The notes: generated by a model from the letters alone, not told the origin. 64,000 nt of DNA from an uncultured Candidatus Binatia bacterium (GCA_964291295.2 OZ219754.1:160001-224000), one strand, 5' to 3'; shown: positions 1 to 64,000, numbered from the stretch's first letter. A program made the numbers and translations.

Positions 1-547
1 TCCCGCGCGGGGCCAACTCCCGGGCCATGGACTTGGTAAATCCCACGATGCCCGCCTTGGTGGCGGCATAAACGGACTGTCCCGCGTTTCCCGTTTGTCC
101 GGCCACCGAGGTCAGATTGACGATTCGGCCGCGGCGCTGCCGAATCATCCTCCTGCTGGCCGCCCGGGTGCAGTGGAACATGCCCCGGAGGTTGACGTCG
201 ATTATCCTGTCCCAGTCGGAAGCCGGTTGGCGCAACAGCAGACCGTCGATGGCGATCCCCGCATTGTTCACTAAAATATCAATTCTCCCGTGTTGGTCAA
301 CGACCGTCCGGAACGTCTCCTCGACCTGGTCCTGCCGCGCGACATCGAACGGCGCCAGCTCGGCGCGTCCGTTGCCGGCCAGGATCTGTTCCCGCACCTC
401 TTCCGCAGCTTCCCGGCTCTCCCGGTAGTTGATGATGACGCTGGCTCCCAGACGAGCCAGACAGAAGACGATTTCCCGGCCGATGCCCCTGCTGCCGCCC
501 GTCACCAGCGCAATCCTGTCCTCCAGCGGTCCCGCTACCCGGGTCAT
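1..547 (-). CDS. fabG: 3-oxoacyl-ACP reductase (SDR), partial, runs off the left edge
   Basis: Manual translation from ATG at 547: MTRVAGPLEDRIALVTGGSRGIG...LVNNAGI...YAATK; ATGA overlap with the fabD stop. Confidence 0.9.
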   Translation of the reverse strand, partial: MTRVAGPLEDRIALVTGGSRGIGREIVFCLARLGASVIINYRESREAAEEVREQILAGNGRAELAPFDVARQDQVEETFRTVVDQHGRIDILVNNAGIAIDGLLLRQPASDWDRIIDVNLRGMFHCTRAASRRMIRQRRGRIVNLTSVAGQTGNAGQSVYAATKAGIVGFTKSMARELAPRG

Positions 548-1491
548 GCCCTCACCTTTGCCATCAGCTTCTCCAGGTCCTCGGGCTTCTCCAGATTCGA
601 TGTGTCGATTCCCCGGTCGATGCGTCGAATGAGCCCGGACAGAACCCTCCTCGGACCCAGTTCGATCACCCGCCGGCAACCAAGCCCGGCCAGCGTCTTC
701 ACCGACTCCTCCCACCGGACCGGGGCCACCACCTGTTGGACCAGAAGAGACTTGACACGCTCGGCGTCGGTGTTCAGCGCCGCCTCGACGTTGGTGACGA
801 CTCCCACCCGGAGCGGCCGTACCCTGATGCCTTCCAGCACCTCCCGAAGCCCCTCCGCCGCCGGTGTCATCAGCGCGCAGTGGAACGGCGCGCTGAGGGT
901 CAGCTCCACCACCTTCCGCGCACCCCGATCCCGGGCCAGTCGCGCCGCGCGCCGGACCGCTTCGCAGGCGCCCGAGACGACCACCTGCCTGCCGCCGTTC
1001 AGATTGGCCGGTGCCACCACTTCGCCCTGCCCGGCCTCCTGGCAGATCTCCCGGACCACCGCCTCCTCGAACCCCAGCACCGCGGCCATGCCCCCCTTGC
1101 CTTCGGGCACCGCCTGCTGCATCAGGCGGCCCCGCTCCCGCACCACCCGGACCGCATCCGGCAACGCCAGCGCCCCCGCGCACACCAGCGCACCGTATTC
1201 GCCCAGGCTGTGTCCGGCCACCCAGGCGGGCTCGACGCCGACCTTACTTTCCAGTACCCGCAAGGCGGCCACCGACACCGCCAGGATCGCCGGCTGCGTG
1301 TATTCCGTCCGGTTCAGTCGGGATTCCGGACCATCAAAACACAGCCCGCGAAGGCTCACGCCCAGCGCTTCGTCCGCCTCGTCGAACGTTGCCCTGGCCT
1401 CCGGAAAACGGTCGCACAACGCCCGTCCCATGCCCACGTACTGCGAACCCTGGCCGGGAAAGACGAACGCGGCGCGGCCGGTATCCGTCAT
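544..1491 (-). CDS. fabD: Malonyl-CoA:ACP transacylase
   Basis: FVFPGQGSQ, TQPAI, GHSLGEY, SAPFHC, PVRWEES motifs. Confidence 0.95.
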   Translation of the reverse strand: MTDTGRAAFVFPGQGSQYVGMGRALCDRFPEARATFDEADEALGVSLRGLCFDGPESRLNRTEYTQPAILAVSVAALRVLESKVGVEPAWVAGHSLGEYGALVCAGALALPDAVRVVRERGRLMQQAVPEGKGGMAAVLGFEEAVVREICQEAGQGEVVAPANLNGGRQVVVSGACEAVRRAARLARDRGARKVVELTLSAPFHCALMTPAAEGLREVLEGIRVRPLRVGVVTNVEAALNTDAERVKSLLVQQVVAPVRWEESVKTLAGLGCRRVIELGPRRVLSGLIRRIDRGIDTSNLEKPEDLEKLMAKVRA

Positions 1492-2483
1492 TCGCCCTGG
1501 TCCTCCAGCGCATTCACGATGTATCCGTTGATGTCCTGCGAAACGGCCTCGGACGCCACCCGGACGGCGTTCTTGATGGCCTCGGCCGAGGAGCCTCCGT
1601 GGGCGACGATGGCGACGCCGTTCAACCCCATCAGGGGAGCCCCTCCGTAGTGTGCATAATCAAGGCGGTCATAGGCCCGACCCAGGGCGCCCCGGCACAA
1701 CAGGTAGCCCAGGCGGCTGGACAGGCTGCTCCGGAACGCATCCTTCAGCACCGAGGAAACAAACTGTCCAATCCCTTCCATGGTCTTCAGCGCCACGTTG
1801 CCCGTGAACCCGTCACACACCACCACATGGGCCCGGCCATTGGTGATGTCCCGCCCTTCCACGTGGCCCATGAAGTTCAAGCCCGTGGAGCGGAGCTCGC
1901 GGACCGCCTCCCGTGTAAGATCGTTGCCCTTGCCGTCTTCTTCCCCGTTGCTCAGGATACCCACCCGGGGACTCGCGATCCCCAGGATCTTCTCCGCGTA
2001 GATGGCTCCCATGTGCGCGAACTGCACCAGTTGCCGCGGCTTGCAGTCGGTGTTGGCACCACCGTCCAGGAGCACGGTGCCGCCGGACAACGAGGGGCCC
2101 ACCGTCAGGATCGCGGGCCGGTCCACTCCGGGCAGGCGACCCAGCACGAACATGCCGATGGCCAGCATGGCACCGGAGTTGCCCGCGCTCACCAGCGCGT
2201 CCCCCTCGCCGGCCTTGAGCCGTTCGAAGGCCACTCTCATGGAGGCATCCTTCTGCTTCAGGGCGCGGCTGGGCGAGGCGCGCATGTCGATGGAGGAGGC
2301 GGCAGGGACGACGCGTACGACCGACGCATCGAACGAGTGACGCGACAACTCGGACTCCACCGCGTCCGACGCGCTCACCAGGGTTATGGCCACCCCGTAT
2401 TCCTCCGCAGCCCGCAGGGCCCCCCTTACGACAACGCCCGGGCCGTGGTCACCGCCCATCGCGTCAACGATCATCCGCCGCAT
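1488..2483 (-). CDS. plsX: Phosphate acyltransferase PlsX
   Basis: Start trimmed to MRRMIVDAMGGDHGP; SAGNSGA, DRPAI, VVCDGFTGNVALK, YGGAPLMGLNG, AHGGS. Confidence 0.95.
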   Translation of the reverse strand: MRRMIVDAMGGDHGPGVVVRGALRAAEEYGVAITLVSASDAVESELSRHSFDASVVRVVPAASSIDMRASPSRALKQKDASMRVAFERLKAGEGDALVSAGNSGAMLAIGMFVLGRLPGVDRPAILTVGPSLSGGTVLLDGGANTDCKPRQLVQFAHMGAIYAEKILGIASPRVGILSNGEEDGKGNDLTREAVRELRSTGLNFMGHVEGRDITNGRAHVVVCDGFTGNVALKTMEGIGQFVSSVLKDAFRSSLSSRLGYLLCRGALGRAYDRLDYAHYGGAPLMGLNGVAIVAHGGSSAEAIKNAVRVASEAVSQDINGYIVNALEDQGE

Positions 2484-2515
2484 CACGGAGTGGACTGGAC
2501 AAGTGCGGCCGGCGT

Positions 2516-2692
2516 CTACTCGCCGGATGTCACGGACCGGGCCCTGTAGTAGCCGCAGCCGGCACAGACTCTGTGCCGCAAGGTGGCTGCACCGCAGCGC
2601 GGACATGTGATCCATCCAGGGGCGGGGACGGCGTCGTGGGACCGGCGCTTGTTGCGCTTGCTGTTGGAGGTTCTTCTTTTCGGTACGGGCAT
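2516..2692 (-). CDS. rpmF: 50S ribosomal protein L32
   Basis: MPVPKRRTSNSKRNKRRSH...CPRCG...HRVCAGCGYY; lies between yceD and plsX. Confidence 0.95.
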   Translation of the reverse strand: MPVPKRRTSNSKRNKRRSHDAVPAPGWITCPRCGAATLRHRVCAGCGYYRARSVTSGE

Positions 2693-2757
2693 CGCTTGTA
2701 TCCGTTCTGTCGGCTGGTTTCCGCAGACTCGCCACCCTCCACGGCCACCCTCCGCTG

Positions 2758-3273
2758 CTACCGGTCCAGTCGGAGGTTGCGGAAAATGGCCATGCGGGGA
2801 TCCCCCGAGGACACGCATCCACAGCCGATCCGATTCAACTCGGCACCACAGCCGGGGCACAGGCCGCGACAGCTTTCGCTGCACAGTGGCCGGAGGGGCA
2901 GGGCGAGCAGGGTCTGTTCGCGGACAAAGGGCGAGAGGTCGATGTCTTCTCCGGAGTAGAAGCTCAAACCCAGTTCGTCCGCCGTGAGTTCCATGTTCTT
3001 GTTAGTCGGAAGAGGGTCCGGAGTCAACACGAAGTCGAACGTTTTTTCAATGACGAACCGGAAGCTCTCCAGACAGCGGCTGCAATCCCCCTCCACCTCT
3101 CCCTCCAGCCCGCCGCGAAAAAAGATCTCCCGGCCCGACCGGTAGCAGGTCACCTGAACGTGGATCGGCGACGGGAAGCGTACCACCGAGACTCCATCGT
3201 CACCGATCTCGGGGATCTCGGAGAACCGGCTCTCCCGGGGAACGGTGTCGATCCGGTTGAGGGGAATGCGCAA
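2758..3273 (-). CDS. yceD: YceD/DUF177 family protein
   Basis: CSRCLE, DIDLSPFVREQTLLALP, LCSESCRGLCPGCG, DPRMAIF; TTG start at 3273 with GGAG upstream preferred over ATG at 3300. Confidence 0.88.
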   Translation of the reverse strand: MRIPLNRIDTVPRESRFSEIPEIGDDGVSVVRFPSPIHVQVTCYRSGREIFFRGGLEGEVEGDCSRCLESFRFVIEKTFDFVLTPDPLPTNKNMELTADELGLSFYSGEDIDLSPFVREQTLLALPLRPLCSESCRGLCPGCGAELNRIGCGCVSSGDPRMAIFRNLRLDR

Positions 3274-4168
3274 GACGACTCCAGTTGCCGCGATCTTCAT
3301 AGCGGGGAGACGGCACCCTTGTCAATTCGGAGTCCCGGGCGGGGCCGCCGGCAAGGCTGTCCCACGCTGCGTGTTTGTGCGAGGGGGTGAGGTTTGGGTC
3401 AGGCACGGACGGTCTCGCGCCGGGGCAGTCCTGCCTGGGGGATGTTGGAACGCATCGAACGGCAGCAAGGACATCTATCTTCTGCGCACCGGAACGAGCG
3501 GGACCGACAACTTCACCTACCGGCAGATTTTCGTCTACGATGTGCCGGATTTCCCGGAGGCGAGGCCCTATGAGCACATGAACTACGGGATGTGGCACAC
3601 GCAGAAGTCAGGCAGGACCAACCTTGGCATCTCATTCGTCACGGTGCTGCCCGATGGCGAGGGCATGACCCCGGCGGCCAACATGCCAAGCTTCGGCAGT
3701 GCCACCTACAGGGGTAATGCAATTTGGCAACACCGCGCACAGCACGCTCAGGGCGAAGGAGGTATCGGCGGTTGGGATGGAACCTCCACCACGACGGTGA
3801 ATTTCGGGAAAAGCACCATCAAGACCGATATTTTTAACGGGCACGTCATTTTGCAGGGCGGATATAACGGGATCATAGCCACATTCCACGGCACCATCGA
3901 CGGGAACGGGTTCTCGGGCAGCAAAGTGACCAATGTCAACGCCGAAGGCGCCGGCTACGATACGCCGGGATTTTTGGCCGGCTATCAGAGCCAGCATCGT
4001 GGCGCAGTGAACTTGGCCACGAGCGTGGACGGCAGCCTGTACGAGGTGAGAGAGTACAGCGGCCATTTCTTCGGGCCGGACGCCGAAGAGGTGGGCGGCG
4101 TGTTCGACATCACGTCCAAGGACAAGAAGAACGGCGAGTTGCGCGGCTCCTTCGGCGGCCGCAGGTAG
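3245..4168 (+). CDS. TbpB/HphA-like surface protein with C-terminal small beta-barrel (T11SS cargo type); 5' end probably truncated
   Basis: GSATYRGNA, FHGTIDGNGFSG, SGHFFGPDAEEVGGVF, terminal GSFGGRR; no lipobox; 5' part overlaps yceD and its promoter. Confidence 0.7.
   Translation: MSIRLRGMRKTTPVAAIFIAGRRHPCQFGVPGGAAGKAVPRCVFVRGGEVWVRHGRSRAGAVLPGGCWNASNGSKDIYLLRTGTSGTDNFTYRQIFVYDVPDFPEARPYEHMNYGMWHTQKSGRTNLGISFVTVLPDGEGMTPAANMPSFGSATYRGNAIWQHRAQHAQGEGGIGGWDGTSTTTVNFGKSTIKTDIFNGHVILQGGYNGIIATFHGTIDGNGFSGSKVTNVNAEGAGYDTPGFLAGYQSQHRGAVNLATSVDGSLYEVREYSGHFFGPDAEEVGGVFDITSKDKKNGELRGSFGGRR
3296..3325 (-). promoter_or_regulatory. Putative sigma70 promoter of the yceD-rpmF-plsX-fab operon
   Basis: Minus strand TTGACA-18 bp-TATGAA. 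Confidence 0.4.
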
Positions 4169-4206
4169 TAAACCGGTCGCCGTCACTGGCGGTGGTTCAC
4201 GGAGCG

Positions 4207-4248
4207 GGGCGCCCGATCCATCTCCGGATCGGGCGCCCTTTTCTTTTT
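4207..4248 (+). terminator. Rho-independent terminator
   Basis: GGGCGCCCGATCC-atctcc-GGATCGGGCGCCC 13-bp stem followed by TTTTCTTTTT. Confidence 0.85.
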
Positions 4249-4268
4249 CGACAGCCGCCGGGGAGGCT

Positions 4269-4841
4269 GTGGATGCGCCGTTACACGAGTTTCGTTGGCA
4301 TTTCGTTGTCACAATGCTGCTCGCGTTGATTCTGGCGACCGCGCCGGCGGAGGGCCAGCAGCCGCCTCCGGAGCTGTCCGCCGAGGCGCTGATCGATGCC
4401 GCGCGGGCGGCCTTGGCAAAGGGCGAGCCGGAAGACGCCGCGTTCCTGCTCGACGGTGTGAAACCGGGCGAGGGGAACCCCGACGATCTCGATTTCCTGC
4501 GCGGCTCCATCGCGATGCAGCGCGGGGAGTGGCAGAAGGCGATGGCACGGTTCCGGGCGATGCTGGCGCGCAATCCCGATCTGCCCCGGGTGCGGCTCGC
4601 GCTTATTTTCAGGCGGAGGATGACGGCAATGCGGCCTGTCACTTCCGCCTGGCGCTGGGCGCGAAGGACCTGCCCGAGACGGTGCGCGCCTCGGCGCTCG
4701 CCTTCCTCCCCCGCATCCGGCGGCGCAAGCGATGGTCGGTTACCGGCTCGGTGGCGCTTGTGCCTTGTTCCCGACACCAACATCAACGCCAGAACCGATG
4801 CCCGGGAGATCCTCCTGGGCCGCCGGCCCGGCACCTTGTGA
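4269..4841 (+). pseudogene. Slam (surface lipoprotein assembly modulator, T11SS) N-terminal remnant, frameshifted and truncated
   Basis: Signal peptide, TPR (FLRGSIAMQRGEWQKAMARFRAMLARNPDLPRVRL), continues in another frame (AYFQAEDDGNAACHFRLALG...RRKRWSVTGSVALVP) then back to DTNIN; barrel missing. Confidence 0.7.
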
Positions 4842-4955
4842 AGGCGCACCGTTTCTGCTAACGCAAGAGGCCGTGAGTCTGCTGGATCATCCCGGGCCGC
4901 CGAATGGTCGCCGGCGCACCGGCCGCCGGCCGGACGAACCGGCGGGAGGCGGGAC

Positions 4956-5870
4956 GTGAACGCGCGAGTGGGTTTGCTGCACGCCGTCGTGCTGGCCACG
5001 GTCGACTTGGCCACCAAGGTGCCGTCCGACCATCCCTCCGCCCGCAACCTGGGCACCGAGCGCATGGGTTCCGGCACCCTCATTGATCCCGCGGGCCTGA
5101 TCCTGACCGTCAACTACGTCGTCAACGGAGCCGAGGCCATCACCGTGACGCTGTCGGACGGGAAACAATACCCGGGCCGCCTGACGGCCCAGGACTTCGA
5201 CAGCGGCCTTGCCCTGGTCCACATCGACGCCGCCGATCTGCCTTTCCTCCGGCCGGCCGAAACCGTCACCGTCGGCCAGCCGGTGTTCATGGTGGCCAGC
5301 AATGGACAGCAACAGCGGCGGGTCAGCGACGGCAGCCTCACCTCCGTCGAAGGCTACGATGGGCAGTGGGAGTACCTGCTGGAACGGTCCATTCGGGTGA
5401 GCGCCTTCAATCCGGGATTCGGCGGCGGCACGCTGGCCGACTCCCGGGGCCGTCTCATGGGGGTGATCTCCCTCAACCTGAACGATGTCGGCAAGTTCAC
5501 GCTGGCCATCCCGGTGGAGTACTACCTTCGGGACGCGGAGGAGCTGAGACGGTTCGGAAGGGTGCGCAACCGGCCGCCGCGCGCTTGGCTCGGCCTCTAT
5601 TCACAGGCTCTGGAGGGCCATCTCCTGGTCACCGGCGTGACGCCGTCGGGACCCGCCGAGAAGTCCGGCCTGAAACAGGGCGACATCATCCTCGCGGTGG
5701 AGGGCCAGGAGGTGCAGACGCGGCCCCAACTCTACCGCGAGATCTGGAAGAAGCGTGCCGGGGACGCGGTCACCTTCCACGTGATCCGGGGCGACGGTTC
5801 GCAGGACGTTCAGGTGGCCAGCCGTGACCGCTGGGACTTCAACCAAGCCGGCGGGAAAGCCGGCGGCTGA
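4956..5870 (+). CDS. S1C/HtrA-fold protein with PDZ domain, catalytic His and Ser apparently substituted
   Basis: GSGTLIDPAGLILTVNYVV, NPGFGGGTL, C-terminal PDZ (GPAEKSGLKQGDIIL). Confidence 0.8.
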   Translation: MNARVGLLHAVVLATVDLATKVPSDHPSARNLGTERMGSGTLIDPAGLILTVNYVVNGAEAITVTLSDGKQYPGRLTAQDFDSGLALVHIDAADLPFLRPAETVTVGQPVFMVASNGQQQRRVSDGSLTSVEGYDGQWEYLLERSIRVSAFNPGFGGGTLADSRGRLMGVISLNLNDVGKFTLAIPVEYYLRDAEELRRFGRVRNRPPRAWLGLYSQALEGHLLVTGVTPSGPAEKSGLKQGDIILAVEGQEVQTRPQLYREIWKKRAGDAVTFHVIRGDGSQDVQVASRDRWDFNQAGGKAGG

Positions 5871-5880
5871 CCCGCGGCCC

Positions 5881-6366
5881 GTGAAAAATGCAACCCTCTG
5901 TCGTGTCATCTACGGCGACACGGACCAGATGGGGGTGGTCTACTACGCCAACTATCTCCGGTGGTTCGAGATCGGCAGAACGGAACTCCTGCGTCAGGCC
6001 GGGATTCCCTACGAGCGGGCGGAACGGGACGGCATCTTCTTCCCGGTCACCGAAGTGCAGTGCCGCTACCGCAAACCGGCCCGCTACGACGACCTGCTGA
6101 GGATCGAGACAACCGTCGAATCCCTCAGCCGTGTGGCGCTGAGATTCAACTACCGGATCGGCCTGGAAACCGGCCAAGTCACCCTCGCGTCGGGCTGGAC
6201 CAAGCATGCCTGCCTCAACCGCGACCACAAGCTGACCCGGCTGCCGGCCCGGTACGCCCGCGAGCTGGGACTCGGCACCCACCGGGACTCGGCACCGAGT
6301 AGCCGCCACCGTCAGGAAGACGGCGGAGACGCCTCCGCGGCAGGGTCGGACTCCGGACGGCAGTAG
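5881..6366 (+). CDS. Acyl-CoA thioesterase, YbgC/4HBT family
   Basis: YGDTDQMGVVYYANYLRWFEIGRTE, YRKPARYDD; GTG start at 5881. Confidence 0.9.
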   Translation: MKNATLCRVIYGDTDQMGVVYYANYLRWFEIGRTELLRQAGIPYERAERDGIFFPVTEVQCRYRKPARYDDLLRIETTVESLSRVALRFNYRIGLETGQVTLASGWTKHACLNRDHKLTRLPARYARELGLGTHRDSAPSSRHRQEDGGDASAAGSDSGRQ

Positions 6367-7667
6367 ACCTCCGCCACCTGACGCAACAGCGCGATATTGT
6401 CGGCATGACCCGTCATCTTCGCGGTCACGCGGCCGCGCAGGGGGCGGCCGATGAGGGAAAAGTCCCCCATGATGTCCAGGATCTTGTGGCGGGCGAACTC
6501 GTCCTCGAACCGCAACTCGGTATTGAGGATCCTCTCATCGTCCACCAGGATGCAGTTGCCGAGGCGGCCGCCCTTGATCAGGCCCATCCGTTCGAGCTTC
6601 TCGAAGTCACGCAGGAAGCCGAAAGTCCGCGCCGGCGCGATCTCGTCGCGGAACGAGTCCGCGCCCTTGTGGACGTACGTATACTCCTGGGTTCCCACGG
6701 GGCTCGGATACTGCAGGCGATAGTGCACGGTGAAGCCCTCCGCCGGCTCGATGAGAATCTCTTTCGCCCCCTCCCCGACCATTCGAAGGGTCCGGTCGAT
6801 GACGATCTCCGCCCCTTGCCCATCCTGTACCTCCACGCCGGCCTCCTCCATCAACCCGCAGAACTCGATGGCAGAACCGTCCATGATGGGAATCTCGCCA
6901 TACATCTTTATCAACAGGTTGGTGATGCCGTACGCGTGAAGCACCGCCAGCAGATGCTCCACCGTACCCACCACCACGCCGTCGCGCTGCAACGACGTGG
7001 CGAAATCGGTGGAACGCACGTAGTCCAGATGGGCAGGCACGGTGACGTCGCCGGAGATCCCGCCGAAATGGATACCGCTGTTCTCGGGCAACGGATGCAG
7101 GATGACACCCGTGCTGACACCCGAATGCAGCCCCAGACCGCAGGCCACCACGCTTTTCCCCAGGGTCTTCTGCGGCACGCCGCTTCCGGCGCCGTGGCCG
7201 CCGAAACGCCGGGACGCTGCCACGACGCCGCCGGCCGACGCCCGACGCCCGTCGTCGCTCCCGGAAGCCTCGCGCCGCATGTCGCCGCAGCCGCGCTTGA
7301 CGGCGGCCAGCAGGCCGTCCAGCGAAAGCGGCTTCTCGATAAAGTCGAACGCACCGAGCTTGGTGGCCGTCACCGCGGTGTGGACACTGCCGTGGCCGGA
7401 GATCATGATGACGCGGGCCTCGGGGTGCTCTCGCCGGATCTGCTTGAGCAGTCCGATCCCGTCCCGCTCGGGCATCCACACGTCCAGGAGAATGACGTCG
7501 GGCTCTTCCCTGGCGACGATGCCCATGACCTCCGATCCATCCAGGGCGGAGACCACCCGGTAGCCCTCGTCGGTGAGAACCTCCCGCACGGTCTCCCGGA
7601 TGACGTCCTCGTCATCCACCACCAGCACGGTCCGTTGCGCCGCCTGCGCGTTCGATGAATCTTCCAT
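6312..7667 (-). CDS. lpxC: Fusion: NtrX-like receiver domain + UDP-3-O-acyl-GlcNAc deacetylase LpxC
   Basis: ATG 7667 with AGAGGA RBS; REC motifs VVDDE, LLDVWMP, MISGHG, FIEKP; Gly/Ala/Arg linker; LpxC motifs QKTL, GLGLHSG, TVEHLL, EIPIMDGSA, IAPARTFGF, RHKILD, GHADN. Confidence 0.9.
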   Translation of the reverse strand: MEDSSNAQAAQRTVLVVDDEDVIRETVREVLTDEGYRVVSALDGSEVMGIVAREEPDVILLDVWMPERDGIGLLKQIRREHPEARVIMISGHGSVHTAVTATKLGAFDFIEKPLSLDGLLAAVKRGCGDMRREASGSDDGRRASAGGVVAASRRFGGHGAGSGVPQKTLGKSVVACGLGLHSGVSTGVILHPLPENSGIHFGGISGDVTVPAHLDYVRSTDFATSLQRDGVVVGTVEHLLAVLHAYGITNLLIKMYGEIPIMDGSAIEFCGLMEEAGVEVQDGQGAEIVIDRTLRMVGEGAKEILIEPAEGFTVHYRLQYPSPVGTQEYTYVHKGADSFRDEIAPARTFGFLRDFEKLERMGLIKGGRLGNCILVDDERILNTELRFEDEFARHKILDIMGDFSLIGRPLRGRVTAKMTGHADNIALLRQVAEVYCRPESDPAAEASPPSS

Positions 7668-7717
7668 GGTTCCTCTTCGTTCGGCGCCGCGCCCGGACAA
7701 GGGCACACCGGCGCCCT

Positions 7718-9973
7718 TCAGGACGCCTCGCTGGCGCGGACAGCCAGCGGCTCCGCCACCGGGAACTCCATGATGAAGCGGGTGCCGTGGGGCTGATTCG
7801 GACGCACGCGAACGTAGCCCCGGTGGTCGGCCACGATGGTCCCGACGATGGACAGGCCGAGTCCGGTGCCGTCTTTCTTGGTGGAGTAGTAGGGTTCGAA
7901 GACCCGGCCCCGGTTTTCCCGGGCGATGCCTTCCCCTTCGTCCGCCACCTCCAGGCGGACCATGCCGAAGGTCTCGTCGAACCGGATGGCGATCTCTATG
8001 CGCCCCTTGCCGTTGACGGAGGCGACGGCGTTGTCCAGCAGGTTGAACAGGGCGCGCTTGATCTGTTCCCGATCCAGCTCGACGGGTGGAATCGACGACT
8101 GTTCCGAGAAGTCGAAATCCACCTCCCGGTGCCCCTCCTTGAACAGAAACAGCGCTTCCCGGACCACTTCGTTGAGATCCTGCGGTGCGAGTTCCACGGT
8201 GGGCAGCCGCGCAAAGTTCGAAAACTCGTTCACCAGGTTCTTGAGCTCGTCCACCTGCCGGACGATGGTGGAGGTGCACTTGTCGAGTACCGCCCCGTCC
8301 CCGTCCAGGACATTCTCATAACGTTTGCGCAGGCGCTGCGCCGAGAGCTTGATGGGCGTCAGCGGATTCTTGATCTCGTGGGCGATGCGCCGCGCGGCTT
8401 CCCGCCACGCCTCCACGCGCTGGACCTTCTGGATCTCCGTGATATCCTCCATGAAGACCATGATGCCGAGCGTGCGGCCGTCGTCGTCCCGCAGGCTCGC
8501 GGCCACGGTCACCAGCGTCCGGTCGCCGTCCGGACCTCCGAGGCGGACACCCCGTTCCACTCCCGCACCGTCCTTCACCCGTTCGATGACTTCCAGCAGG
8601 GGCCGAAGCCCGGGTGTCCGCAACGCTTCCTCGTAGTGCCGGTGAAGCACGTCCGAAGCCCGTACGCCCAGAGTCTGTTCGGCGGCCTTGTTGACGATGG
8701 TCACCACGCCGGACCGGTCCACCGAGATGACCCCGGCCGTGATGTTGGCCAGCAGCGTCTCCATGTACCGCCGCCGCTGCTCCAATTCGGAGTTGGTACG
8801 CTTGAGATCCGCGGTCATCTGGTTGAAGGATGCCACCAGCGTGCTGATCTCGTCGCCGCCGCTGGCGTCGATGCGATAGTCCAGGTTGCCGTGCGAGACT
8901 TCGTGGGTCCCCTCCGCCAACTGCTGGATGGGCACGGTGATACCCTTGGCCAGGGCAAGCCCGAACCACGTCGCCGCAAAGATCATGACCAGCGTGATCA
9001 GCAGCAGAGTCAGCATGTAGGTCTGCTTCACCGGCTCCTTGAGAAGGGCCAGATGCTTGTGCTCCTCGTACGACCGGGATATCTGCTGCGCCTGCTTGCG
9101 GATGCTCTTGGGCACGAAATAGTCCACTACCACCGCGCCGATGATCCTGCGGCCGTCGCCGTGGACCGGCACCGCCCCCCGCAGCACGTCCCCCTCGCCC
9201 AGCGGCTGGGTCCGGGTCACCTCCAGTCCCCGCAGGGCGCTGTTCAGGAAATCCGCCTGCGGGCGGACCGTGACTCCGGTGGGCACCTGGTCGTTGAAGG
9301 CCTTCACCAGCGCGGCGCCGTCGGGCTTGTAGATCTCCACCGTGCCGAGATTGTATTCCCGCTGCTTGTCCTCCACCAGGCGCTTCAGGCCGTCGGACTT
9401 CTTCGGGTCGAACAGATCCTCGTCGCCGATGCGCTGGCTGAGCTGCCGGGCGAAGAAGAGCGCGTTGTCGGCGGAGTTCTGATAGTAGGTCCGGCTGATG
9501 TCGAGGGAGCCCTTGAGCGCGTTCACGACCTGCGAGTCGAACCACTTGTCGACGGAGCGCGTCACCAGGCTCTCGGCGATCAGGAACAGCATCACGGTGG
9601 GCACCAGCGAGATGCCGATGAAAGCCATCACCAGCCGGCTCTGAAGACGCGAGCCGAGGATGCGCCGGTGGCGGTCCAGCACCAGCTTCAGCAGGTTCCG
9701 CGACACCAGGAAGACCAGCAGCACCAGCAGAATGATGTTGATGTTGACCAGCAGGAAGAACGCGACGTTGCCGGTGAAGGCGTAGTCCGCCGAGACGTCG
9801 GGCAGAAGCTCCTCGAAGAACGCGAACAGCAGGATCATCAGGGCGGCGATGAGAATCACCCACCCTTCGCGCTTGCGCCGCTTCCGTTCCTGGGAGCGCA
9901 GCGTCTCCGCCCGCTCGTCGTTGCGCTTGACTGCGTTCGTCGGAGTGGACAAGACGGCATCCCCCCGCAACAC
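7718..9973 (-). CDS. NtrY-like membrane sensor histidine kinase (HAMP-PAS-HisKA-HATPase)
   Basis: 3 N-terminal TMs, HAMP (DEISTLVASFNQM), PAS, AWREAARRIAHEIKNPLTPI, NLLDNA, DEGEGI, GTGLGL. Confidence 0.92.
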   Translation of the reverse strand: MLRGDAVLSTPTNAVKRNDERAETLRSQERKRRKREGWVILIAALMILLFAFFEELLPDVSADYAFTGNVAFFLLVNINIILLVLLVFLVSRNLLKLVLDRHRRILGSRLQSRLVMAFIGISLVPTVMLFLIAESLVTRSVDKWFDSQVVNALKGSLDISRTYYQNSADNALFFARQLSQRIGDEDLFDPKKSDGLKRLVEDKQREYNLGTVEIYKPDGAALVKAFNDQVPTGVTVRPQADFLNSALRGLEVTRTQPLGEGDVLRGAVPVHGDGRRIIGAVVVDYFVPKSIRKQAQQISRSYEEHKHLALLKEPVKQTYMLTLLLITLVMIFAATWFGLALAKGITVPIQQLAEGTHEVSHGNLDYRIDASGGDEISTLVASFNQMTADLKRTNSELEQRRRYMETLLANITAGVISVDRSGVVTIVNKAAEQTLGVRASDVLHRHYEEALRTPGLRPLLEVIERVKDGAGVERGVRLGGPDGDRTLVTVAASLRDDDGRTLGIMVFMEDITEIQKVQRVEAWREAARRIAHEIKNPLTPIKLSAQRLRKRYENVLDGDGAVLDKCTSTIVRQVDELKNLVNEFSNFARLPTVELAPQDLNEVVREALFLFKEGHREVDFDFSEQSSIPPVELDREQIKRALFNLLDNAVASVNGKGRIEIAIRFDETFGMVRLEVADEGEGIARENRGRVFEPYYSTKKDGTGLGLSIVGTIVADHRGYVRVRPNQPHGTRFIMEFPVAEPLAVRASEAS

Positions 9974-10047
9974 GTTCTATCGCTTCCACCGGTGAATCAC
10001 AAAGGCAATGAGACCCCTCGCCGGGTGAGGCCGCCGGATCTCGGCGC

Positions 10048-11085
10048 TTACAACAACCGTTTCTGCCGCTTCTCCCGCTCCATGCGCGTGGCGGACTGGG
10101 AGCGTCCCAGGTGTCGATAGGCCACGGGCGTGGCGACGCGGCCCTGCGGCCGGCGTTCGAGAAAGCCGGCCTGGATGAGGTACGGCTCGTAAGCGTCCTC
10201 CACGGTGCCTCGCTCCTCGCCGATGGCGGCCGCCAAGGTATCCAGCCCTACCGGCCCGCCGTCGAACTTGTCGATGATGGTGGTGAGGATGAGCGTATCC
10301 ATCTTGTCGCAGCCCTGCTCGTCCACCTCCAGCATTTCGAGAGCCCGGCACGCCACCGGACGGGTGATCCGGCCCTCGCCGTGGACCTCGGCATAGTCCC
10401 GAACCCGCCGCAGCAGGCGGTTGGCGATGCGCGGGGTTCCGCGGGAGCGGCGCGCGATCTCCATGAAACCCGTTTCTTCGCCGCCCACGCCCAGCAGCGA
10501 CGCGGACCGGGCCAGCAGCCGCACCAGCACCTCCGGCTCGTAGAAGTCGAGCCGGAACACGGCGCCGAACCGGTTGCGCAACGCCGGGGTCAGCAGGCCG
10601 GAACGGGTGGTGGCACCAATGAGCGTGAACCGCTTGACATCGAGCTTGATGGACTTGGCGCCGGGACCCTGCCCGATCATCACGTCCACCTGAAAGTCCT
10701 CCATGGCCGGGTACAGCACCTCCTCCACCACATGGTTGAGGCGGTGGATCTCGTCAATGAAGAGCACGTCTCCGGGGTCGAGATTGGTGAGCAGTGCGGC
10801 CAGATCGCCGGGGCGCTCGATGACCGGCCCGGAGGTGGGACGAATGTCCACGTCCATCTCCCGGGAGATGAGATGCGCCAGGGAGGTCTTGCCCAGACCC
10901 GGAGGGCCGTGGAACAGCAGATGGTCCAGCACGTCGCCGCGGCGTCGGGCCGCGGTGATGGCCACCTCCAGATTGGCCTTGACCCTGTCCTGTCCGAAGT
11001 ATTCGCTGAACCGCCGGGGCCGGAGGCTGGAGTCGTAGAGGACATCCTCCTCGGTGCCCGCGGGCGTTATGGTCCTGTCTTCCAT
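10048..11085 (-). CDS. ruvB: Holliday junction helicase RuvB
   Basis: [40 protein letters not shown]. Confidence 0.97.
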
Positions 11086-11098
11086 GAACCCGGTATGC

Positions 11099-11683
11099 CT
11101 AGCCGCTCAGCAGGCGCAAGGCGCCCTTGAGCACGGTCTCCAACTCGGCGGCGCCCTCCGCCAACACCTCGCGCACCGCCCGTTCCGCCTCCTGGCGGCG
11201 GTAGCCGAGATTCACCAGCGCCGACAACGCGTCGCCGCGCACCCCGGAACCGACCGCCACCGCCGGAGCGGTTTCCGCAGCCGTGTCGATCCGGTCGCGC
11301 AACTCCACGATCATGCGGTCGGCCAAGCGCCTGCCCACCCCGGGAATCGACACCAGCCGGGCGACGTCGCCCTGCCTCAGGGCGGCCAGCACTTCCCCGG
11401 CCGCCATGCCCGACAGGATGTTGAGCGCCAGCCGGGGGCCGATGCCCGACACCCCGATGAGCAGCGTGAAGGCCTGCTTCTCCGCAGGGTCGAAGAAGCC
11501 GAACAGCTGGAGCACGTCTTCCCGGACGTGGGTGTAGGCCAGCAGCGTCACGGGTTCCCCCACCTCGGGCAGCCGGTAGAAGACGCTGAGGGCGGTATGC
11601 AGGTGATAGCCGACGCCGCCGACGTCCACGACGACCTCGCCCGGCGCCTTGTGGTCCAGTGTTCCGCGAACCTTGGCGATCAC
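11099..11683 (-). CDS. ruvA: Holliday junction DNA-binding protein RuvA
   Basis: [36 protein letters not shown]; GTG start. Confidence 0.95.
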
Positions 11684-11739
11684 CACGGGCCTCCCCCCGA
11701 CCCGGTGGCCGGAGCGGGCCGCTCGACGACCGGCATCCG

Positions 11740-12288
11740 TCAGCCCTTGCCGGCGGGAAGAGCATCGGCCTGCCAATGCAGCCCCCTCCCCCGCCGACCC
11801 GTTCCAGCCATGGCGCGGTACCCGTACAGGTGGCCGTGGCAGATGGCGGCCGCCAGGGCGTCCGAAGCATCCTCCTCGGGCTCGTCCGGCAACCCCAGGA
11901 TGGCCGTCACCATCTGCTGCATCTGACCCTTGCCCGCGTGCCCGTAACCGGTCAACGCCTTCTTGACCTGGACGGCGTTGTACTCCGAGACGGCGATGTC
12001 GCATGCCGCCGCGGCCACAAGAGCCACCCCGCGAACCTGCCCGAGCTTGAGCGCGCTCTGGACGTTGCGCGCCAGAAAGACCTTCTCAAGACTGACGTGT
12101 TCGGGCTCGTGCTCTTGTATGACCTTGGCCAGTTCCGTGAATATCCGGTGGAGGCGCCGGTCCTGGGATTGGCGGGTGGCGGTGCGCACGGTGCCGTGGG
12201 CGACATGTTGCAAGCGGACGCCGTCCGCCCGGATCACGCCCCAGCCGGTCTTGAGGGTTCCGGGGTCTATGCCCAGAATGGTTTCGAT
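11740..12288 (-). CDS. ruvC: Holliday junction resolvase RuvC
   Basis: ILGIDPG, EKVF, KLGQVRG, VKKALTGYGHAGKGQ, DASDALAAAICH; start uncertain (ATC after GGAGAAGGAAAG). Confidence 0.93.
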   Translation of the reverse strand: METILGIDPGTLKTGWGVIRADGVRLQHVAHGTVRTATRQSQDRRLHRIFTELAKVIQEHEPEHVSLEKVFLARNVQSALKLGQVRGVALVAAAACDIAVSEYNAVQVKKALTGYGHAGKGQMQQMVTAILGLPDEPEEDASDALAAAICHGHLYGYRAMAGTGRRGRGLHWQADALPAGKG

Positions 12289-12307
12289 CTTTCCTTCTCC
12301 GGCGACG

Positions 12308-13054
12308 TCAACCAGCCTGCTCGAGAATGTCGTCCGGGATGTCGAAGTTCGCCGCGACGCTTTGCACATCGTCGTGGTCCTCGAGGTCCTCGGTGAGGCT
12401 GAGGGTCTGCTCGGCCTCCTTCCCGCCCAGCGTCGTGGTGCTCCTGGGAATCCGGGTCACCTCGGCCGACACCACCGGGATTTTCCCGTTCTCCAGACTC
12501 TCCCGGACCGCAGCGAAGTCCTCGGGCCGGGTCACGATCTCGAACACGTCGCCGCTCTCGGTGACGTCCTCGGCGCCGGCCTCCAGGGCGAGCCCCAGGA
12601 GCGCCTCTTCCTCCGCAGCCTCCCGGGACACGACAAACAGGCCCTTGCTGTCGAACATCCAGGCCACGCAGCCCGTCTCTCCCAGGTTGCCGCCGTGCTT
12701 GTGGAACAGCCGCCGGATGTCCGACACCGTGCGGTTCCGGTTGTCGGTCAGAACCTGCACCATGAAGGCCACACCGCCGGGACCGTAGCCCTCGTAGCTG
12801 ACCTCTTCGTAGGAGACGCCCTCAAGCTCGCCGGTGCCCTTCTTGATGGCGCGCTCGATGTTGTCGTTGGGCATGCTGTTGTCACGGGCCGTCTGGACGG
12901 CGGTGCGCAGGCGCGGATTGGCCGCGAGATCTCCTCCCCCCATGCGGGCGGCCACGGTGATCTCCTTGATGAACTTGCTGAAGAGCTTGCCGCGCCGAGC
13001 GTCCTTGACAGCCTTCTTGTGCTTGATGGAACTCCATTTCGAATGTCCGGACAT
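12308..13054 (-). CDS. yebC: YebC/PmpR family protein
   Basis: [44 protein letters not shown]. Confidence 0.97.
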
Positions 13055-13669
13055 GACGCGACACGCTCCTCGAACAGGACTGGACCCATGGCCGGCGGGA
13101 CCGCCGAAAAACGGGACCGACCGGCGGGACCGCCGGCAAAACGGCCGCCCCGACTCGGTTCCCCGGCAATTCGGCTCCCGGAACCCGGGATCCTTGCACC
13201 TGGCTCATCGGCGCACACGGGAAAAATACCACAATTCGCGCCGCCCCGTAAACGAAACCGTCCGGCAGCCCGGGCTGAAGACGCGTATGGCGGCGTCGGG
13301 ATCACGATGACGACCGGGACAGCCGGCGCGCGCCTGCCCATTCGGATTGACGGCGATGCGGTGATCCCGGCCGTGCGGGGGCCGGAGAAAGCGGCCGGGA
13401 AACGGCGAGAACAGGAGATCAAGTCTCGGTGGAAGTAGTACAGATCAAGGAGAGCCCGGCGTCACATCCCGTACAGGCACGAAGCCGGACAGGCACGAAT
13501 GCCCGACAGACACGGAAACCATCCCGGAGCGGTTCGATCAAGGAGGGAGGTCAACATCGTCGAGGATGCCTTGTGTCAGTCGCTCCGCCGCCGGGCTTCG
13601 CTCCGGGAGACCGGAAACGGGAGGCATGAGCCGCCCGTCCGTCCTCATCAGCCATCGCCAGGTTCACGA

Positions 13670-14794
13670 TCAGAAGAAAAAGTCGAAATCGTCCTCTGTC
13701 AGAATGAAGGGAGCTTCCGCGACAATCTCTATCTTCCAGGTCTTGAAGGTCTCGGTTTTTTCGTCCAAGGCGATGATCGCCGCGTTCGCTCCATGGTACG
13801 TGATATAAAGATCGCCGAATTCGGTGATGTCGTCCTTGTCTATCCTGATCCTGTCCCCCGATCCCCAATCCTTGATCGTGTCAAACCCGCTGTCCTCGGC
13901 GAATATGAAAATATCGTTATCGCTCTCGCCGGACATGACGGAGCCGGTCCGGGGGCCGCCGTAAAGGGTGTCGTCGCCCTCGCCGCCTATGATGAAATCA
14001 TCACCATGCCCGCCCCATATCGTATCGTTGCCGACCCCGCCGTGCAGCTCGTCGACGCCCGCACCGCCGTCCATCTCGTCGTCGCCGTTCTGGCCATACA
14101 GGTAGTCGGTGCCATCATCACCGTACATCTCGTCGTCGCCCTCGCCGCCGTACAGGTTGTCACCGCCCGCGCCGCCACGCATCTCGTCGACGCCCTTGCC
14201 GCCCTCCATGATGTCGTCGCCCTCGTTCCCCTCCATCTCGTCGTCGCCCTCGCCGCCGTCCATCTCGTCTTTGTCCGCGCCACCATACATCTTGTCCTTG
14301 CCCTTGCCGCCCTCCATGGTGTCGTCGCCCTCGTTCCCCTCCATCTTGTCGTCGCCCTCGCCACCGTCCATCTCGTCGTCGCCCGCACCACCATACATCT
14401 TGTCCTTGCCCTTGCCGCCCTCCATGATGTCGTCGCCCTCGTTCCCCTCCATCTTGTCGTTGCCGTCATTGCCGTAGACGTGGTCGACGCCCTTGCCGCC
14501 GTAGACCTCGTCGTCTCCCGCGCCGCCATAGACGTGGTCTTTGCCCTCGTCGCCGTAGACCTTGTCGTTGCCATCGTCGCCGTAGACGTGATCGTCGCCC
14601 TCGTCGCCGGATACGGAATCGTCACCCTCATCACCATAAAGGTAATCGCCGTGTCCACCGCCCCGGATTACGTCATTGCCGGCACGACCATATATTATGT
14701 TTCCTCGTTGAGGATCTCCGATCAGGTCGTCGCCTCGGTCGTCGGATCCGGTGAAATCGTCGCCGGGGGTTCCTGACAAGCGCTTGTATGTCAT
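13670..14794 (-). CDS. RTX/hemolysin-type calcium-binding repeat protein
   Basis: Long run of GGxGxDx nonapeptides; C-terminal FIFAEDSGFDTIKDW...DDFDFFF typical of T1SS substrates. Confidence 0.88.
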   Translation of the reverse strand: MTYKRLSGTPGDDFTGSDDRGDDLIGDPQRGNIIYGRAGNDVIRGGGHGDYLYGDEGDDSVSGDEGDDHVYGDDGNDKVYGDEGKDHVYGGAGDDEVYGGKGVDHVYGNDGNDKMEGNEGDDIMEGGKGKDKMYGGAGDDEMDGGEGDDKMEGNEGDDTMEGGKGKDKMYGGADKDEMDGGEGDDEMEGNEGDDIMEGGKGVDEMRGGAGGDNLYGGEGDDEMYGDDGTDYLYGQNGDDEMDGGAGVDELHGGVGNDTIWGGHGDDFIIGGEGDDTLYGGPRTGSVMSGESDNDIFIFAEDSGFDTIKDWGSGDRIRIDKDDITEFGDLYITYHGANAAIIALDEKTETFKTWKIEIVAEAPFILTEDDFDFFF

Positions 14795-14857
14795 CCTTGC
14801 CTCCGTTCGTGTGGAAGGTTGAGCAGAAGTCTTTTGATTCCGGGTGAAACTCGCGCC

Positions 14858-15843
14858 TCACCCGATGAATTCGAAGTCGGATTCGGTAAAGTCGGATGCG
14901 GTAAAGGGGGATCCCGTTCCCACGACCACGGGCGAGTAAAGCGTGACGCTCCAGTCATCCCCGGGCCCGGTGATCACCACCCATGAGTGCACCCAGACAT
15001 CCCCGCCATCCTTGATGGTCAGATCCGAGAACTGGATGCCGCCCTCGAACACCAGCTTGTCCTTGTTGTCCTCGAAGAAATCTATCCTGTCATGACCGCT
15101 TTCGTTGTCGAACACGAAGCGGTCCTCACCCTCGCCGCCCCGCATCCAGTCGTCGCCCTTGCCGCCGTACAGAACATCGTCGCCCTCTTGGCCGAACAGT
15201 GTGTCGCCGCCGTCGCCACCGTACATGGTATCGTCGCCCTCATGGCCCCATAAAAAGTCGACGCCGCTGCCGCCGTACAGGGTATCGTCGCCCTCACCGC
15301 CACTCAAATTGTCGTGGCCGCCGCCGTACAGAATGTCGTCGCCGTCGCTGCCGCTCATCCTGTCGTCGCCGCTGCCGCCGTACAGGGTATCGTCGCCCTC
15401 ACCGCCCGTCAAAAAGTCGCGGCCCCCGGCCCCGTACAGGGTATCGTCCCTGCGCCGCCGCTCATACTGTCGTCGCCGGGGCCGCCGTACAGAATGTCGT
15501 CGCCGTCGCTGCCGGACATACTGTCGTCGCCGGGGCCGCCTTTCAGAATGTCGTCGCCGTCGGCGCCGTACATAGTGTCGTCGCCGGGGCCGCCTTTCAT
15601 CCGGTCGTCGCCGCCGCCGCCGTTCAGCCTGTCGTCGCCCTCACCCCCTTTCAGAATGTCGTTGCCGTCGGCGCCGTACAGGTTGTCGTCGCCCTTGCCG
15701 CCGAACATCGTTTCTTCGCCACGTCCACCACTCCAATGATCATCATGATCGGTGCCCGTGAACGTGTAGCGGAAATTCTTGTCCGCCCACCAAGCGGTGC
15801 CGTCCTCTCCCAGCAACCTCATGAGCTTGTACCGGACTTTCAC
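14858..15843 (-). pseudogene. Second RTX calcium-binding protein, split by a 1-nt frameshift near 15450
   Basis: GTG start 15843 after GAAAGGGGGA; GGxGDD repeats in ORF 15409..16434 continue in ORF 14858..15412; one G missing in GCA GGG (G)AC GAT ACC. Confidence 0.75.
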
Positions 15844-16277
15844 GATAGTTCCCCCTTTCTCCGTGTTGCCGCCGAACGCTCCCTCGGAACCCGGAGCGAA
15901 GTCAGCGGAAAAGCCTTCGGAACCCTTCCCTTGCTGCGCGTCCCCTTCCCAACTATTGGATACCGTTGTCAAGAGGCAGGAATATCTTTTTTCGCGGTCG
16001 GCGGCGGGCGGCCGCAGCGGAGTAACCGTTCTTGAAGTTGGCGACGCTTGTTGATGGCGCCTTCCCGGAACCGGCGCCGGTACATCGACAACGACATCCG
16101 CTCCCGAATGGACCTCCGGACTTGCCTGAGCCGCCCCTCGCCGGACAAATTCTGAGCCTTGGTCCGGCCGCCCGGCGTCGACCGCACCCCTCCTCTCCGC
16201 CGCCGGCCGGGGCGGCCGGCGGATCCGAGGCCCCGGGCCGCGCACCGCGGCCGGCATTGCGTTATACTCAGATACCG

Positions 16278-16994
16278 ATGGTTCCCGCATCTCCCCGGCG
16301 ACAGACCGCCGACTCCCTGGTCCGGGTCGCGGCCGTCCTGCTGCTCTGCGCCTGCGCCCCCTCAAGGCCGACGGTGCCGCCCCCTGGCGTGACGGCTCCT
16401 TCCGCCGCGCCGCTCTCGCAACAAGGGGTCGCATCCTGGTACGGCCCCGGGTTCCACGGGAAGAAGACCACCAGCGGCGTGACCTACGACCAGTACGCCA
16501 TGACCGCGGCGCACCCGACCCTGCCGCTGGGCTCCCGCGTCGCGGTCACCAACCTCACCAACGGCAAGACGGTTACCCTGCGGATCAACGACCGAGGACC
16601 TTTTGTCAAGGGCAGGATCATCGATCTTTCGTACGCCGCGGCCCGGGCGGTGGACATGATCGGGCCGGGAACAGCGCCGGTGCGCGTGGAAGTCCTGGAC
16701 ACCGCCGGACAGCGGCTCGACGCCATCCCCGACCGCCTCGACTACACCTTGCAGGTGGGAGCGTTCTCGGACCTGGACAAGGCCCGCGCGTTGAAGACCC
16801 GGCTCGAGAGCCACTGCCACCGGCCCGTGGTCATCGAGCCCCACGAAGGCTACTACCGGGTCCGGGTCGGGATCTTCACCGGCGCCGCCGAAGCCCGGCG
16901 GTACGGCGCGCGCCTGTCCCGGGAAGGGCTGCCCGCGGTGCTGGTGGAGAAGTGGCCGCCGGTGACGGATGAACCGCGTCAGCCAGGGAAGTAG
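16278..16994 (+). CDS. rlpA: Septal ring lytic transglycosylase RlpA with SPOR domain
   Basis: Lipobox LCAC, GVASWYGPGFHG, TAAHPTLP, INDRGPF, RIIDLSYAAA, LQVGAFS. Confidence 0.92.
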   Translation: MVPASPRRQTADSLVRVAAVLLLCACAPSRPTVPPPGVTAPSAAPLSQQGVASWYGPGFHGKKTTSGVTYDQYAMTAAHPTLPLGSRVAVTNLTNGKTVTLRINDRGPFVKGRIIDLSYAAARAVDMIGPGTAPVRVEVLDTAGQRLDAIPDRLDYTLQVGAFSDLDKARALKTRLESHCHRPVVIEPHEGYYRVRVGIFTGAAEARRYGARLSREGLPAVLVEKWPPVTDEPRQPGK

Positions 16995-17788
16995 CGGTCG
17001 CCGTCCCGATACACCCGGTCCTCGGCCGTGAGCTTCTGCAGGTGAGCCTCAACGGACGAGCGGGCCACTCGCATCAAGGCCCTCGGGTAGTCCGCGTAGA
17101 TGACGGCCACGAGATCGTCGATGGCATGGCGTCCGTCGCGCAGCCCCTGCAGGATCTGCTCTTCGCGCATGAGGCGGTGATCGATGTACTCCCGGATCCT
17201 GGCCATGGGTTCGGTGACGAACGGACCGTGCCCCGGCAGCAACAGGCGGATGTCCAGGGAGAGGAGCTTTTCCAGGGATTCCATGTAGTGAGCCATGTTT
17301 CCCTCGCCCGCCGGCACCACCGTGGTCCCCTTGCCCAGGATATGGTCCCCGGAGAACAGGATCTTCTTCTCGGGCTCGTAGAAGCAGCAATGCCCCGCCT
17401 CGTGTCCGGGGGTGTATACGACCTCGAGTTCGCCACCGTCATAGGCGATGCGGTCGCCCTCGACATAGGTGAAATCCTCGCCGCCCAGATGGCCCGCGCG
17501 CACCCGCGAAATGCCGACCTGGGCACCGGTCCGCCGCCGGAGCGCCAGGGCGCCGCCGCAGTGATCCACGTGGATATGGGTGAGCAGGATACGGGTGATG
17601 CGCGTCCCGCCCAGCGCCTCCATCTCCGCCAACAGCCCATCGATGTTCTCGTCCGATCCCAGGGCCACGTCGATGACCGTGACGTCCCGGCGGCCCAGCA
17701 GATACTGATTGGTGCCCCGGAGGGTCATGTAGCCGGGGTTGGCTGCGGTGAGGCAACGGAGGCTCCCGGCGTGGTCTACCTTGGGCAT
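16979..17788 (-). CDS. MBL-fold metallo-hydrolase (LACTB2-like)
   Basis: ANPGYMTLRGTN, THIHVDH, TPGH, SGDHILG, LLPGHG. Confidence 0.88.
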   Translation of the reverse strand: MPKVDHAGSLRCLTAANPGYMTLRGTNQYLLGRRDVTVIDVALGSDENIDGLLAEMEALGGTRITRILLTHIHVDHCGGALALRRRTGAQVGISRVRAGHLGGEDFTYVEGDRIAYDGGELEVVYTPGHEAGHCCFYEPEKKILFSGDHILGKGTTVVPAGEGNMAHYMESLEKLLSLDIRLLLPGHGPFVTEPMARIREYIDHRLMREEQILQGLRDGRHAIDDLVAVIYADYPRALMRVARSSVEAHLQKLTAEDRVYRDGDRYFPG

Positions 17789-17801
17789 GGAAGGGTGCTC
17801 C

Positions 17802-18704
17802 TCACGCGCGGGAGGTTCTGTCCGCCGCCGGCTCCCGGCCCGCCAGGGTCCGGGCGAGCTCCAGGGTCCGACGCGCCCGCTCGATGATGGGCCGGTCGAT
17901 GAGCTGGCCGCCGAACGCCACCGAACCATCGCCTCGGGCTGCGGCCTCCTCGTAGGCTTCGAGGACCCGGCGGGCGTAGTCGATCTCCTCCGGGCCAGGG
18001 CTGAAGACCGTGTGGATGGGCGCGATCTGGGAGGGATGGATGGAGGCCATGCCGGTGAACCCCAGGCGGCGCGATTGCCGCGCGAAACCCGCCAGTCCGT
18101 CCGGATCCCGCAGATCCACCCAGACCCCGTCCACCGCCTGTACGTGGGCCGAAGCCGCCGCCACCACCAGTGCCGAGCGCGCGTAGAGCAGCTCCTGCGC
18201 CTCCCCCTCCCGGGCGGTGGGCAGCCCCAGCTCCCGGCCGAAATCCTCCGCGCCGAACATCAGTCCGACCACGCGCGGCGAGCAACCGGCAAGGGCCGGA
18301 GCCGCCAGCAACCCCTGGGGGCTCTCGATGGCCACCAGGAGCTTCACGGTGGTGCCGGAGACCGTTTCATGGGCCGTCACCCGCGACTCCACCGCCGCGA
18401 TCTCTTCCGGCGCCTCCACCTTGGGCAACACCAGCCCGTCGAGTCCGGGGCGCAGCACCGCCGCCAGATCATCCTCCATGCGCCGGTGCCCGATGGCGTT
18501 GATGCGCACGTACCGCAACGGCTGCCGTGGCCCCCGTTCCCGGCCCAGGGCCTCGCCGATGAGCTGCCGGGCATGATCCTTCTCCGCCGGCGCCACGCCG
18601 TCCTCGATATCCAGCATGAGAGCGTCGGCGTCCAGCCCCAGGGCCTTGTCGATCATGCGCTGCCGGTGACCCGGCACGAACAGCCAGGAACGTTGCAAGT
18701 CCAT
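17802..18704 (-). CDS. CitE-like CoA-ester lyase (HpcH/HpaI family)
   Basis: RSWLFVPG, DIEDGV, VRIN, LPKVE, IESPQG, FGAEDF, IHPSQI. Confidence 0.9.
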   Translation of the reverse strand: MDLQRSWLFVPGHRQRMIDKALGLDADALMLDIEDGVAPAEKDHARQLIGEALGRERGPRQPLRYVRINAIGHRRMEDDLAAVLRPGLDGLVLPKVEAPEEIAAVESRVTAHETVSGTTVKLLVAIESPQGLLAAPALAGCSPRVVGLMFGAEDFGRELGLPTAREGEAQELLYARSALVVAAASAHVQAVDGVWVDLRDPDGLAGFARQSRRLGFTGMASIHPSQIAPIHTVFSPGPEEIDYARRVLEAYEEAAARGDGSVAFGGQLIDRPIIERARRTLELARTLAGREPAADRTSRA

Positions 18705-18824
18705 CACGTTCGTCCTGTCGTTGCTTCCGGCAGGTCCGGGTGCGTATCCGGCGGTGCGCATCCGGTGCGCCGGACCTTGCCGCGCGCACCGCGCGACCCT
18801 GCCACGGACCCCGCACGGCTCCCT

Positions 18825-19988
18825 TCAGTACGACCGCGGCATCCCCAGGACGTGCTGGCCCAGGTAGGCCAGCACCAGGTTGTTGCTGACCGGTGCGATG
18901 GTCAGAAGCCGGGTCTCGCGAAACTTGCGCTCGACGTCGTAGTCCACCGACAGTCCGTAGCCGCCGTGGGTGGTCATGCAGGCGTTGGCCGCCTCCCACG
19001 AGGCTTCCGACGCCAGCAGCTTGGCCATGTTGGCCTCGGCGCCGCAGCGCTCGCCCCGGTCGAACTTCGCGGCGGCGTGATAGCGCACCAAGTCTGCCGC
19101 CTCGATGTGGGCGTAGGCTTGGGCGATGGGGAACTGGATCCCCTGGTTGACGCCGATGGGCCGGCCGAACACCACCCGTCCGGCGGCATGGCGGGAAGCC
19201 CGGTCCACGAACCAGCGACCGTCTCCCACCGCCTCGGCCGCGATCAGGATGCGCTCCGCGTTCCAGCCGTCGATGATGTAGCGAAAACCCATACCCTCCT
19301 CGCCGATGAGATTTTCCGCGGGCACCTCCAGATCGGTGAAGAAGAGTGCGTTGGTATGATGATTGATCATCATGTCCAGGGGCTTCACCTCCAGGGCATC
19401 CCCGGCGTCCCTCAAGTCCACCAGAAACGCCGACAGCCCCCGCGTCTTGTCCGAAAGCTCTTCGTAGGGCGTGGTCCGGGCCAGCAACAGCATCACGTCC
19501 GACTGCAACACCCGCGAGATGAAGACCTTCTGCCCGTTGATCACGTAGCGGTCGCCCTTGCGCACGGCGGTGGTGCGGAGGCGCGTGGTCTCCGAGCCGG
19601 AGTCGGGCTCGGTGACGCCGAAGGCCTGGAGCCTGACCTCGCCGCGGGCCACGCCGGGAAGATAGCGCCGCTTCTGCTGTTCGCTGCCGTGCCGCAGCAC
19701 CGTTCCCATGGTGTACATCTGCGCGTGGCACGCGGTGGCGTTGCCGCCCCAGCGGTTGATCTCTTCCAGGATGATACTCGCTTCGGTGATGCCGAGGCCG
19801 ATGCCGCCGTACGCCTCGGGGATCAGCGCCGCCAGCCAGCCCAGTTCCGTGAGCTTGCGCACGAACGCCTCGGGGTAGGCGCCGCTGGCGTCCACCTCCC
19901 GCCAGTAGGCATCCGAATAGTCCTGGCAGACCTTGCGGATCTCGTCCCTGATCTGCGCCTGGTCGTCGGTGAGAGTGAAATCCATCAC
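18825..19988 (-). CDS. Acyl-CoA dehydrogenase
   Basis: FGVTEPDSGS, INGQKVFIS, FGRPIGVNQGIQF, THGGYG, ERKFRETRL. Confidence 0.92.
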   Translation of the reverse strand: MMDFTLTDDQAQIRDEIRKVCQDYSDAYWREVDASGAYPEAFVRKLTELGWLAALIPEAYGGIGLGITEASIILEEINRWGGNATACHAQMYTMGTVLRHGSEQQKRRYLPGVARGEVRLQAFGVTEPDSGSETTRLRTTAVRKGDRYVINGQKVFISRVLQSDVMLLLARTTPYEELSDKTRGLSAFLVDLRDAGDALEVKPLDMMINHHTNALFFTDLEVPAENLIGEEGMGFRYIIDGWNAERILIAAEAVGDGRWFVDRASRHAAGRVVFGRPIGVNQGIQFPIAQAYAHIEAADLVRYHAAAKFDRGERCGAEANMAKLLASEASWEAANACMTTHGGYGLSVDYDVERKFRETRLLTIAPVSNNLVLAYLGQHVLGMPRSY

Positions 19989-20037
19989 GAGTGTGCGCTA
20001 CACTGAGTGTGCGGTACTATACCGACTGGAGGACCGA

Positions 20038-20799
20038 ATGCCAATTTCGTCAATCTCGTCAATCTCGCCGATTTCGCTGTTCACGACGGCATTCCTGCTG
20101 GTCACGACCCTGGCGGGCCCGGGCGCAACGTCGCCGGCCTCCCTCGACGTGGGTAATTTCTCGACCGCGAAGGCCGGCGGCCCGTTCCCCGATTCCTGGG
20201 AGCCGCTCACCTTCGACAAGATCGAGAAGCACACGGCGTACTCGCTGGTGGAGGACAACGGCACCGTGGTCGTGAAGGCCGCAAGCCGGGGTTCGGCCTC
20301 GGCGCTCGCGCGCACGGTGGACATCGACCCGAAACAACATCCCGTGGTGCGATGGCGCTGGAAGGTCGCGAACATCCTGAAAAAGGGAGACGTCACCCGC
20401 AAGGAGGGCGACGACTACCCCGCCCGCCTCTACATCACGTTCCGGTACGACAGCCGCAAGGCAGGTTTCTTCGAACGGGCCAAGTACGAAGCCATCCGGC
20501 TCGCCCGGGGGGAATACCCGCCCATGGGCGCCATCAACTACATCTGGGGAAGCAAGAGCCCCGTGGGGACCGTCGTCCCCAACCCCTACACCGACCGTGT
20601 CAAGATGATGGTCCTGGAAAGCGGCGGGGAGAAGGTCGGCCGCTGGGTGACGGAATCGCGCAATCTGGTCGAGGACTATCGGGCGGCCTTCGGCGGCGAC
20701 CCGCCGCGGATCTCCGGCGTGGCGCTCATGACCGACACCGACAACACCGGCGAGGCGGCGGTCGCCTACTTCGGCGACATCGTATTCGAGGCACGGTAA
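20038..20799 (+). CDS. DUF3047 family exported protein
   Basis: GGAGG RBS, signal peptide, WRWKV, KEGDDYPARLY, ALMTDTDNTG, AYFGDI. Confidence 0.85.
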   Translation: MPISSISSISPISLFTTAFLLVTTLAGPGATSPASLDVGNFSTAKAGGPFPDSWEPLTFDKIEKHTAYSLVEDNGTVVVKAASRGSASALARTVDIDPKQHPVVRWRWKVANILKKGDVTRKEGDDYPARLYITFRYDSRKAGFFERAKYEAIRLARGEYPPMGAINYIWGSKSPVGTVVPNPYTDRVKMMVLESGGEKVGRWVTESRNLVEDYRAAFGGDPPRISGVALMTDTDNTGEAAVAYFGDIVFEAR

Positions 20800-20869
20800 G
20801 CGACGCGCGCCGCCCCGGTCGCCCCGCGACGCCGCCGGGCCGAGGCGCGTGCCCGGAAGGAGATTGTCC

Positions 20870-21376
20870 ATGGCAGTGGTAAAGGGCTGGGAAGGCCGCT
20901 ATTTCCAGGACTTCAACGTCGGCGACGTGTACCGGTGCCGGGTCGGGCGCACGGTGACGGAGAACGACAACATCTGGTTCACGCTGCTCACCAACAACAG
21001 CAACCAGATCCACTTCAACAACGAGTACGGCAGGCGCACGGAATTCGGGAAGTGCCTGATCAACAGTGCCCTGACCTTGGCCATCGTGGCCGGCATGGGG
21101 GTGGCGGATGTGAGCGAGAACGGCTTCGCTCTGGGTTGGGACCGGATCCGGCTGCCCAATCCGCTGTTCGCCGGCGACACCCTCTACTCCGAGTCCGAGG
21201 TGTTGGAGAAGCGCGACTCCAGATCGAAGCCGCAGTGGGGCATCGTCAAGGTCCGCACCCGCGGCGTCCAGCAGGAGGGCAAGGTGGTCATCGACTACAA
21301 TCGCAGTGTCATGGTGTGGCGGCGGGAGTTTGCCCCCCGGCGGGACATCTTCCCGGAGATCGTCGATGGCAAGTAG
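20870..21376 (+). CDS. MaoC-family dehydratase
   Basis: GRYFQDF, GRTVTENDNIWFTLLT, PLFAGDTLYSESEVL. Confidence 0.9.
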   Translation: MAVVKGWEGRYFQDFNVGDVYRCRVGRTVTENDNIWFTLLTNNSNQIHFNNEYGRRTEFGKCLINSALTLAIVAGMGVADVSENGFALGWDRIRLPNPLFAGDTLYSESEVLEKRDSRSKPQWGIVKVRTRGVQQEGKVVIDYNRSVMVWRREFAPRRDIFPEIVDGK

Positions 21377-22556
21377 CGGGCTGGCGCTGAGCGGCGTGCG
21401 GGTCATGGCCTTCGAGCAGGTGCTCGCGGGCCCTTTCGGCACGGGTCTGCTGGCGGAGATGGGGGCCGAGGTCCTCAAGATCGAACGGCCCGGCGTGGGC
21501 GACCTGATCCGTCACTGGGACACGGCCGTGAAGGGGCTGTCCTCGGGCTATGTGTGGCTCAACCGCAACAAGAGAAGCCTCACGGTGGACGTCAAGAAGC
21601 GCGAAGGGCTGGAGATCCTCCACAAGCTGGCGGAGACCACCGACGTGTTCTTCGAGAACTACGCCCCGGGGGTGGCCGAGCGCGTCGGGCTGGGTTGGGA
21701 CACCCTTCGCGAGCTGAACCCCCGGCTTGTCTACTGCTCACTCTCGGGCTACGGGCAGGACGGTCCCTACCGGGACATCAAGGCCTACGACCTGCTCATC
21801 CAGGGGGAAGCCGGCATCATCGCCACCACCGGCTATCCCGACAAGCCGGCCCGCGCCGGGGTGGCCGTTTCCGACATCGCCTCCGGCATGTACGCGGCCC
21901 TGGGCATCGTCCTGGCGCTGTTCCAGCGGGAGAAGACCGGAGCCGGCCAGATCATCGACATTTCGATGTTCGAGAGCATCCTCTCCTGGCTCGGGTACTT
22001 CCCGCACCACTACTGGCACCGGGGCGAGGAGCCCGACCGGGTGGGCATGCGGCACCACTACGTCACCCCCTACGGACCCTATATGGCGGGAGACGGCGAG
22101 TACGTGAATCTCGCGGTGGCAACCCCCAAGGACTGGGAGGTCTTCTGTCTCAAGGTGATGGAACGGCCCTCGCTGATGGAGGATCCCCGCTTCGCCACGG
22201 TGGAGGCACGCAAGCAGAACCGCGGCGTGCTGGAAGAGACTCTCGAGCAACTCTTCCTGGAACACGGCCACGAAACCTGGCTCAAGCGCCTTCAGGACGC
22301 GCAACTGCCCAACGGAAAAGTCCGGGGCATCGCCCAAGTGCTGGCCCACCCCCAGGCTGCCGCCCGGCGGATGGTCCGGGAGGTGGAGTCCCCCGTAGGC
22401 AAGGTGCCGGTCATCGGCAGTCCGCTCCATCTGTCGGACAGCCCGGCGCGCTACGACCCCATCCCCGAACTCGGCAACGCCACCGACTCGATCCTGCAAG
22501 AGTTGGGTTACGACGCCGATGCCATCGCGCGGCTGCATCGGGACAGCGCGGTCTGA
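21366..22556 (+). CDS. CaiB/BaiF family III CoA-transferase
   Basis: QVLAGPF, GAEVLKIERPG, NRNKRSL, SGYGQDGP, AYDLLIQGE. Confidence 0.92.
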   Translation: MASSGLALSGVRVMAFEQVLAGPFGTGLLAEMGAEVLKIERPGVGDLIRHWDTAVKGLSSGYVWLNRNKRSLTVDVKKREGLEILHKLAETTDVFFENYAPGVAERVGLGWDTLRELNPRLVYCSLSGYGQDGPYRDIKAYDLLIQGEAGIIATTGYPDKPARAGVAVSDIASGMYAALGIVLALFQREKTGAGQIIDISMFESILSWLGYFPHHYWHRGEEPDRVGMRHHYVTPYGPYMAGDGEYVNLAVATPKDWEVFCLKVMERPSLMEDPRFATVEARKQNRGVLEETLEQLFLEHGHETWLKRLQDAQLPNGKVRGIAQVLAHPQAAARRMVREVESPVGKVPVIGSPLHLSDSPARYDPIPELGNATDSILQELGYDADAIARLHRDSAV

Positions 22557-22842
22557 CAGTCGTGCGTCGAAGGTGCCCGGGAGCCTGCGCCGCGGAAGAT
22601 TCTCGCGGGACAGAGATTCACCAGAGTCCCGGAGATCCATCAGAGTCCCACTTGGTGCCCAATTCGTGTCCAGTAGTGGGACAAAGCTACACGTTTCCGG
22701 CATTCTGGACGAAAATCCGGACATGCGTTCCCACCAGTCACCTGCCGGAGCGTCCTGCGGCCCAGACTCCTGGAGCGAGACCCGACCGGTTTTTCCGGCG
22801 ATTTTCGCAAGGGACTTGAGTAGCAAAATCCGCAGAAAGTGC

Positions 22843-22871
22843 TTGACGCCTGTCCCGGAAGCGCATATATA
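22843..22871 (+). promoter_or_regulatory. Putative sigma70 promoter of the transposase
   Basis: TTGACG-17 bp-TATATA just inside the left TIR. Confidence 0.6.
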
Positions 22872-22894
22872 AATCCGCATAGAGTGGAAAGACC

Positions 22895-23805
22895 ATGCCG
22901 ACAGCCAAGAGAACAGCCGAAACGATCAGCATTCCGGAGCTTCTGAGAATGTTCTCCGATCAGGAAACCTGCATTGCGTGGCTTGAGCGGGTGCGCTGGA
23001 AAGGCGAGCCGGTTTGCGCCCATTGCGGAGCCTGCGACAATGTCAGGGAAGCGGGCGCGAGCAAGCCGCATACCTATTGGTGCGGACATTGCCGCAAGTA
23101 TTTCCGGGTCACGACCGGGACCATTATGCATGCGACCAAGACGCCGTTGCAGAACTGGATTATCGCCATTTACAGCGTCATGACGGCCCGCAAGGGCGTC
23201 TCCGCCATGCAGATATCGAAAGAACTTGGCGTCCAGTATCGCACCGCGTGGTATATGCTGCACCGCATCCGGGAGGCTTGCGCCTCTGACGAATTCAAGC
23301 AGATGGACGACGTTGTCGAAATGGACGAGGTCTATATCGGCGACAAGCGCGCCAATATATCGAACGCGAAGCGCAAGGCATTGGCCGACACCGGGCGCGG
23401 CGCGGCGCGGTCGGAAAGCAGCCGTCATGAGTGCACGAGAGCGAGGCGCCAAGACTGTAGCCAAGCCGGTAAAGAACGCGGACGGGAAGACGGCGAGCGA
23501 GTTTGCGACCGAGACAGTGCGGCCGGGCGCGGCGGTCTATACGGACGAGTCCAGCATCTACAACCGGCTGACCTTCAAGCATGAAGCGGTCAATCACAGC
23601 AGCAAAGAAATGGGTTCGCGGCACGGTCCATAACAACGAGATTGAGAGCATGTGGGCGTTGCTGAAGCGGTCGATTACCGGCACTTGGCATCATGTCTCG
23701 TTCAAGCACCTTCACCGCTATGTCAGCGAGGCTTCCGTGCGCCTCGACGACGAGGGGAACTGCGGAGTGGACGCTAATGGACAACCGAGCAGATCACCCA
23801 AATAG
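22895..23805 (+). pseudogene. IS1595-family (ISXO2-like) DDE transposase, frameshifted
   Basis: Zn ribbon CAHCG/CGHCRK, KGVSAMQ, TAWYMLHRIR, VEMDEVYIG; YTDE and NEIESMWALLKR...HVSFKHLHRY lie in other frames (shifts near 23400 and 23610). Confidence 0.85.
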
Positions 23806-23830
23806 CGGTTGATCCGCTGTTCTTCCGGGG

Positions 23831-24111
23831 ATGAGCGGCCATGACGGGGAAGAAATCAAAGCGGAGGTCGGAAAGGCTGCGATTGAGCGCAAGGAGTGTC
23901 TCGACCAGGTTGCCTGCTACAAGAAACGGTGACTGACGCCAATTACGCTCTCCGGGAACTGTTGAACGGCCGCCTGAATCCGATCAAGGAAGAAAATCAG
24001 CGCTCTCTTCACCTTGGGACAGACCCGCACCGTGACGCGCAAGCCTATGTTGAAGCCTTGGCGCGCGCTGAAGAACTGGCGAGCTTCCTCAAGCAACACA
24101 ACGCCCTATGA
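23831..24111 (+). pseudogene. Small hypothetical passenger gene, apparently split
   Basis: ORF from ATG 23831 stops near 23932; reading continues in ORF 23896..24111, which overlaps the MTase start. Confidence 0.3.
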
Positions 24112-25004
24112 TGATTCCGCATGCCATTCCCTATCAGGGAAGCAAGCGAAAGCTGGCTCCCGCCATAGCGCACTATTTGCCGGACGAGATTGAAACCTTC
24201 TACGAGCCGTTTGCCGGTTCGGCTGCAATGAGCATTTACGCCGCGCATCGTCGCCTTGCGGAGTATTTCGTCATTGCAGACAGCCTTGCGCCGATGATTG
24301 AGCTTCTTCGTGCCATAGTGGAAACATCTCAGGAAACGGCGCGGCAATACCGGGATTTGTGGCATGGGCAGGCGGCCGGAGACGATTGCTATTTCAACCG
24401 CATCCGGAACCGCTACAACGAGACCGGCGATCATGTCGATTTGCTCTATCTGATATGCCGTTGCGTCAAGAACTCAATCCGCTTCAATCGCGCTGGACGC
24501 TTTACGCAAGCCGTCGATAAGCGCCGTCTTGGAATGCGGCCGGACAAGATGCAAGCGGCGGTGCTTGGCGTTTCTTCAATCCTGCGGGGAAGGGTTGAAT
24601 TCCGCATCGGGGATTGGCTTGAAACAACGGTGGACGCGCGACCGGCGGACTTCCTCTACATGGACCCGCCATATCTCGGAACTTCGATTGGCCGCGACCG
24701 GCGGTACCATCAGCAGATGATGCAGGATGAATTGGTCTGCGGCCTTGAAGGGTTGCGAAGGCGCGGAATACCGTTCGCCTTATCCTATGACGGCGCGACC
24801 GGCGGCCGGGAGTATGGGCCGCCTTTGCCGGAGGCGCTTGGCCTTACCCGCCTATGGCTTGATGCTGGCCTATCGTCTCAAGCGACCCTGAACGGGCGCC
24901 GGGAGCAAACGGTCGAAAGTCTATATCTGATGCCCGGACTGGCCGCCGCTCGCCCCGTTGGGCGCGAGCAAGTCAGCCTAGATCTCGCGCCAGCAGCTTC
25001 TTGA
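24108..25004 (+). CDS. Dam/D12-class N6-adenine DNA methyltransferase
   Basis: IPYQGSKRKLA, EPFAGSAA, YMDPPY, LSYDG. Confidence 0.9.
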   Translation: MMIPHAIPYQGSKRKLAPAIAHYLPDEIETFYEPFAGSAAMSIYAAHRRLAEYFVIADSLAPMIELLRAIVETSQETARQYRDLWHGQAAGDDCYFNRIRNRYNETGDHVDLLYLICRCVKNSIRFNRAGRFTQAVDKRRLGMRPDKMQAAVLGVSSILRGRVEFRIGDWLETTVDARPADFLYMDPPYLGTSIGRDRRYHQQMMQDELVCGLEGLRRRGIPFALSYDGATGGREYGPPLPEALGLTRLWLDAGLSSQATLNGRREQTVESLYLMPGLAAARPVGREQVSLDLAPAAS

Positions 25005-25709
25005 TGAAGGCGGCAACGGTCGTGTCCTCCCTCTCTGCTCGGTCGCGGATTCGCTCAAAGGCTTCCACTTCCGGGCCGCGCCACTCAATATCAACTCGGC
25101 GGACATGCTCCCCCGCGATATGTGTATAGTGTATAGTCCTCTGGGGAAGCCCAGAAGCAGGAGCGGCAGACTGTTTCGTCTCGCCCTTCCTGCCAATTCA
25201 GACATTGCTCGCACGACCATGACTTCGCCCGTTGGCTCGACGCGTCCAGGACGCATATAGGCGTCGGTGTCGTTTTCGTCATGGACCAACTCACCCGCAA
25301 CCTCATACGGGATGCGGTGATCCATCTGGAGGTAGCGCGGCGCACATTGCTCGCCAGTGATTGCGTCACGCGCGCCATAGCGTTCAATCAGCGCGTCCTT
25401 GAATCGCTTCGAGAATGCCTTGCGACCGCCTATGCGACCCCGAACGATCTTGTCCGGGCTGTCGAAGCGGTATGCGGCGATCATGCGCCCCGTCTTGTCA
25501 CTCCGCACCCTGAAGGTCTGGATAGGAATTCCACTCTCGCGCACATCCCGAACCGCACGGGGCGGATGATCGTAGCCGTAGAGCACTTGCAGTTCTTCTG
25601 TCGTGACCGCGCCATGCTCGATGATATGGTCTATGACCGTTCGGGGCCGCTTGGCCGTCACCTTGTCACAAAGCGCAAGGATGCGCAGGTCAATATCTCG
25701 TTTCGGCAT
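24973..25709 (-). pseudogene. HNH-type type II restriction endonuclease, two frameshifts
   Basis: GYDHPPRAVRDVRE, LQMDHRIPYE, then RAKSWSCEQC in a second frame and HIAGEHVRRVDIEW in a third; convergent with the MTase. Confidence 0.7.
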
Positions 25710-25762
25710 GACGCACGGCAAGGAACGACGATGCGTCGGACTCTACTCTAAACCCGTTCCCG

Positions 25763-25984
25763 ATGACAAGCGGAGATAGCGACATGGCAGGCAAGCGAGA
25801 GGTAAAGGGCGGTTTCAACCCTGCCGCCTTCGACGAGACTGAGCGCGATCCGGTTACGCGGGCGGATGTTGAAGCCGCTGTGCGGCAAGTCATAGGGCAT
25901 CCCGCCAAGCCGCAGGACGGGAGCGAAAACCGGGAGCCAACGCGGGAGGAACTCAGTCACCGCTGGCGGATGCAGCACCGGTAA
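25763..25984 (+). CDS. Small hypothetical protein just inside the right TIR
   Basis: 73-aa ORF, GGAG RBS before internal MAGKRE start. Confidence 0.4.
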   Translation: MTSGDSDMAGKREVKGGFNPAAFDETERDPVTRADVEAAVRQVIGHPAKPQDGSENREPTREELSHRWRMQHR

Positions 25985-26272
25985 TCGGAGGCGCTGCGGA
26001 TTTTGCTATCCAAGTCCCATCGGGTGGCCGCAACGGTGACCGCCGCTCAATGGCCTCGCCACACGCGACCGGCGCCATCGCGCCACTTGTTGAACGAACA
26101 CGGCACCCTGGACAATTCCCGCCTGGATTTGAGGCGTCGTACCTGCCCGCGCTTCTCTCTGACCGAGGGGCTCAGAAACGACGCGCACTTGGCGCGGTCC
26201 CCCGGAGGAGCCGTATCCTGTCGAACCGTCCTCCGGAGGAACCGTCCCCGAAGCCCTTCCCTGGTGCGGGCG

Positions 26273-29200
26273 TCACCAGCGCAGCGAGACCCGCACCTCC
26301 AGGCTGTGATCGGCGGAGTCGCGGTCCTGGCTGCGCTCGCCCTCAAACGAAAGCTCGAATGCCGGAGCGATGGTGTAACGCGTGCCCACGCGCACGCTCC
26401 CTTCACCCCGCTCCGCCAGCGTGAACCCGACATACGGGCTCAGCAACGCCATCGGCCCCGACCCCAACACCCCGAAGCCGTAACCCACCTCCGCATCCAG
26501 CTGACTCTCCGCCTCTGCTCCGCTCCCCGTCAGGAACGACGTGCCCGGCGTGCGGTCGAACAGCCCATCCAGATCCGTCGCGGTGACCCCGTATGCCGGC
26601 GTCAATGTCAGGAACAGCCCGCTCCCGTCCGCTCCCGGATCCAGTTGCACCATGCCGCCCACTCCCCATTCCTCCCGGTCCCGCTCGTGCGCCACCAGCG
26701 CCCGCGTGCGCAACTCCACCGTCAGCCCCATCCCCGGCTCGCGCCAACTCACGCTCGCCCCCACTTCCGCTCCCACCCCTTTTTCCACATCCCCGCTGTC
26801 GTGCCGCATCCCCACCTCCAGCGCCGGCGTCACCGTCCCGCCCCCCTCCAGCGCACGCTCATACGATCCCTCCAGCGCCAGGCGCAGCCGGCGCGCATCC
26901 ACCGAAAGCGCCTCCAGACCCGATCCCGCTTCCGTCTTCACCCGCACCATCGACCCCTCCCCACGTACCGCCACCCGCGTCACCCCGCCCGCAATCCACT
27001 CCCCATCCTCGCTCAGCACGCCGCGCCCGCCCGCCGCCGCACTCGTCAGCTTCATCTCCACTTCACGGTCCGCCCGCTCCGCCTCCTCCACGCCCACCTC
27101 GCCCTCGCCGTACCCCGCGCTCGCCCACAGGTTCGATCCGTCTCCGCTCAGCCACGCCGCATAGGGATGCACCGCCGTCAACTCCGTCTTGTACACTCCC
27201 TTCACACGGTTGCCCCCCGCGTCGTCCACCTCCGTGTCCAACTCCCCGCGGGAATGCGACAACGCCACCCCCGCCAGCACGTCCGCCCGCAGCCGCACAT
27301 CCGTTCCCAGATGCGCCGACCACACCTCCCCGTCCCAGGAAACGTCCTCCTCCGAACCCGACAGCGAGTCCAGGTCACCCCGACCCCACACCGCCACCCT
27401 CGGAACGCTCCCCCCGCTCATCCCGGATGCGCCCATCGGCAGCGCGAACGCCGCCCCGTCCAGCATGTCCCGCAGGTCCGGATTCTCCGCTTCCTTCTCC
27501 AACATCCCGCGCAGGCCCGAACCCCGGCCCGAACCCCACTCATCCTCCAGCATCCCGCGCGGCCACGCTCTCCGCTGCTCCTCCAGCCACACGCCGTCCG
27601 CCCCCTCCCTCGCACCGGGCGCCGCCTGGGCCACGCCGAAATGCAGCGACCGGCCCGCCTTCCCCGACGCCACCGCCTGGATGCGACCCGCCACCGCATC
27701 CAGCGACTGCGACGCCATTGCCGCCGCCACCTGCGGCAGCACCGCTCGGTGGACCTTGTTGGCGTGCGCCGCCATCGTGTCCTCCACCGTCACCGTCACG
27801 CTCCCGCCCGTCACTGCCACCTCCATGTTGCCCATCATGGCCGTGTGCCTCAGCGTCACCGTGTCGTCGTCCGTGTCGTCGTCCGGCACACCCGTCACCG
27901 TCACCGGCTGCGGGGTGTTCCAATTGGCGGTGGTGAAGGTCAGCGGTCCCGAAACCGTCGCAATCGCCGTGTTGTCGCTCGCCGGCGTCACCATGACCGT
28001 ATCCGCCGGCGCCTCGTCCAGAACCACCGTGTAGGTACCGCTCCCCCCCTCGGATATCGTCAGCGCGGTCGGCGTCACCGTCAGACCGACCGTCGTACCG
28101 GTGTCGCCGGTGAAGCCTTGGTAGCCCGTGCCCGGAGGACCATCCAGCAACTTGCCCTGGACCGTCACCTCCTCGCCGATGGCATAGCCGGTGGCATCGT
28201 TCAGCGTGACCGTGTACTTCTCGACGCCTTCCGATGCGTCGGCGTCCACGCTGGTGCGAATCGCAATGGTGCCGGTCCTGCGGCCGCCGAAATTCACGTT
28301 GAATGTCCGCGTCAGCGCCCCCTGAATATCATCCGCCGTGAAGCCGCTCGAATCCCGATCGGACAGCGTCAGGCTCACCGAAAGAACGCCCGGTACCGGC
28401 TTGTCCGAACGGACGGCCAAGGTGATCGGTGTCCCCTCGCTCACCCGGGCGGGATTCGCTCCGAGCGTCAGGGTAGGCGTCGTGTCCCGGACCCAGAGGC
28501 TTCTCGTAAACATGCCGTCTTTCGGGTAGCAATGGCCGCCGCCCTTTGCACGGACCAGAACGGTTATCCCGTGGTCGCTGGTATCCTCATCCGCGTTCAA
28601 CTTCACCCAGATAACCTGCGGCTTGTTCCAATTTGATGGGGTGAACGTGAGATAATTCGGACCTCCCGAATAGATGGTCGCCTTGTCGGTGTATGTCCAC
28701 TCGCCGTTCTTTACAACGAACGGCATGGGAACCAATTCCAACGGCGCCGTGGGCGCTTTCCTGGGGTGGATCCAGTACTCGACCGCATCTCCCTCGGCGG
28801 GGGGAGTGGGGCTCGGGAAGCCCTTGCTCTTTCTGGACGGCCATTCCACCGTCCAGCCCATGTATGACCAATATACGCCCCAGGTGGTCGTATCCCATTT
28901 ACTGGGCACATGGGCTTTCGCTGCCCGTGTGGCCCAGGTCGCCGTCGTCGCTCTGAGTTCGACCTCCTGCGATGGCAGACACTCGTCGGAGGTCAGGACG
29001 TAGCTGGTGGCGGATGCGTCCGGGATGGTGACCCAGTCGTGCCACCTCTCGTACCGGGCCATCGAACCGTTGAAGGTCCGGTACCGGGCCTGCCAGCCGG
29101 TACGGCCCGGATGATCCGGTGCGGTCCAGCTCAGATGCAGCTTGTCGCCCCGTCGATTCACCGTCAGGTCGATGGGAACCCCCGTGTCATCAAGCGGACT

Positions 29201-32200
29201 CACGGTGATCACGGTGATCTTCAGCGTAAAGCTGTCGCTGTTGCCGTGGCCGTCATTCGCCGTCACCCGCATCGTGTAGACACCGTAGTCCGGCACCGTG
29301 AAGAACAGCCGGGCCGAGTTCAGATCGGTGCCTTCCGGCAATGCCGGCGTCGTCTCGCCTTCCTTGCGCCGCCAGGTGTAGTTGATGGTGTCGCCGTCCG
29401 CGTCGGTCGCTGACACCGTGATATCCACAACCCGACCGATCACGGACCGGTCCTCGAAAGGCGCCAGCACCGGCGATGCGTCGTTGTCCTTGATGACCAC
29501 CGTGGTCGCGGCGTTGCCCAGCACGAAGCCGGCCGGCAGCATGCTGCCCTGGGCCAGCGCGAGGGTCACCGTGATGGTCTCATCGGCCTCGTCCCTCCTG
29601 TCGTCGCCAAGCGGAATCGTGATGGTTTTCGTCGTATCGGAGGCGCCCAAGGTCACCGAGGTCACCGCGTCGTTGTCGTAGTCCCCGTTCGCCGGATCGG
29701 CGGCTCCCGTCGCCGTGCCTCCATAGGTGACATCGAAGGTCACCGACCGCCCCAAGGCCTTGGACGCCGTGACCGTCACCACCGCCTTCGTATCCGTCCC
29801 CTCGGTCACTTTCAGCACCGCCGGCACCGAGACCGTGGGTACGCGGTGAATCGTGATCACCATATCCTTGTAGTCGCTGTTGCCGTGGCCGTCATCCGCG
29901 GTCACCCGCATCGAGTAGGTGCCAACCCCCGGCGGCTTGAAGAACAGCCGGTTCGAATTCACATCCGTTCCTTCCGGCAACGCCGGCGTCGTCTCGCCCT
30001 TCTTGCGCACCCAAGTGTAGTTGATTGCATCGCCATCCGCGTCGGTGGCCGACACCGTGACATCCACATTCAAGTCCGGGCCGACCACGGACGTGTTCTG
30101 GACATCCGCCAGCACCGGTGCGGCGTCATCGTTGGCGATGGTGCCGGTGACCACCAGATTCTCTCCGCCCCCGGCCAGGGCGACACGCGGGGCTTCCGTC
30201 TCCAGACCCCCCAGCCGCAGCAGAAAGGTCTCATCCTCCTCCGCGACATGGTCGCCCAGCACCCGGACCCGCACCCTGTTCACCAGCGCGTCCCCGCGCG
30301 CATTGGCGGCGAACACGATGGTCTTGCTGAACGGAACGAAATCGCGTCCGTCCCCGGCTTCCGCGGCGCTGCTCTCCGGCCCGGCCAATGCCGTCACCCG
30401 CACCTTCACGTCGTCCGCCGGCGAGCCGCTCAGCGTGATCGGGAACTCCAGCATCGTCTGGCCCTCGTCCCCCTCGGCCACCCGCGCGTCCGACACCGTC
30501 ACCGTCAGCGCGCCCGTCGGCGTCGCCGACGCGCTCTCCGATTTCTCTCCGGCTCCCGCTCCGTTCAGCGCGCGCAGCCTGTAGGTGTACTTCCGACCAT
30601 TGGTCAGCCCGCTCACCTCATGCGAGACCGTCGCCGCCCCGGAACCCGCAATGGATGACCACGCACTCCACCCGTCGCCGCCCCGAACCTTCCAGCGCAA
30701 CTCATAGCCGGTGATCGAAGCGTCATCCGGGTCGTCCCACGACAGCGACACCGCACCATTGCCGGGCCGGGCCACCAGACCAGTCGGCTTCGCCGGCGGC
30801 GGCGTCGACGCCGCCACCGTGACCACCACCTCTTCGGTGTCCGTATTGCCGTGGCCGTCATCCGCGGTTACCGTCATCGTCATCGTGCCGGCCCGGGTCG
30901 GCGTGAAGACCAGCCGGGCCGCGTTCAGGTCCGTGCCTTCCGGCAACGCCGGCGTCGTCTCCCCCGTCTTGCGGCTCCAGACGTAGCGGAGCGTGTCCCC
31001 GTCCGCATCGGTGGCCGTGGCCGTGACCGACACCTCCTGACCCACCTTCGCCGTCACATCCGCCAACGCCGCCAGCACCGGCGCCGCGTCATCGTCCGTG
31101 ATGGTGCCCGTGGCCGTGACCTTCTCCCCGCCCCCGGCCAGCTCCACGCGGCTGTCCCCCGTCACCAGATTGTCCAGCCGCAGCAGAAAGGTCTCCTCCC
31201 CCTCCGCCACCTCGTCCCCCATCACCTCCACACGCACCGTCTGCATCAGCGCGCTCCCGCGCCCGTACGCATCGAAAAACAGCGTCTTGCTCAACGGCAC
31301 AAAGTCCCGCCCCGCTCCCGCCGTGCTCCCCGCTCCGGCCACCGCCGCCACCCGCACCTTCACCTCCGCCACCGGCTCCCCGCTCAGGGTCACATCAAAC
31401 TCCATCACCCGCCGCCCCGCGTCTCCCTCCACCACGATGGCGTCCTCCACCGCCACCGTCACCCCGCCCATCGGCGTCGCCCCGCGGGCTCGCGAAGACT
31501 TCCCCTCCCCTCCCGCATTCACCGCCCGAACCCGGAAAATGTACTTCTGGCCGTTGGTCAGCCCCGTTACCGTATGAGACGTCGTATTCGCCCCCGAACC
31601 CGCTATCGCCGCCCACGACCCCCACCCCTGCCCCGGACCCGCAAGACGCCATTTCACCTCGTACTTGCGGATCGACCCATCCCCCGATGCCGCCCACGAC
31701 AGCGTCACCGCCTCATCCCCGGGCCGCGCTCGAAACCCCTTCGGCGCCGAAGGCGTTTCCGGCACCGGAGCCGCCGTCACCGTCACCGCCACCCGATCCT
31801 TCGCACCCGAAGCCACCGGCACCGATGCTCCATCCACCCTGAAGGCGTGGCTCACCTCCGCCTCCCCCGCCGTCACTCCCGTCACCGTCACCGTCTGCGG
31901 CGTCTGGGCCGTCGCGTGGGCAAAGTACAGCACCGACGGGCTTACCCGCGCCTTGCCGCTGTCGCTGCTCACCAGCGTCACACTCCCGTCAAACGTCCCG
32001 TTCACCGCCACCGTCCAACTCGCCGTCTCCCCTTCCTCCACACTCACCCGTCTCTCGCTGATCAACAACGCCGGACGGTCGCTGTTGACCACCGCCGTCT
32101 TCGCCGTGTTCGACCACGGACTGCTCCCCGCCTCGTTGTACGACTGTACCTGGAACTCCAGCGTGATCCCCTCTAGAAACGCCGCAAACGACACGCTCCC

Positions 32201-34600
32201 GCTTCGCGTCGAAGCCGTCGTCTTCCCCGGAAAGTCCGTCGCCGAATACCAGTAGTCGAACATCCGATACCGATACCGCCACCCCTGGATCGTCGCGTCC
32301 GTCGCCGCCTTCCAACTCAGCCCCACCTCGTCTTCCACCGCCTTCGCACTCAAATCCGTCGGCTTCGCCGGCGCACGCAGCGGCACCGCCGCCGCCGTCA
32401 CCGTCACCGCCACCCGATCCTTCGCACCCGAAGCCACCGGCACCGATGCTCCATCCACCCTGAAGGCGTGGCTCACCTCCGCCTCCCCCGCCGTCACTCC
32501 CGTCACCGTCACCGTCTGCGGCGTCTGGGCCGTCGCGTGGGCAAAGTACAGCACCGACGGGCTCACCCGCGCCTTGCCGCTGTCGCTGCTCACCAGCGTC
32601 ACACTCCCGTCAAACGTCCCGTTCACCGCCACCGTCCAACTCGCCGTCTCCCCTTCCTCCACACTCACCCGTCTCTCGCTGATCAACAACGCCGGACGGT
32701 CGCTGTTGACCACCGCCGTCTTCGCCGTGTTCGACCACGGACTGCTCCCCGCCTCGTTGTACGACTGTACCTGGAACTCCAGCGTGATCCCCTCTAGAAA
32801 CGCCGCAAACGACACGCTCCCGCTTCGCGTCGAAGCCGTCGTCTTCCCCGGAAAGTCCGTCGCCGAATACCAGTAGTCGAACATCCGGTACCGATACCGC
32901 CACCCCTGGATCGTCGCGTCCGTCGCCGCCTTCCAACTCAGCCCCACCTCGTCTTCCACCGCCTTCGCACTCAAATCCGTCGGCTTCGCCGGCGCACGCA
33001 GCGGCACCGCCGCCGCCGTCACCGTCACCGCCACCCGCCCCGCATCCGTCACCGCCGCCGCCGTCGCTCCCGGCAGCGTGAACGCATGCCTCACCTCCGC
33101 TTCCCCCGCCGTCACTCCCGTCACCCGCACCGTCTGCGGCACCCGCGCGTTCTCGCTCGTGAAGGTCAGCACCGCCGGACTCACCCGCGCCGTGCCACTG
33201 GCGCTGCTCGCCAGCGTCACACTCCCACCAACCCCGCCATTCAACGCCACCGTCCAACTCGCCGTCTCCCCTTCCTCCACACTCACCCGTCCCTTGCTGA
33301 TCACCAGCGCCGGACGGTCCCGGTTGACCGCCACCGCCACCGCCGTGTCCGACCACGGACTGCTGCCCCCGTCGTTGTACGATTGAACCTGGAACTCCGT
33401 CGCTATCCCATCCCACCAACTCGACCCGTCCACCGCGTGCGCCCGCGTCCCTGCCACGCTCCCCCTCATCTCCACCCCACTCCCCCAACTCCTCAATCCC
33501 TTCGCCCGCAGACGGTACCTCCAACCCTTGATCGTCCCGTCCGTCGCCGCCCTCCAACTCAAATTCACCCGATCCTCCACCGCCCCCGCCGTCAGACCCA
33601 AAGGCTTCGCCGGCGCCCCCGGCACCGGCGCGATCACTCCCACAGGCCCAAAAAAACTCCGGGTCAGACCCCACCGCCGCGCATCCGCCGCCGACTCGCA
33701 GTGCACCACCGGATACGGATGGTTCACTCGATCCCGATACTTGTAGTCCAACTCCATCCAGAAGTCCTCCGACTCCCGGTCCCCATCCGCCCTCGCCGAA
33801 CCCTCCACCACCGCCACCCCGCTCCTGAACGTCACCCGCGTCGGCAAATTGAAATCCCCCAAATTCGCCCCACGAAGATCCCCTCGCCCTCCGTCCCAAA
33901 CTCGCCACCCTACCTTCACCGTCCGCGAAAACGAACGGTCCCGCTCGAACGTACACGCATTCCCCGCTCCACTCGCCACCCCCGCCTCCAGCCTCAATAC
34001 GAATCTCCGCCCCGTCGTCCCGCCCCCCAATACCCCCAAATCCTGGTACCGCAACCGTATCCCCGCTCCCGCCTCCCCGATCTCGATGTCACGACGGTCC
34101 TTCCCCGCCTTCACCGTATACACCGACCCCTTCGGCCTCAGCCGCAGCGTCAACCGCTCGTTCCCCTCCAGCTTCTTGTCCTTCAATATCTGCACATAAT
34201 GACAATGCCGCGTCGGCGCCGTGATCACGCTCTCATAAAACAAGATCCCCACGTTCCGCAGGTTCCCCCCTGTCCCCAAATCCGCCCTCCCCGCCTGCGA
34301 TCCCCCCACTATCTCGAAATCCACCTCGATCCGCGCCGCCTCCCGCCGCGTCGCCGCTCGCTCCACTCGCAGCGCCAGCCATCCCCCTTCCCACACCTTG
34401 TCCGTGCTCGACTCCAACTCCTCCCCGCGCGGACACTCATTCGTGCCCGGATCCCCACTCACCGGAAACGCCCCCGTAAAACTCAACTCCGGAAGCACCT
34501 GCCCCCCAGCCGTCTCCCCCATCCCCCCCACCATCACCACTCCCGCCAACAACCCCAAAACCCCTCGCATCATCCCCCGCAATCCCTTCCCCAATCCCAT
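26273..34600 (-). CDS. Giant autotransporter adhesin with FN3, Calx-beta and cadherin/Ig-like repeats
   Basis: 2804-aa ORF; likely start 34600 (AAGGAG RBS) with signal peptide; FN3 (GLTNGQKYIFRVRAVN), Calx-beta (GDEVAEGEETFLLRL), ATDADGDT repeats; C-terminal barrel ending VSLRW. Confidence 0.9.
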   Translation of the reverse strand: MGLGKGLRGMMRGVLGLLAGVVMVGGMGETAGGQVLPELSFTGAFPVSGDPGTNECPRGEELESSTDKVWEGGWLALRVERAATRREAARIEVDFEIVGGSQAGRADLGTGGNLRNVGILFYESVITAPTRHCHYVQILKDKKLEGNERLTLRLRPKGSVYTVKAGKDRRDIEIGEAGAGIRLRYQDLGVLGGGTTGRRFVLRLEAGVASGAGNACTFERDRSFSRTVKVGWRVWDGGRGDLRGANLGDFNLPTRVTFRSGVAVVEGSARADGDRESEDFWMELDYKYRDRVNHPYPVVHCESAADARRWGLTRSFFGPVGVIAPVPGAPAKPLGLTAGAVEDRVNLSWRAATDGTIKGWRYRLRAKGLRSWGSGVEMRGSVAGTRAHAVDGSSWWDGIATEFQVQSYNDGGSSPWSDTAVAVAVNRDRPALVISKGRVSVEEGETASWTVALNGGVGGSVTLASSASGTARVSPAVLTFTSENARVPQTVRVTGVTAGEAEVRHAFTLPGATAAAVTDAGRVAVTVTAAAVPLRAPAKPTDLSAKAVEDEVGLSWKAATDATIQGWRYRYRMFDYWYSATDFPGKTTASTRSGSVSFAAFLEGITLEFQVQSYNEAGSSPWSNTAKTAVVNSDRPALLISERRVSVEEGETASWTVAVNGTFDGSVTLVSSDSGKARVSPSVLYFAHATAQTPQTVTVTGVTAGEAEVSHAFRVDGASVPVASGAKDRVAVTVTAAAVPLRAPAKPTDLSAKAVEDEVGLSWKAATDATIQGWRYRYRMFDYWYSATDFPGKTTASTRSGSVSFAAFLEGITLEFQVQSYNEAGSSPWSNTAKTAVVNSDRPALLISERRVSVEEGETASWTVAVNGTFDGSVTLVSSDSGKARVSPSVLYFAHATAQTPQTVTVTGVTAGEAEVSHAFRVDGASVPVASGAKDRVAVTVTAAPVPETPSAPKGFRARPGDEAVTLSWAASGDGSIRKYEVKWRLAGPGQGWGSWAAIAGSGANTTSHTVTGLTNGQKYIFRVRAVNAGGEGKSSRARGATPMGGVTVAVEDAIVVEGDAGRRVMEFDVTLSGEPVAEVKVRVAAVAGAGSTAGAGRDFVPLSKTLFFDAYGRGSALMQTVRVEVMGDEVAEGEETFLLRLDNLVTGDSRVELAGGGEKVTATGTITDDDAAPVLAALADVTAKVGQEVSVTATATDADGDTLRYVWSRKTGETTPALPEGTDLNAARLVFTPTRAGTMTMTVTADDGHGNTDTEEVVVTVAASTPPPAKPTGLVARPGNGAVSLSWDDPDDASITGYELRWKVRGGDGWSAWSSIAGSGAATVSHEVSGLTNGRKYTYRLRALNGAGAGEKSESASATPTGALTVTVSDARVAEGDEGQTMLEFPITLSGSPADDVKVRVTALAGPESSAAEAGDGRDFVPFSKTIVFAANARGDALVNRVRVRVLGDHVAEEDETFLLRLGGLETEAPRVALAGGGENLVVTGTIANDDAAPVLADVQNTSVVGPDLNVDVTVSATDADGDAINYTWVRKKGETTPALPEGTDVNSNRLFFKPPGVGTYSMRVTADDGHGNSDYKDMVITIHRVPTVSVPAVLKVTEGTDTKAVVTVTASKALGRSVTFDVTYGGTATGAADPANGDYDNDAVTSVTLGASDTTKTITIPLGDDRRDEADETITVTLALAQGSMLPAGFVLGNAATTVVIKDNDASPVLAPFEDRSVIGRVVDITVSATDADGDTINYTWRRKEGETTPALPEGTDLNSARLFFTVPDYGVYTMRVTANDGHGNSDSFTLKITVITVSPLDDTGVPIDLTVNRRGDKLHLSWTAPDHPGRTGWQARYRTFNGSMARYERWHDWVTIPDASATSYVLTSDECLPSQEVELRATTATWATRAAKAHVPSKWDTTTWGVYWSYMGWTVEWPSRKSKGFPSPTPPAEGDAVEYWIHPRKAPTAPLELVPMPFVVKNGEWTYTDKATIYSGGPNYLTFTPSNWNKPQVIWVKLNADEDTSDHGITVLVRAKGGGHCYPKDGMFTRSLWVRDTTPTLTLGANPARVSEGTPITLAVRSDKPVPGVLSVSLTLSDRDSSGFTADDIQGALTRTFNVNFGGRRTGTIAIRTSVDADASEGVEKYTVTLNDATGYAIGEEVTVQGKLLDGPPGTGYQGFTGDTGTTVGLTVTPTALTISEGGSGTYTVVLDEAPADTVMVTPASDNTAIATVSGPLTFTTANWNTPQPVTVTGVPDDDTDDDTVTLRHTAMMGNMEVAVTGGSVTVTVEDTMAAHANKVHRAVLPQVAAAMASQSLDAVAGRIQAVASGKAGRSLHFGVAQAAPGAREGADGVWLEEQRRAWPRGMLEDEWGSGRGSGLRGMLEKEAENPDLRDMLDGAAFALPMGASGMSGGSVPRVAVWGRGDLDSLSGSEEDVSWDGEVWSAHLGTDVRLRADVLAGVALSHSRGELDTEVDDAGGNRVKGVYKTELTAVHPYAAWLSGDGSNLWASAGYGEGEVGVEEAERADREVEMKLTSAAAGGRGVLSEDGEWIAGGVTRVAVRGEGSMVRVKTEAGSGLEALSVDARRLRLALEGSYERALEGGGTVTPALEVGMRHDSGDVEKGVGAEVGASVSWREPGMGLTVELRTRALVAHERDREEWGVGGMVQLDPGADGSGLFLTLTPAYGVTATDLDGLFDRTPGTSFLTGSGAEAESQLDAEVGYGFGVLGSGPMALLSPYVGFTLAERGEGSVRVGTRYTIAPAFELSFEGERSQDRDSADHSLEVRVSLRW
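31770..33037. repeat. Near-identical 621-bp (207-aa) tandem duplication inside the autotransporter
   Basis: Units start at 31770, 32391 and (diverged) 33012; only two differences noticed by eye between the first two copies. Confidence 0.9.
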
Positions 34601-34809
34601 CCTACTCTCCTTGTTCCCCAATGCCGTATTCCTCGATGCCAAAGCGCCCGCGGCGGGAGCCAATCCTCTCAAACGTGCCATCATCAATCCCTCCTCGAAT
34701 CCGTCCTGTCCCTTCCTGTCCTGTCCTTCCCGTCCGTCCCTCTCCTGCCGCCAGCCTCAAGACTCCAATGCCTACACGGCCTCCAATGCCCACACGCATT
34801 GGCTGCTCA

Positions 34810-34837
34810 AATCTATCGTTCCTGACCGTATTGTCAA
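34810..34837 (-). promoter_or_regulatory. Putative sigma70 promoter of the autotransporter
   Basis: Minus strand TTGACA-16 bp-TAGATT with T-rich UP-like tract upstream. Confidence 0.5.
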
Positions 34838-35021
34838 GAAAACAACCGAAAAAACAGAAAAAAAAATCGGGAACAGGGCGGCGGTGGCCATCCCGCGCAT
34901 GGAAGCCATCATGCCTGCCTGCAAAGGCCCTCACATGCAATCGGGCAACGCCTGTCACCCCGGAATTCCACCGCCATCGGCACCGCTTCCCGGCTGGATA
35001 TCTGCACCGCGGATGCGGCGA

Positions 35022-36308
35022 TTATCGGCGGGCGCCCCAGGCGCCGACAAGGTCGCGTCCGGCGTCGTTGACGATGCCGGCAGCAGCACCGGCGGGGTCG
35101 CCGGCGGTGGCATAGAACCGCGCATTGGCGCGCCGACCGGCATCAACCCAAGCGCCGTCGTGGCGGACGAGGTCGTAGCCGACCGCAGCGATGGGGTGGG
35201 TCGCGCCGGCGGAATCGGTGCGGGAGAGATCGGACAACATGAGATCGATCTCCGCGAGGTCGGCGAGGTCGGCGGTCAGGGTGGCGCGGCCCGTCACCGG
35301 CTGGAACAGTGCGGACTGTGCGCCGAGGAAGGTTCCGGACCAAGTGGCGGTGCCGAGGCCGGGATCAGGCCCGGGGCCGGGCGTGCCGGCGACGCCGGGC
35401 GTGATCGCGATGGTGTCGGTGATGCTGTCGGCGGCCGCCGTGCCTCGGCGTTCGGAGATGAGCGTGCGGGTCATGGTAACGCCGAAGCCGTCGAGGCCGC
35501 CGTCCTCCATCGGTTCCGCCCAGAGACCGAACTTCTGATGGTCCTCAACCGCTGGACCCAAGGTCCATCGATGAAGCCCGGCGAAGTCGGCTTCGGCGGG
35601 CACCAGTGACCGGAACGAGGATGCGGGACACATGAGTTGGGTGCCCTGGCACGCCGCATGTCCCGTACCGGTTTGCGGATCAAGGTAAGAGAGCGTGTGG
35701 CCGACTTCGTGGAGCAGGATACCGAAGTGCCAGTTCTCAAGCCGGTTGCCGGGCCGCTGGTCGTCGATGGCATCTTCAAGGAACCGGCCGGGCAGAACGA
35801 TCCTGCCGGTCCGGGCGCAGGCGTAGTCGCTGGCAGCGCACTCTCCCGTATCCCCGACCCTGAGTTCAATGGCGTGGATGCCGCCGTCGATGAGACGCCG
35901 GGTCCAGAGCAGCGCGGCGCGGGCGGTCATGGCGTCGAGGTCGGCGGGGATCTGTCCGGGATCGGTGCCGGGGTAATCGATTCGGCGGATGACGGGGACC
36001 GGGTGGTTGGGCGCGGTTCTCGTGACATTGAAACCGCTGGCAGCGGGCGGCAGCCGCACGGTGCGGAACGCCAGCGTGGGGTCGATGGCAGCGCGGTTGG
36101 CGGCGGTGAACTCGGAGGCGACCTGGGGAACGGACGGAGCAACCGGAGCAACCCGAGGCGCGGCTCCGCCGCCGCTCCCGCCGCCGCAGGCGGAGAGCAG
36201 GGTGCCGGCGAGCAGCGCTGCGAACAGGACAGCGGGGAAAGCTGCGGAACCCCCGGCGGGAACGATGCCACGGGAGATGCCACGGGAACTCGGAGTACGG
36301 GTGAACAT
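35022..36308 (-). CDS. Lipoprotein with metzincin-like Zn-protease motif and TbpB-like C-terminal barrel
   Basis: Lipobox [11 protein letters not shown]; LLHEVGHTL...GH...LMCP; [11 protein letters not shown]...GRATLTADL...LVGAWGARR. Confidence 0.7.
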
Positions 36309-36806
36309 GGCGAACCCTCGGTTGGAACGGTGGAAAGCCGGCGGCGCCCGTTTGCGCCGATGACGCGCCAGCAGCTTGCAGCCGGAACAGAATGGGCCCG
36401 AGCCGGCACCGGATCCGCGGGCAAGCCGTGCGGGGTCGTTCCGCCCGGTCAGCGCCCGCAAGCGCCCATCAGCACCCAATTCCTTGTGCCTGCCGCTCCC
36501 AGCCACTGTAGCGCGCCACCTTGCCGCACCGCAAGAGTCAGCCCTCCGGTCAGCCCTGCCGGCCGCGTGACGTCGTCACCGCCGGGCGGCTCGCCCGCAA
36601 AGGCGCGCGAACGGTGCACCTCCTTCCGCAAGACCATGCCGGATCCGCGCTTTCGCGGGCATGACGGAGTGGTAGGGGACGCCGTGGCGGCGATTTGGCA
36701 AGCCGCACCGGTTGCGCTAGAAACAAGGACTTCCAGGCCTCGTGGCTTCCATCCGCCTGCGCCCTCCGGACCGCCTGAAACCGAAATCCATACCAAGGAG
36801 CCCGAC

Positions 36807-39500
36807 ATGGCATCACCGAGCATCGACACCTTCCACACCGCCTCCACTATCGAAGCGGGCGGCAACCGCTACCGGATCCACCGTCTCGACGCCTTGGCGC
36901 GGGAGACTTCCCTGCCGGTGGACCACCTGCCGTTCTCGCTCAAGATCCTGCTGGAGAACCTGCTCCGGTGCGAGGACGACCGGCACGTGTCGGCCGCCGA
37001 CATTCAGGCGCTGGCGGGATGGGACCCGGCAGCGAAGCCGAACAGGGAGATCGCCTTCATGCCGGCGCGGATCCTGCTGCAGGATCTCACCGGGGTTCCC
37101 GCCATCGTGGACCTGGCGGCCATGCGGGAGGGTATCCGGCGGCTCGGCGGCGACCCGAAACGCATCAACCCGCTGCAACCCGTGGACCTTGTCATCGACC
37201 ACTCCGTGCAGGTGGACCACTTCGGCTCCCGGCAAGCCTTCGCTTCCAACTCCGAACTGGAGTACGCGCGCAACCGGGAACGGTACGCATTCCTGCGCTG
37301 GGGCCAGAAGGCCTTCGACAACTTCAGCGTGGTGCCGCCGGACACCGGCATCGTCCACCAGGTCAATCTGGAGTTCCTCGGCAAGGTGGTCTTCACCGCG
37401 CCATCGAACGGTGACACCTTCGCCTACCCCGACACGCTGGTGGGAGCCGATTCCCACACGCCCATGATCAACGGACTGGGGGTTCTGGGCTGGGGCGTGG
37501 GCGGCATCGAGGCCGAGGCGGCCATGCTGGGCCAGCCGCTCATCATGCTGATCCCGGAGGTCATCGGGTTCAGGCTCCACGGCAGGCTGCCCGAGGGGGC
37601 CACGGCCACCGATCTGGTGCTGACCATCGTGCAGATGCTGCGCAGGAAGGGGGTGGTGGAGAAGTTCGTGGAGTTCTACGGTCCGGGGCTGTCGAGCCTG
37701 GCGCTGGCGGACCGGGCCACCATCGGCAACATGGCGCCCGAGTACGGCGCCACCGTGGGCTTCTTCCCGGTGGACGACGAGACCCTGGAGTACCTGAAGC
37801 TGTCGAACCGGAGCCCGGAACTCATCAGCCTGGTGGAGGCCTATTCCAAGGAGCAGGGCCTGTTCCGCACCGACGCGACGCCCGACCCGGTCTTCACCGA
37901 CACCCTGGAACTCGACCTGGGCGAGGTGGAGCCGAGTCTGGCGGGACCCCGCCGGCCCCAGGACCGGGTGCCGCTGGGCCGCGCCAGGCAAGCCTTCGCC
38001 GAGGTTCTGCCCGACATGAAGGGTGGCGATACCGCCAGCCGCGTGCCGGTCCGGCAGAACGGGGACTCCTTCGAGCTCACCCACGGATCGGTGGTGATCG
38101 CCGCCATCACCAGTTGCACCAACACATCCAACCCCTCGGTGATGGTGGGCGCCGGGCTGCTGGCGAAGAAGGCCGTGGAACGGGGCCTCAAGGCCAAGCC
38201 CTGGGTCAAGACCAGCTTGGCCCCGGGTTCCAAGGTGGTCACCGAGTACCTCAGACAGACGGGCTTGCTGGAGCCCCTGGGAGCGATGGGGTTCCACCTG
38301 GTCGGTTACGGCTGCACCACCTGCGTGGGCAACGGCGGACCACTGCCCGAGAACATCGGCAACGCGATCCGGGAAGGCAATCTGGTGACCACGGCCGTGC
38401 TTTCGGGCAACCGGAACTTCGAGGGCCGGATTCACCCCCACGTGCGGGCCAACTATCTGGCCTCGCCTCCCCTGGTGGTGGCCTACGCCATCGCCGGCAC
38501 CATGGACGTGGATCTCTACAACGACCCCGTCGGGCGGGACTCCGCCGGCCAGCCGGTGATGCTGAGGGAGATCTGGCCCACGCCGGAGGAAGTGCGCGCG
38601 GAAGTGGCCCGGGGCGTCACCGCCGACGCCTTCCGGAAAGAGTACGGCGACGTCTTCCAGGGCGACGCCATGTGGCGAAGCATGCCGGTCCCCGAGGGGG
38701 AGTTGTTCGCATGGGAACCGGACTCGACCTATGTCCGGCAGCTGCCGTTTTTCACGGACATGCCCGCGGAGCCGGCCGAGCCCGGCGACATCCGGGGCGG
38801 GCGGGTCCTGGCGTTGCTGGGGGACTCGGTGACCACCGACCACATCTCCCCGGCCGGGGCCATCGAACGGAACGGCCCGGCGGCGCGCTATCTCACGGAG
38901 CACGGCGTGGAGCCCGGCGATTTCAACCAGTACGGCGCCCGCCGGGGCAACCACGAGGTGATGATGCGCGGAACCTTCGCCAACGTGCGGCTGAGGAACC
39001 AGATCGCACCGGGAACCGAGGGCGGCTGGACCGTGCACCAACCCGACAACGAGCCCATGTCCATCTTCGACGCCGCCATGAAGTACCAGCGGGAAGGGAC
39101 GCCGCTGATCGTCATCGCCGGCAAGGAATACGGTACCGGATCGTCCCGGGACTGGGCGGCCAAGGGGCCGCGCCTGCTGGGCGTCAAGGCCGCCATCGTC
39201 GAGAGCTTCGAGCGCATCCACCGGAGCAATCTCATCGGCATGGGCATCCTGCCGCTGGAGTTCATGAAGGGCGAGTATGCCGCGTCATTGGGGCTCACAG
39301 GCTTCGAAACCTACGACATCGGCGGCGTGGGCGACGGCCTGAGCGTACGCAAGGAGCTTCAGGTCACGGCCACCAGCGCCGAGGGAAAGACGACCCCCTT
39401 CCGTGTCACCTGCCGCATCGACACGCCGGCGGAACTGGCGTACTACCGCCACGGCGGCATCCTGGAATACGTGCTCCGGCAACTGGCCGGAAAGGCATAG
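36807..39500 (+). CDS. acnA: Aconitate hydratase A
   Basis: AAGGAG RBS; [62 protein letters not shown]. Confidence 0.97.
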
Positions 39501-39689
39501 CTCGATCCGGCAGCGTCGGCCCGCCTCCCCATGCGGGCCGATTTGCTCCCCCGCCCCCCGAGGCCGCCCGGCGAGACCGGTGACTGACGGCCGGGCGTTC
39601 GCCCGGAATCGACACCGCCGGCCGGTGGACGCCGCCGCCGCGACGGACACCTGGACCTGATCCGGCCCTTCTGGCAAGAAGGTGAGGCC

Positions 39690-40853
39690 ATGGAGGAGGA
39701 ACGGCTCTCGGTCCGCATCGTCCGCGGCATCAACGAGGTGCCGCGGGAGGCGTGGGACTCGCTCCTGCGGGACGGTTCGCCGTTCATGCGCTGGGACTGG
39801 CTGGACTGCCTGGAGGCCACGGGCTGCGTCTGCGACCGGACGGGCTGGGCACCCCACCACCTGGTGGTCGAAAAGGGCGCGCACATCCTCGGCGCCTGCC
39901 CGATGTACCTCAAGTCCCACAGCATGGGGGAGTTCGTCTTCGACCACCATTGGGCTTCCCACGCCGTGCAGACGGGCATCCAGTACTATCCCAAGATGCT
40001 CGTCGGCGTACCCTTCACGCCGGTGGCGGGCTCGCGCTTCCTCACCGCTCCGGGAATCGACCGCCAGGAAATCCTCGCCGTACTGGGACGGGCGCTGGTG
40101 GAGATATGCCGCGGCAACGAGCTTTCGTCCATCCACATCAACTTCTGCAACCGGGAAGAGATGGACGCATTGGAGAAGCTGGACTTCATCCCCAGGATCG
40201 GGCTCCAGTTCCATTGGCAGAACCGCGGCTACGAGACCTTCGACGACTATCTGGGCGCTTTCCGGAGCGGCCGCCGCAACAAGATCCGGCGCGAGCGGCG
40301 CGAACTGGACCACCAGGGCATCCACGTCCGGGCACTTCCTCACGGCGAGATCACCGCGGATGTCCAGCGCACCCTGTTCGAACTCTACAAGCACCACATC
40401 GACCGCCTCTACTACGGCCGGCAGTACCTGAACCGCCGCTTCTTCGACGAGTTGCTGAAGCGGCCCTATCCGTTCCTCTGCCCCATCGTCGCCCGGCGCG
40501 GCGGCCGCATCATCGCCGGCACCTTCAACGTCCGCGGCCCCGACACCCTCTACGGCCGCTACTGGGGCGCCTTCGAGGACCATCGCTACCTGCACTTCAA
40601 CGTGTGCTACTACGCCGCCATCGAGCATTGCATCCACGAGTCGCTGGCCCGCTTCGAGGCCGGCGCCGGCGGCAGCTTCAAGAGCTTCCGCGGTCTCCAG
40701 GCCGCCAGAACCTACAGCGCCCACTACGTCCGCGACGGGCGTTTCCGCAACGCCCTGACCCGCCACCTGCGGGAAGAGCGTTCCGAGACGCTGGCCCGCC
40801 AGCAGTATCTGCGGGAAGAGAGCCCGTTGAAGGAGGGGGAGGGAGCGGACTAG
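39690..40853 (+). CDS. GNAT/FemAB-like protein (DUF482 type)
   Basis: YLKSHSMGEFVFDHHWA, YYPKMLVGVPFTPV, LYGRYWG, LHFNVCYY, FEAGAGG. Confidence 0.88.
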   Translation: MEEERLSVRIVRGINEVPREAWDSLLRDGSPFMRWDWLDCLEATGCVCDRTGWAPHHLVVEKGAHILGACPMYLKSHSMGEFVFDHHWASHAVQTGIQYYPKMLVGVPFTPVAGSRFLTAPGIDRQEILAVLGRALVEICRGNELSSIHINFCNREEMDALEKLDFIPRIGLQFHWQNRGYETFDDYLGAFRSGRRNKIRRERRELDHQGIHVRALPHGEITADVQRTLFELYKHHIDRLYYGRQYLNRRFFDELLKRPYPFLCPIVARRGGRIIAGTFNVRGPDTLYGRYWGAFEDHRYLHFNVCYYAAIEHCIHESLARFEAGAGGSFKSFRGLQAARTYSAHYVRDGRFRNALTRHLREERSETLARQQYLREESPLKEGEGAD

Positions 40854-40994
40854 CCGGCCCGCGTGGACGGAGAGCCCGCGCGTTGCCGAGGTGTCACGGG
40901 GGACTCCCGGCGGCGGGGAATCCGCCCGGACGTTTCCCGCCGCAGGCCGCCGCTCCGGGAGACGTGACCTCCGCTGGCGGGATTCCCCGCCGCG

Positions 40995-43238
<2,244 letters not shown>

Positions 43239-43256
43239 CTCATCCCTCTTCGACGC

Positions 43257-43571
43257 TCACTCTTCTTCCATGCTGCACTTGAGCGGATACTCGTACTGCC
43301 GCGCCAGACTTTCCGTGGTCTTCACCTTGGTCTCCGCCACCTCGTAGGGATAGACCCCGGCGACGCCGATGCCGTTCTGGTGTACATGCATCATGATCTG
43401 CACGGCCTCGGTGTTGTCCTTGTTGAAGACGTACTCCAGAACCTGCACCACGAACTCCTTGGTGGTGTAGTCGTCGTTGTGCAGCAGCACCTTGAAGAGA
43501 GACGGCCGCTGGAGCTTTCTCTCGGTTTCGACGACGACGTCCTGATCCGGGTCGTGGTTGCGCTTGCTCAT
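43257..43571 (-). CDS. clpS: Clp adaptor ClpS
   Basis: KVLLHNDDYTT, VHQNG, EVAETK, YPLKC. Confidence 0.96.
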   Translation of the reverse strand: MSKRNHDPDQDVVVETERKLQRPSLFKVLLHNDDYTTKEFVVQVLEYVFNKDNTEAVQIMMHVHQNGIGVAGVYPYEVAETKVKTTESLARQYEYPLKCSMEEE

Positions 43572-43640
43572 CGCGGTGTTCCTGAACAGCCGACCGCGGC
43601 GTCCATTCTAGTACGGCGGGGCCGGGGGTTCAATGAAGCT

Positions 43641-44045
43641 CTATGCCTTCTTCCAGCGCGGCACCTTGTCCCGATGCGGGATGCCGTCACCGAACAGCGT
43701 CCGGCCGCCCAGCGGGAAATTCTTCGGCGGCACCCCTCCCATGCACAGGAACACGACGTCCCGCTTCGAGTCGTTGCCGATGGCCCGGTTGACCTCCGGG
43801 CTCACCCGCACGATGGTGCCCTCGGGCATGGGGATCCGGCGCCCGTCCAGGATGATGGTGCCGTCGCCCTTGAGGGTGAGGAACACCTCCTCCTGCACCT
43901 CGTGCTGATGGACGTACTCCGCACCCTGGCCCGGCTTGATGCGAATGATGCCGAAGCCGACCCCCTCGCACTTGAGCCGGCGCGCCAGAAATTCCTTGTC
44001 CTTCACATTTTTGATGGGCATGGACAGCTTGTTGTACTTGGCCAT
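43641..44045 (-). CDS. Cupin domain protein
   Basis: GGAGG RBS; HQHEVQEEVFLTLKG motif. Confidence 0.8.
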   Translation of the reverse strand: MAKYNKLSMPIKNVKDKEFLARRLKCEGVGFGIIRIKPGQGAEYVHQHEVQEEVFLTLKGDGTIILDGRRIPMPEGTIVRVSPEVNRAIGNDSKRDVVFLCMGGVPPKNFPLGGRTLFGDGIPHRDKVPRWKKA

Positions 44046-44110
44046 GGCAACCTCCCGCAATGTTGATACGCAGCAATGTTGATACGCAGCCTTGGTACGC
44101 AGACCCTGGA

Positions 44111-45784
44111 TCATCTCGTGACCGCGCCTTCGGAAGCCGACGACACCAGCCGCGCGTACTTGGCCATGACGCCGGCGGCGTAGTGCGGCTCCGGCGCCCT
44201 CCACGCGCGCAGGCGTGCATCCAGCTCTTCCCTGGATATCTCCACGTCAAGGCGCCGGGCCTCGACGTCGAAGGTGATGCTGTCGCCGTCCCGCACCGCG
44301 GCGATAGGACCACCCTTGGCGGCTTCCGGAGCCACGTGGCCGGCCATGAGACCGTGGGTGGCACCGGAGAAGCGGCCGTCGGTGAGGAGCGCCACGGACT
44401 CGCCGAGCCCGGCGCCCACCAGGGCGGCGGTCACGCCCAGCATCTCGCGCATGCCCGGGCCGCCCACGGGACCCTCGTAACGGATCACCACCACGTCTCC
44501 CGCCTTGATCTCGCCGTCCCGCACCGCCCTGAAGGAGTCTTCCTCGCGATCGAACACCCGAGCCGGACCGCGGTGGCGCGTGCGCTCATGGCCGGCCACC
44601 TTCACCACGCAGCCCTCGGGCGCCAGATTGCCCCGGAGGATCACGAGCCCGCCGGTGGACTTCAGCGGCGCGGACACGGGCCGCACCACCTCCTGACCGG
44701 GCGTCTCGGCCGCGTCCCGGACCTCTTCACCGAGCGTCTTCCCCGTCACCGTCAGGCAATCGCCGTCGAGGCGGCCGGCTTCCAGCAGGCGGCGCGCCAC
44801 CAGCGGAATCCCGCCGGCCCGATAGAGGTCGTTGGCCACGAACCGGCCGCCGGGTTTCAGGTCCGCGATCAGCGGCGTGCGCGAACTGATGCGGTCGAAG
44901 TCATCGATGCGCAGCTCCACCTCCGCCTCACGCGCCACGCCCAGCAGGTGCAGCACGCCGTTGGTGGAACCGCCGGTGGCGGCAACCGAGGCCACCGCGT
45001 TCTCCAGCGCTTCACGGGTAATGATCTGCCGCGCCGTCAGGTTCCGGCGCACGAGGTCCATGACCATCCGGCCGACCCGGTAGGCGACGTCGTCCTTGCT
45101 GTCGTCCATGGCCGGCACGCTGGCGCTGCCGATGGGGGAGATGCCCAGGATCTCGAAGGCGGTGGCCATGGTATTGGCGGTGAACTGCCCGCCGCACGCC
45201 CCCGGCCCCGGACAGGCGTGGCTTTCCAGGTCCAGCAACTCGGCGTCGGTCATCTTGCGCGCGGCGTGGGCGCCCACCCCCTCGAACACGTCCTGAATGG
45301 TGACGTCCCGTCCCTGGAACCGTCCGGGCATGATGGAGCCGCCGTAGAGCATCAGTGACGGCAGATCCAGCCGCGCCAGCGCCATGACCGTGCCCGGGAT
45401 GGTCTTGTCGCACCCGGACAGCGCCACCACCGCGTCGAACAGGTGCCCGCGGGTCACCAACTCGATGGAGTCGGCGATGACCTCGCGGCTGACGAGCGAG
45501 GCCTTCATCCCCTCGGTGCCCATGGAGACGCCGTCGGAGACCGCCACGGTGTTGAATTCGATGGGCGTTCCGCCGGCTGCGCGAACCCCATCCTTCACCT
45601 TGGCCGAGAGCCGGCGCAGGTGGAAGTTGCACGGCATGACCTCGATCCAGGTGTTGGCGATACCCACCAGCGGCTTGCTCAGATCCTCGTCCGTCAGTCC
45701 CACCGCCTTGAGCATGGCGCGGGAGGGAGCCCGGTCCGGCCCCTGGGTGATGGTCCGGCTGTGCCGGTTCAGTGGTTCATCCAT
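44111..45784 (-). CDS. ilvD: Dihydroxy-acid dehydratase
   Basis: PCNFHL, SDGVSMG, SREVIADS, GCDKT, CGGQFTANTM, GGSTN, GPGMREML, TDGRFSG. Confidence 0.95.
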   Translation of the reverse strand: MDEPLNRHSRTITQGPDRAPSRAMLKAVGLTDEDLSKPLVGIANTWIEVMPCNFHLRRLSAKVKDGVRAAGGTPIEFNTVAVSDGVSMGTEGMKASLVSREVIADSIELVTRGHLFDAVVALSGCDKTIPGTVMALARLDLPSLMLYGGSIMPGRFQGRDVTIQDVFEGVGAHAARKMTDAELLDLESHACPGPGACGGQFTANTMATAFEILGISPIGSASVPAMDDSKDDVAYRVGRMVMDLVRRNLTARQIITREALENAVASVAATGGSTNGVLHLLGVAREAEVELRIDDFDRISSRTPLIADLKPGGRFVANDLYRAGGIPLVARRLLEAGRLDGDCLTVTGKTLGEEVRDAAETPGQEVVRPVSAPLKSTGGLVILRGNLAPEGCVVKVAGHERTRHRGPARVFDREEDSFRAVRDGEIKAGDVVVIRYEGPVGGPGMREMLGVTAALVGAGLGESVALLTDGRFSGATHGLMAGHVAPEAAKGGPIAAVRDGDSITFDVEARRLDVEISREELDARLRAWRAPEPHYAAGVMAKYARLVSSASEGAVTR

Positions 45785-45851
45785 TTCCCCTGCTCCTTGC
45801 CTGCGGGCGTCCACTCCGGCCGGAGGCGGACGCCGACCCAGGATGCGCACC

Positions 45852-46865
45852 TCAGTCGTCCAGCCACATGAGCCGGGCCGGATTGTCCTTGAGCATGATG
45901 GATATCTGCTCCTTGGTGATGCCGAAGCCCAGCAGCGCACGGATGAACACCCGCATGCCGTCGACGGCGTTCAGGTGCAGCACCTGGCCGAAGTCGCTGC
46001 CGATGATGCAGCGTTCGGGGCCGATCTCCGCGATGGTCCGGACCGTCTCCATGGGGTCGGCCACCGGCTGATAGAGGCTCGGGATCATGGGCTGGCAGTA
46101 GGTGCCCACGAACACGCCGAGGTCCGCCAGCTCCTTCATTTCGTCCAGCAGGAGCTTGTTGAGTTCCAGCAGCGGGTGGTCCAGAGTGGCGCGCACGCCC
46201 AGTTCCCGCGCCTTCTTCACCAGCGGCAACAGCTCCTGGAAATCGGTATGGCCGAAGCCGATGCCCGCCTTGTTGGCCACCGCCAGCTTCATGATCTCCA
46301 CCACCTCCGGCAGCACCTCACCCTCTTCACTCACCAGCCGCACGCCGCCCTTCTCCGGATGGCCCGCGCTGCGCCAGAAGCCCAGGGAGGTGAAGGTGGG
46401 GAACCAGATCATCCTGGCGTTGGGGTACTGGAGGGCGATCCGGACGTACTCGGGGTTCATGCCATGGCACATGCCCGCACCGCCGTAGACCTCTACCCGG
46501 TGCTCCATCTCTCCCTTTTCCACCAGATGGTCGATATGGCGCTGCACCAGGTAGCAGGCGTTGGCGCTGACGTTCCAGTGGTCCTTGAAGGCCAGCGCGC
46601 GCATGCCGGCCCTGGAGGCGTCCAGCGCGATCTGGATCATGTCCTGGGAGCGGTGAACGAAATCGGGATAGGCGTGTATGTGGCAGTCGATGGCGTTCTC
46701 AAGCAACTCGTCCTCGATGCCCGGATAGATCTTGAGCATCTCGGGGTTGTCCTTGAGCATCTGGTAGAAGTAGTCCTTGGCATTGAGTTGGCGGACGCGC
46801 TCCAGGGTCAGGGTCCGGCCCACCAGAATTCCCGCGGCTTCCGCGTCTGCTGCGAAATCACACAT
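45852..46865 (-). CDS. DUF6282-like metal-dependent (amidohydrolase/PHP-like) protein
   Basis: AIDCHIHAYPD, FKDH, WFPT, FGH, DHP, GSDFGQ. Confidence 0.75.
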   Translation of the reverse strand: MCDFAADAEAAGILVGRTLTLERVRQLNAKDYFYQMLKDNPEMLKIYPGIEDELLENAIDCHIHAYPDFVHRSQDMIQIALDASRAGMRALAFKDHWNVSANACYLVQRHIDHLVEKGEMEHRVEVYGGAGMCHGMNPEYVRIALQYPNARMIWFPTFTSLGFWRSAGHPEKGGVRLVSEEGEVLPEVVEIMKLAVANKAGIGFGHTDFQELLPLVKKARELGVRATLDHPLLELNKLLLDEMKELADLGVFVGTYCQPMIPSLYQPVADPMETVRTIAEIGPERCIIGSDFGQVLHLNAVDGMRVFIRALLGFGITKEQISIMLKDNPARLMWLDD

Positions 46866-46990
46866 TCGTTCCCCTCGCTTTCGTATGGTCTTCGTATGGC
46901 ATGTCCCGCCCGCCAGCCGGGTCCGGCGCCGCAAACGGGCACGGGCGGTTTTGCGAATCCGGCCCGGCCTCCCTGTCCGCGGAACCGGCG

Positions 46991-47995
46991 TCAGCAGACG
47001 GCAGCCTTTTCCCAAGCGGTGATGAAGCGCTCGGCGTCCTCGGCGGCGGGCTCGCCCACCGGGACGTACGGCACCACCATGCGCGTCACCCCAGCCGCCA
47101 CGTAGGGCGCCAGCCGGTCCTTGATCTCCGACACCGAGGTGGCCGGGATCACCGGCAGCCGGTCCATGTAGTCATCGGTCAGGGCCGTCATGGCGGCCTT
47201 GAAGCCGCCGGCCCCGAACGCATCCTGGATCGCGTCCACATCCGCGGCAAAGCCCTGTTCCCGCAGCATGCCGCTGTAGTGGTCGGCGATGTTGTAGAAC
47301 GTCAGCGCCTGCCGGAGCCTTGAACGAGCCACCGCGCGGTCCGGGTTGAGGGACACGCGCACCTTGGCGATCACCTCCAGCGGACCTCGTCCGGCGGTGC
47401 GGGCCGCCTCCTGGACCCGGCCGGCGATCTGGCGGATCTTGTCCGGGGTCGCCATGTTGATGAAGACACCGTCCGACACCCGTCCCGCCAGCCGCGTCAT
47501 CTGTGGCCCCAGCGCCGCCAGATGGATGGGTATCCTCGGATGGCGCGGCTTCCAGGAGAGTTGGAAGCGCTTGCCGGTTCCGTAGATTTCCCCTTCGTAC
47601 TCGACACGCTCACCCGCCGCCACCTTGCGCACGATCGCCATGTACTCCCGGGCACGCCGCAGCGGGCGGTCGAAGACGCCGCCGTGCCACGCGGCGATGG
47701 CCTCGTTGGCCACGCCCAGTCCCACCCGCACGCGCCCGCCCGAAAGGTCCTGGAGCGTCGCCGCCTGCAACCCCAGCGTCACCGGGCTGCGGCCGTAGAT
47801 ATGGTAGATGGCCGTCCCCAGCTCGATGGTGCGGGTGCGGCTGGCGGCGGCGGAGAGCAGCACCATCGGGTCGGTGCTGTTGGATTCGCCCTTCCAGAAC
47901 GCGCCGAAGCCCGCCTGTTCCGCCCGCTCCACCAGACCCACCACATCTGCCGCCGGATAGTGCGCCGCGGAATTGATCTCGATATCGTAGATCAC
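46991..47995 (-). CDS. LLM-class flavin-dependent oxidoreductase
   Basis: AEQAGF, ATLQDLSGGRVRVGLG, LAALGPQM; GTG start. Confidence 0.88.
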   Translation of the reverse strand: MIYDIEINSAAHYPAADVVGLVERAEQAGFGAFWKGESNSTDPMVLLSAAASRTRTIELGTAIYHIYGRSPVTLGLQAATLQDLSGGRVRVGLGVANEAIAAWHGGVFDRPLRRAREYMAIVRKVAAGERVEYEGEIYGTGKRFQLSWKPRHPRIPIHLAALGPQMTRLAGRVSDGVFINMATPDKIRQIAGRVQEAARTAGRGPLEVIAKVRVSLNPDRAVARSRLRQALTFYNIADHYSGMLREQGFAADVDAIQDAFGAGGFKAAMTALTDDYMDRLPVIPATSVSEIKDRLAPYVAAGVTRMVVPYVPVGEPAAEDAERFITAWEKAAVC

Positions 47996-48042
47996 GCCTC
48001 CCCCGTTCCGGCCGGTCGCGCGGGAGCGAACCGACCGCGCCG

Positions 48043-48564
48043 TCATCGCTCCGGAAGAACGGCTGTCCGGATGCCCGCCGGGCGGTCATGAGCCTGCCGG
48101 GCGGTCATGAAGTTGATCAGTTTCATGCTCATGACCACGTCGCCGTCCTGGTTCAGGGCCTCGAGCAGCGAACGCACGATGCCGCGGCCGGGCTTCGAAG
48201 CGGACCGCCGGCTCTCCAGCACCGTGACCCGCACCGTCAACCCGTCGCCCGGACGCACCGGCTTGTGCCAGCGCAGCTCGTCCACGCCCGGCGAGCCGAG
48301 GTTGGCCACCGCCGAGAGATAGTTGTCGGAACAGACCCGCATCATGGCGGCGGCCGTGTGCCAGCCGCTGGCGATGAGACCCTTGTAGAGGGTCTCCTTC
48401 GCCAGTTCGGGATCGACATGATACGGCTGCGGCACGAAACGCTTGCCGAAGTCGATGATCTCGGCCTCGGCAAGGCTCACCGGGCCGAACTCGCATACCG
48501 AGCCGACCACGTAATCCTCGAAGTAACGTTCCTCTCTGGGGACGGTGAATCCGGGCTGTTGCAT
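48043..48564 (-). CDS. MaoC-family dehydratase
   Basis: RYFEDY, PQPYHVD, GLIASGWHT, LRWHKPVRPGD. Confidence 0.88.
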   Translation of the reverse strand: MQQPGFTVPREERYFEDYVVGSVCEFGPVSLAEAEIIDFGKRFVPQPYHVDPELAKETLYKGLIASGWHTAAAMMRVCSDNYLSAVANLGSPGVDELRWHKPVRPGDGLTVRVTVLESRRSASKPGRGIVRSLLEALNQDGDVVMSMKLINFMTARQAHDRPAGIRTAVLPER

Positions 48565-48749
48565 CGCCTTCACGAGTACAATGAACGCTCGTGCGCTGCA
48601 ACTTGTCGTCCGGTGCACTCTCCGTTGCCGGCACCGCCCTGGCAGCGAGCGTGTCCCGGCCAGCCCTGAACCACGATGCGGTCCGGAAGGTGCCGACAAC
48701 ACGAGGACCGATGGATGCCGTTGACGAGGATGAGGGGCCGCCGGCCCCA

Positions 48750-48930
48750 CGAAACGGCTGGCGGTGGAGAGGTTCAGACGGATGTCACCACCACGGGATC
48801 GTCATCTTCGGCGACGTCAACCCCGAAACTTTGCTCGATGTCACCGCCCTGGAAACCGTGGGCGTGGAGATGTATCCCGTTATCCAGCGACTGAAACGGT
48901 CTCCAACCGTGCGGACAAGCGCCAGGGCAA
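48750..48930 (+). pseudogene. Possible clan AA (retropepsin-like) aspartic protease C-terminal remnant
   Basis: IVIFGDVNPETLLDVTALETVGVEMYPVIQRLK resembles the VIFG..LLG..LE..DP...RL tail of that family; no N-terminal DTG seen. Confidence 0.35.
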
Positions 48931-48993
48931 ATGTCGGGCTTCCGCCCGTTGAAGCAGAGCGCATGGAGAGGACACCTCACCGCGACTCAGGAC

Positions 48994-49537
48994 ATGACGA
49001 AACCTTACAACCCACTGGATTACCGGAATCTGGCACAAAACGTTGTGCGCGCTCTCCTGGAGAGAACGGACAGCGAGATCCCGCCACAGGAGCCGTTCGT
49101 CGGCTCTGGCGTTTATGCCCTTTACTATACGGGACCGCTTCCATACTACGCTTTCCTGGCTTCGGAGGATCTCGGCACTCCGATCTACGTGGGCAAGGCG
49201 GTACCGTCGGGCAGTAGAAAAGGAAGTTACACGGAGGTACCGAAGGTAGACGGTTCCTTGTACCGACGGCTATGTGAGCATGCCAAGTCCATCGACCAGG
49301 CAGAGAACTTGCGACTGGAAGAGTTTCGCTGTCGTTTCCTTGTTGTCGAAACCGTCTGGATCACACTTGCGGAGCGATTCCTGATCAATCACTTCAAGCC
49401 TGTGTGGAATACCGTGATCGACGGCTTTGGCAACCTCGTCCCGGGTCGTGGTGCATCCCGGACGACCGTGGGCAAATGCTCTCGACGCCGAGGAAAGCGA
49501 AGCCGAGATCATCGCGTCGCTCACTACAAGAGACTGA
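48994..49537 (+). pseudogene. Eco29kI-family GIY-YIG restriction endonuclease with C-terminal deletion/frameshift
   Basis: YNPLDY, GVYALYY, PIYVGKA, RLCEH, LAERFLI, PVWN...DGFGN; HPGRPWA tail in another frame after ~49445. Confidence 0.8.
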
Positions 49538-49538
49538 G

Positions 49539-51113
49539 TCAAGCGACTCGGAGTTCCACCGCGGTTTCGTAGAGCCTCACCGTCTGCTTGACCTCACCGA
49601 CCCGCACCGATGAGTTGACGATACTGTTGCCCGTGCGTTTCTTGCGCACTTCGTGCAAGGCTACGACATCAAAACCTTCAAGTTCCGCGATCTCCGCGAA
49701 CACCCGGTCGGTCTGGAACTCGATACCCTGGAGAATGTTATTGCCGATAACGACCACGACCGTGCCGCCTGGGCGCATGAGCGGTCGAGTGATGGCACAG
49801 AATCTCTGGCAATCGTTGAAGTAGGCTGCGGCATAGTTGGCCCACCCCGGACCTCCATAGGCACCCTTTTCAGGATAGCGCGCCCTGAGGAGTTCAAGCT
49901 GTTCGGCCAGATCGGGAAGAGTGGGCTTCAGGACGATTTCAGGACCCGACCGTACGGTTTGCCAGAACTGGCCGAAACTCTGACGTTCGATGTTTTTGAG
50001 TTCGTTGGGCGCTTCCACCATTCCCAACCAGAACAAATGCGGCCGCGTGTTCCTGACGTAGTGGTAGTTGTTGAGGTAAGGCGGCGACGTGACCAGCACG
50101 TCAATGCTCTGTTCGTCGGTAAGAGCGGCGTGCTCCAGGTAGGAAAGGGGTTGGACCGTTGCCCGCGGCTTGACGCGGCGCTTGTCAAGACAAGCCTGGA
50201 ACTCTGCGACGTCCTGGTACATCTCCCACAACTTGCGCCGAACCGTTCCGAAGACGTCCGCATGCTTGATGTCTGGCTTGCCGGCACCGCTCCGCGTACC
50301 AAGGCTGGGTTCATAGGAGTAATTGGAGAAACCCACCATCACGGAACCCAACGCCACGCGGAGGAGGTCCCGGACCCAGTCGGTCGGTTCCCCGCCGATA
50401 AAGTCCAGACAAGCCAACGTCTGGCGTTCCACGGCTTCGCTGAAGAAAGGGACCCGGCTTCGAAAGCCCTTCGGTTGTACCGTGGCGGGTGCCTTGCGCA
50501 ACCAAGCTTCGGCGTCGCCGTACTCCTCGAAGCGCGCAATGGTCGTCTCCAGTGTGGAAAGATCGTACTCAGCGACACCCGCCTTTACTTTGCACGCCAG
50601 CGCCGGATACGGGTTGATTTCGTAACCGACGGCATCGTCGCCTTGCTTCAGCGCTTCGACCAGCGTCGTACCGACTCCTGCAAAGGGATCGAGCACGCGC
50701 ATCCTCCGGCTCTTCTTGCGGACAGCATCAAGTACGCCGGCCACGAAAGAGCCGGAAAAGCCGGCGACCCACGGCACCCAACGATGAAGCGCGCGGTGTT
50801 GGTTCTCCGAGAATCCAGTGTCGCGAAAGCCGGAGGAAGGGAGGAGTTCGAATTGTGCACCCGCTTCGGAGATGAAGCCGCTGCCGCAGACAGAGCCGTC
50901 GGCAACTTCGGTTGTCGGCGCATCGGAGTTCTCTCCGGCCAACCAAGTCTCCAGTCGAGCGCGCACGAAACGCCATTCGCGCCCAACTTTCCTGGATGGC
51001 ACCCGTCGCGCGCGGGCCATCTCTCCAAGGGTCTTCTCGCTTACTCGAATCAGCTTCGCCGCCTCTGCCAAGGTCAGAATCTCATGACTGCTCGCATGCG
51101 CGCTTGTCTTCAT
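49539..51113 (-). CDS. Amino-DNA methyltransferase (probably N4-cytosine) with N-terminal excisionase-like HTH
   Basis: LTLAEAAKLIRVS...KVGREWRF (HTH_17), HRWVPWVAGFS, LDPFAGVGTT, VTSPPY. Confidence 0.88.
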   Translation of the reverse strand: MKTSAHASSHEILTLAEAAKLIRVSEKTLGEMARARRVPSRKVGREWRFVRARLETWLAGENSDAPTTEVADGSVCGSGFISEAGAQFELLPSSGFRDTGFSENQHRALHRWVPWVAGFSGSFVAGVLDAVRKKSRRMRVLDPFAGVGTTLVEALKQGDDAVGYEINPYPALACKVKAGVAEYDLSTLETTIARFEEYGDAEAWLRKAPATVQPKGFRSRVPFFSEAVERQTLACLDFIGGEPTDWVRDLLRVALGSVMVGFSNYSYEPSLGTRSGAGKPDIKHADVFGTVRRKLWEMYQDVAEFQACLDKRRVKPRATVQPLSYLEHAALTDEQSIDVLVTSPPYLNNYHYVRNTRPHLFWLGMVEAPNELKNIERQSFGQFWQTVRSGPEIVLKPTLPDLAEQLELLRARYPEKGAYGGPGWANYAAAYFNDCQRFCAITRPLMRPGGTVVVVIGNNILQGIEFQTDRVFAEIAELEGFDVVALHEVRKKRTGNSIVNSSVRVGEVKQTVRLYETAVELRVA

Positions 51114-51478
51114 GCAATTACCTGTAACTGCTTCCATATTCTCACAACAGGATACCATGTGGCTACCATGTTCCCGAGGGAACTTCTACATCCCCTGTGC
51201 AGGTGAGGCATTCCCGGGCCGCGTTCGGACTGCCAAGCAGCGACTGCAAGCGAACAGGGCGGATGGACAGCGACCGCAAGCTGGTGGCATTGGCCACGGC
51301 GAACGGGATGATGGGGGTCTTGCCAATGCTCATACACTTGGCCGGTCTCCGGATCCACTCACACATCCGCCACACGGACGCTTGCGCCGGGCCGCCGCGG
51401 TTTGACTTTCCGGACCGCTTCCGGGAGATTCGTCGGCTGGGCGGATATCCTGATCTCCGGAAACCACGAAAAGACGCC

Positions 51479-52231
51479 ATGAACCTCGACGACTTCGCCG
51501 CCAGGCTGCGGCGCGCCACCGACATCGTCTTCTTCACCGGCGCGGGGATCAGCACCGAATCCGGCATCCCCGATTTCAGGAGTCCGGGAGGCCAGTGGAC
51601 CCGCATGAGGCCGGTGTACTTCGACGAGTTCGTGAACAGCGAGGAAGCCAGGGTGCGGGCGTGGGAGCGCAAGAAGGAAAGCCACCGGCTCTACAGGGAG
51701 GTGCGGCCCAATATCGGACACACTTCCATCAGCGAATTCGAAAAGCGCGGACAGCTGCTGGGGCTCATCACCCAGAACATCGACGGCCTGCACGGCCGCG
51801 GAGGGGTATCGGACGACAAGATCGTGGAATTGCACGGCTCGGACCGCACCGTGCTCTGCCTGAACTGCGGCAAGAACTTCGACCCGGACCGGATTCTGGC
51901 CGGCCTGGGCACCAGCTTCACTTCGCCGCGCTGCGACGCCTGCGACGGCCTGCTCAAGTCCGGCACCATCTCCTTTGGCCAACCCATGCCCGAGGCCGCC
52001 ATGCGGCAGGCCCGGGCCTGGAGCGAGGACGCCGACGTCTTCATCGTGGTGGGCTCGTCACTGGCGGTGCAGCCCGCCGCCTCCTTCCCCGTCATCGCCA
52101 AGCAGGCCGGCGCCCTTCTGGCCATCGTCAACCGGGAAGCCACCCCCCTCCAGTCCTTGGCCGACTACAGCCACGAGGGTGAGATCGGCGAGTTCTTCCG
52201 CACGCTGAATCCGCTGCTGGCCGACGCCTGA
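51479..52231 (+). CDS. cobB: Sir2-family NAD-dependent deacylase
   Basis: TGAGISTESGIPDFRS, TQNIDGLH, ELHG, two CxxC, VGSSL, IVNRE. Confidence 0.9.
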   Translation: MNLDDFAARLRRATDIVFFTGAGISTESGIPDFRSPGGQWTRMRPVYFDEFVNSEEARVRAWERKKESHRLYREVRPNIGHTSISEFEKRGQLLGLITQNIDGLHGRGGVSDDKIVELHGSDRTVLCLNCGKNFDPDRILAGLGTSFTSPRCDACDGLLKSGTISFGQPMPEAAMRQARAWSEDADVFIVVGSSLAVQPAASFPVIAKQAGALLAIVNREATPLQSLADYSHEGEIGEFFRTLNPLLADA

Positions 52232-52341
52232 CGCAGACCCGCTCCGTGCACGGGCGGGCTCTACCCAGTCGATTCCACCCAATGTGGCCGTGCACGTGCC
52301 GTTTCGTCCCGACGACATGATCCAGGATTTTCCAATGTCCG

Positions 52342-52928
52342 TCACGCAACTCGATACAGGCGAAAGGCGGCCTGTTCCCTTCGCATGACATCGGTTACTT
52401 TCACGATTCGGAAGCGGCCCGCCACGACGACGGACACAGGTTTCTCCGAAAGCCGGGACACCCGGATCTCCCGCAGACGCCGCATTACTCTGGAAATTGA
52501 AGCAGGCGAAGATATCGGTCGTTTGCGTGTGTCTGAATGGAGAGGCCGTTTTCCCATCGATTCAGTGACGCTTCGCCAAGACCCGTCGAATGGGCAAAGG
52601 CGGCCCGTGTCAACCCGTGATCCTCTCTGATACGCCGAATCGCGTCGGGTGGCAGAACGCCCAGATGATTGCAGACTGCAGCATGCTTCAGTCGTTCCGC
52701 CGCGTCATCCAGATACTCGAACTCGCACGTGCCGCACCGATGCACTTGCACTTCCACCCGCAACGCCACCGAGGCATCCCCGGACCCGTAGTCGAATGCG
52801 TGAAGACTCCATCGGGTCGTGATACGCTCGTCACCGCACATCGGGCAGGAAGGCGCCGACTGCACGCCCTGCATCCGAGCCCGCGAGTGAGTGTTTGTGC
52901 CTCCAGGATCCATCTCCGGCTCCCTCAA
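52342..52928 (-). pseudogene. MqsA-like antitoxin (Zn ribbon + XRE HTH), interrupted near C-terminus
   Basis: CPMCG...CGTC, IRRIREDHGLTRAAFA...LNRWENG; stop at 52485 with probable tail in ORF 52342..52557. Confidence 0.6.
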
Positions 52929-52929
52929 T

Positions 52930-53280
52930 CTTTCCGTTCGGAATAGTGAAAACTGCGCCCGATTGATCTTCCCCGAGCCCAGTTGCCGCTTGAAGTCGAG
53001 TGGTCTGGCTCAAGATCGATCTTCATCACATATCCAGCAGCTCCTCTCCGCTCTTGCAACTCCACTGTCTCCACCGGATGCACGTCTTCGAGTCATGCCG
53101 CGATACATTCCCAGCCGCTGCGTCCAGTTTCGTACCTGTGCCGGACGCCAGTCTATCGAACGCTCAGGGCTGAATGCGATCACGCGCGCATGGCTCCTTT
53201 GCGCGAGGATCGCCCATTGACTTCTTCTCGACTCGCTCGGCGCAGTCCGCAGTCATTGAGCAGACTTATCATCTTTTTCA
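52930..53280 (-). pseudogene. Degenerate upstream partner (possible toxin) of the MqsA-like gene
   Basis: Broken frames with fragments AWECIA, GYVMKIDL, GRSFHYSE directly upstream of the antitoxin. Confidence 0.3.
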
Positions 53281-53457
53281 ATCACATGATTACCGAACTC
53301 CCGCAGACCCCGGAGCCCGGTTTCCGCCGAAGCCGGAGCGATGAACCGCAAGCCGGCCCTGAAAGCCGGCTTGACACCGCCGCGGCGGGATTGTTACAGG
53401 TCGGCCAGCAGTTCACGAACTTCCGCACGCAGGCCGACCCCGCCGGAGGAGACCACC

Positions 53458-54435
53458 ATGAGCGATACGAACGGCCACACGAAGGCGCTTCACGTCATGA
53501 CCCACTCCGGGTGGTACCGCTTCGAGAAGAACGGCGATTGCTGGGAACAGGTGGAACGCGACCTGACCTTCTGGAACCTGAGTTGCATCGCGGTCGATCC
53601 GGAGGATCCGCGCACCGTGTACGGCGGCACCGAGCACTCGGGGCTGTTCTGCACCCATGACGGCGGCGCGACCTGGACACGATCGCGCCCCAACGTGCCC
53701 AATCTCGACATCTTCTCGCTGTGGGCCCTGCCGGGCTCCCTGTTCGTCGGCACCCGCCCGGCGGCGCTCTTCCACGGCGCCCCCGGAGACGGATGGCGGG
53801 AACTCCCGGGCGTGCGCGAGGGCGGCGCCTGCGGCGTCTTTCCGCCGAATCCGGCCCAGGCACCGCGCACCCGCTATCTCACCACCGACCCTGCCTCCCC
53901 CTCGCGGCTCTACGCCGGCATCGAGGTGGGCGGGCTGCTGCTGAGCGACGACAACGGCGAGAGCTGGCGCACGGCCAACAAAGGCTTGTGGGACCGCGAT
54001 ATCCATCAACTGCACCACTCCGGACACGAGCCCGCACTGGTGGTGGCGGCCTGTGGCGAAGGGATCTTCCGGAGCCGCGACCGGGCCGGCCACTGGGAGG
54101 AGATCACCCCGTCGGACACTCGTACCTACGGCACCACCGTCACGGAGACGGATGACGGCAGCCTGTATCTCGGTGTCACGCTCGGGCGGCCCAACACCTG
54201 GGTACGCAAGGTGCGGGCCAGCGCGGCCATCCTGCGGAGCGAGCACGAGGCGGTCGGTTGGAAGTGTCTGGCCGAGGACCTCCGCGGCGGCATCATGGAC
54301 ACCGTGCCGGACCCCGACGGCCCCGGCGTCATCGCCGCCACCTCCGAAGGCGAGATCATGATCGTCGAGGAGTCGGGGTGGCGCACGGTGGCCAGCGGAC
54401 TGCCCTGCATCAACGAGATCGCCATCGGCGCCTGA
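53458..54435 (+). CDS. BNR/WD40-like beta-propeller protein
   Basis: GGAGGAG RBS; Asp-box repeats THDGGATW, SDDNGESW, SRDRAGHW. Confidence 0.8.
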   Translation: MSDTNGHTKALHVMTHSGWYRFEKNGDCWEQVERDLTFWNLSCIAVDPEDPRTVYGGTEHSGLFCTHDGGATWTRSRPNVPNLDIFSLWALPGSLFVGTRPAALFHGAPGDGWRELPGVREGGACGVFPPNPAQAPRTRYLTTDPASPSRLYAGIEVGGLLLSDDNGESWRTANKGLWDRDIHQLHHSGHEPALVVAACGEGIFRSRDRAGHWEEITPSDTRTYGTTVTETDDGSLYLGVTLGRPNTWVRKVRASAAILRSEHEAVGWKCLAEDLRGGIMDTVPDPDGPGVIAATSEGEIMIVEESGWRTVASGLPCINEIAIGA

Positions 54436-54515
54436 TTTTGACCTCTTTCTTCACCTACCCTTCGGCCCCGCCCCCGGCGGGTCGGTTCCCCGTGCCTTCC
54501 CGGGAACCCTGACCC

Positions 54516-55703
54516 GTGCCGGCGGCCGCGATTCCCGATTCCACCCGAACCGATTGGGGGGCCGTAGGGGTGGCGGCGCTCTCCGCCGTGAGCCCGGCCA
54601 TGGTGGTCGCCGTCCTCGGCATCGGCCTGCCGGAGATCGGCACCGGCGTGGGCCTCCCGGCCCGGTGGTGGGGTGCCCTCTTCTCCCCCGTCTTCGTTGC
54701 CGCGGCGTGCGCGAGCTGGTTCGCCGGGCGGCTTTCCGACAGGCTGGGGCGGCGCAACGTGCTGGTTGCCGCGGGCTTCGCCCTGGGCGCCGGGTTCGGG
54801 CTGGTATCGACGACCCACCGTTACGGAGCCGCGGCAGCACTGCTGGCTTTGGCCGGTGTGGGATACGGCGCCCTCACCGCCTCGGTCCTGTCACTGGTGT
54901 CGGACCTCCTGCCCTCGCGGCGGGGACTGGGCGCGGGCCTGCTCTCCGCCACCTACGGCCTGGGCGGCGTCAGCGGCCCCATCGCCGCCGCCGCCATCCT
55001 CCAGCGTTTCGGCTGGCGCGGGGCCACCGCCGCGGTGGGCTGCATCGCCGCCGGCATTGCCGCGATCCAATGGCTGCGCATCCGGGAACCGGCTCGGGCG
55101 TCCGTCTCCGCTCGCGCGGCGCGCGCCGACAAGCCGCCGATGATGATGAACCGCAACATGATCCTGCTGGCCGCGGCGCAGTTCTTCGGCGGCTCGGTGT
55201 TCTGGATCACCTCGTCCTGGACCCCGACGTTCCTGCGCGAAGCCGTGAAACTGACCCTCGACGAGGCGGGCGTGGTCATGGCGGCCTGGGGGGCCACGCC
55301 CATCATCGGGGCCATGGTGCTGGGGATCCTGTCCGACCGCCTGGGGCGGAGGCGCATCATTCTGATGGGCGCCTTTCCCGGCGTGTTGGTGGTGCTGGCC
55401 GTCTACGGCTGGCTGGCCCATCCGCTGGCCCTGGCCGCGGGCATCTGCCTCCTGGGCCTTTGCAAGTCACCGGTGCCGCCGCTGGTGGTGGCGCTGGCGC
55501 AGGACTCCGCCGCCAAGGGCCGGGTAGGCGAGGCGAGCGGACTCATCATGTCCATGCACTACGTGGCGGCCCAGACGACCCCGCTGGGCATGGGGCTGCT
55601 GGTCACCGGGCTGGACAGCCTGACGCTGGCCATGCTCCTGGGCTCAGGTGTGGCGTTCGCCGTGTTCGGAGTGCTCGTGGCCCGCGTCCGTGAACGCCAC
55701 TGA
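54516..55703 (+). CDS. MFS transporter
   Basis: ~12 hydrophobic segments; motif A GRLSDRLGRR and GILSDRLGRR. Confidence 0.9.
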   Translation: MPAAAIPDSTRTDWGAVGVAALSAVSPAMVVAVLGIGLPEIGTGVGLPARWWGALFSPVFVAAACASWFAGRLSDRLGRRNVLVAAGFALGAGFGLVSTTHRYGAAAALLALAGVGYGALTASVLSLVSDLLPSRRGLGAGLLSATYGLGGVSGPIAAAAILQRFGWRGATAAVGCIAAGIAAIQWLRIREPARASVSARAARADKPPMMMNRNMILLAAAQFFGGSVFWITSSWTPTFLREAVKLTLDEAGVVMAAWGATPIIGAMVLGILSDRLGRRRIILMGAFPGVLVVLAVYGWLAHPLALAAGICLLGLCKSPVPPLVVALAQDSAAKGRVGEASGLIMSMHYVAAQTTPLGMGLLVTGLDSLTLAMLLGSGVAFAVFGVLVARVRERH

Positions 55704-55864
55704 AACACATCGGGGATTCGGCACAACCCCCTCACGCGCAAGATACGAATTTCAATCCGGTGGGGGAAGAGGCCTCACAAGCGGGGCATGAGCACCGAAC
55801 GGCGCAAGCCGTGCCCGCAAACCCGGCCGTCTGCGGGGGCCGAGCGTGCCGCCGGGGCACCGCG

Positions 55865-56100
55865 GCGCCCATCAGGGGCGGCGGGTGGCCGGCGGCGAAC
55901 TTCTTCAGGGTCTCTTGAGCCAAGCATGGGGCTCGATGCTGTTCATCCTGCAGGTCTTGATGAGCGAGGCGATGCAGCGAAGCGAGACCGCGCTGGCGCC
56001 GTCGCCGCGGCCAGCGGGCAACGCGTTCTTCGCGGCGAACCGGGCGGGTCCGGTCCTCGAATCCGGTTCTCGAATCGAGGACACCCGTGCGTCACTGAAG
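55865..56100 (-). mobile_element. IS66-family TnpC C-terminal remnant
   Basis: Minus strand KNALPAG...IASLIKTCRMNSIEPHAWL followed by ETLKKFAAGHP in another frame. Confidence 0.6.
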
Positions 56101-56129
56101 CGACGAGGCCCTGCACCGGCGCTGAGGCC

Positions 56130-57881
56130 TTACACCAGCGCTCCTTGTGCCGTCCCGGCTCCGCGCTCCGGGTCGTTCACCGGCTCCAGCCAGACATCGA
56201 CAAGCGCCAGCCGTCCCTCCCGGACGGCCTGGAGCCCCCGTTCCAGCGCCGGTCTCACCATGGCCGGATCCCGCACACGCTCGCCATGGCCATCGAAAGC
56301 CCGGGCGATGCCCGCGTAGTCCGGTGCGGGCGCGATGGACGTGCCCACGAACCGGTTGGTGCGCACCGCCCACCCCTCGGGATAGTACGCCGGCACGCCC
56401 CGCTTCATGGACTTGTAGCCGTGGTTGTTCATGAGCACGATGAGGATCGGCATGCGGAATTCCTGGGCAAAGCCGAAACCCGCGATGCCGGGGTTGTAGT
56501 TGAAGGATCCATCGCCGATCACCAGCACCACGGGCTTCTCCGGATGCGCGGCCTTGACTCCGAGGGCCGTGCCGAGGCCGGTGCCGAGGCCGCCGATGCA
56601 GCCGCTGAAGAAGTTGCCGGGCTTGACCCGATCCAGGTACTGGTGCAGCGCCATGCGGTGCGTGATGGTCTCCTCCACCAGGCAGACGTCATCGGGAAGC
56701 ACCTGGTTGAGCTGGTACATCACCCAGATGGTGTCCATGGGTTCCCTGGACTCGAGACTCCGGGCCTGTTCGATCCACGCCGCCCGCCGCGCCGCGCCCC
56801 GCTCGCGCAGCTTCGCACGCCGTTCCCGCACCGTGGCGCCGCCCGCCGCGCCCTCCCTGCGGAGCCGCTCCAGCAATGCTTCCAGGGATGCCTCCAGCGC
56901 GCCGGGGATGCTGAGGTCTGCCTGCACGCCCCAGTAGGGAAGGTTCATGTGCAACGGCTCCTCATCCAGCACCACCACCTTGGCACCCTGCGCCACCGGC
57001 GCCGAAGCCGGATGCCACGGCTGGGTCGCGCCGATGAGACAGACGACGTCGGCGTCGGCCATGAACTCCCCGGGCTCGAAGCCGCCGTGCAACTCGTGGT
57101 CCCGCGGGAAGTTGAAACAGCCGCTGCTGCGGGTCTCCACCACCGGAGCGTCGAGCCGTTCGGCCAACTCCACCATGCGCTGGACGATGCCGGCGTTCCT
57201 GCCGGCGTTCTCGCTCACGATAACCGGATTCCGGGCGGCCCGGAGCAGGCTCGCCAACTCGTCGATGGCGCCGGCGTCAGGGCCGGGCGGAGAAGGCATG
57301 GACACCTTCAGCGGCGCCTCCCGCGCGACCTTGTCGAACAGGTACTCCATGGGCAGCGACACGAACACCGGCCCCCGGGGGGAACTCATGGCCATCTGGC
57401 AGGCGCGCTGAACGGTGGCAACCAGGATGTGCCGGTCATTGACCCCGAAGCTCCACTTGACGCACCGGTCCACCAGCCGGGCCGGGCCGCCCACGTCCGA
57501 GAGGAAACGCATCCACTGGCCGCCGGGATCGGGACCGTCGTCCTCGCCGTAGGCGACGGACTCGCCGGTGAAGACCACCATGGGCACCTGCTCGTGGAGC
57601 GCGCCGCGCAGGGCCATGGAGCCGTGCAGCGCTCCCACGGTGGTGTGTATCATGACTCCGGGCAGCTTGCCGGTGGCCTTGGCGTAGCCGCTGGCCATGG
57701 CCAGCGCCACCTCTTCGTGCCGCGAACTGAGATAGACCGGCACGCCCTCGTCCGGCTTGGCCAGCGCCTCCCAGACCGGCGACCACTCCGAGCCCGGCGA
57801 CGCGAAAACCCGCTCCACGCCCATGCCGGACAAGACGCGCAGGAAAGCCTCGGCACCCGTGAGTCCATTGACTTCAATCAT
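56130..57881 (-). CDS. Thiamine pyrophosphate-dependent enzyme (acetolactate synthase/decarboxylase family)
   Basis: SPGSE, RHEEVA, PRGPVFVSLP, GDGSF...NNHGY. Confidence 0.9.
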   Translation of the reverse strand: MIEVNGLTGAEAFLRVLSGMGVERVFASPGSEWSPVWEALAKPDEGVPVYLSSRHEEVALAMASGYAKATGKLPGVMIHTTVGALHGSMALRGALHEQVPMVVFTGESVAYGEDDGPDPGGQWMRFLSDVGGPARLVDRCVKWSFGVNDRHILVATVQRACQMAMSSPRGPVFVSLPMEYLFDKVAREAPLKVSMPSPPGPDAGAIDELASLLRAARNPVIVSENAGRNAGIVQRMVELAERLDAPVVETRSSGCFNFPRDHELHGGFEPGEFMADADVVCLIGATQPWHPASAPVAQGAKVVVLDEEPLHMNLPYWGVQADLSIPGALEASLEALLERLRREGAAGGATVRERRAKLRERGAARRAAWIEQARSLESREPMDTIWVMYQLNQVLPDDVCLVEETITHRMALHQYLDRVKPGNFFSGCIGGLGTGLGTALGVKAAHPEKPVVLVIGDGSFNYNPGIAGFGFAQEFRMPILIVLMNNHGYKSMKRGVPAYYPEGWAVRTNRFVGTSIAPAPDYAGIARAFDGHGERVRDPAMVRPALERGLQAVREGRLALVDVWLEPVNDPERGAGTAQGALV

Positions 57882-57966
57882 GTTCCGTTCCTCCATCCGA
57901 CCCTCGTCAAGTCCAAGATACGCCGCGGGGCCGGTCAACCCCCGCGCCGCCGCCTGCATGCACCGC

Positions 57967-59178
57967 TCAACCCGACCGGGCGGCGAAGGTGGGGAGCCAT
58001 CCCGCGGGGGCCGTCAGATCCAGCGAGTCGGCGTCGATGGAGGTGCGGCCGGACAGCAGGACACGCTGGCCCCGGTACGCCCACACGCGCAGGTCCGCCC
58101 ATACGGACACGTCCTCACCGAGCTGGATGCGCGCACGCCCCACCTTCCTTTGGGCGACATAGCCTTCGCCCTTCCGCAACAGCCGCCGCAGGCGCGAGCG
58201 CCCGACACGCGCGCTGGGCAGGAACCCCCGGCTGGCATGGCTGCGGATGGGCTTGAACACGAACTGATGCCGGTTCTCCACGACGGCGTCGATATTGTCG
58301 GCCCGAAGCAGCCGGGTCTCGGGGATGTGCCGGCTCAGGACTTCCCGCTCGCGGGCTCCGATGCCGAGGTCCCGGTCCCATGACGGCAGCGAAAGGAACT
58401 CCAGCAGCCGCTTGTCGCTGCGGGTGGCGTAAGTGAAGGGATTGGGGGCGACGTACACGCCGCCGTGCAGGAACGCGTCCCGCAACGGCCGCGTCGCCTC
58501 CTTCTCCAGAAAGAAGTCGGTGGAGCGGTTCACGATGAACGCAACCCGCGCGTCACCGTGCCAGAGCCGCTCGCCGTCCCAGCGAAGGCTCGCCGTCGAT
58601 CCCACGTCCGCCGGCCACCCCTGCTCCTGGAAGAGTTCCCGCAGCATCTCCATCTCGCCGCCGAACTTGCCCCGCTCCAGGGCTTCGGGCTCGTCCACGA
58701 TGAGAAAGAGCTCCTCGGGCATGTTACCGAAAAACCCTTCGGCCTCCCGGCGGACCATTCGCGTGATGTTCCGTCCGAGCTCGGCGGCCGACGGCGGCGC
58801 TTCGAGACCCGCCCGCCGGGCCGGTTCCAGCAGCGCATGGAAGCACTCGTTGATGAAGCCGGCATACAGAAGACCGGATCCGTTGTCGTTGAACTCGATG
58901 ACCTGCCAGGGGCCGCCGGGAGGCAGATGGAAGTCCCAGGCGCTGAAAAAGCACACCTCCGGCCGTCTCGCCGGAAGGCAGTGTCCGGACGAACCGATGA
59001 CGCATTCCTGCCACGCCGACCGTGTGGTCACCTCTTCGAAGACGCCGATGAATTCGTCGATCTCCGCCAATACTGCGGCCGGGATCGCCTGATGGGCGAA
59101 GGTCACCGAGAACTCGTCCGGAACACCGGGAATCCCCGCAGCCCGGAGCCGGTCCCACAACTGCTCACGCCGGCTCAT
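57967..59178 (-). CDS. ATP-grasp-like (glutathionylspermidine synthase/circularly permuted) protein
   Basis: WDFHL...VIEFNDNG, IVNRSTDF, SDKRLL, IPET, FVFKP, YVAQ, DLRVWAY. Confidence 0.65.
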   Translation of the reverse strand: MSRREQLWDRLRAAGIPGVPDEFSVTFAHQAIPAAVLAEIDEFIGVFEEVTTRSAWQECVIGSSGHCLPARRPEVCFFSAWDFHLPPGGPWQVIEFNDNGSGLLYAGFINECFHALLEPARRAGLEAPPSAAELGRNITRMVRREAEGFFGNMPEELFLIVDEPEALERGKFGGEMEMLRELFQEQGWPADVGSTASLRWDGERLWHGDARVAFIVNRSTDFFLEKEATRPLRDAFLHGGVYVAPNPFTYATRSDKRLLEFLSLPSWDRDLGIGAREREVLSRHIPETRLLRADNIDAVVENRHQFVFKPIRSHASRGFLPSARVGRSRLRRLLRKGEGYVAQRKVGRARIQLGEDVSVWADLRVWAYRGQRVLLSGRTSIDADSLDLTAPAGWLPTFAARSG

Positions 59179-59965
59179 GAAGGGTGCACGCGAGACGTTG
59201 GAGGAACCGTTCCACCTCCGCGTCGTCCTTCAGCCGATAAGCCGCCGCCGTGGGCCGGGGCGAGTCCGCCACGAGAATCCCCACGCCGCGGCCGGCCACG
59301 ACCCCGAAACCGTCCTCGTCGGTGGCGTCGTCGCCGACGTAGACGGGCACATGGTCCGCGCCCACGGTCCCGAGGATCCACTCCACCGCCTTGCCCTTGT
59401 TCCATTCGAACCGGGGCCTGATCTCGAACACCTTCTTTCCATGCGCCTTGCGGAGTCCGGGACAATCCTGCAGCAAGCCGTCGATCACGGCTTCGACACC
59501 GGCAACCGCCGCCTTGTCCACGAGGCGGTAATGGACCGCCAAGGAGCAACCCTTGTTCTCCAACAGCAGGCCGGAGACTTGCGCCAGGGCGCTGCCGAGC
59601 CGCCGGTGCAACATCTCCATGAGCGGGAGGAACTCCTGCCCCACCTGGTGGCGAATGTCTGTGCCCGCGGGACCGGCGATATCGTAACCATGCGTGCCGG
59701 CGTAGAAGAGATTGTCGAGCCCGACCCGCTCCCGCACCTCTTCGCGGGCGCGCCCGCTGACCACGGCGGTGATGCATCGGTCGCTCAGGCACCGGACGAT
59801 GTCGCGCATCTCCCGGGACAGCACCGCCTGCGCCGGGGTGTCCACGATGGGGGTCAAGGTGCCGTCGAAGTCGAGAAAGACTGCGGTCCGGCCGCCTTCC
59901 AATGCTCTTTCGATGTCATGAAAATCGGTCAGGGCGGACGGGAGTGTCCATTCAGCATTCACCAC
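59165..59965 (-). CDS. otsB: Trehalose-6-phosphate phosphatase
   Basis: FLDFDGTLTPIV, VSGR, AGTHG, VHYR, GKKVFEIRP, NKGKAV, GDDATDEDGF. Confidence 0.93.
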   Translation of the reverse strand: MVNAEWTLPSALTDFHDIERALEGGRTAVFLDFDGTLTPIVDTPAQAVLSREMRDIVRCLSDRCITAVVSGRAREEVRERVGLDNLFYAGTHGYDIAGPAGTDIRHQVGQEFLPLMEMLHRRLGSALAQVSGLLLENKGCSLAVHYRLVDKAAVAGVEAVIDGLLQDCPGLRKAHGKKVFEIRPRFEWNKGKAVEWILGTVGADHVPVYVGDDATDEDGFGVVAGRGVGILVADSPRPTAAAYRLKDDAEVERFLQRLACTLHEPA

Positions 59966-60022
59966 GACGTCACCGGTCCCGCCACGACAACCCCGCGGTC
60001 CTCACTTCCCGGCGGACGGCCT

Positions 60023-60781
60023 TCATCCGCGAATCCCACCCCAACAGGGCACCTCGGCCCACTCCTCCGCCGGAATGGCATAGGAGTGGGTCCCGGCGAT
60101 CAGTCCCGCACGGTTCAGGTTGCTGGGGCATATCATGCGCTCGCCGATCTCCTTTTCAGCCAGCCTGGCATCCATGAGGTCGTGACTGCGCGTCGAATGG
60201 CCCAACCCCATGGCGTGCCCGATCTCGTGGGCGGTCATGTTCTGCGCCTCCACGGCACCCACGTCCCGGAGCCCGAGGTGGACGTAGGCCTTGCGGATGC
60301 CCTCCCGTCCGTTGCGGCATCGGATCCTGGTGGCGCCCACTACCCCCGGGAACACGTCGTCGAACAACTCGATGGTGATGTCGGCCCCTTCGTGGGCCGT
60401 CTCCCACAGGGCGTAGAACGGCTGTACCCGGTTCCACTGCAACACGCCGCGGCGAACCGCGAGGGCCAGGTCCAGGGACACGCCGGCCCAGTTGTTGACC
60501 TTGAACGTCACCACCTCGCGGTCCACGGCATTCCAACGGGCCACGGCGCCGTCTTCGCACTCCATCCGCCGAATGCGCGCCATGGGCCGGGTGTCGTCGT
60601 GGCCGCGGTGGGCATCGTCATGGATGGACCGGGGATCGTCTGCCCGCCGGCAGGCGGCCGGGCCGCGCGCACCGCCATCGGACGTGCAGCTTTCGCCGTC
60701 GGAGTGAACCAGGGTCAAGGAGAAGGCGAGGGCGACAACGGAAGGAAATGCGCAAGGGAATGCTTGTCGGGGCTTGATCAT
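60023..60781 (-). CDS. Matrixin-family (M10-like) secreted metalloprotease
   Basis: Signal-like N-terminus; HEIGHAMGLGHS and DLM Met-turn. Confidence 0.75.
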   Translation of the reverse strand: MIKPRQAFPCAFPSVVALAFSLTLVHSDGESCTSDGGARGPAACRRADDPRSIHDDAHRGHDDTRPMARIRRMECEDGAVARWNAVDREVVTFKVNNWAGVSLDLALAVRRGVLQWNRVQPFYALWETAHEGADITIELFDDVFPGVVGATRIRCRNGREGIRKAYVHLGLRDVGAVEAQNMTAHEIGHAMGLGHSTRSHDLMDARLAEKEIGERMICPSNLNRAGLIAGTHSYAIPAEEWAEVPCWGGIRG

Positions 60782-61064
60782 GCTGACGTCGGCGGTCTCG
60801 TCGTCTGCCGGAGGCCCTCGGGCGCAGTCACCGCGAACCGTCCCCTTATACAACGCCGCGTCCCCGTTCGGCAACCTTTCGGGATTCCACCGCGTTCCGG
60901 ACACCCGCCGCATGCCGCTTCGCCCACCGGGCGGCGGCCCGCGCCGGCGGGAGCCTTCCCTTGTTTCCCGGCGCGGCCCGTGCGATTCTTTCCGCACAGG
61001 GCATCTACCAGCGGGGGTTCCGCCGGACTGCATGTCGCGGACACCCACACCTGCGAGGCGAAAC

Positions 61065-62261
61065 ATGGCATTCGAGCGACTGCGGCAACGCATGGGCGGG
61101 GAGGAGGGCGAAGCAACCGGGGCTCAAGGGGACGCCGCCATCACCTTCGGCGTCGAGGAGGAGTTCTGGCTCGTCGATCCGCACAGCCGTGACATCATCG
61201 CCGACCCGGCACCGGGAATCTTCGAATGGTGCGAGCGCAACCGCGGACCTCATGGATTCGTGCACGAGTTCCTCCGTTCCCAGATCGAGACCAATACCCG
61301 CGTGTGCGGGTCCGTGGCCGACCTGCGCCGTGCGCTCAAGGAGACCCGGCGGGTGGTGGTGGAGGCGGCGGCACGGCACGGCGCCGTGGTGATGGCCGCC
61401 TCGACGCATCCCTTCGCGGCATGGGAGTCGCAGAGGAGCACTCCCAAGGAACGATACGAACGGCTGGAAACCATCCTCCAGGAGAGCGTTCGGCGGCTGC
61501 TGGTGAGCGGCATGCACATCCATGCCGGTTTCGGAGACGCCGATTCCCGAATCCGCGTCATGACCGCCATGAGGCGCTACCTGCCCCTTCTGCACGCCCT
61601 CTCCACGTCGTCGCCCTTCAACGCCGGCCATGAGACCGGCTTCAAATCCTATCGGCTGAGCATCCTGGGGGCGCTTCCGCGCACCGGCCTGCCCGGCCCG
61701 ATGTGGTCCCGGGCGGAATTCGACCAGCTCGTGGCCGACTACCGGAGAATGAAGCTCATCGGCGACGGCAGCGAACTGTGGTGGGACATCCGCCCGTCCA
61801 TGCGCTTTCCCACCATGGAGCTTCGCATCTGCGACCTGTGTCCGCGGATCGACGACGCCATGTGCATTGCCGCCATGTACGCCTGCCTCATCCGGCGGCT
61901 GTCCCGGCTCGACCGCGGCCACGAACTGCCAGCCGAGCCCCCGACGGAGATCATCGCCGAGAACCGCTGGCTGGCCCAGCGCTACGGCGTGCTGGGATTT
62001 CACGGCGACACCAGCCAGGGCGGCCGCAAGGACATCGCCGACTTCGTCGCCGAACTGCTGGAGCAGCTGGCCGGCGACGCCGCCGCCCTGGACTGCGGGA
62101 AGGAGCTGCAACACGCCCTCACCATCATCCGCCAGGGCACCAGCGCCGACCGGCAGACCGACCTGTTCCGTCTTCGCCAGCTGGAGGGCGACACCTCCGC
62201 CGAGGCGCTGCGCGCGGTGGTGGACCTGGTGGTCGAGGAGACCCGGGACGGCATCGAGTGA
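61065..62261 (+). CDS. ybdK: Carboxylate-amine ligase (glutamate-cysteine ligase 2)
   Basis: TFGVEEE, QIETNT, ASTHPF, GMHIH, SSPF, WWDIRP, ELRICD, ENRWLAQRYG. Confidence 0.9.
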   Translation: MAFERLRQRMGGEEGEATGAQGDAAITFGVEEEFWLVDPHSRDIIADPAPGIFEWCERNRGPHGFVHEFLRSQIETNTRVCGSVADLRRALKETRRVVVEAAARHGAVVMAASTHPFAAWESQRSTPKERYERLETILQESVRRLLVSGMHIHAGFGDADSRIRVMTAMRRYLPLLHALSTSSPFNAGHETGFKSYRLSILGALPRTGLPGPMWSRAEFDQLVADYRRMKLIGDGSELWWDIRPSMRFPTMELRICDLCPRIDDAMCIAAMYACLIRRLSRLDRGHELPAEPPTEIIAENRWLAQRYGVLGFHGDTSQGGRKDIADFVAELLEQLAGDAAALDCGKELQHALTIIRQGTSADRQTDLFRLRQLEGDTSAEALRAVVDLVVEETRDGIE

Positions 62262-62393
62262 TGCGTCTCGAGTTCGGGAAGCCCCGGGAAATTGCCGCAA
62301 ACGGCGTTTGCTGGTAGGCTACGTGGAATTTTGCGCCAGCCCGAAAGCGCCGGCTCGTCAAGACTCGGCGCTGACCGTTGCAGGAGGTTCGCC

Positions 62394-63458
62394 ATGTCCG
62401 TGATTGATGCCGATACCCATGTCGACGAGTCCGAATCCACCTGGGCCGCCCTGGAAGGGACTCCGTACGACAAATATATTCCCGTGACCGTCACCATCTC
62501 GGACCAGGAGGCGGCGCGGGCGGGCTTCAACACCACCACCCGGCGCAGTTGGGTGGTGGAGGGCCGGCTTCAGAACCGCGCGGTGCGGGACGAGGTCAAC
62601 CATCCGCCGCGGGTGTACCGGGAACTTGACGACGTCGAAGGCCGCCTGGCTCACATGGACGAGATGGGGGTCGACATCCAGGTCATCTTCCCGACCTTCT
62701 TCATCCGTCACAACACCCGGAATATCGAGGCGGAATGGGCGCTGGCCACCACCTACAACCGCTGGCTGGCCGGCAAGTGCGAGCCCACCGGCGGACGCCT
62801 GCAGTGGGCCGCGGTGCTGCCTTGGCTGAATCAGGATGCGGCCGTGAAGGAGCTGCGCTGGGCCAGGGAGCACGGCGCCTGCGGCGTCTTCAAGCGCGGG
62901 TTCGACATCGACCGCAAGGTCACCGACCCGCATTTCTTTCCGGTGTACGAGGAGGCCCATCGCCTGGGCATGCCCCTGTGCATCCATACCGGCCACCCGC
63001 TGCCGGCTCGCGAGTGGGATCGGGGCTTTCCCATCATGTACGCCTTCGCCGAACTGGTGACCTCCGGGGTGCCCGAGATGTTCCCGAATCTTCGGTTTGG
63101 CTTCATCGAGTCCGGGGCCTCGTGGATCCCCTACGTGATGTCGCAGCTTGGAGCCACGAAGCGCGCCGGGTTGCGCGGCAAACAGGCCACGGTCCCCCAC
63201 CTGTTCGACCTCGACCCGGAGATCTTCCACAGGAACCGGGCCTTCATCACCATCGACCCCATCGACGACGTGGAGTCGATCCTTAAGTTTCACACCGAAG
63301 ACAATCTTATGATCGGTACCGACTACAGCCATACCGACATCTCCGCGAACCTGAGCGGGATCAACGAGGTGCGCAACTGGGTGGACGAAGGCCGCATCGA
63401 CCACGCACAGGGCGAGAAGATCCTCAACAGCAATTCCCGGGAATTCTACGGACTGTAG
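62394..63458 (+). CDS. Amidohydrolase_2 family protein
   Basis: AGGAGG RBS; IDADTHVDE, MDEMGVDIQVIFPT, CIHTG, ESGASW, GTDYSHTD. Confidence 0.88.
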   Translation: MSVIDADTHVDESESTWAALEGTPYDKYIPVTVTISDQEAARAGFNTTTRRSWVVEGRLQNRAVRDEVNHPPRVYRELDDVEGRLAHMDEMGVDIQVIFPTFFIRHNTRNIEAEWALATTYNRWLAGKCEPTGGRLQWAAVLPWLNQDAAVKELRWAREHGACGVFKRGFDIDRKVTDPHFFPVYEEAHRLGMPLCIHTGHPLPAREWDRGFPIMYAFAELVTSGVPEMFPNLRFGFIESGASWIPYVMSQLGATKRAGLRGKQATVPHLFDLDPEIFHRNRAFITIDPIDDVESILKFHTEDNLMIGTDYSHTDISANLSGINEVRNWVDEGRIDHAQGEKILNSNSREFYGL

Positions 63459-63510
63459 CGCCGCTGTCACGCGCACCACCGGCGGTGCATGGAAACCAGG
63501 TTTGCCAAGT

Positions 63511-64000
63511 TTGGATACGGCTACCCTTTGGCGCACCGCATTCGCGGATGAAAGACGCCCCGACCCCTGGCAGGAAACACTCGCCACCCGCGCATGGCCG
63601 CGGGTTCTCACAGCGCCGACGGGGTCGGGCAAGACGGCCGCGGTGACGCTCGGCTGGGCGGCGCACCGTCTGCGGAGTCCCGAGACCACGCCGCGCCGGC
63701 TCGTCTGGTGCCTGCCGATGCGAACCTTGGTGGAGCAGATCGCGGAGGCCGCCAGGGATTGGTTCACGAGGCTCGCCGAAGTCGACGCCAGCGGCCATCT
63801 CCCCCGGCCGGAGCATGTCCACGTGCTCATGGGCGGCGCGGATGCCAGCGACTGGCTGGACCGGCCGGAGCGTCCAGCGGTGCTCGTCGGTACCCAGGAC
63901 ATGCTGCTGAGCCGTGCGCTCATGCGGGGCTATGCCTCTTCGCGCGCTATCTGGCCAATGGAGTTCGCGCTCTTGCACGAGGACGTGCAGTGGGTGTTCG
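63511..64000 (+). CDS. cas3: Type I-G (I-U)-like Cas3 helicase, 5' part, runs off the right edge
   Basis: Manual translation (not in ORF track): PDPWQ...APTGSGKT...PRRLVWCLPMRTLVEQ...LMGG...VGTQDMLLSRALMRGY...WPMEFALLHEDVQWVF; TTG start at 63511 or 63502. Confidence 0.82.
   Translation, partial: MDTATLWRTAFADERRPDPWQETLATRAWPRVLTAPTGSGKTAAVTLGWAAHRLRSPETTPRRLVWCLPMRTLVEQIAEAARDWFTRLAEVDASGHLPRPEHVHVLMGGADASDWLDRPERPAVLVGTQDMLLSRALMRGYASSRAIWPMEFALLHEDVQWVF

Follow-up and report, generated by a model that had tools for sequence, protein, structure and literature searches.

Organization of the locus

The window, a 64,000-nt stretch of DNA from an uncultured Candidatus Binatia bacterium, carries on its minus strand a gene for an NtrY-type sensor histidine kinase and, 50 nt further on, a gene encoding a receiver (REC) domain joined to the deacetylase LpxC. 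The features are listed below with the evidence that places them; ruvA, ruvC and yebC lie upstream of ruvB.

6312..7667, minus strand: REC-LpxC fusion gene, 451 aa, ATG at 7667, stop at 6312-6314 (ORF, Pfam and NCBIfam)
6372..7172, minus strand: LpxC deacetylase domain, residues 166-432 (Pfam PF03331 and aligned solved LpxC chains)
7173..7295, minus strand: linker, residues 125-165, about 41 aa, low-complexity, of variable length, predicted disordered
7296..7628, minus strand: receiver domain, residues 14-124 (Pfam PF00072), with the D62 codon at 7482-7484
7668..7717, minus strand: spacer between kinase stop and fusion ATG, 50 nt, with GAGGAA before the ATG
7718..9973, minus strand: NtrY-type sensor histidine kinase, 751 aa (Pfam domains)
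10048..11085, minus strand: ruvB, conserved upstream neighbour (Pfam)
11099-12004, minus strand: ruvA (Pfam)
11740-12369, minus strand: ruvC (Pfam)
12308-13054, minus strand: yebC (Pfam)

The open frame of the fusion spans 6312..8279 in the ORF listing, and its far upstream GTG overlaps the kinase gene; the ATG at 7667, with GAGGAA ahead of it, is a plausible start and gives 451 aa. A search for terminator-like sites between 5700 and 13300 gave none. Response_reg covers residues 14-124 (E 3.4e-32, profile 1-111/111) and PF03331 covers residues 166-432 (E 3.7e-80, 269.7 bits for a cut-off of 27, profile 1-267/268), while the NCBIfam model TIGR00325 (lpxC) scores 254.2 bits for a cut-off of 187.25. 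The first-pass annotation had described a complete receiver and a complete LpxC in one 451-aa ORF, 50 nt past an NtrY-type kinase and devoid of the AAA+/HTH output of NtrX. ORF and Pfam analyses agree with this description, and Pfam detects neither AAA+ nor HTH in the 451-aa protein. The linker is flexible and predicted disordered as had been proposed, although at about 41 aa it is slightly longer than the 35 or so residues claimed.

The kinase contains the domains NtrY_N (membrane region, 33.3 bits for a cut-off of 23.2), sCache_3_2 (a Cache-like periplasmic part), HAMP, PAS, HisKA and HATPase_c. All five domains of the NtrY_N, HAMP, PAS, HisKA and HATPase_c architecture are thus found by Pfam, and NtrY-type refers here to this architecture, the NCBIfam matches of the kinase including no NtrY equivalog. 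The signal sensed could be periplasmic, which is a guess. The kinase is present in one copy in the window's genome. In 39 of the 40 relatives the fusion follows it directly, so that the proposed pairing of the two genes holds as a conserved neighbourhood; ruvB is directly upstream of the kinase in 39/40 as well, the order ruvB-kinase-fusion being kept. The ruvB-ntrY adjacency holds within the window's order; at the other annotated loci the neighbours are different. In the phylum, a single full-length kinase orthologue was found in 365 of 400 sampled genomes. Coordinate reading in this sample shows the kinase adjoining the fusion in 12 genomes with a short form and 12 with a long form (described below), and the fusion apart from the kinase in 38 genomes; the two are also apart at three of four distant loci, and all four distant fusion-bearing genomes contain exactly one kinase orthologue. 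Where the genes are apart, it is one-to-one co-occurrence, and only this, that suggests the pairing.

Conservation of the two domains in one frame

Alignment to the Brucella NtrX structures 4d6x and 5m7n places the phosphorylation pocket at D18/D19, D62 (LLDVWMP), S90 (ISGHG), and F109 and K112 (FIEKP), and the same functional residues also align with the Aquifex NtrC4 receiver. The motifs previously read from the sequence (DD pocket, LLDVWMP, SGHG, KP) are therefore all found and aligned with functional residues. The two Brucella structures are the best PDB matches of the window receiver (E 7e-28 and 9e-27), and among the response-regulator models of NCBIfam it matches NtrX best, in line with the NtrX-like character attributed to it. 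The window protein itself was rejected as an NtrX, since it matches the NtrX model NF051870 by its receiver alone (positions 3-126 of 452, 120 bits for a cut-off of 600) and is without AAA+ or HTH; it carries an NtrX-derived receiver. Among 77 family members with identities down to 30%, D19, W64, D69, G70, S90, E111, K112 and P113 are invariant, and the phospho-acceptor D62 is kept in at least 90%. The family member P0262 has an Asn in place of this Asp in the alignment, so at least one lineage operates without phosphorylation.

In the LpxC half, alignment to P. aeruginosa LpxC identifies E237-H238 (TVEH), T348, H394-K395-D398 (HKILD), D402 and H421, and the P. aeruginosa motifs TVEH, RTFGF, HKILD and GHA are matched. 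The zinc and catalytic motifs listed in the first-pass annotation (TVEH, HKILD, GH) are thus all in place at functional residues, which we take, from the roles assigned in E. coli and P. aeruginosa, to be the zinc ligands (His, His, Asp) and the catalytic Glu, His and Thr. They are invariant in the 77 family members, except T348, conserved in at least 90%. The AlphaFold2 model of the domain has a pLDDT above 90 over most of its length and, compared with solved LpxC structures by Foldseek, gives target-normalised TM scores of 0.82-0.95 with an rmsd of 1.5-3.5 A over about 275 columns. The genome is 99% complete, and a check for further lpxC genes found the fusion to be its sole LpxC match; lpxA, lpxB and lpxK are also present. 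We infer that the fusion would have deacetylase activity on UDP-3-O-acyl-GlcNAc, because the residues are conserved and it is the sole LpxC in a genome with lpxA, lpxB and lpxK.

The fusion was found in 40 of 40 relatives with an uninterrupted frame, several closed genomes among them, and both Pfam domains occur in all of the best 120 database clusters. The fusion is therefore genuine and conserved, and the concern that it might be unique to one assembly can be set aside. An artefact, with two genes misjoined or LpxC made separately from an internal start, is very improbable: a GTG does lie at 7178 (residue 164), two codons ahead of the LpxC domain in the window's genus, but the unbroken frame in these relatives and in more than 100 independent protein clusters refutes an assembly artefact, and family members have V, L, I or E at the candidate start, which is hence not conserved as a start. 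Fused and free LpxC occur together in three sampled genomes (G074, G239 and G351).

Relationship to a sigma-54 regulator of lpxC operons

In a tree of the LpxC domain (n = 82), all 49 fused sequences and 2 short sequences of LpxC alone fall on one side of a branch with an SH-aLRT of 100, and 26 stand-alone LpxC and 5 LpxC-FabZ proteins fall on the other. Short LpxC sequences without a receiver (P0269 and P0284) inside the fused clade may be gene fragments or secondary losses. The clade also includes REC-AAA+-LpxC long forms of about 730 aa that lack the sigma-54 GAFTGA loop. The grouping of the short forms as a single clade was rejected by the AU test (p-AU 0.003), indicating that, judged from these sequences, the short form has more than one origin. 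The long form P0246 covers the NCBIfam NtrX model from one end to the other and, compared with the window protein, has about 345 aa of AAA+/HTH at the position of the linker, whose length and sequence are not conserved in the family alignment. The tree and this comparison bear out the idea that a longer NtrX-LpxC ancestor lost its AAA+/HTH module by deletion. All 3/3 stand-alone orthologous regulators have the GAFTGA loop, versus 0/15 long fusions.

Two operons are found in sister lineages, lpxC-DUF4390-kinase-regulator, with an intact GAFTGA in the regulator, and lpxC-DUF4390-kinase-kdtA-lpxK (G300 and G425). Five genomes were queried with the receiver of the regulator that G438 encodes in its lpxC operon. 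The two genomes with a free LpxC each gave one clear orthologue, a stand-alone regulator (68% and 62% identity), and the three with a fusion each gave one as well, the fused REC (55-57%); the next-best receivers in the five genomes did not exceed 47%. The window REC is 55% identical to the G438 receiver and its reciprocal best match, while the other full-length sigma-54 regulators of its genome share 41-42% identity with the G438 regulator over the whole length. Each genome checked has either the stand-alone regulator or the fusion, never both, and no second regulator orthologue was found in the window's genome or in three other fusion-bearing genomes. With one orthologue per genome, stand-alone or fused, the proposal that the fused receiver takes the place of the kinase's usual regulator is upheld. 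The window REC is the orthologue of the sigma-54 regulator of the lpxC-DUF4390-kinase-regulator operons, and we infer that the kinase would transfer phosphate to it, because the kinase adjoins the fusion in 39/40 relatives and the kinase and receiver orthologues co-occur one-to-one. Sister lineages keep a kinase and a sigma-54 regulator in an operon beside lpxC, and comparison supports an ancestry in which the regulator was joined to LpxC in this clade. The fusion would next have lost the sigma-54 contact loop and then, in the window's lineage, the whole AAA+/HTH module.

Among the closest known systems is the comparable one of Desulfovibrio, where the kinase-regulator pairs DVU2931/DVU2934 and Dde_3000/Dde_3003 have lpxC as their only detected target in the available parts of PMC3333781 and PMC4045070. 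DVU2934 is described there as binding solely upstream of lpxC (PMC3333781), and a Dde_3000 kinase mutant as having lpxC alone raised (PMC4045070). The lpxC-DUF4390-kinase-regulator operons of the sister lineages are of the same kind. The Desulfovibrio system, however, acts on transcription through sigma-54 with regulator and enzyme as separate proteins, whereas the window protein has lost the DNA-binding and AAA+ parts, and its receiver and enzyme form one polypeptide. NtrY/NtrX of Brucella, Rhodobacter and Caulobacter resembles the locus by architecture, in the kinase (NtrY_N, HAMP, PAS, HisKA, HATPase_c) and in the receiver, closest to the Brucella NtrX structures. NtrX is itself without GAFTGA, as are the long fusions that match its model. 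Unlike the window protein, NtrX binds DNA and has a regulon of dozens of genes, its effect on lpxC being indirect. Its loss together with NtrY in R. sphaeroides raised lpxC transcripts 8.8-fold and also LPS (in the text available of PMC7240162), and NtrYX is described as lowering both (PMC7240162 and the accessible part of PMC12444477). In keeping with the stated link of NtrYX to the envelope, published work ties related systems to lpxC, as the single target in Desulfovibrio and as a repressed gene in Rhodobacter.

Possible control of LpxC by phosphorylation

We favour, with a probability of about 0.55, the reading that the adjacent NtrY-type kinase has the 451-aa protein as its cognate response regulator, with LpxC itself as the output domain. 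This uncultured bacterium would then probably control LpxC directly by phosphorylation. The kinase, whose HisKA H-box HEIKNPL carries the H-E-x-x-N motif of bifunctional kinase/phosphatases, would set the phosphorylation state of D62; the receiver would pack against LpxC, and phosphorylation would shift this packing and alter the catalytic output. If the Desulfovibrio logic were kept, the phosphorylated form would give more LpxC output. A broader scenario, to which we give slightly less than an even chance, is that a single-copy envelope kinase present in most genomes of the phylum is devoted to controlling lipid A flux, and that the sigma-54 regulator of this kinase became joined, in one large clade, to the product of its sole target. 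Transcriptional control would thereby have become allosteric phospho-control, the useless AAA+/HTH would have decayed and been deleted several times independently, and LpxC would be switched by phosphorylation of D62 as the receiver re-packs on the catalytic domain.

AlphaFold2 models were made of the full-length window protein and of a member sharing 40% identity with it; the pTM reaches 0.86 and 0.85, although the linker is disordered (pLDDT below 50 at residues 131-154 and 156-159). By calculation, such values need the predicted error between REC and LpxC to be about 2-5 A, which implies confident docking of REC on LpxC in the models; unplaced domains would cap pTM at about 0.6-0.7. The linker is long, floppy and unconserved, making a rigid inter-domain coupling unlikely. 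A receiver on a flexible linker to an enzyme is also the arrangement of CheB (REC-methylesterase), PleD/WspR (REC-GGDEF) and RpfG (REC-HD-GYP). In CheB, catalysis is blocked while the unphosphorylated receiver sits on the catalytic domain; the models of the fusion also predict a packed two-domain state, so the logic could be as in CheB, a comparison of working and not of homology. The outputs of these proteins are signalling enzymes, whereas that of the fusion would be an essential biosynthetic enzyme of a committed step, in the cell's sole copy. The proposed mechanism would also recall FtsH-LapB-YejM of E. coli and MurA-LpxC of P. aeruginosa, in which lipid A flux is set at the LpxC protein: the enzyme is about 80% less active with LapB bound and is activated by bound MurA (PMC12444477, in its available part), so LpxC is tunable by a bound protein. 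Those regulators are separate proteins responding to LPS or peptidoglycan-precursor status, whereas here regulation would come from a phospho-receiver that is fused to the enzyme and answers to a membrane sensor kinase. LpxC commits the cell to the synthesis of outer-membrane lipid A; if true, the broader scenario would add a new way of regulating LpxC and an example of a two-component system with a core pathway's committed step as its output. A literature search found no published description of a REC-LpxC fusion or of such LpxC control, consistent with the earlier remark that no characterised example was known, and the words 'receiver', 'fusion' and 'fused' are absent from the available text of the LpxC-control review PMC12444477.

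Phosphorylation could instead set the amount of LpxC, the receiver being a phospho-dependent degron or adaptor site (for FtsH, Lon or ClpXP) that replaces the enterobacterial C-terminal degron and LapB. Receiver domains such as RssB and CpdR do steer proteolysis, and the RssB model matches the window REC in NCBIfam (E 4.4e-23), as many other receiver models do likewise. Most family members stop 1-9 residues past the LpxC domain, and the window's genus has an unconserved tail of 18-22 residues, hence the family has no conserved C-terminal degron. Proteolysis is moreover the best-known LpxC control in what is available of PMC12444477. We nevertheless consider this explanation unlikely, as the annotated loci show no gene for a protease or adaptor linked to the fusion and a degron role has no need of the confident REC-LpxC packing seen in the models.

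The same packing weighs against a positioning role, since the models put the receiver on LpxC and do not leave its surfaces free. Phosphorylation alters the oligomeric state of NtrC/NtrX-type receivers, and the phosphorylated form could bind the membrane kinase or dimerise, bringing the enzyme to the inner membrane near later lipid A enzymes. The kinase gene within the kdtA-lpxK type of lipid A cluster (G300 and G425) and the Neisseria protein Ght, proposed in the accessible part of PMC12444477 to localise LpxC to the inner membrane, fit such a role, which we hold to be improbable.

Finally, it is highly improbable that the receiver is a leftover without regulatory effect on LpxC or a phosphate sink serving another regulator. 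It is what would remain after deletion of the AAA+/HTH module, and P0262 is without the phospho-acceptor Asp; however, the absence of a second regulator orthologue in the four fusion-bearing genomes leaves no obvious regulator for a sink to serve. The phosphorylation pocket is invariant or nearly so across the 77 members, including several independent short-form lineages, which points to strong purifying selection and a functional receiver.

Receiver and LpxC in a single reading frame

The REC-LpxC fusion gene lies on the minus strand of the window, in an open frame listed at 6312..8279 whose distal GTG falls within the gene of the NtrY-type kinase, in a different frame. ATG 7667, preceded by GAGGAA, is the plausible start and yields a protein of 451 aa, 50 nt from the kinase stop at 7718. 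The first-pass annotation had described one ORF joining a complete receiver to a complete LpxC, 50 bp downstream of an NtrY-like kinase, and both the ORF and the coordinates agree with it. Pfam detects a complete receiver (residues 14-124, E 3.4e-32), a complete LpxC (residues 166-432, E 3.7e-80) and no further domain, in keeping with the claimed absence of AAA+ and HTH. In the receiver half, whose best matches are 4d6x and 5m7n, structures of the Brucella NtrX receiver, and then Aquifex NtrC4, residues D18/D19, phospho-acceptor D62, S90, F109 and K112 align with solved receivers. The LpxC half aligns to the solved P. aeruginosa, E. coli and Aquifex enzymes (E 1e-51 to 1e-41), with the motifs TVEH, RTFGF, HKILD and GHA all in position. 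NCBIfam places the fusion above the lpxC equivalog cut-off and gives NtrX as its best response-regulator model, over the receiver part only; the alignments and these models confirm the NtrX-like receiver and the LpxC active-site motifs noted at first pass. An internal translation start for LpxC was considered and rejected.

Genes around the fusion (window coordinates, strand, description; the plus-strand genes and ruvB to yebC by Pfam)
544-1491, minus: fabD
1488-2822, minus: plsX
2758-3300, minus: yceD
3245-4168, plus: TbpB-like beta-barrel lipoprotein
4269-4841, plus: TPR protein
4956-5870, plus: HtrA-like protease with PDZ domain
5824-6366, plus: 4HBT thioesterase, 3' end overlapping the fusion 3' end by 55 nt
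6312-7667, minus: REC-LpxC fusion
7718-9973, minus: kinase, 751 aa, with NtrY_N, a Cache-like part, HAMP, PAS, HisKA and HATPase_c (Pfam); cytoplasmic part at about residues 390-751
farther upstream of the kinase, minus: ruvB, ruvA, ruvC, yebC

Some 3 kb separate fabD, plsX and yceD from the fusion, which shares their strand, so that fatty-acid and phospholipid synthesis genes are close to lpxC. The plus-strand run at 3245-6366 converges on the fusion. A promoter and terminator scan of 5700-13300 gave nothing above shuffled background and no terminator-like site, and Rfam and tRNA scans of the entire window gave no match.

Distribution of the fusion and of the kinase

The window's genome (3.70 Mb, 3 contigs, 99% complete) has a single LpxC match, the fusion gene, which bears out its status as sole lpxC; lpxA, lpxK and lpxB are also present. 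We compared 40 relatives, 24 of the genus and 16 of the order. One uninterrupted match runs across both domains in 39/40, with G031 split over two contig ends, and an assembly or annotation artefact is therefore scarcely credible and was rejected. The kinase lies directly upstream of the fusion on the same strand in 39/40 relatives, and ruvB directly upstream of the kinase in 39/40, as the suggested ruvB-ntrY adjacency called for; both exceptions are G033, a genome 81% complete without a match. A protein search gave 7,895 hits; both Pfam domains are present in each of the best 120 clusters (60-100% identity, 417-472 aa), and the few that are named are MAGs of Deltaproteobacteria, Candidatus Binatia or Candidatus Acidoferrales. 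With the 40 relatives, they extend the Response_reg + LpxC architecture well beyond a single assembly. Public annotation hides these fusions, since sources label the proteins merely 'LpxC' or 'NtrX'. For proteins >790 aa at E <= 0.001, 281 passed and none of the 120 listed held LpxC, which is weak evidence that there is no larger fusion.

Of 400 genomes sampled from the phylum, 353 gave an LpxC match (E <= 1e-40). Contiguous REC-LpxC matches account for 54 of these, counted among the matches listed, and about 30 are LpxC domains of the fused type (50-61% identity) whose open frames measure 554-837 aa; fused-type matches in frames of 450-497 aa make up 17, a fragment 1, and stand-alone LpxC of <=45% identity 251. 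Frame lengths run from stop to stop, and the architecture was verified with Pfam in four genomes (G148, G085, G298 and G196). Fused and free LpxC occur together in G074, G239 and G351. A single full-length kinase orthologue (about 40-48% identity) was found in 365/400 genomes, and in six genomes, among the matches listed, it has a stand-alone lpxC 0.8-1.4 kb upstream. Numerous fusions show no linkage to the kinase gene.

Kinase-fusion linkage by coordinate comparison, among matches listed for both LpxC and kinase (short form, REC-LpxC without AAA+; long form, REC-AAA+-LpxC of about 730 aa)
short-form genomes: kinase adjacent 12, on another contig 13
long-form genomes: kinase adjacent 12, on another contig 8
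frames of 450-497 aa and fragment: kinase adjacent 0, on another contig 17

By local tblastn, 4 of 80 LpxC loci fetched are fusions (L012, L013, L027 and L076). The four distant fusion genomes, which include a Nitrospirae MAG and the 1.1-Mb 'Deltaproteobacteria bin116', have exactly one kinase orthologue each, and it adjoins the fusion in only one of the four. The 1.1-Mb record of 'Deltaproteobacteria bacterium bin116' (L012/G441, CP070817.1) keeps REC-LpxC and one kinase about 930 kb apart.

Gene order around kinase orthologues
G438 (sister-lineage genome): lpxC-DUF4390-kinase-regulator, the regulator being REC-Sigma54_activat (254 bits)-lid-HTH
G300 (L099, G300:C32, 2016-8705): lpxC-DUF4390-kinase-kdtA(waaA)-lpxK
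G425 (L100, G425:C11, 1960-8245): lpxC-DUF4390-kinase-kdtA(waaA)-lpxK
G148: kinase, then a 728-aa fusion
G298, G093, G196: kinase without neighbouring regulator, REC-LpxC elsewhere

At L099 and L100, both of sister-lineage genomes, the kinase orthologue thus sits within a lipid A cluster with no regulator alongside, and an orthologue of the sigma-54 regulator is encoded elsewhere. Neither the window's genome nor G026 yielded a DUF4390 match, and the positive controls G438, G300 and G298 matched, so the window's lineage seems to be without this accessory protein, the usual neighbour of the kinase elsewhere. The LapB zinc ribbon (PF18073) had no match in the window's genome; its control also matched Gram-positive genomes, and the search is therefore uninformative on LapB. 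In family f21, the unlinked REC-LpxC comes directly after a radical-SAM gene (L097, G196:C2, 2226-7238; L095, G093:C55), near SIR2-family and CDP-alcohol phosphatidyltransferase genes, a neighbourhood kept in two genomes.

Relation to the lpxC regulator and origin of the short form

The regulator of the lpxC operon in G438 carries the sigma-54 contact loop GAFTGA, Walker A and, after the phospho-Asp, the same DVWMP motif as the window's receiver, and the two receivers are 55% identical. With the G438 receiver as query, each of five genomes gave one clear orthologue. Where LpxC is free, in two of the five, the orthologue is a stand-alone regulator (68% and 62% identity, both with GAFTGA), and in the three fusion genomes it is the fused receiver (55-57%); the next-best receivers reach <=47%. 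The only full-length sigma-54 regulators in the window's genome are 42% and 41% identical to the G438 regulator over the whole length, versus 55% for the fused receiver. One orthologue per genome, stand-alone or fused, together with the lower identity of the other regulators, indicates that the fusion replaces the regulator. Comparison shows the fused receiver to be the orthologue of the lpxC-linked regulator and the kinase to be its conserved partner, and so points to a fused receiver that is the kinase's own regulator, relocated.

A family search covered 1.84 billion representatives, and Pfam was run on 41 of the 150 matches listed. REC + Sigma54_activat/AAA_lid + LpxC was found in 15/41 (650-736 aa), REC + LpxC without AAA+ in 22/41 (412-505 aa), and N-terminally cut pieces of AAA+ + LpxC in 4/41; HTH_8 was found in three of the 41 proteins only (P0248, P0255 and P0256). 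Sigma54_activat scores of the long forms vary between 141 and about 30 bits, Walker A is kept in 12/15, and none of the 15 has a GAFTGA-like loop. The long form P0246, whose residues 1-444 cover the whole of the NtrX model, was used as query: of 4,994 hits, the best 120 clusters all carry AAA+ + LpxC, and 115 of them a receiver as well. No species name occurs among the 240 best clusters from this search and the one with the window protein. P0242 and P0248, both long forms, belong to clusters named as Nitrospinota MAGs.

Complete LpxC domains were cut from 109 sequences, and the tree holds 82 of them, every second stand-alone row (27/55) being omitted. A branch with SH-aLRT 100 has on one side all 49 fused domains with P0269 and P0284 (short, 'alone'), which lack a receiver though placed within the fused clade, and on the other 26 stand-alone LpxC and 5 LpxC-FabZ. 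The tree intermixes short and long forms. The window protein belongs to a clade of 8 short forms (support 96), and this clade joins the long forms P0246 and P0247 (support 94). A tree constrained to a single short-form clade (26 short versus 14 long, P0272 being excluded for want of a receiver) is worse by 95 log-likelihood units, and the AU test rejects it (p-AU 0.003). The window protein and P0246 share 47% identity in the receiver and 57% in LpxC, and about 345 aa are missing in between. This gap and the rejected single clade indicate that the short form arose from a long NtrX-LpxC fusion through deletion of the middle part, more than once. The tree is unrooted, and we infer the long-to-short direction from decay of the AAA+ domains. 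The series, from a free regulator with GAFTGA through a regulator-LpxC fusion without GAFTGA to a receiver-LpxC that has lost the remainder of the regulator, illustrates cleanly how gene fusion can rewire a regulatory circuit in nature.

Possible control of LpxC through its receiver

Comparison shows both halves to be under strong purifying selection, as receiver and as enzyme. AlphaFold2 was run on the full-length window protein (77-row alignment) and on full-length P0275, 40% identical to it (40-row alignment); the models reach mean pLDDT 88 and 90 and pTM 0.86 and 0.85, with low confidence in the linker only. By our own arithmetic, two well-folded but mutually unplaced domains would have a pTM ceiling of about 0.6-0.7, and to reach the values obtained the predicted error between the domains must be about 2-5 A; the models thus predict a packed REC-LpxC state. 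A separate-chain complex prediction of REC 8-130 and LpxC 160-440 (alignment A2 of the fusion family) scored 0.00 against a mark of 0.32 with no control folded, and speaks neither for nor against. Residues G187, Y246, K254, C270 and L374 of LpxC, each kept in >=85% of the 49 fused-clade domains and found in <=16% of 58 stand-alone LpxC, are candidate receiver contacts; K254 is mostly Glu in free LpxC.

The H-E-x-x-N/T motif marks bifunctional kinase/phosphatases, and the kinase H-box, H-E-I-K-N, fits it, so that the kinase would set the phosphorylation level of D62. The receiver would pack on LpxC, with an output face that changes upon phosphorylation, the same logic as in CheB, and LapB and MurA, which lower or raise LpxC activity when bound to it, are a precedent for tuning by a bound protein. 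With the packed models, these likenesses make a phospho-switch of catalytic output the reading we favour, at a probability of about 0.55; points against it, or unaccounted for, are an Asn at the acceptor position of P0262, the receiver-less P0269 and P0284 within the fused clade, the three genomes with both a fused and a free LpxC, the many fusions unlinked to the kinase gene, and the lack of a DUF4390 match in the window's genome and in G026. Through the same receiver, phosphorylation may instead govern LpxC stability, which we rank lower and think unlikely, or LpxC localisation, which is less likely still. A vestigial receiver, or one acting as a sink, ranks below these as improbable.

LpxC, a leading antibiotic target, determines how fast lipid A is made, and response regulators whose output is an enzyme are already known. 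In D. vulgaris, the sigma-54 regulator DVU2934, in an operon with kinase DVU2931, has lpxC as its single target, and lpxC of S. fumaroxidans adjoins the orthologous operon; orthologues are named for Syntrophobacter, Geobacter lovleyi and Acidobacterium capsulatum (PMC3333781). PMC4045070 reports for D. alaskensis that a transposon in kinase Dde_3000 increases lpxC with practically no other change, and that lpxC has a sigma-54 promoter. In R. sphaeroides, according to PMC7240162, NtrYX loss raises lpxC mRNA 8.8-fold and LPS, indirectly. The proposed switch may act in either direction: the phosphorylated regulator of D. alaskensis appears to raise lpxC expression, whereas alphaproteobacterial NtrYX lowers lpxC. 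A 2025 lipid A review (PMC12444477) covers FtsH-LapB-YejM, inhibition by LapB binding, MurA activation, Lon, Ght and NtrYX/ChvGI transcription, does not contain the words 'receiver', 'fusion' or 'fused', and lists LpxC control outside enterobacteria and Pseudomonas as unresolved, a question on which the fusion bears. In the literature outside subscription-only papers we found no published REC-LpxC fusion, consistent with the earlier remark that no characterised example was known. What is new, and was found in no paper there, is a receiver joined to the committed lipid A enzyme and replacing the transcription factor that formerly controlled its gene. As the regulator is built into LpxC's own polypeptide, the hypothesis is directly testable with purified protein, a kinase fragment and variants.

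Three further ORFs of the window may be mentioned. A giant one (26273-34687, minus, 2804 aa) with fn3, Calx-beta and PKD/Ig-like domains is probably a surface or adhesion protein, and a small one of 184 aa (14858-15412, minus) carries RTX calcium-binding nonapeptide repeats. The aconitase ORF (35637-39500, plus) is listed at 1287 aa with its domain beginning at residue 469, and has either an internal true start or an N-terminal extension.
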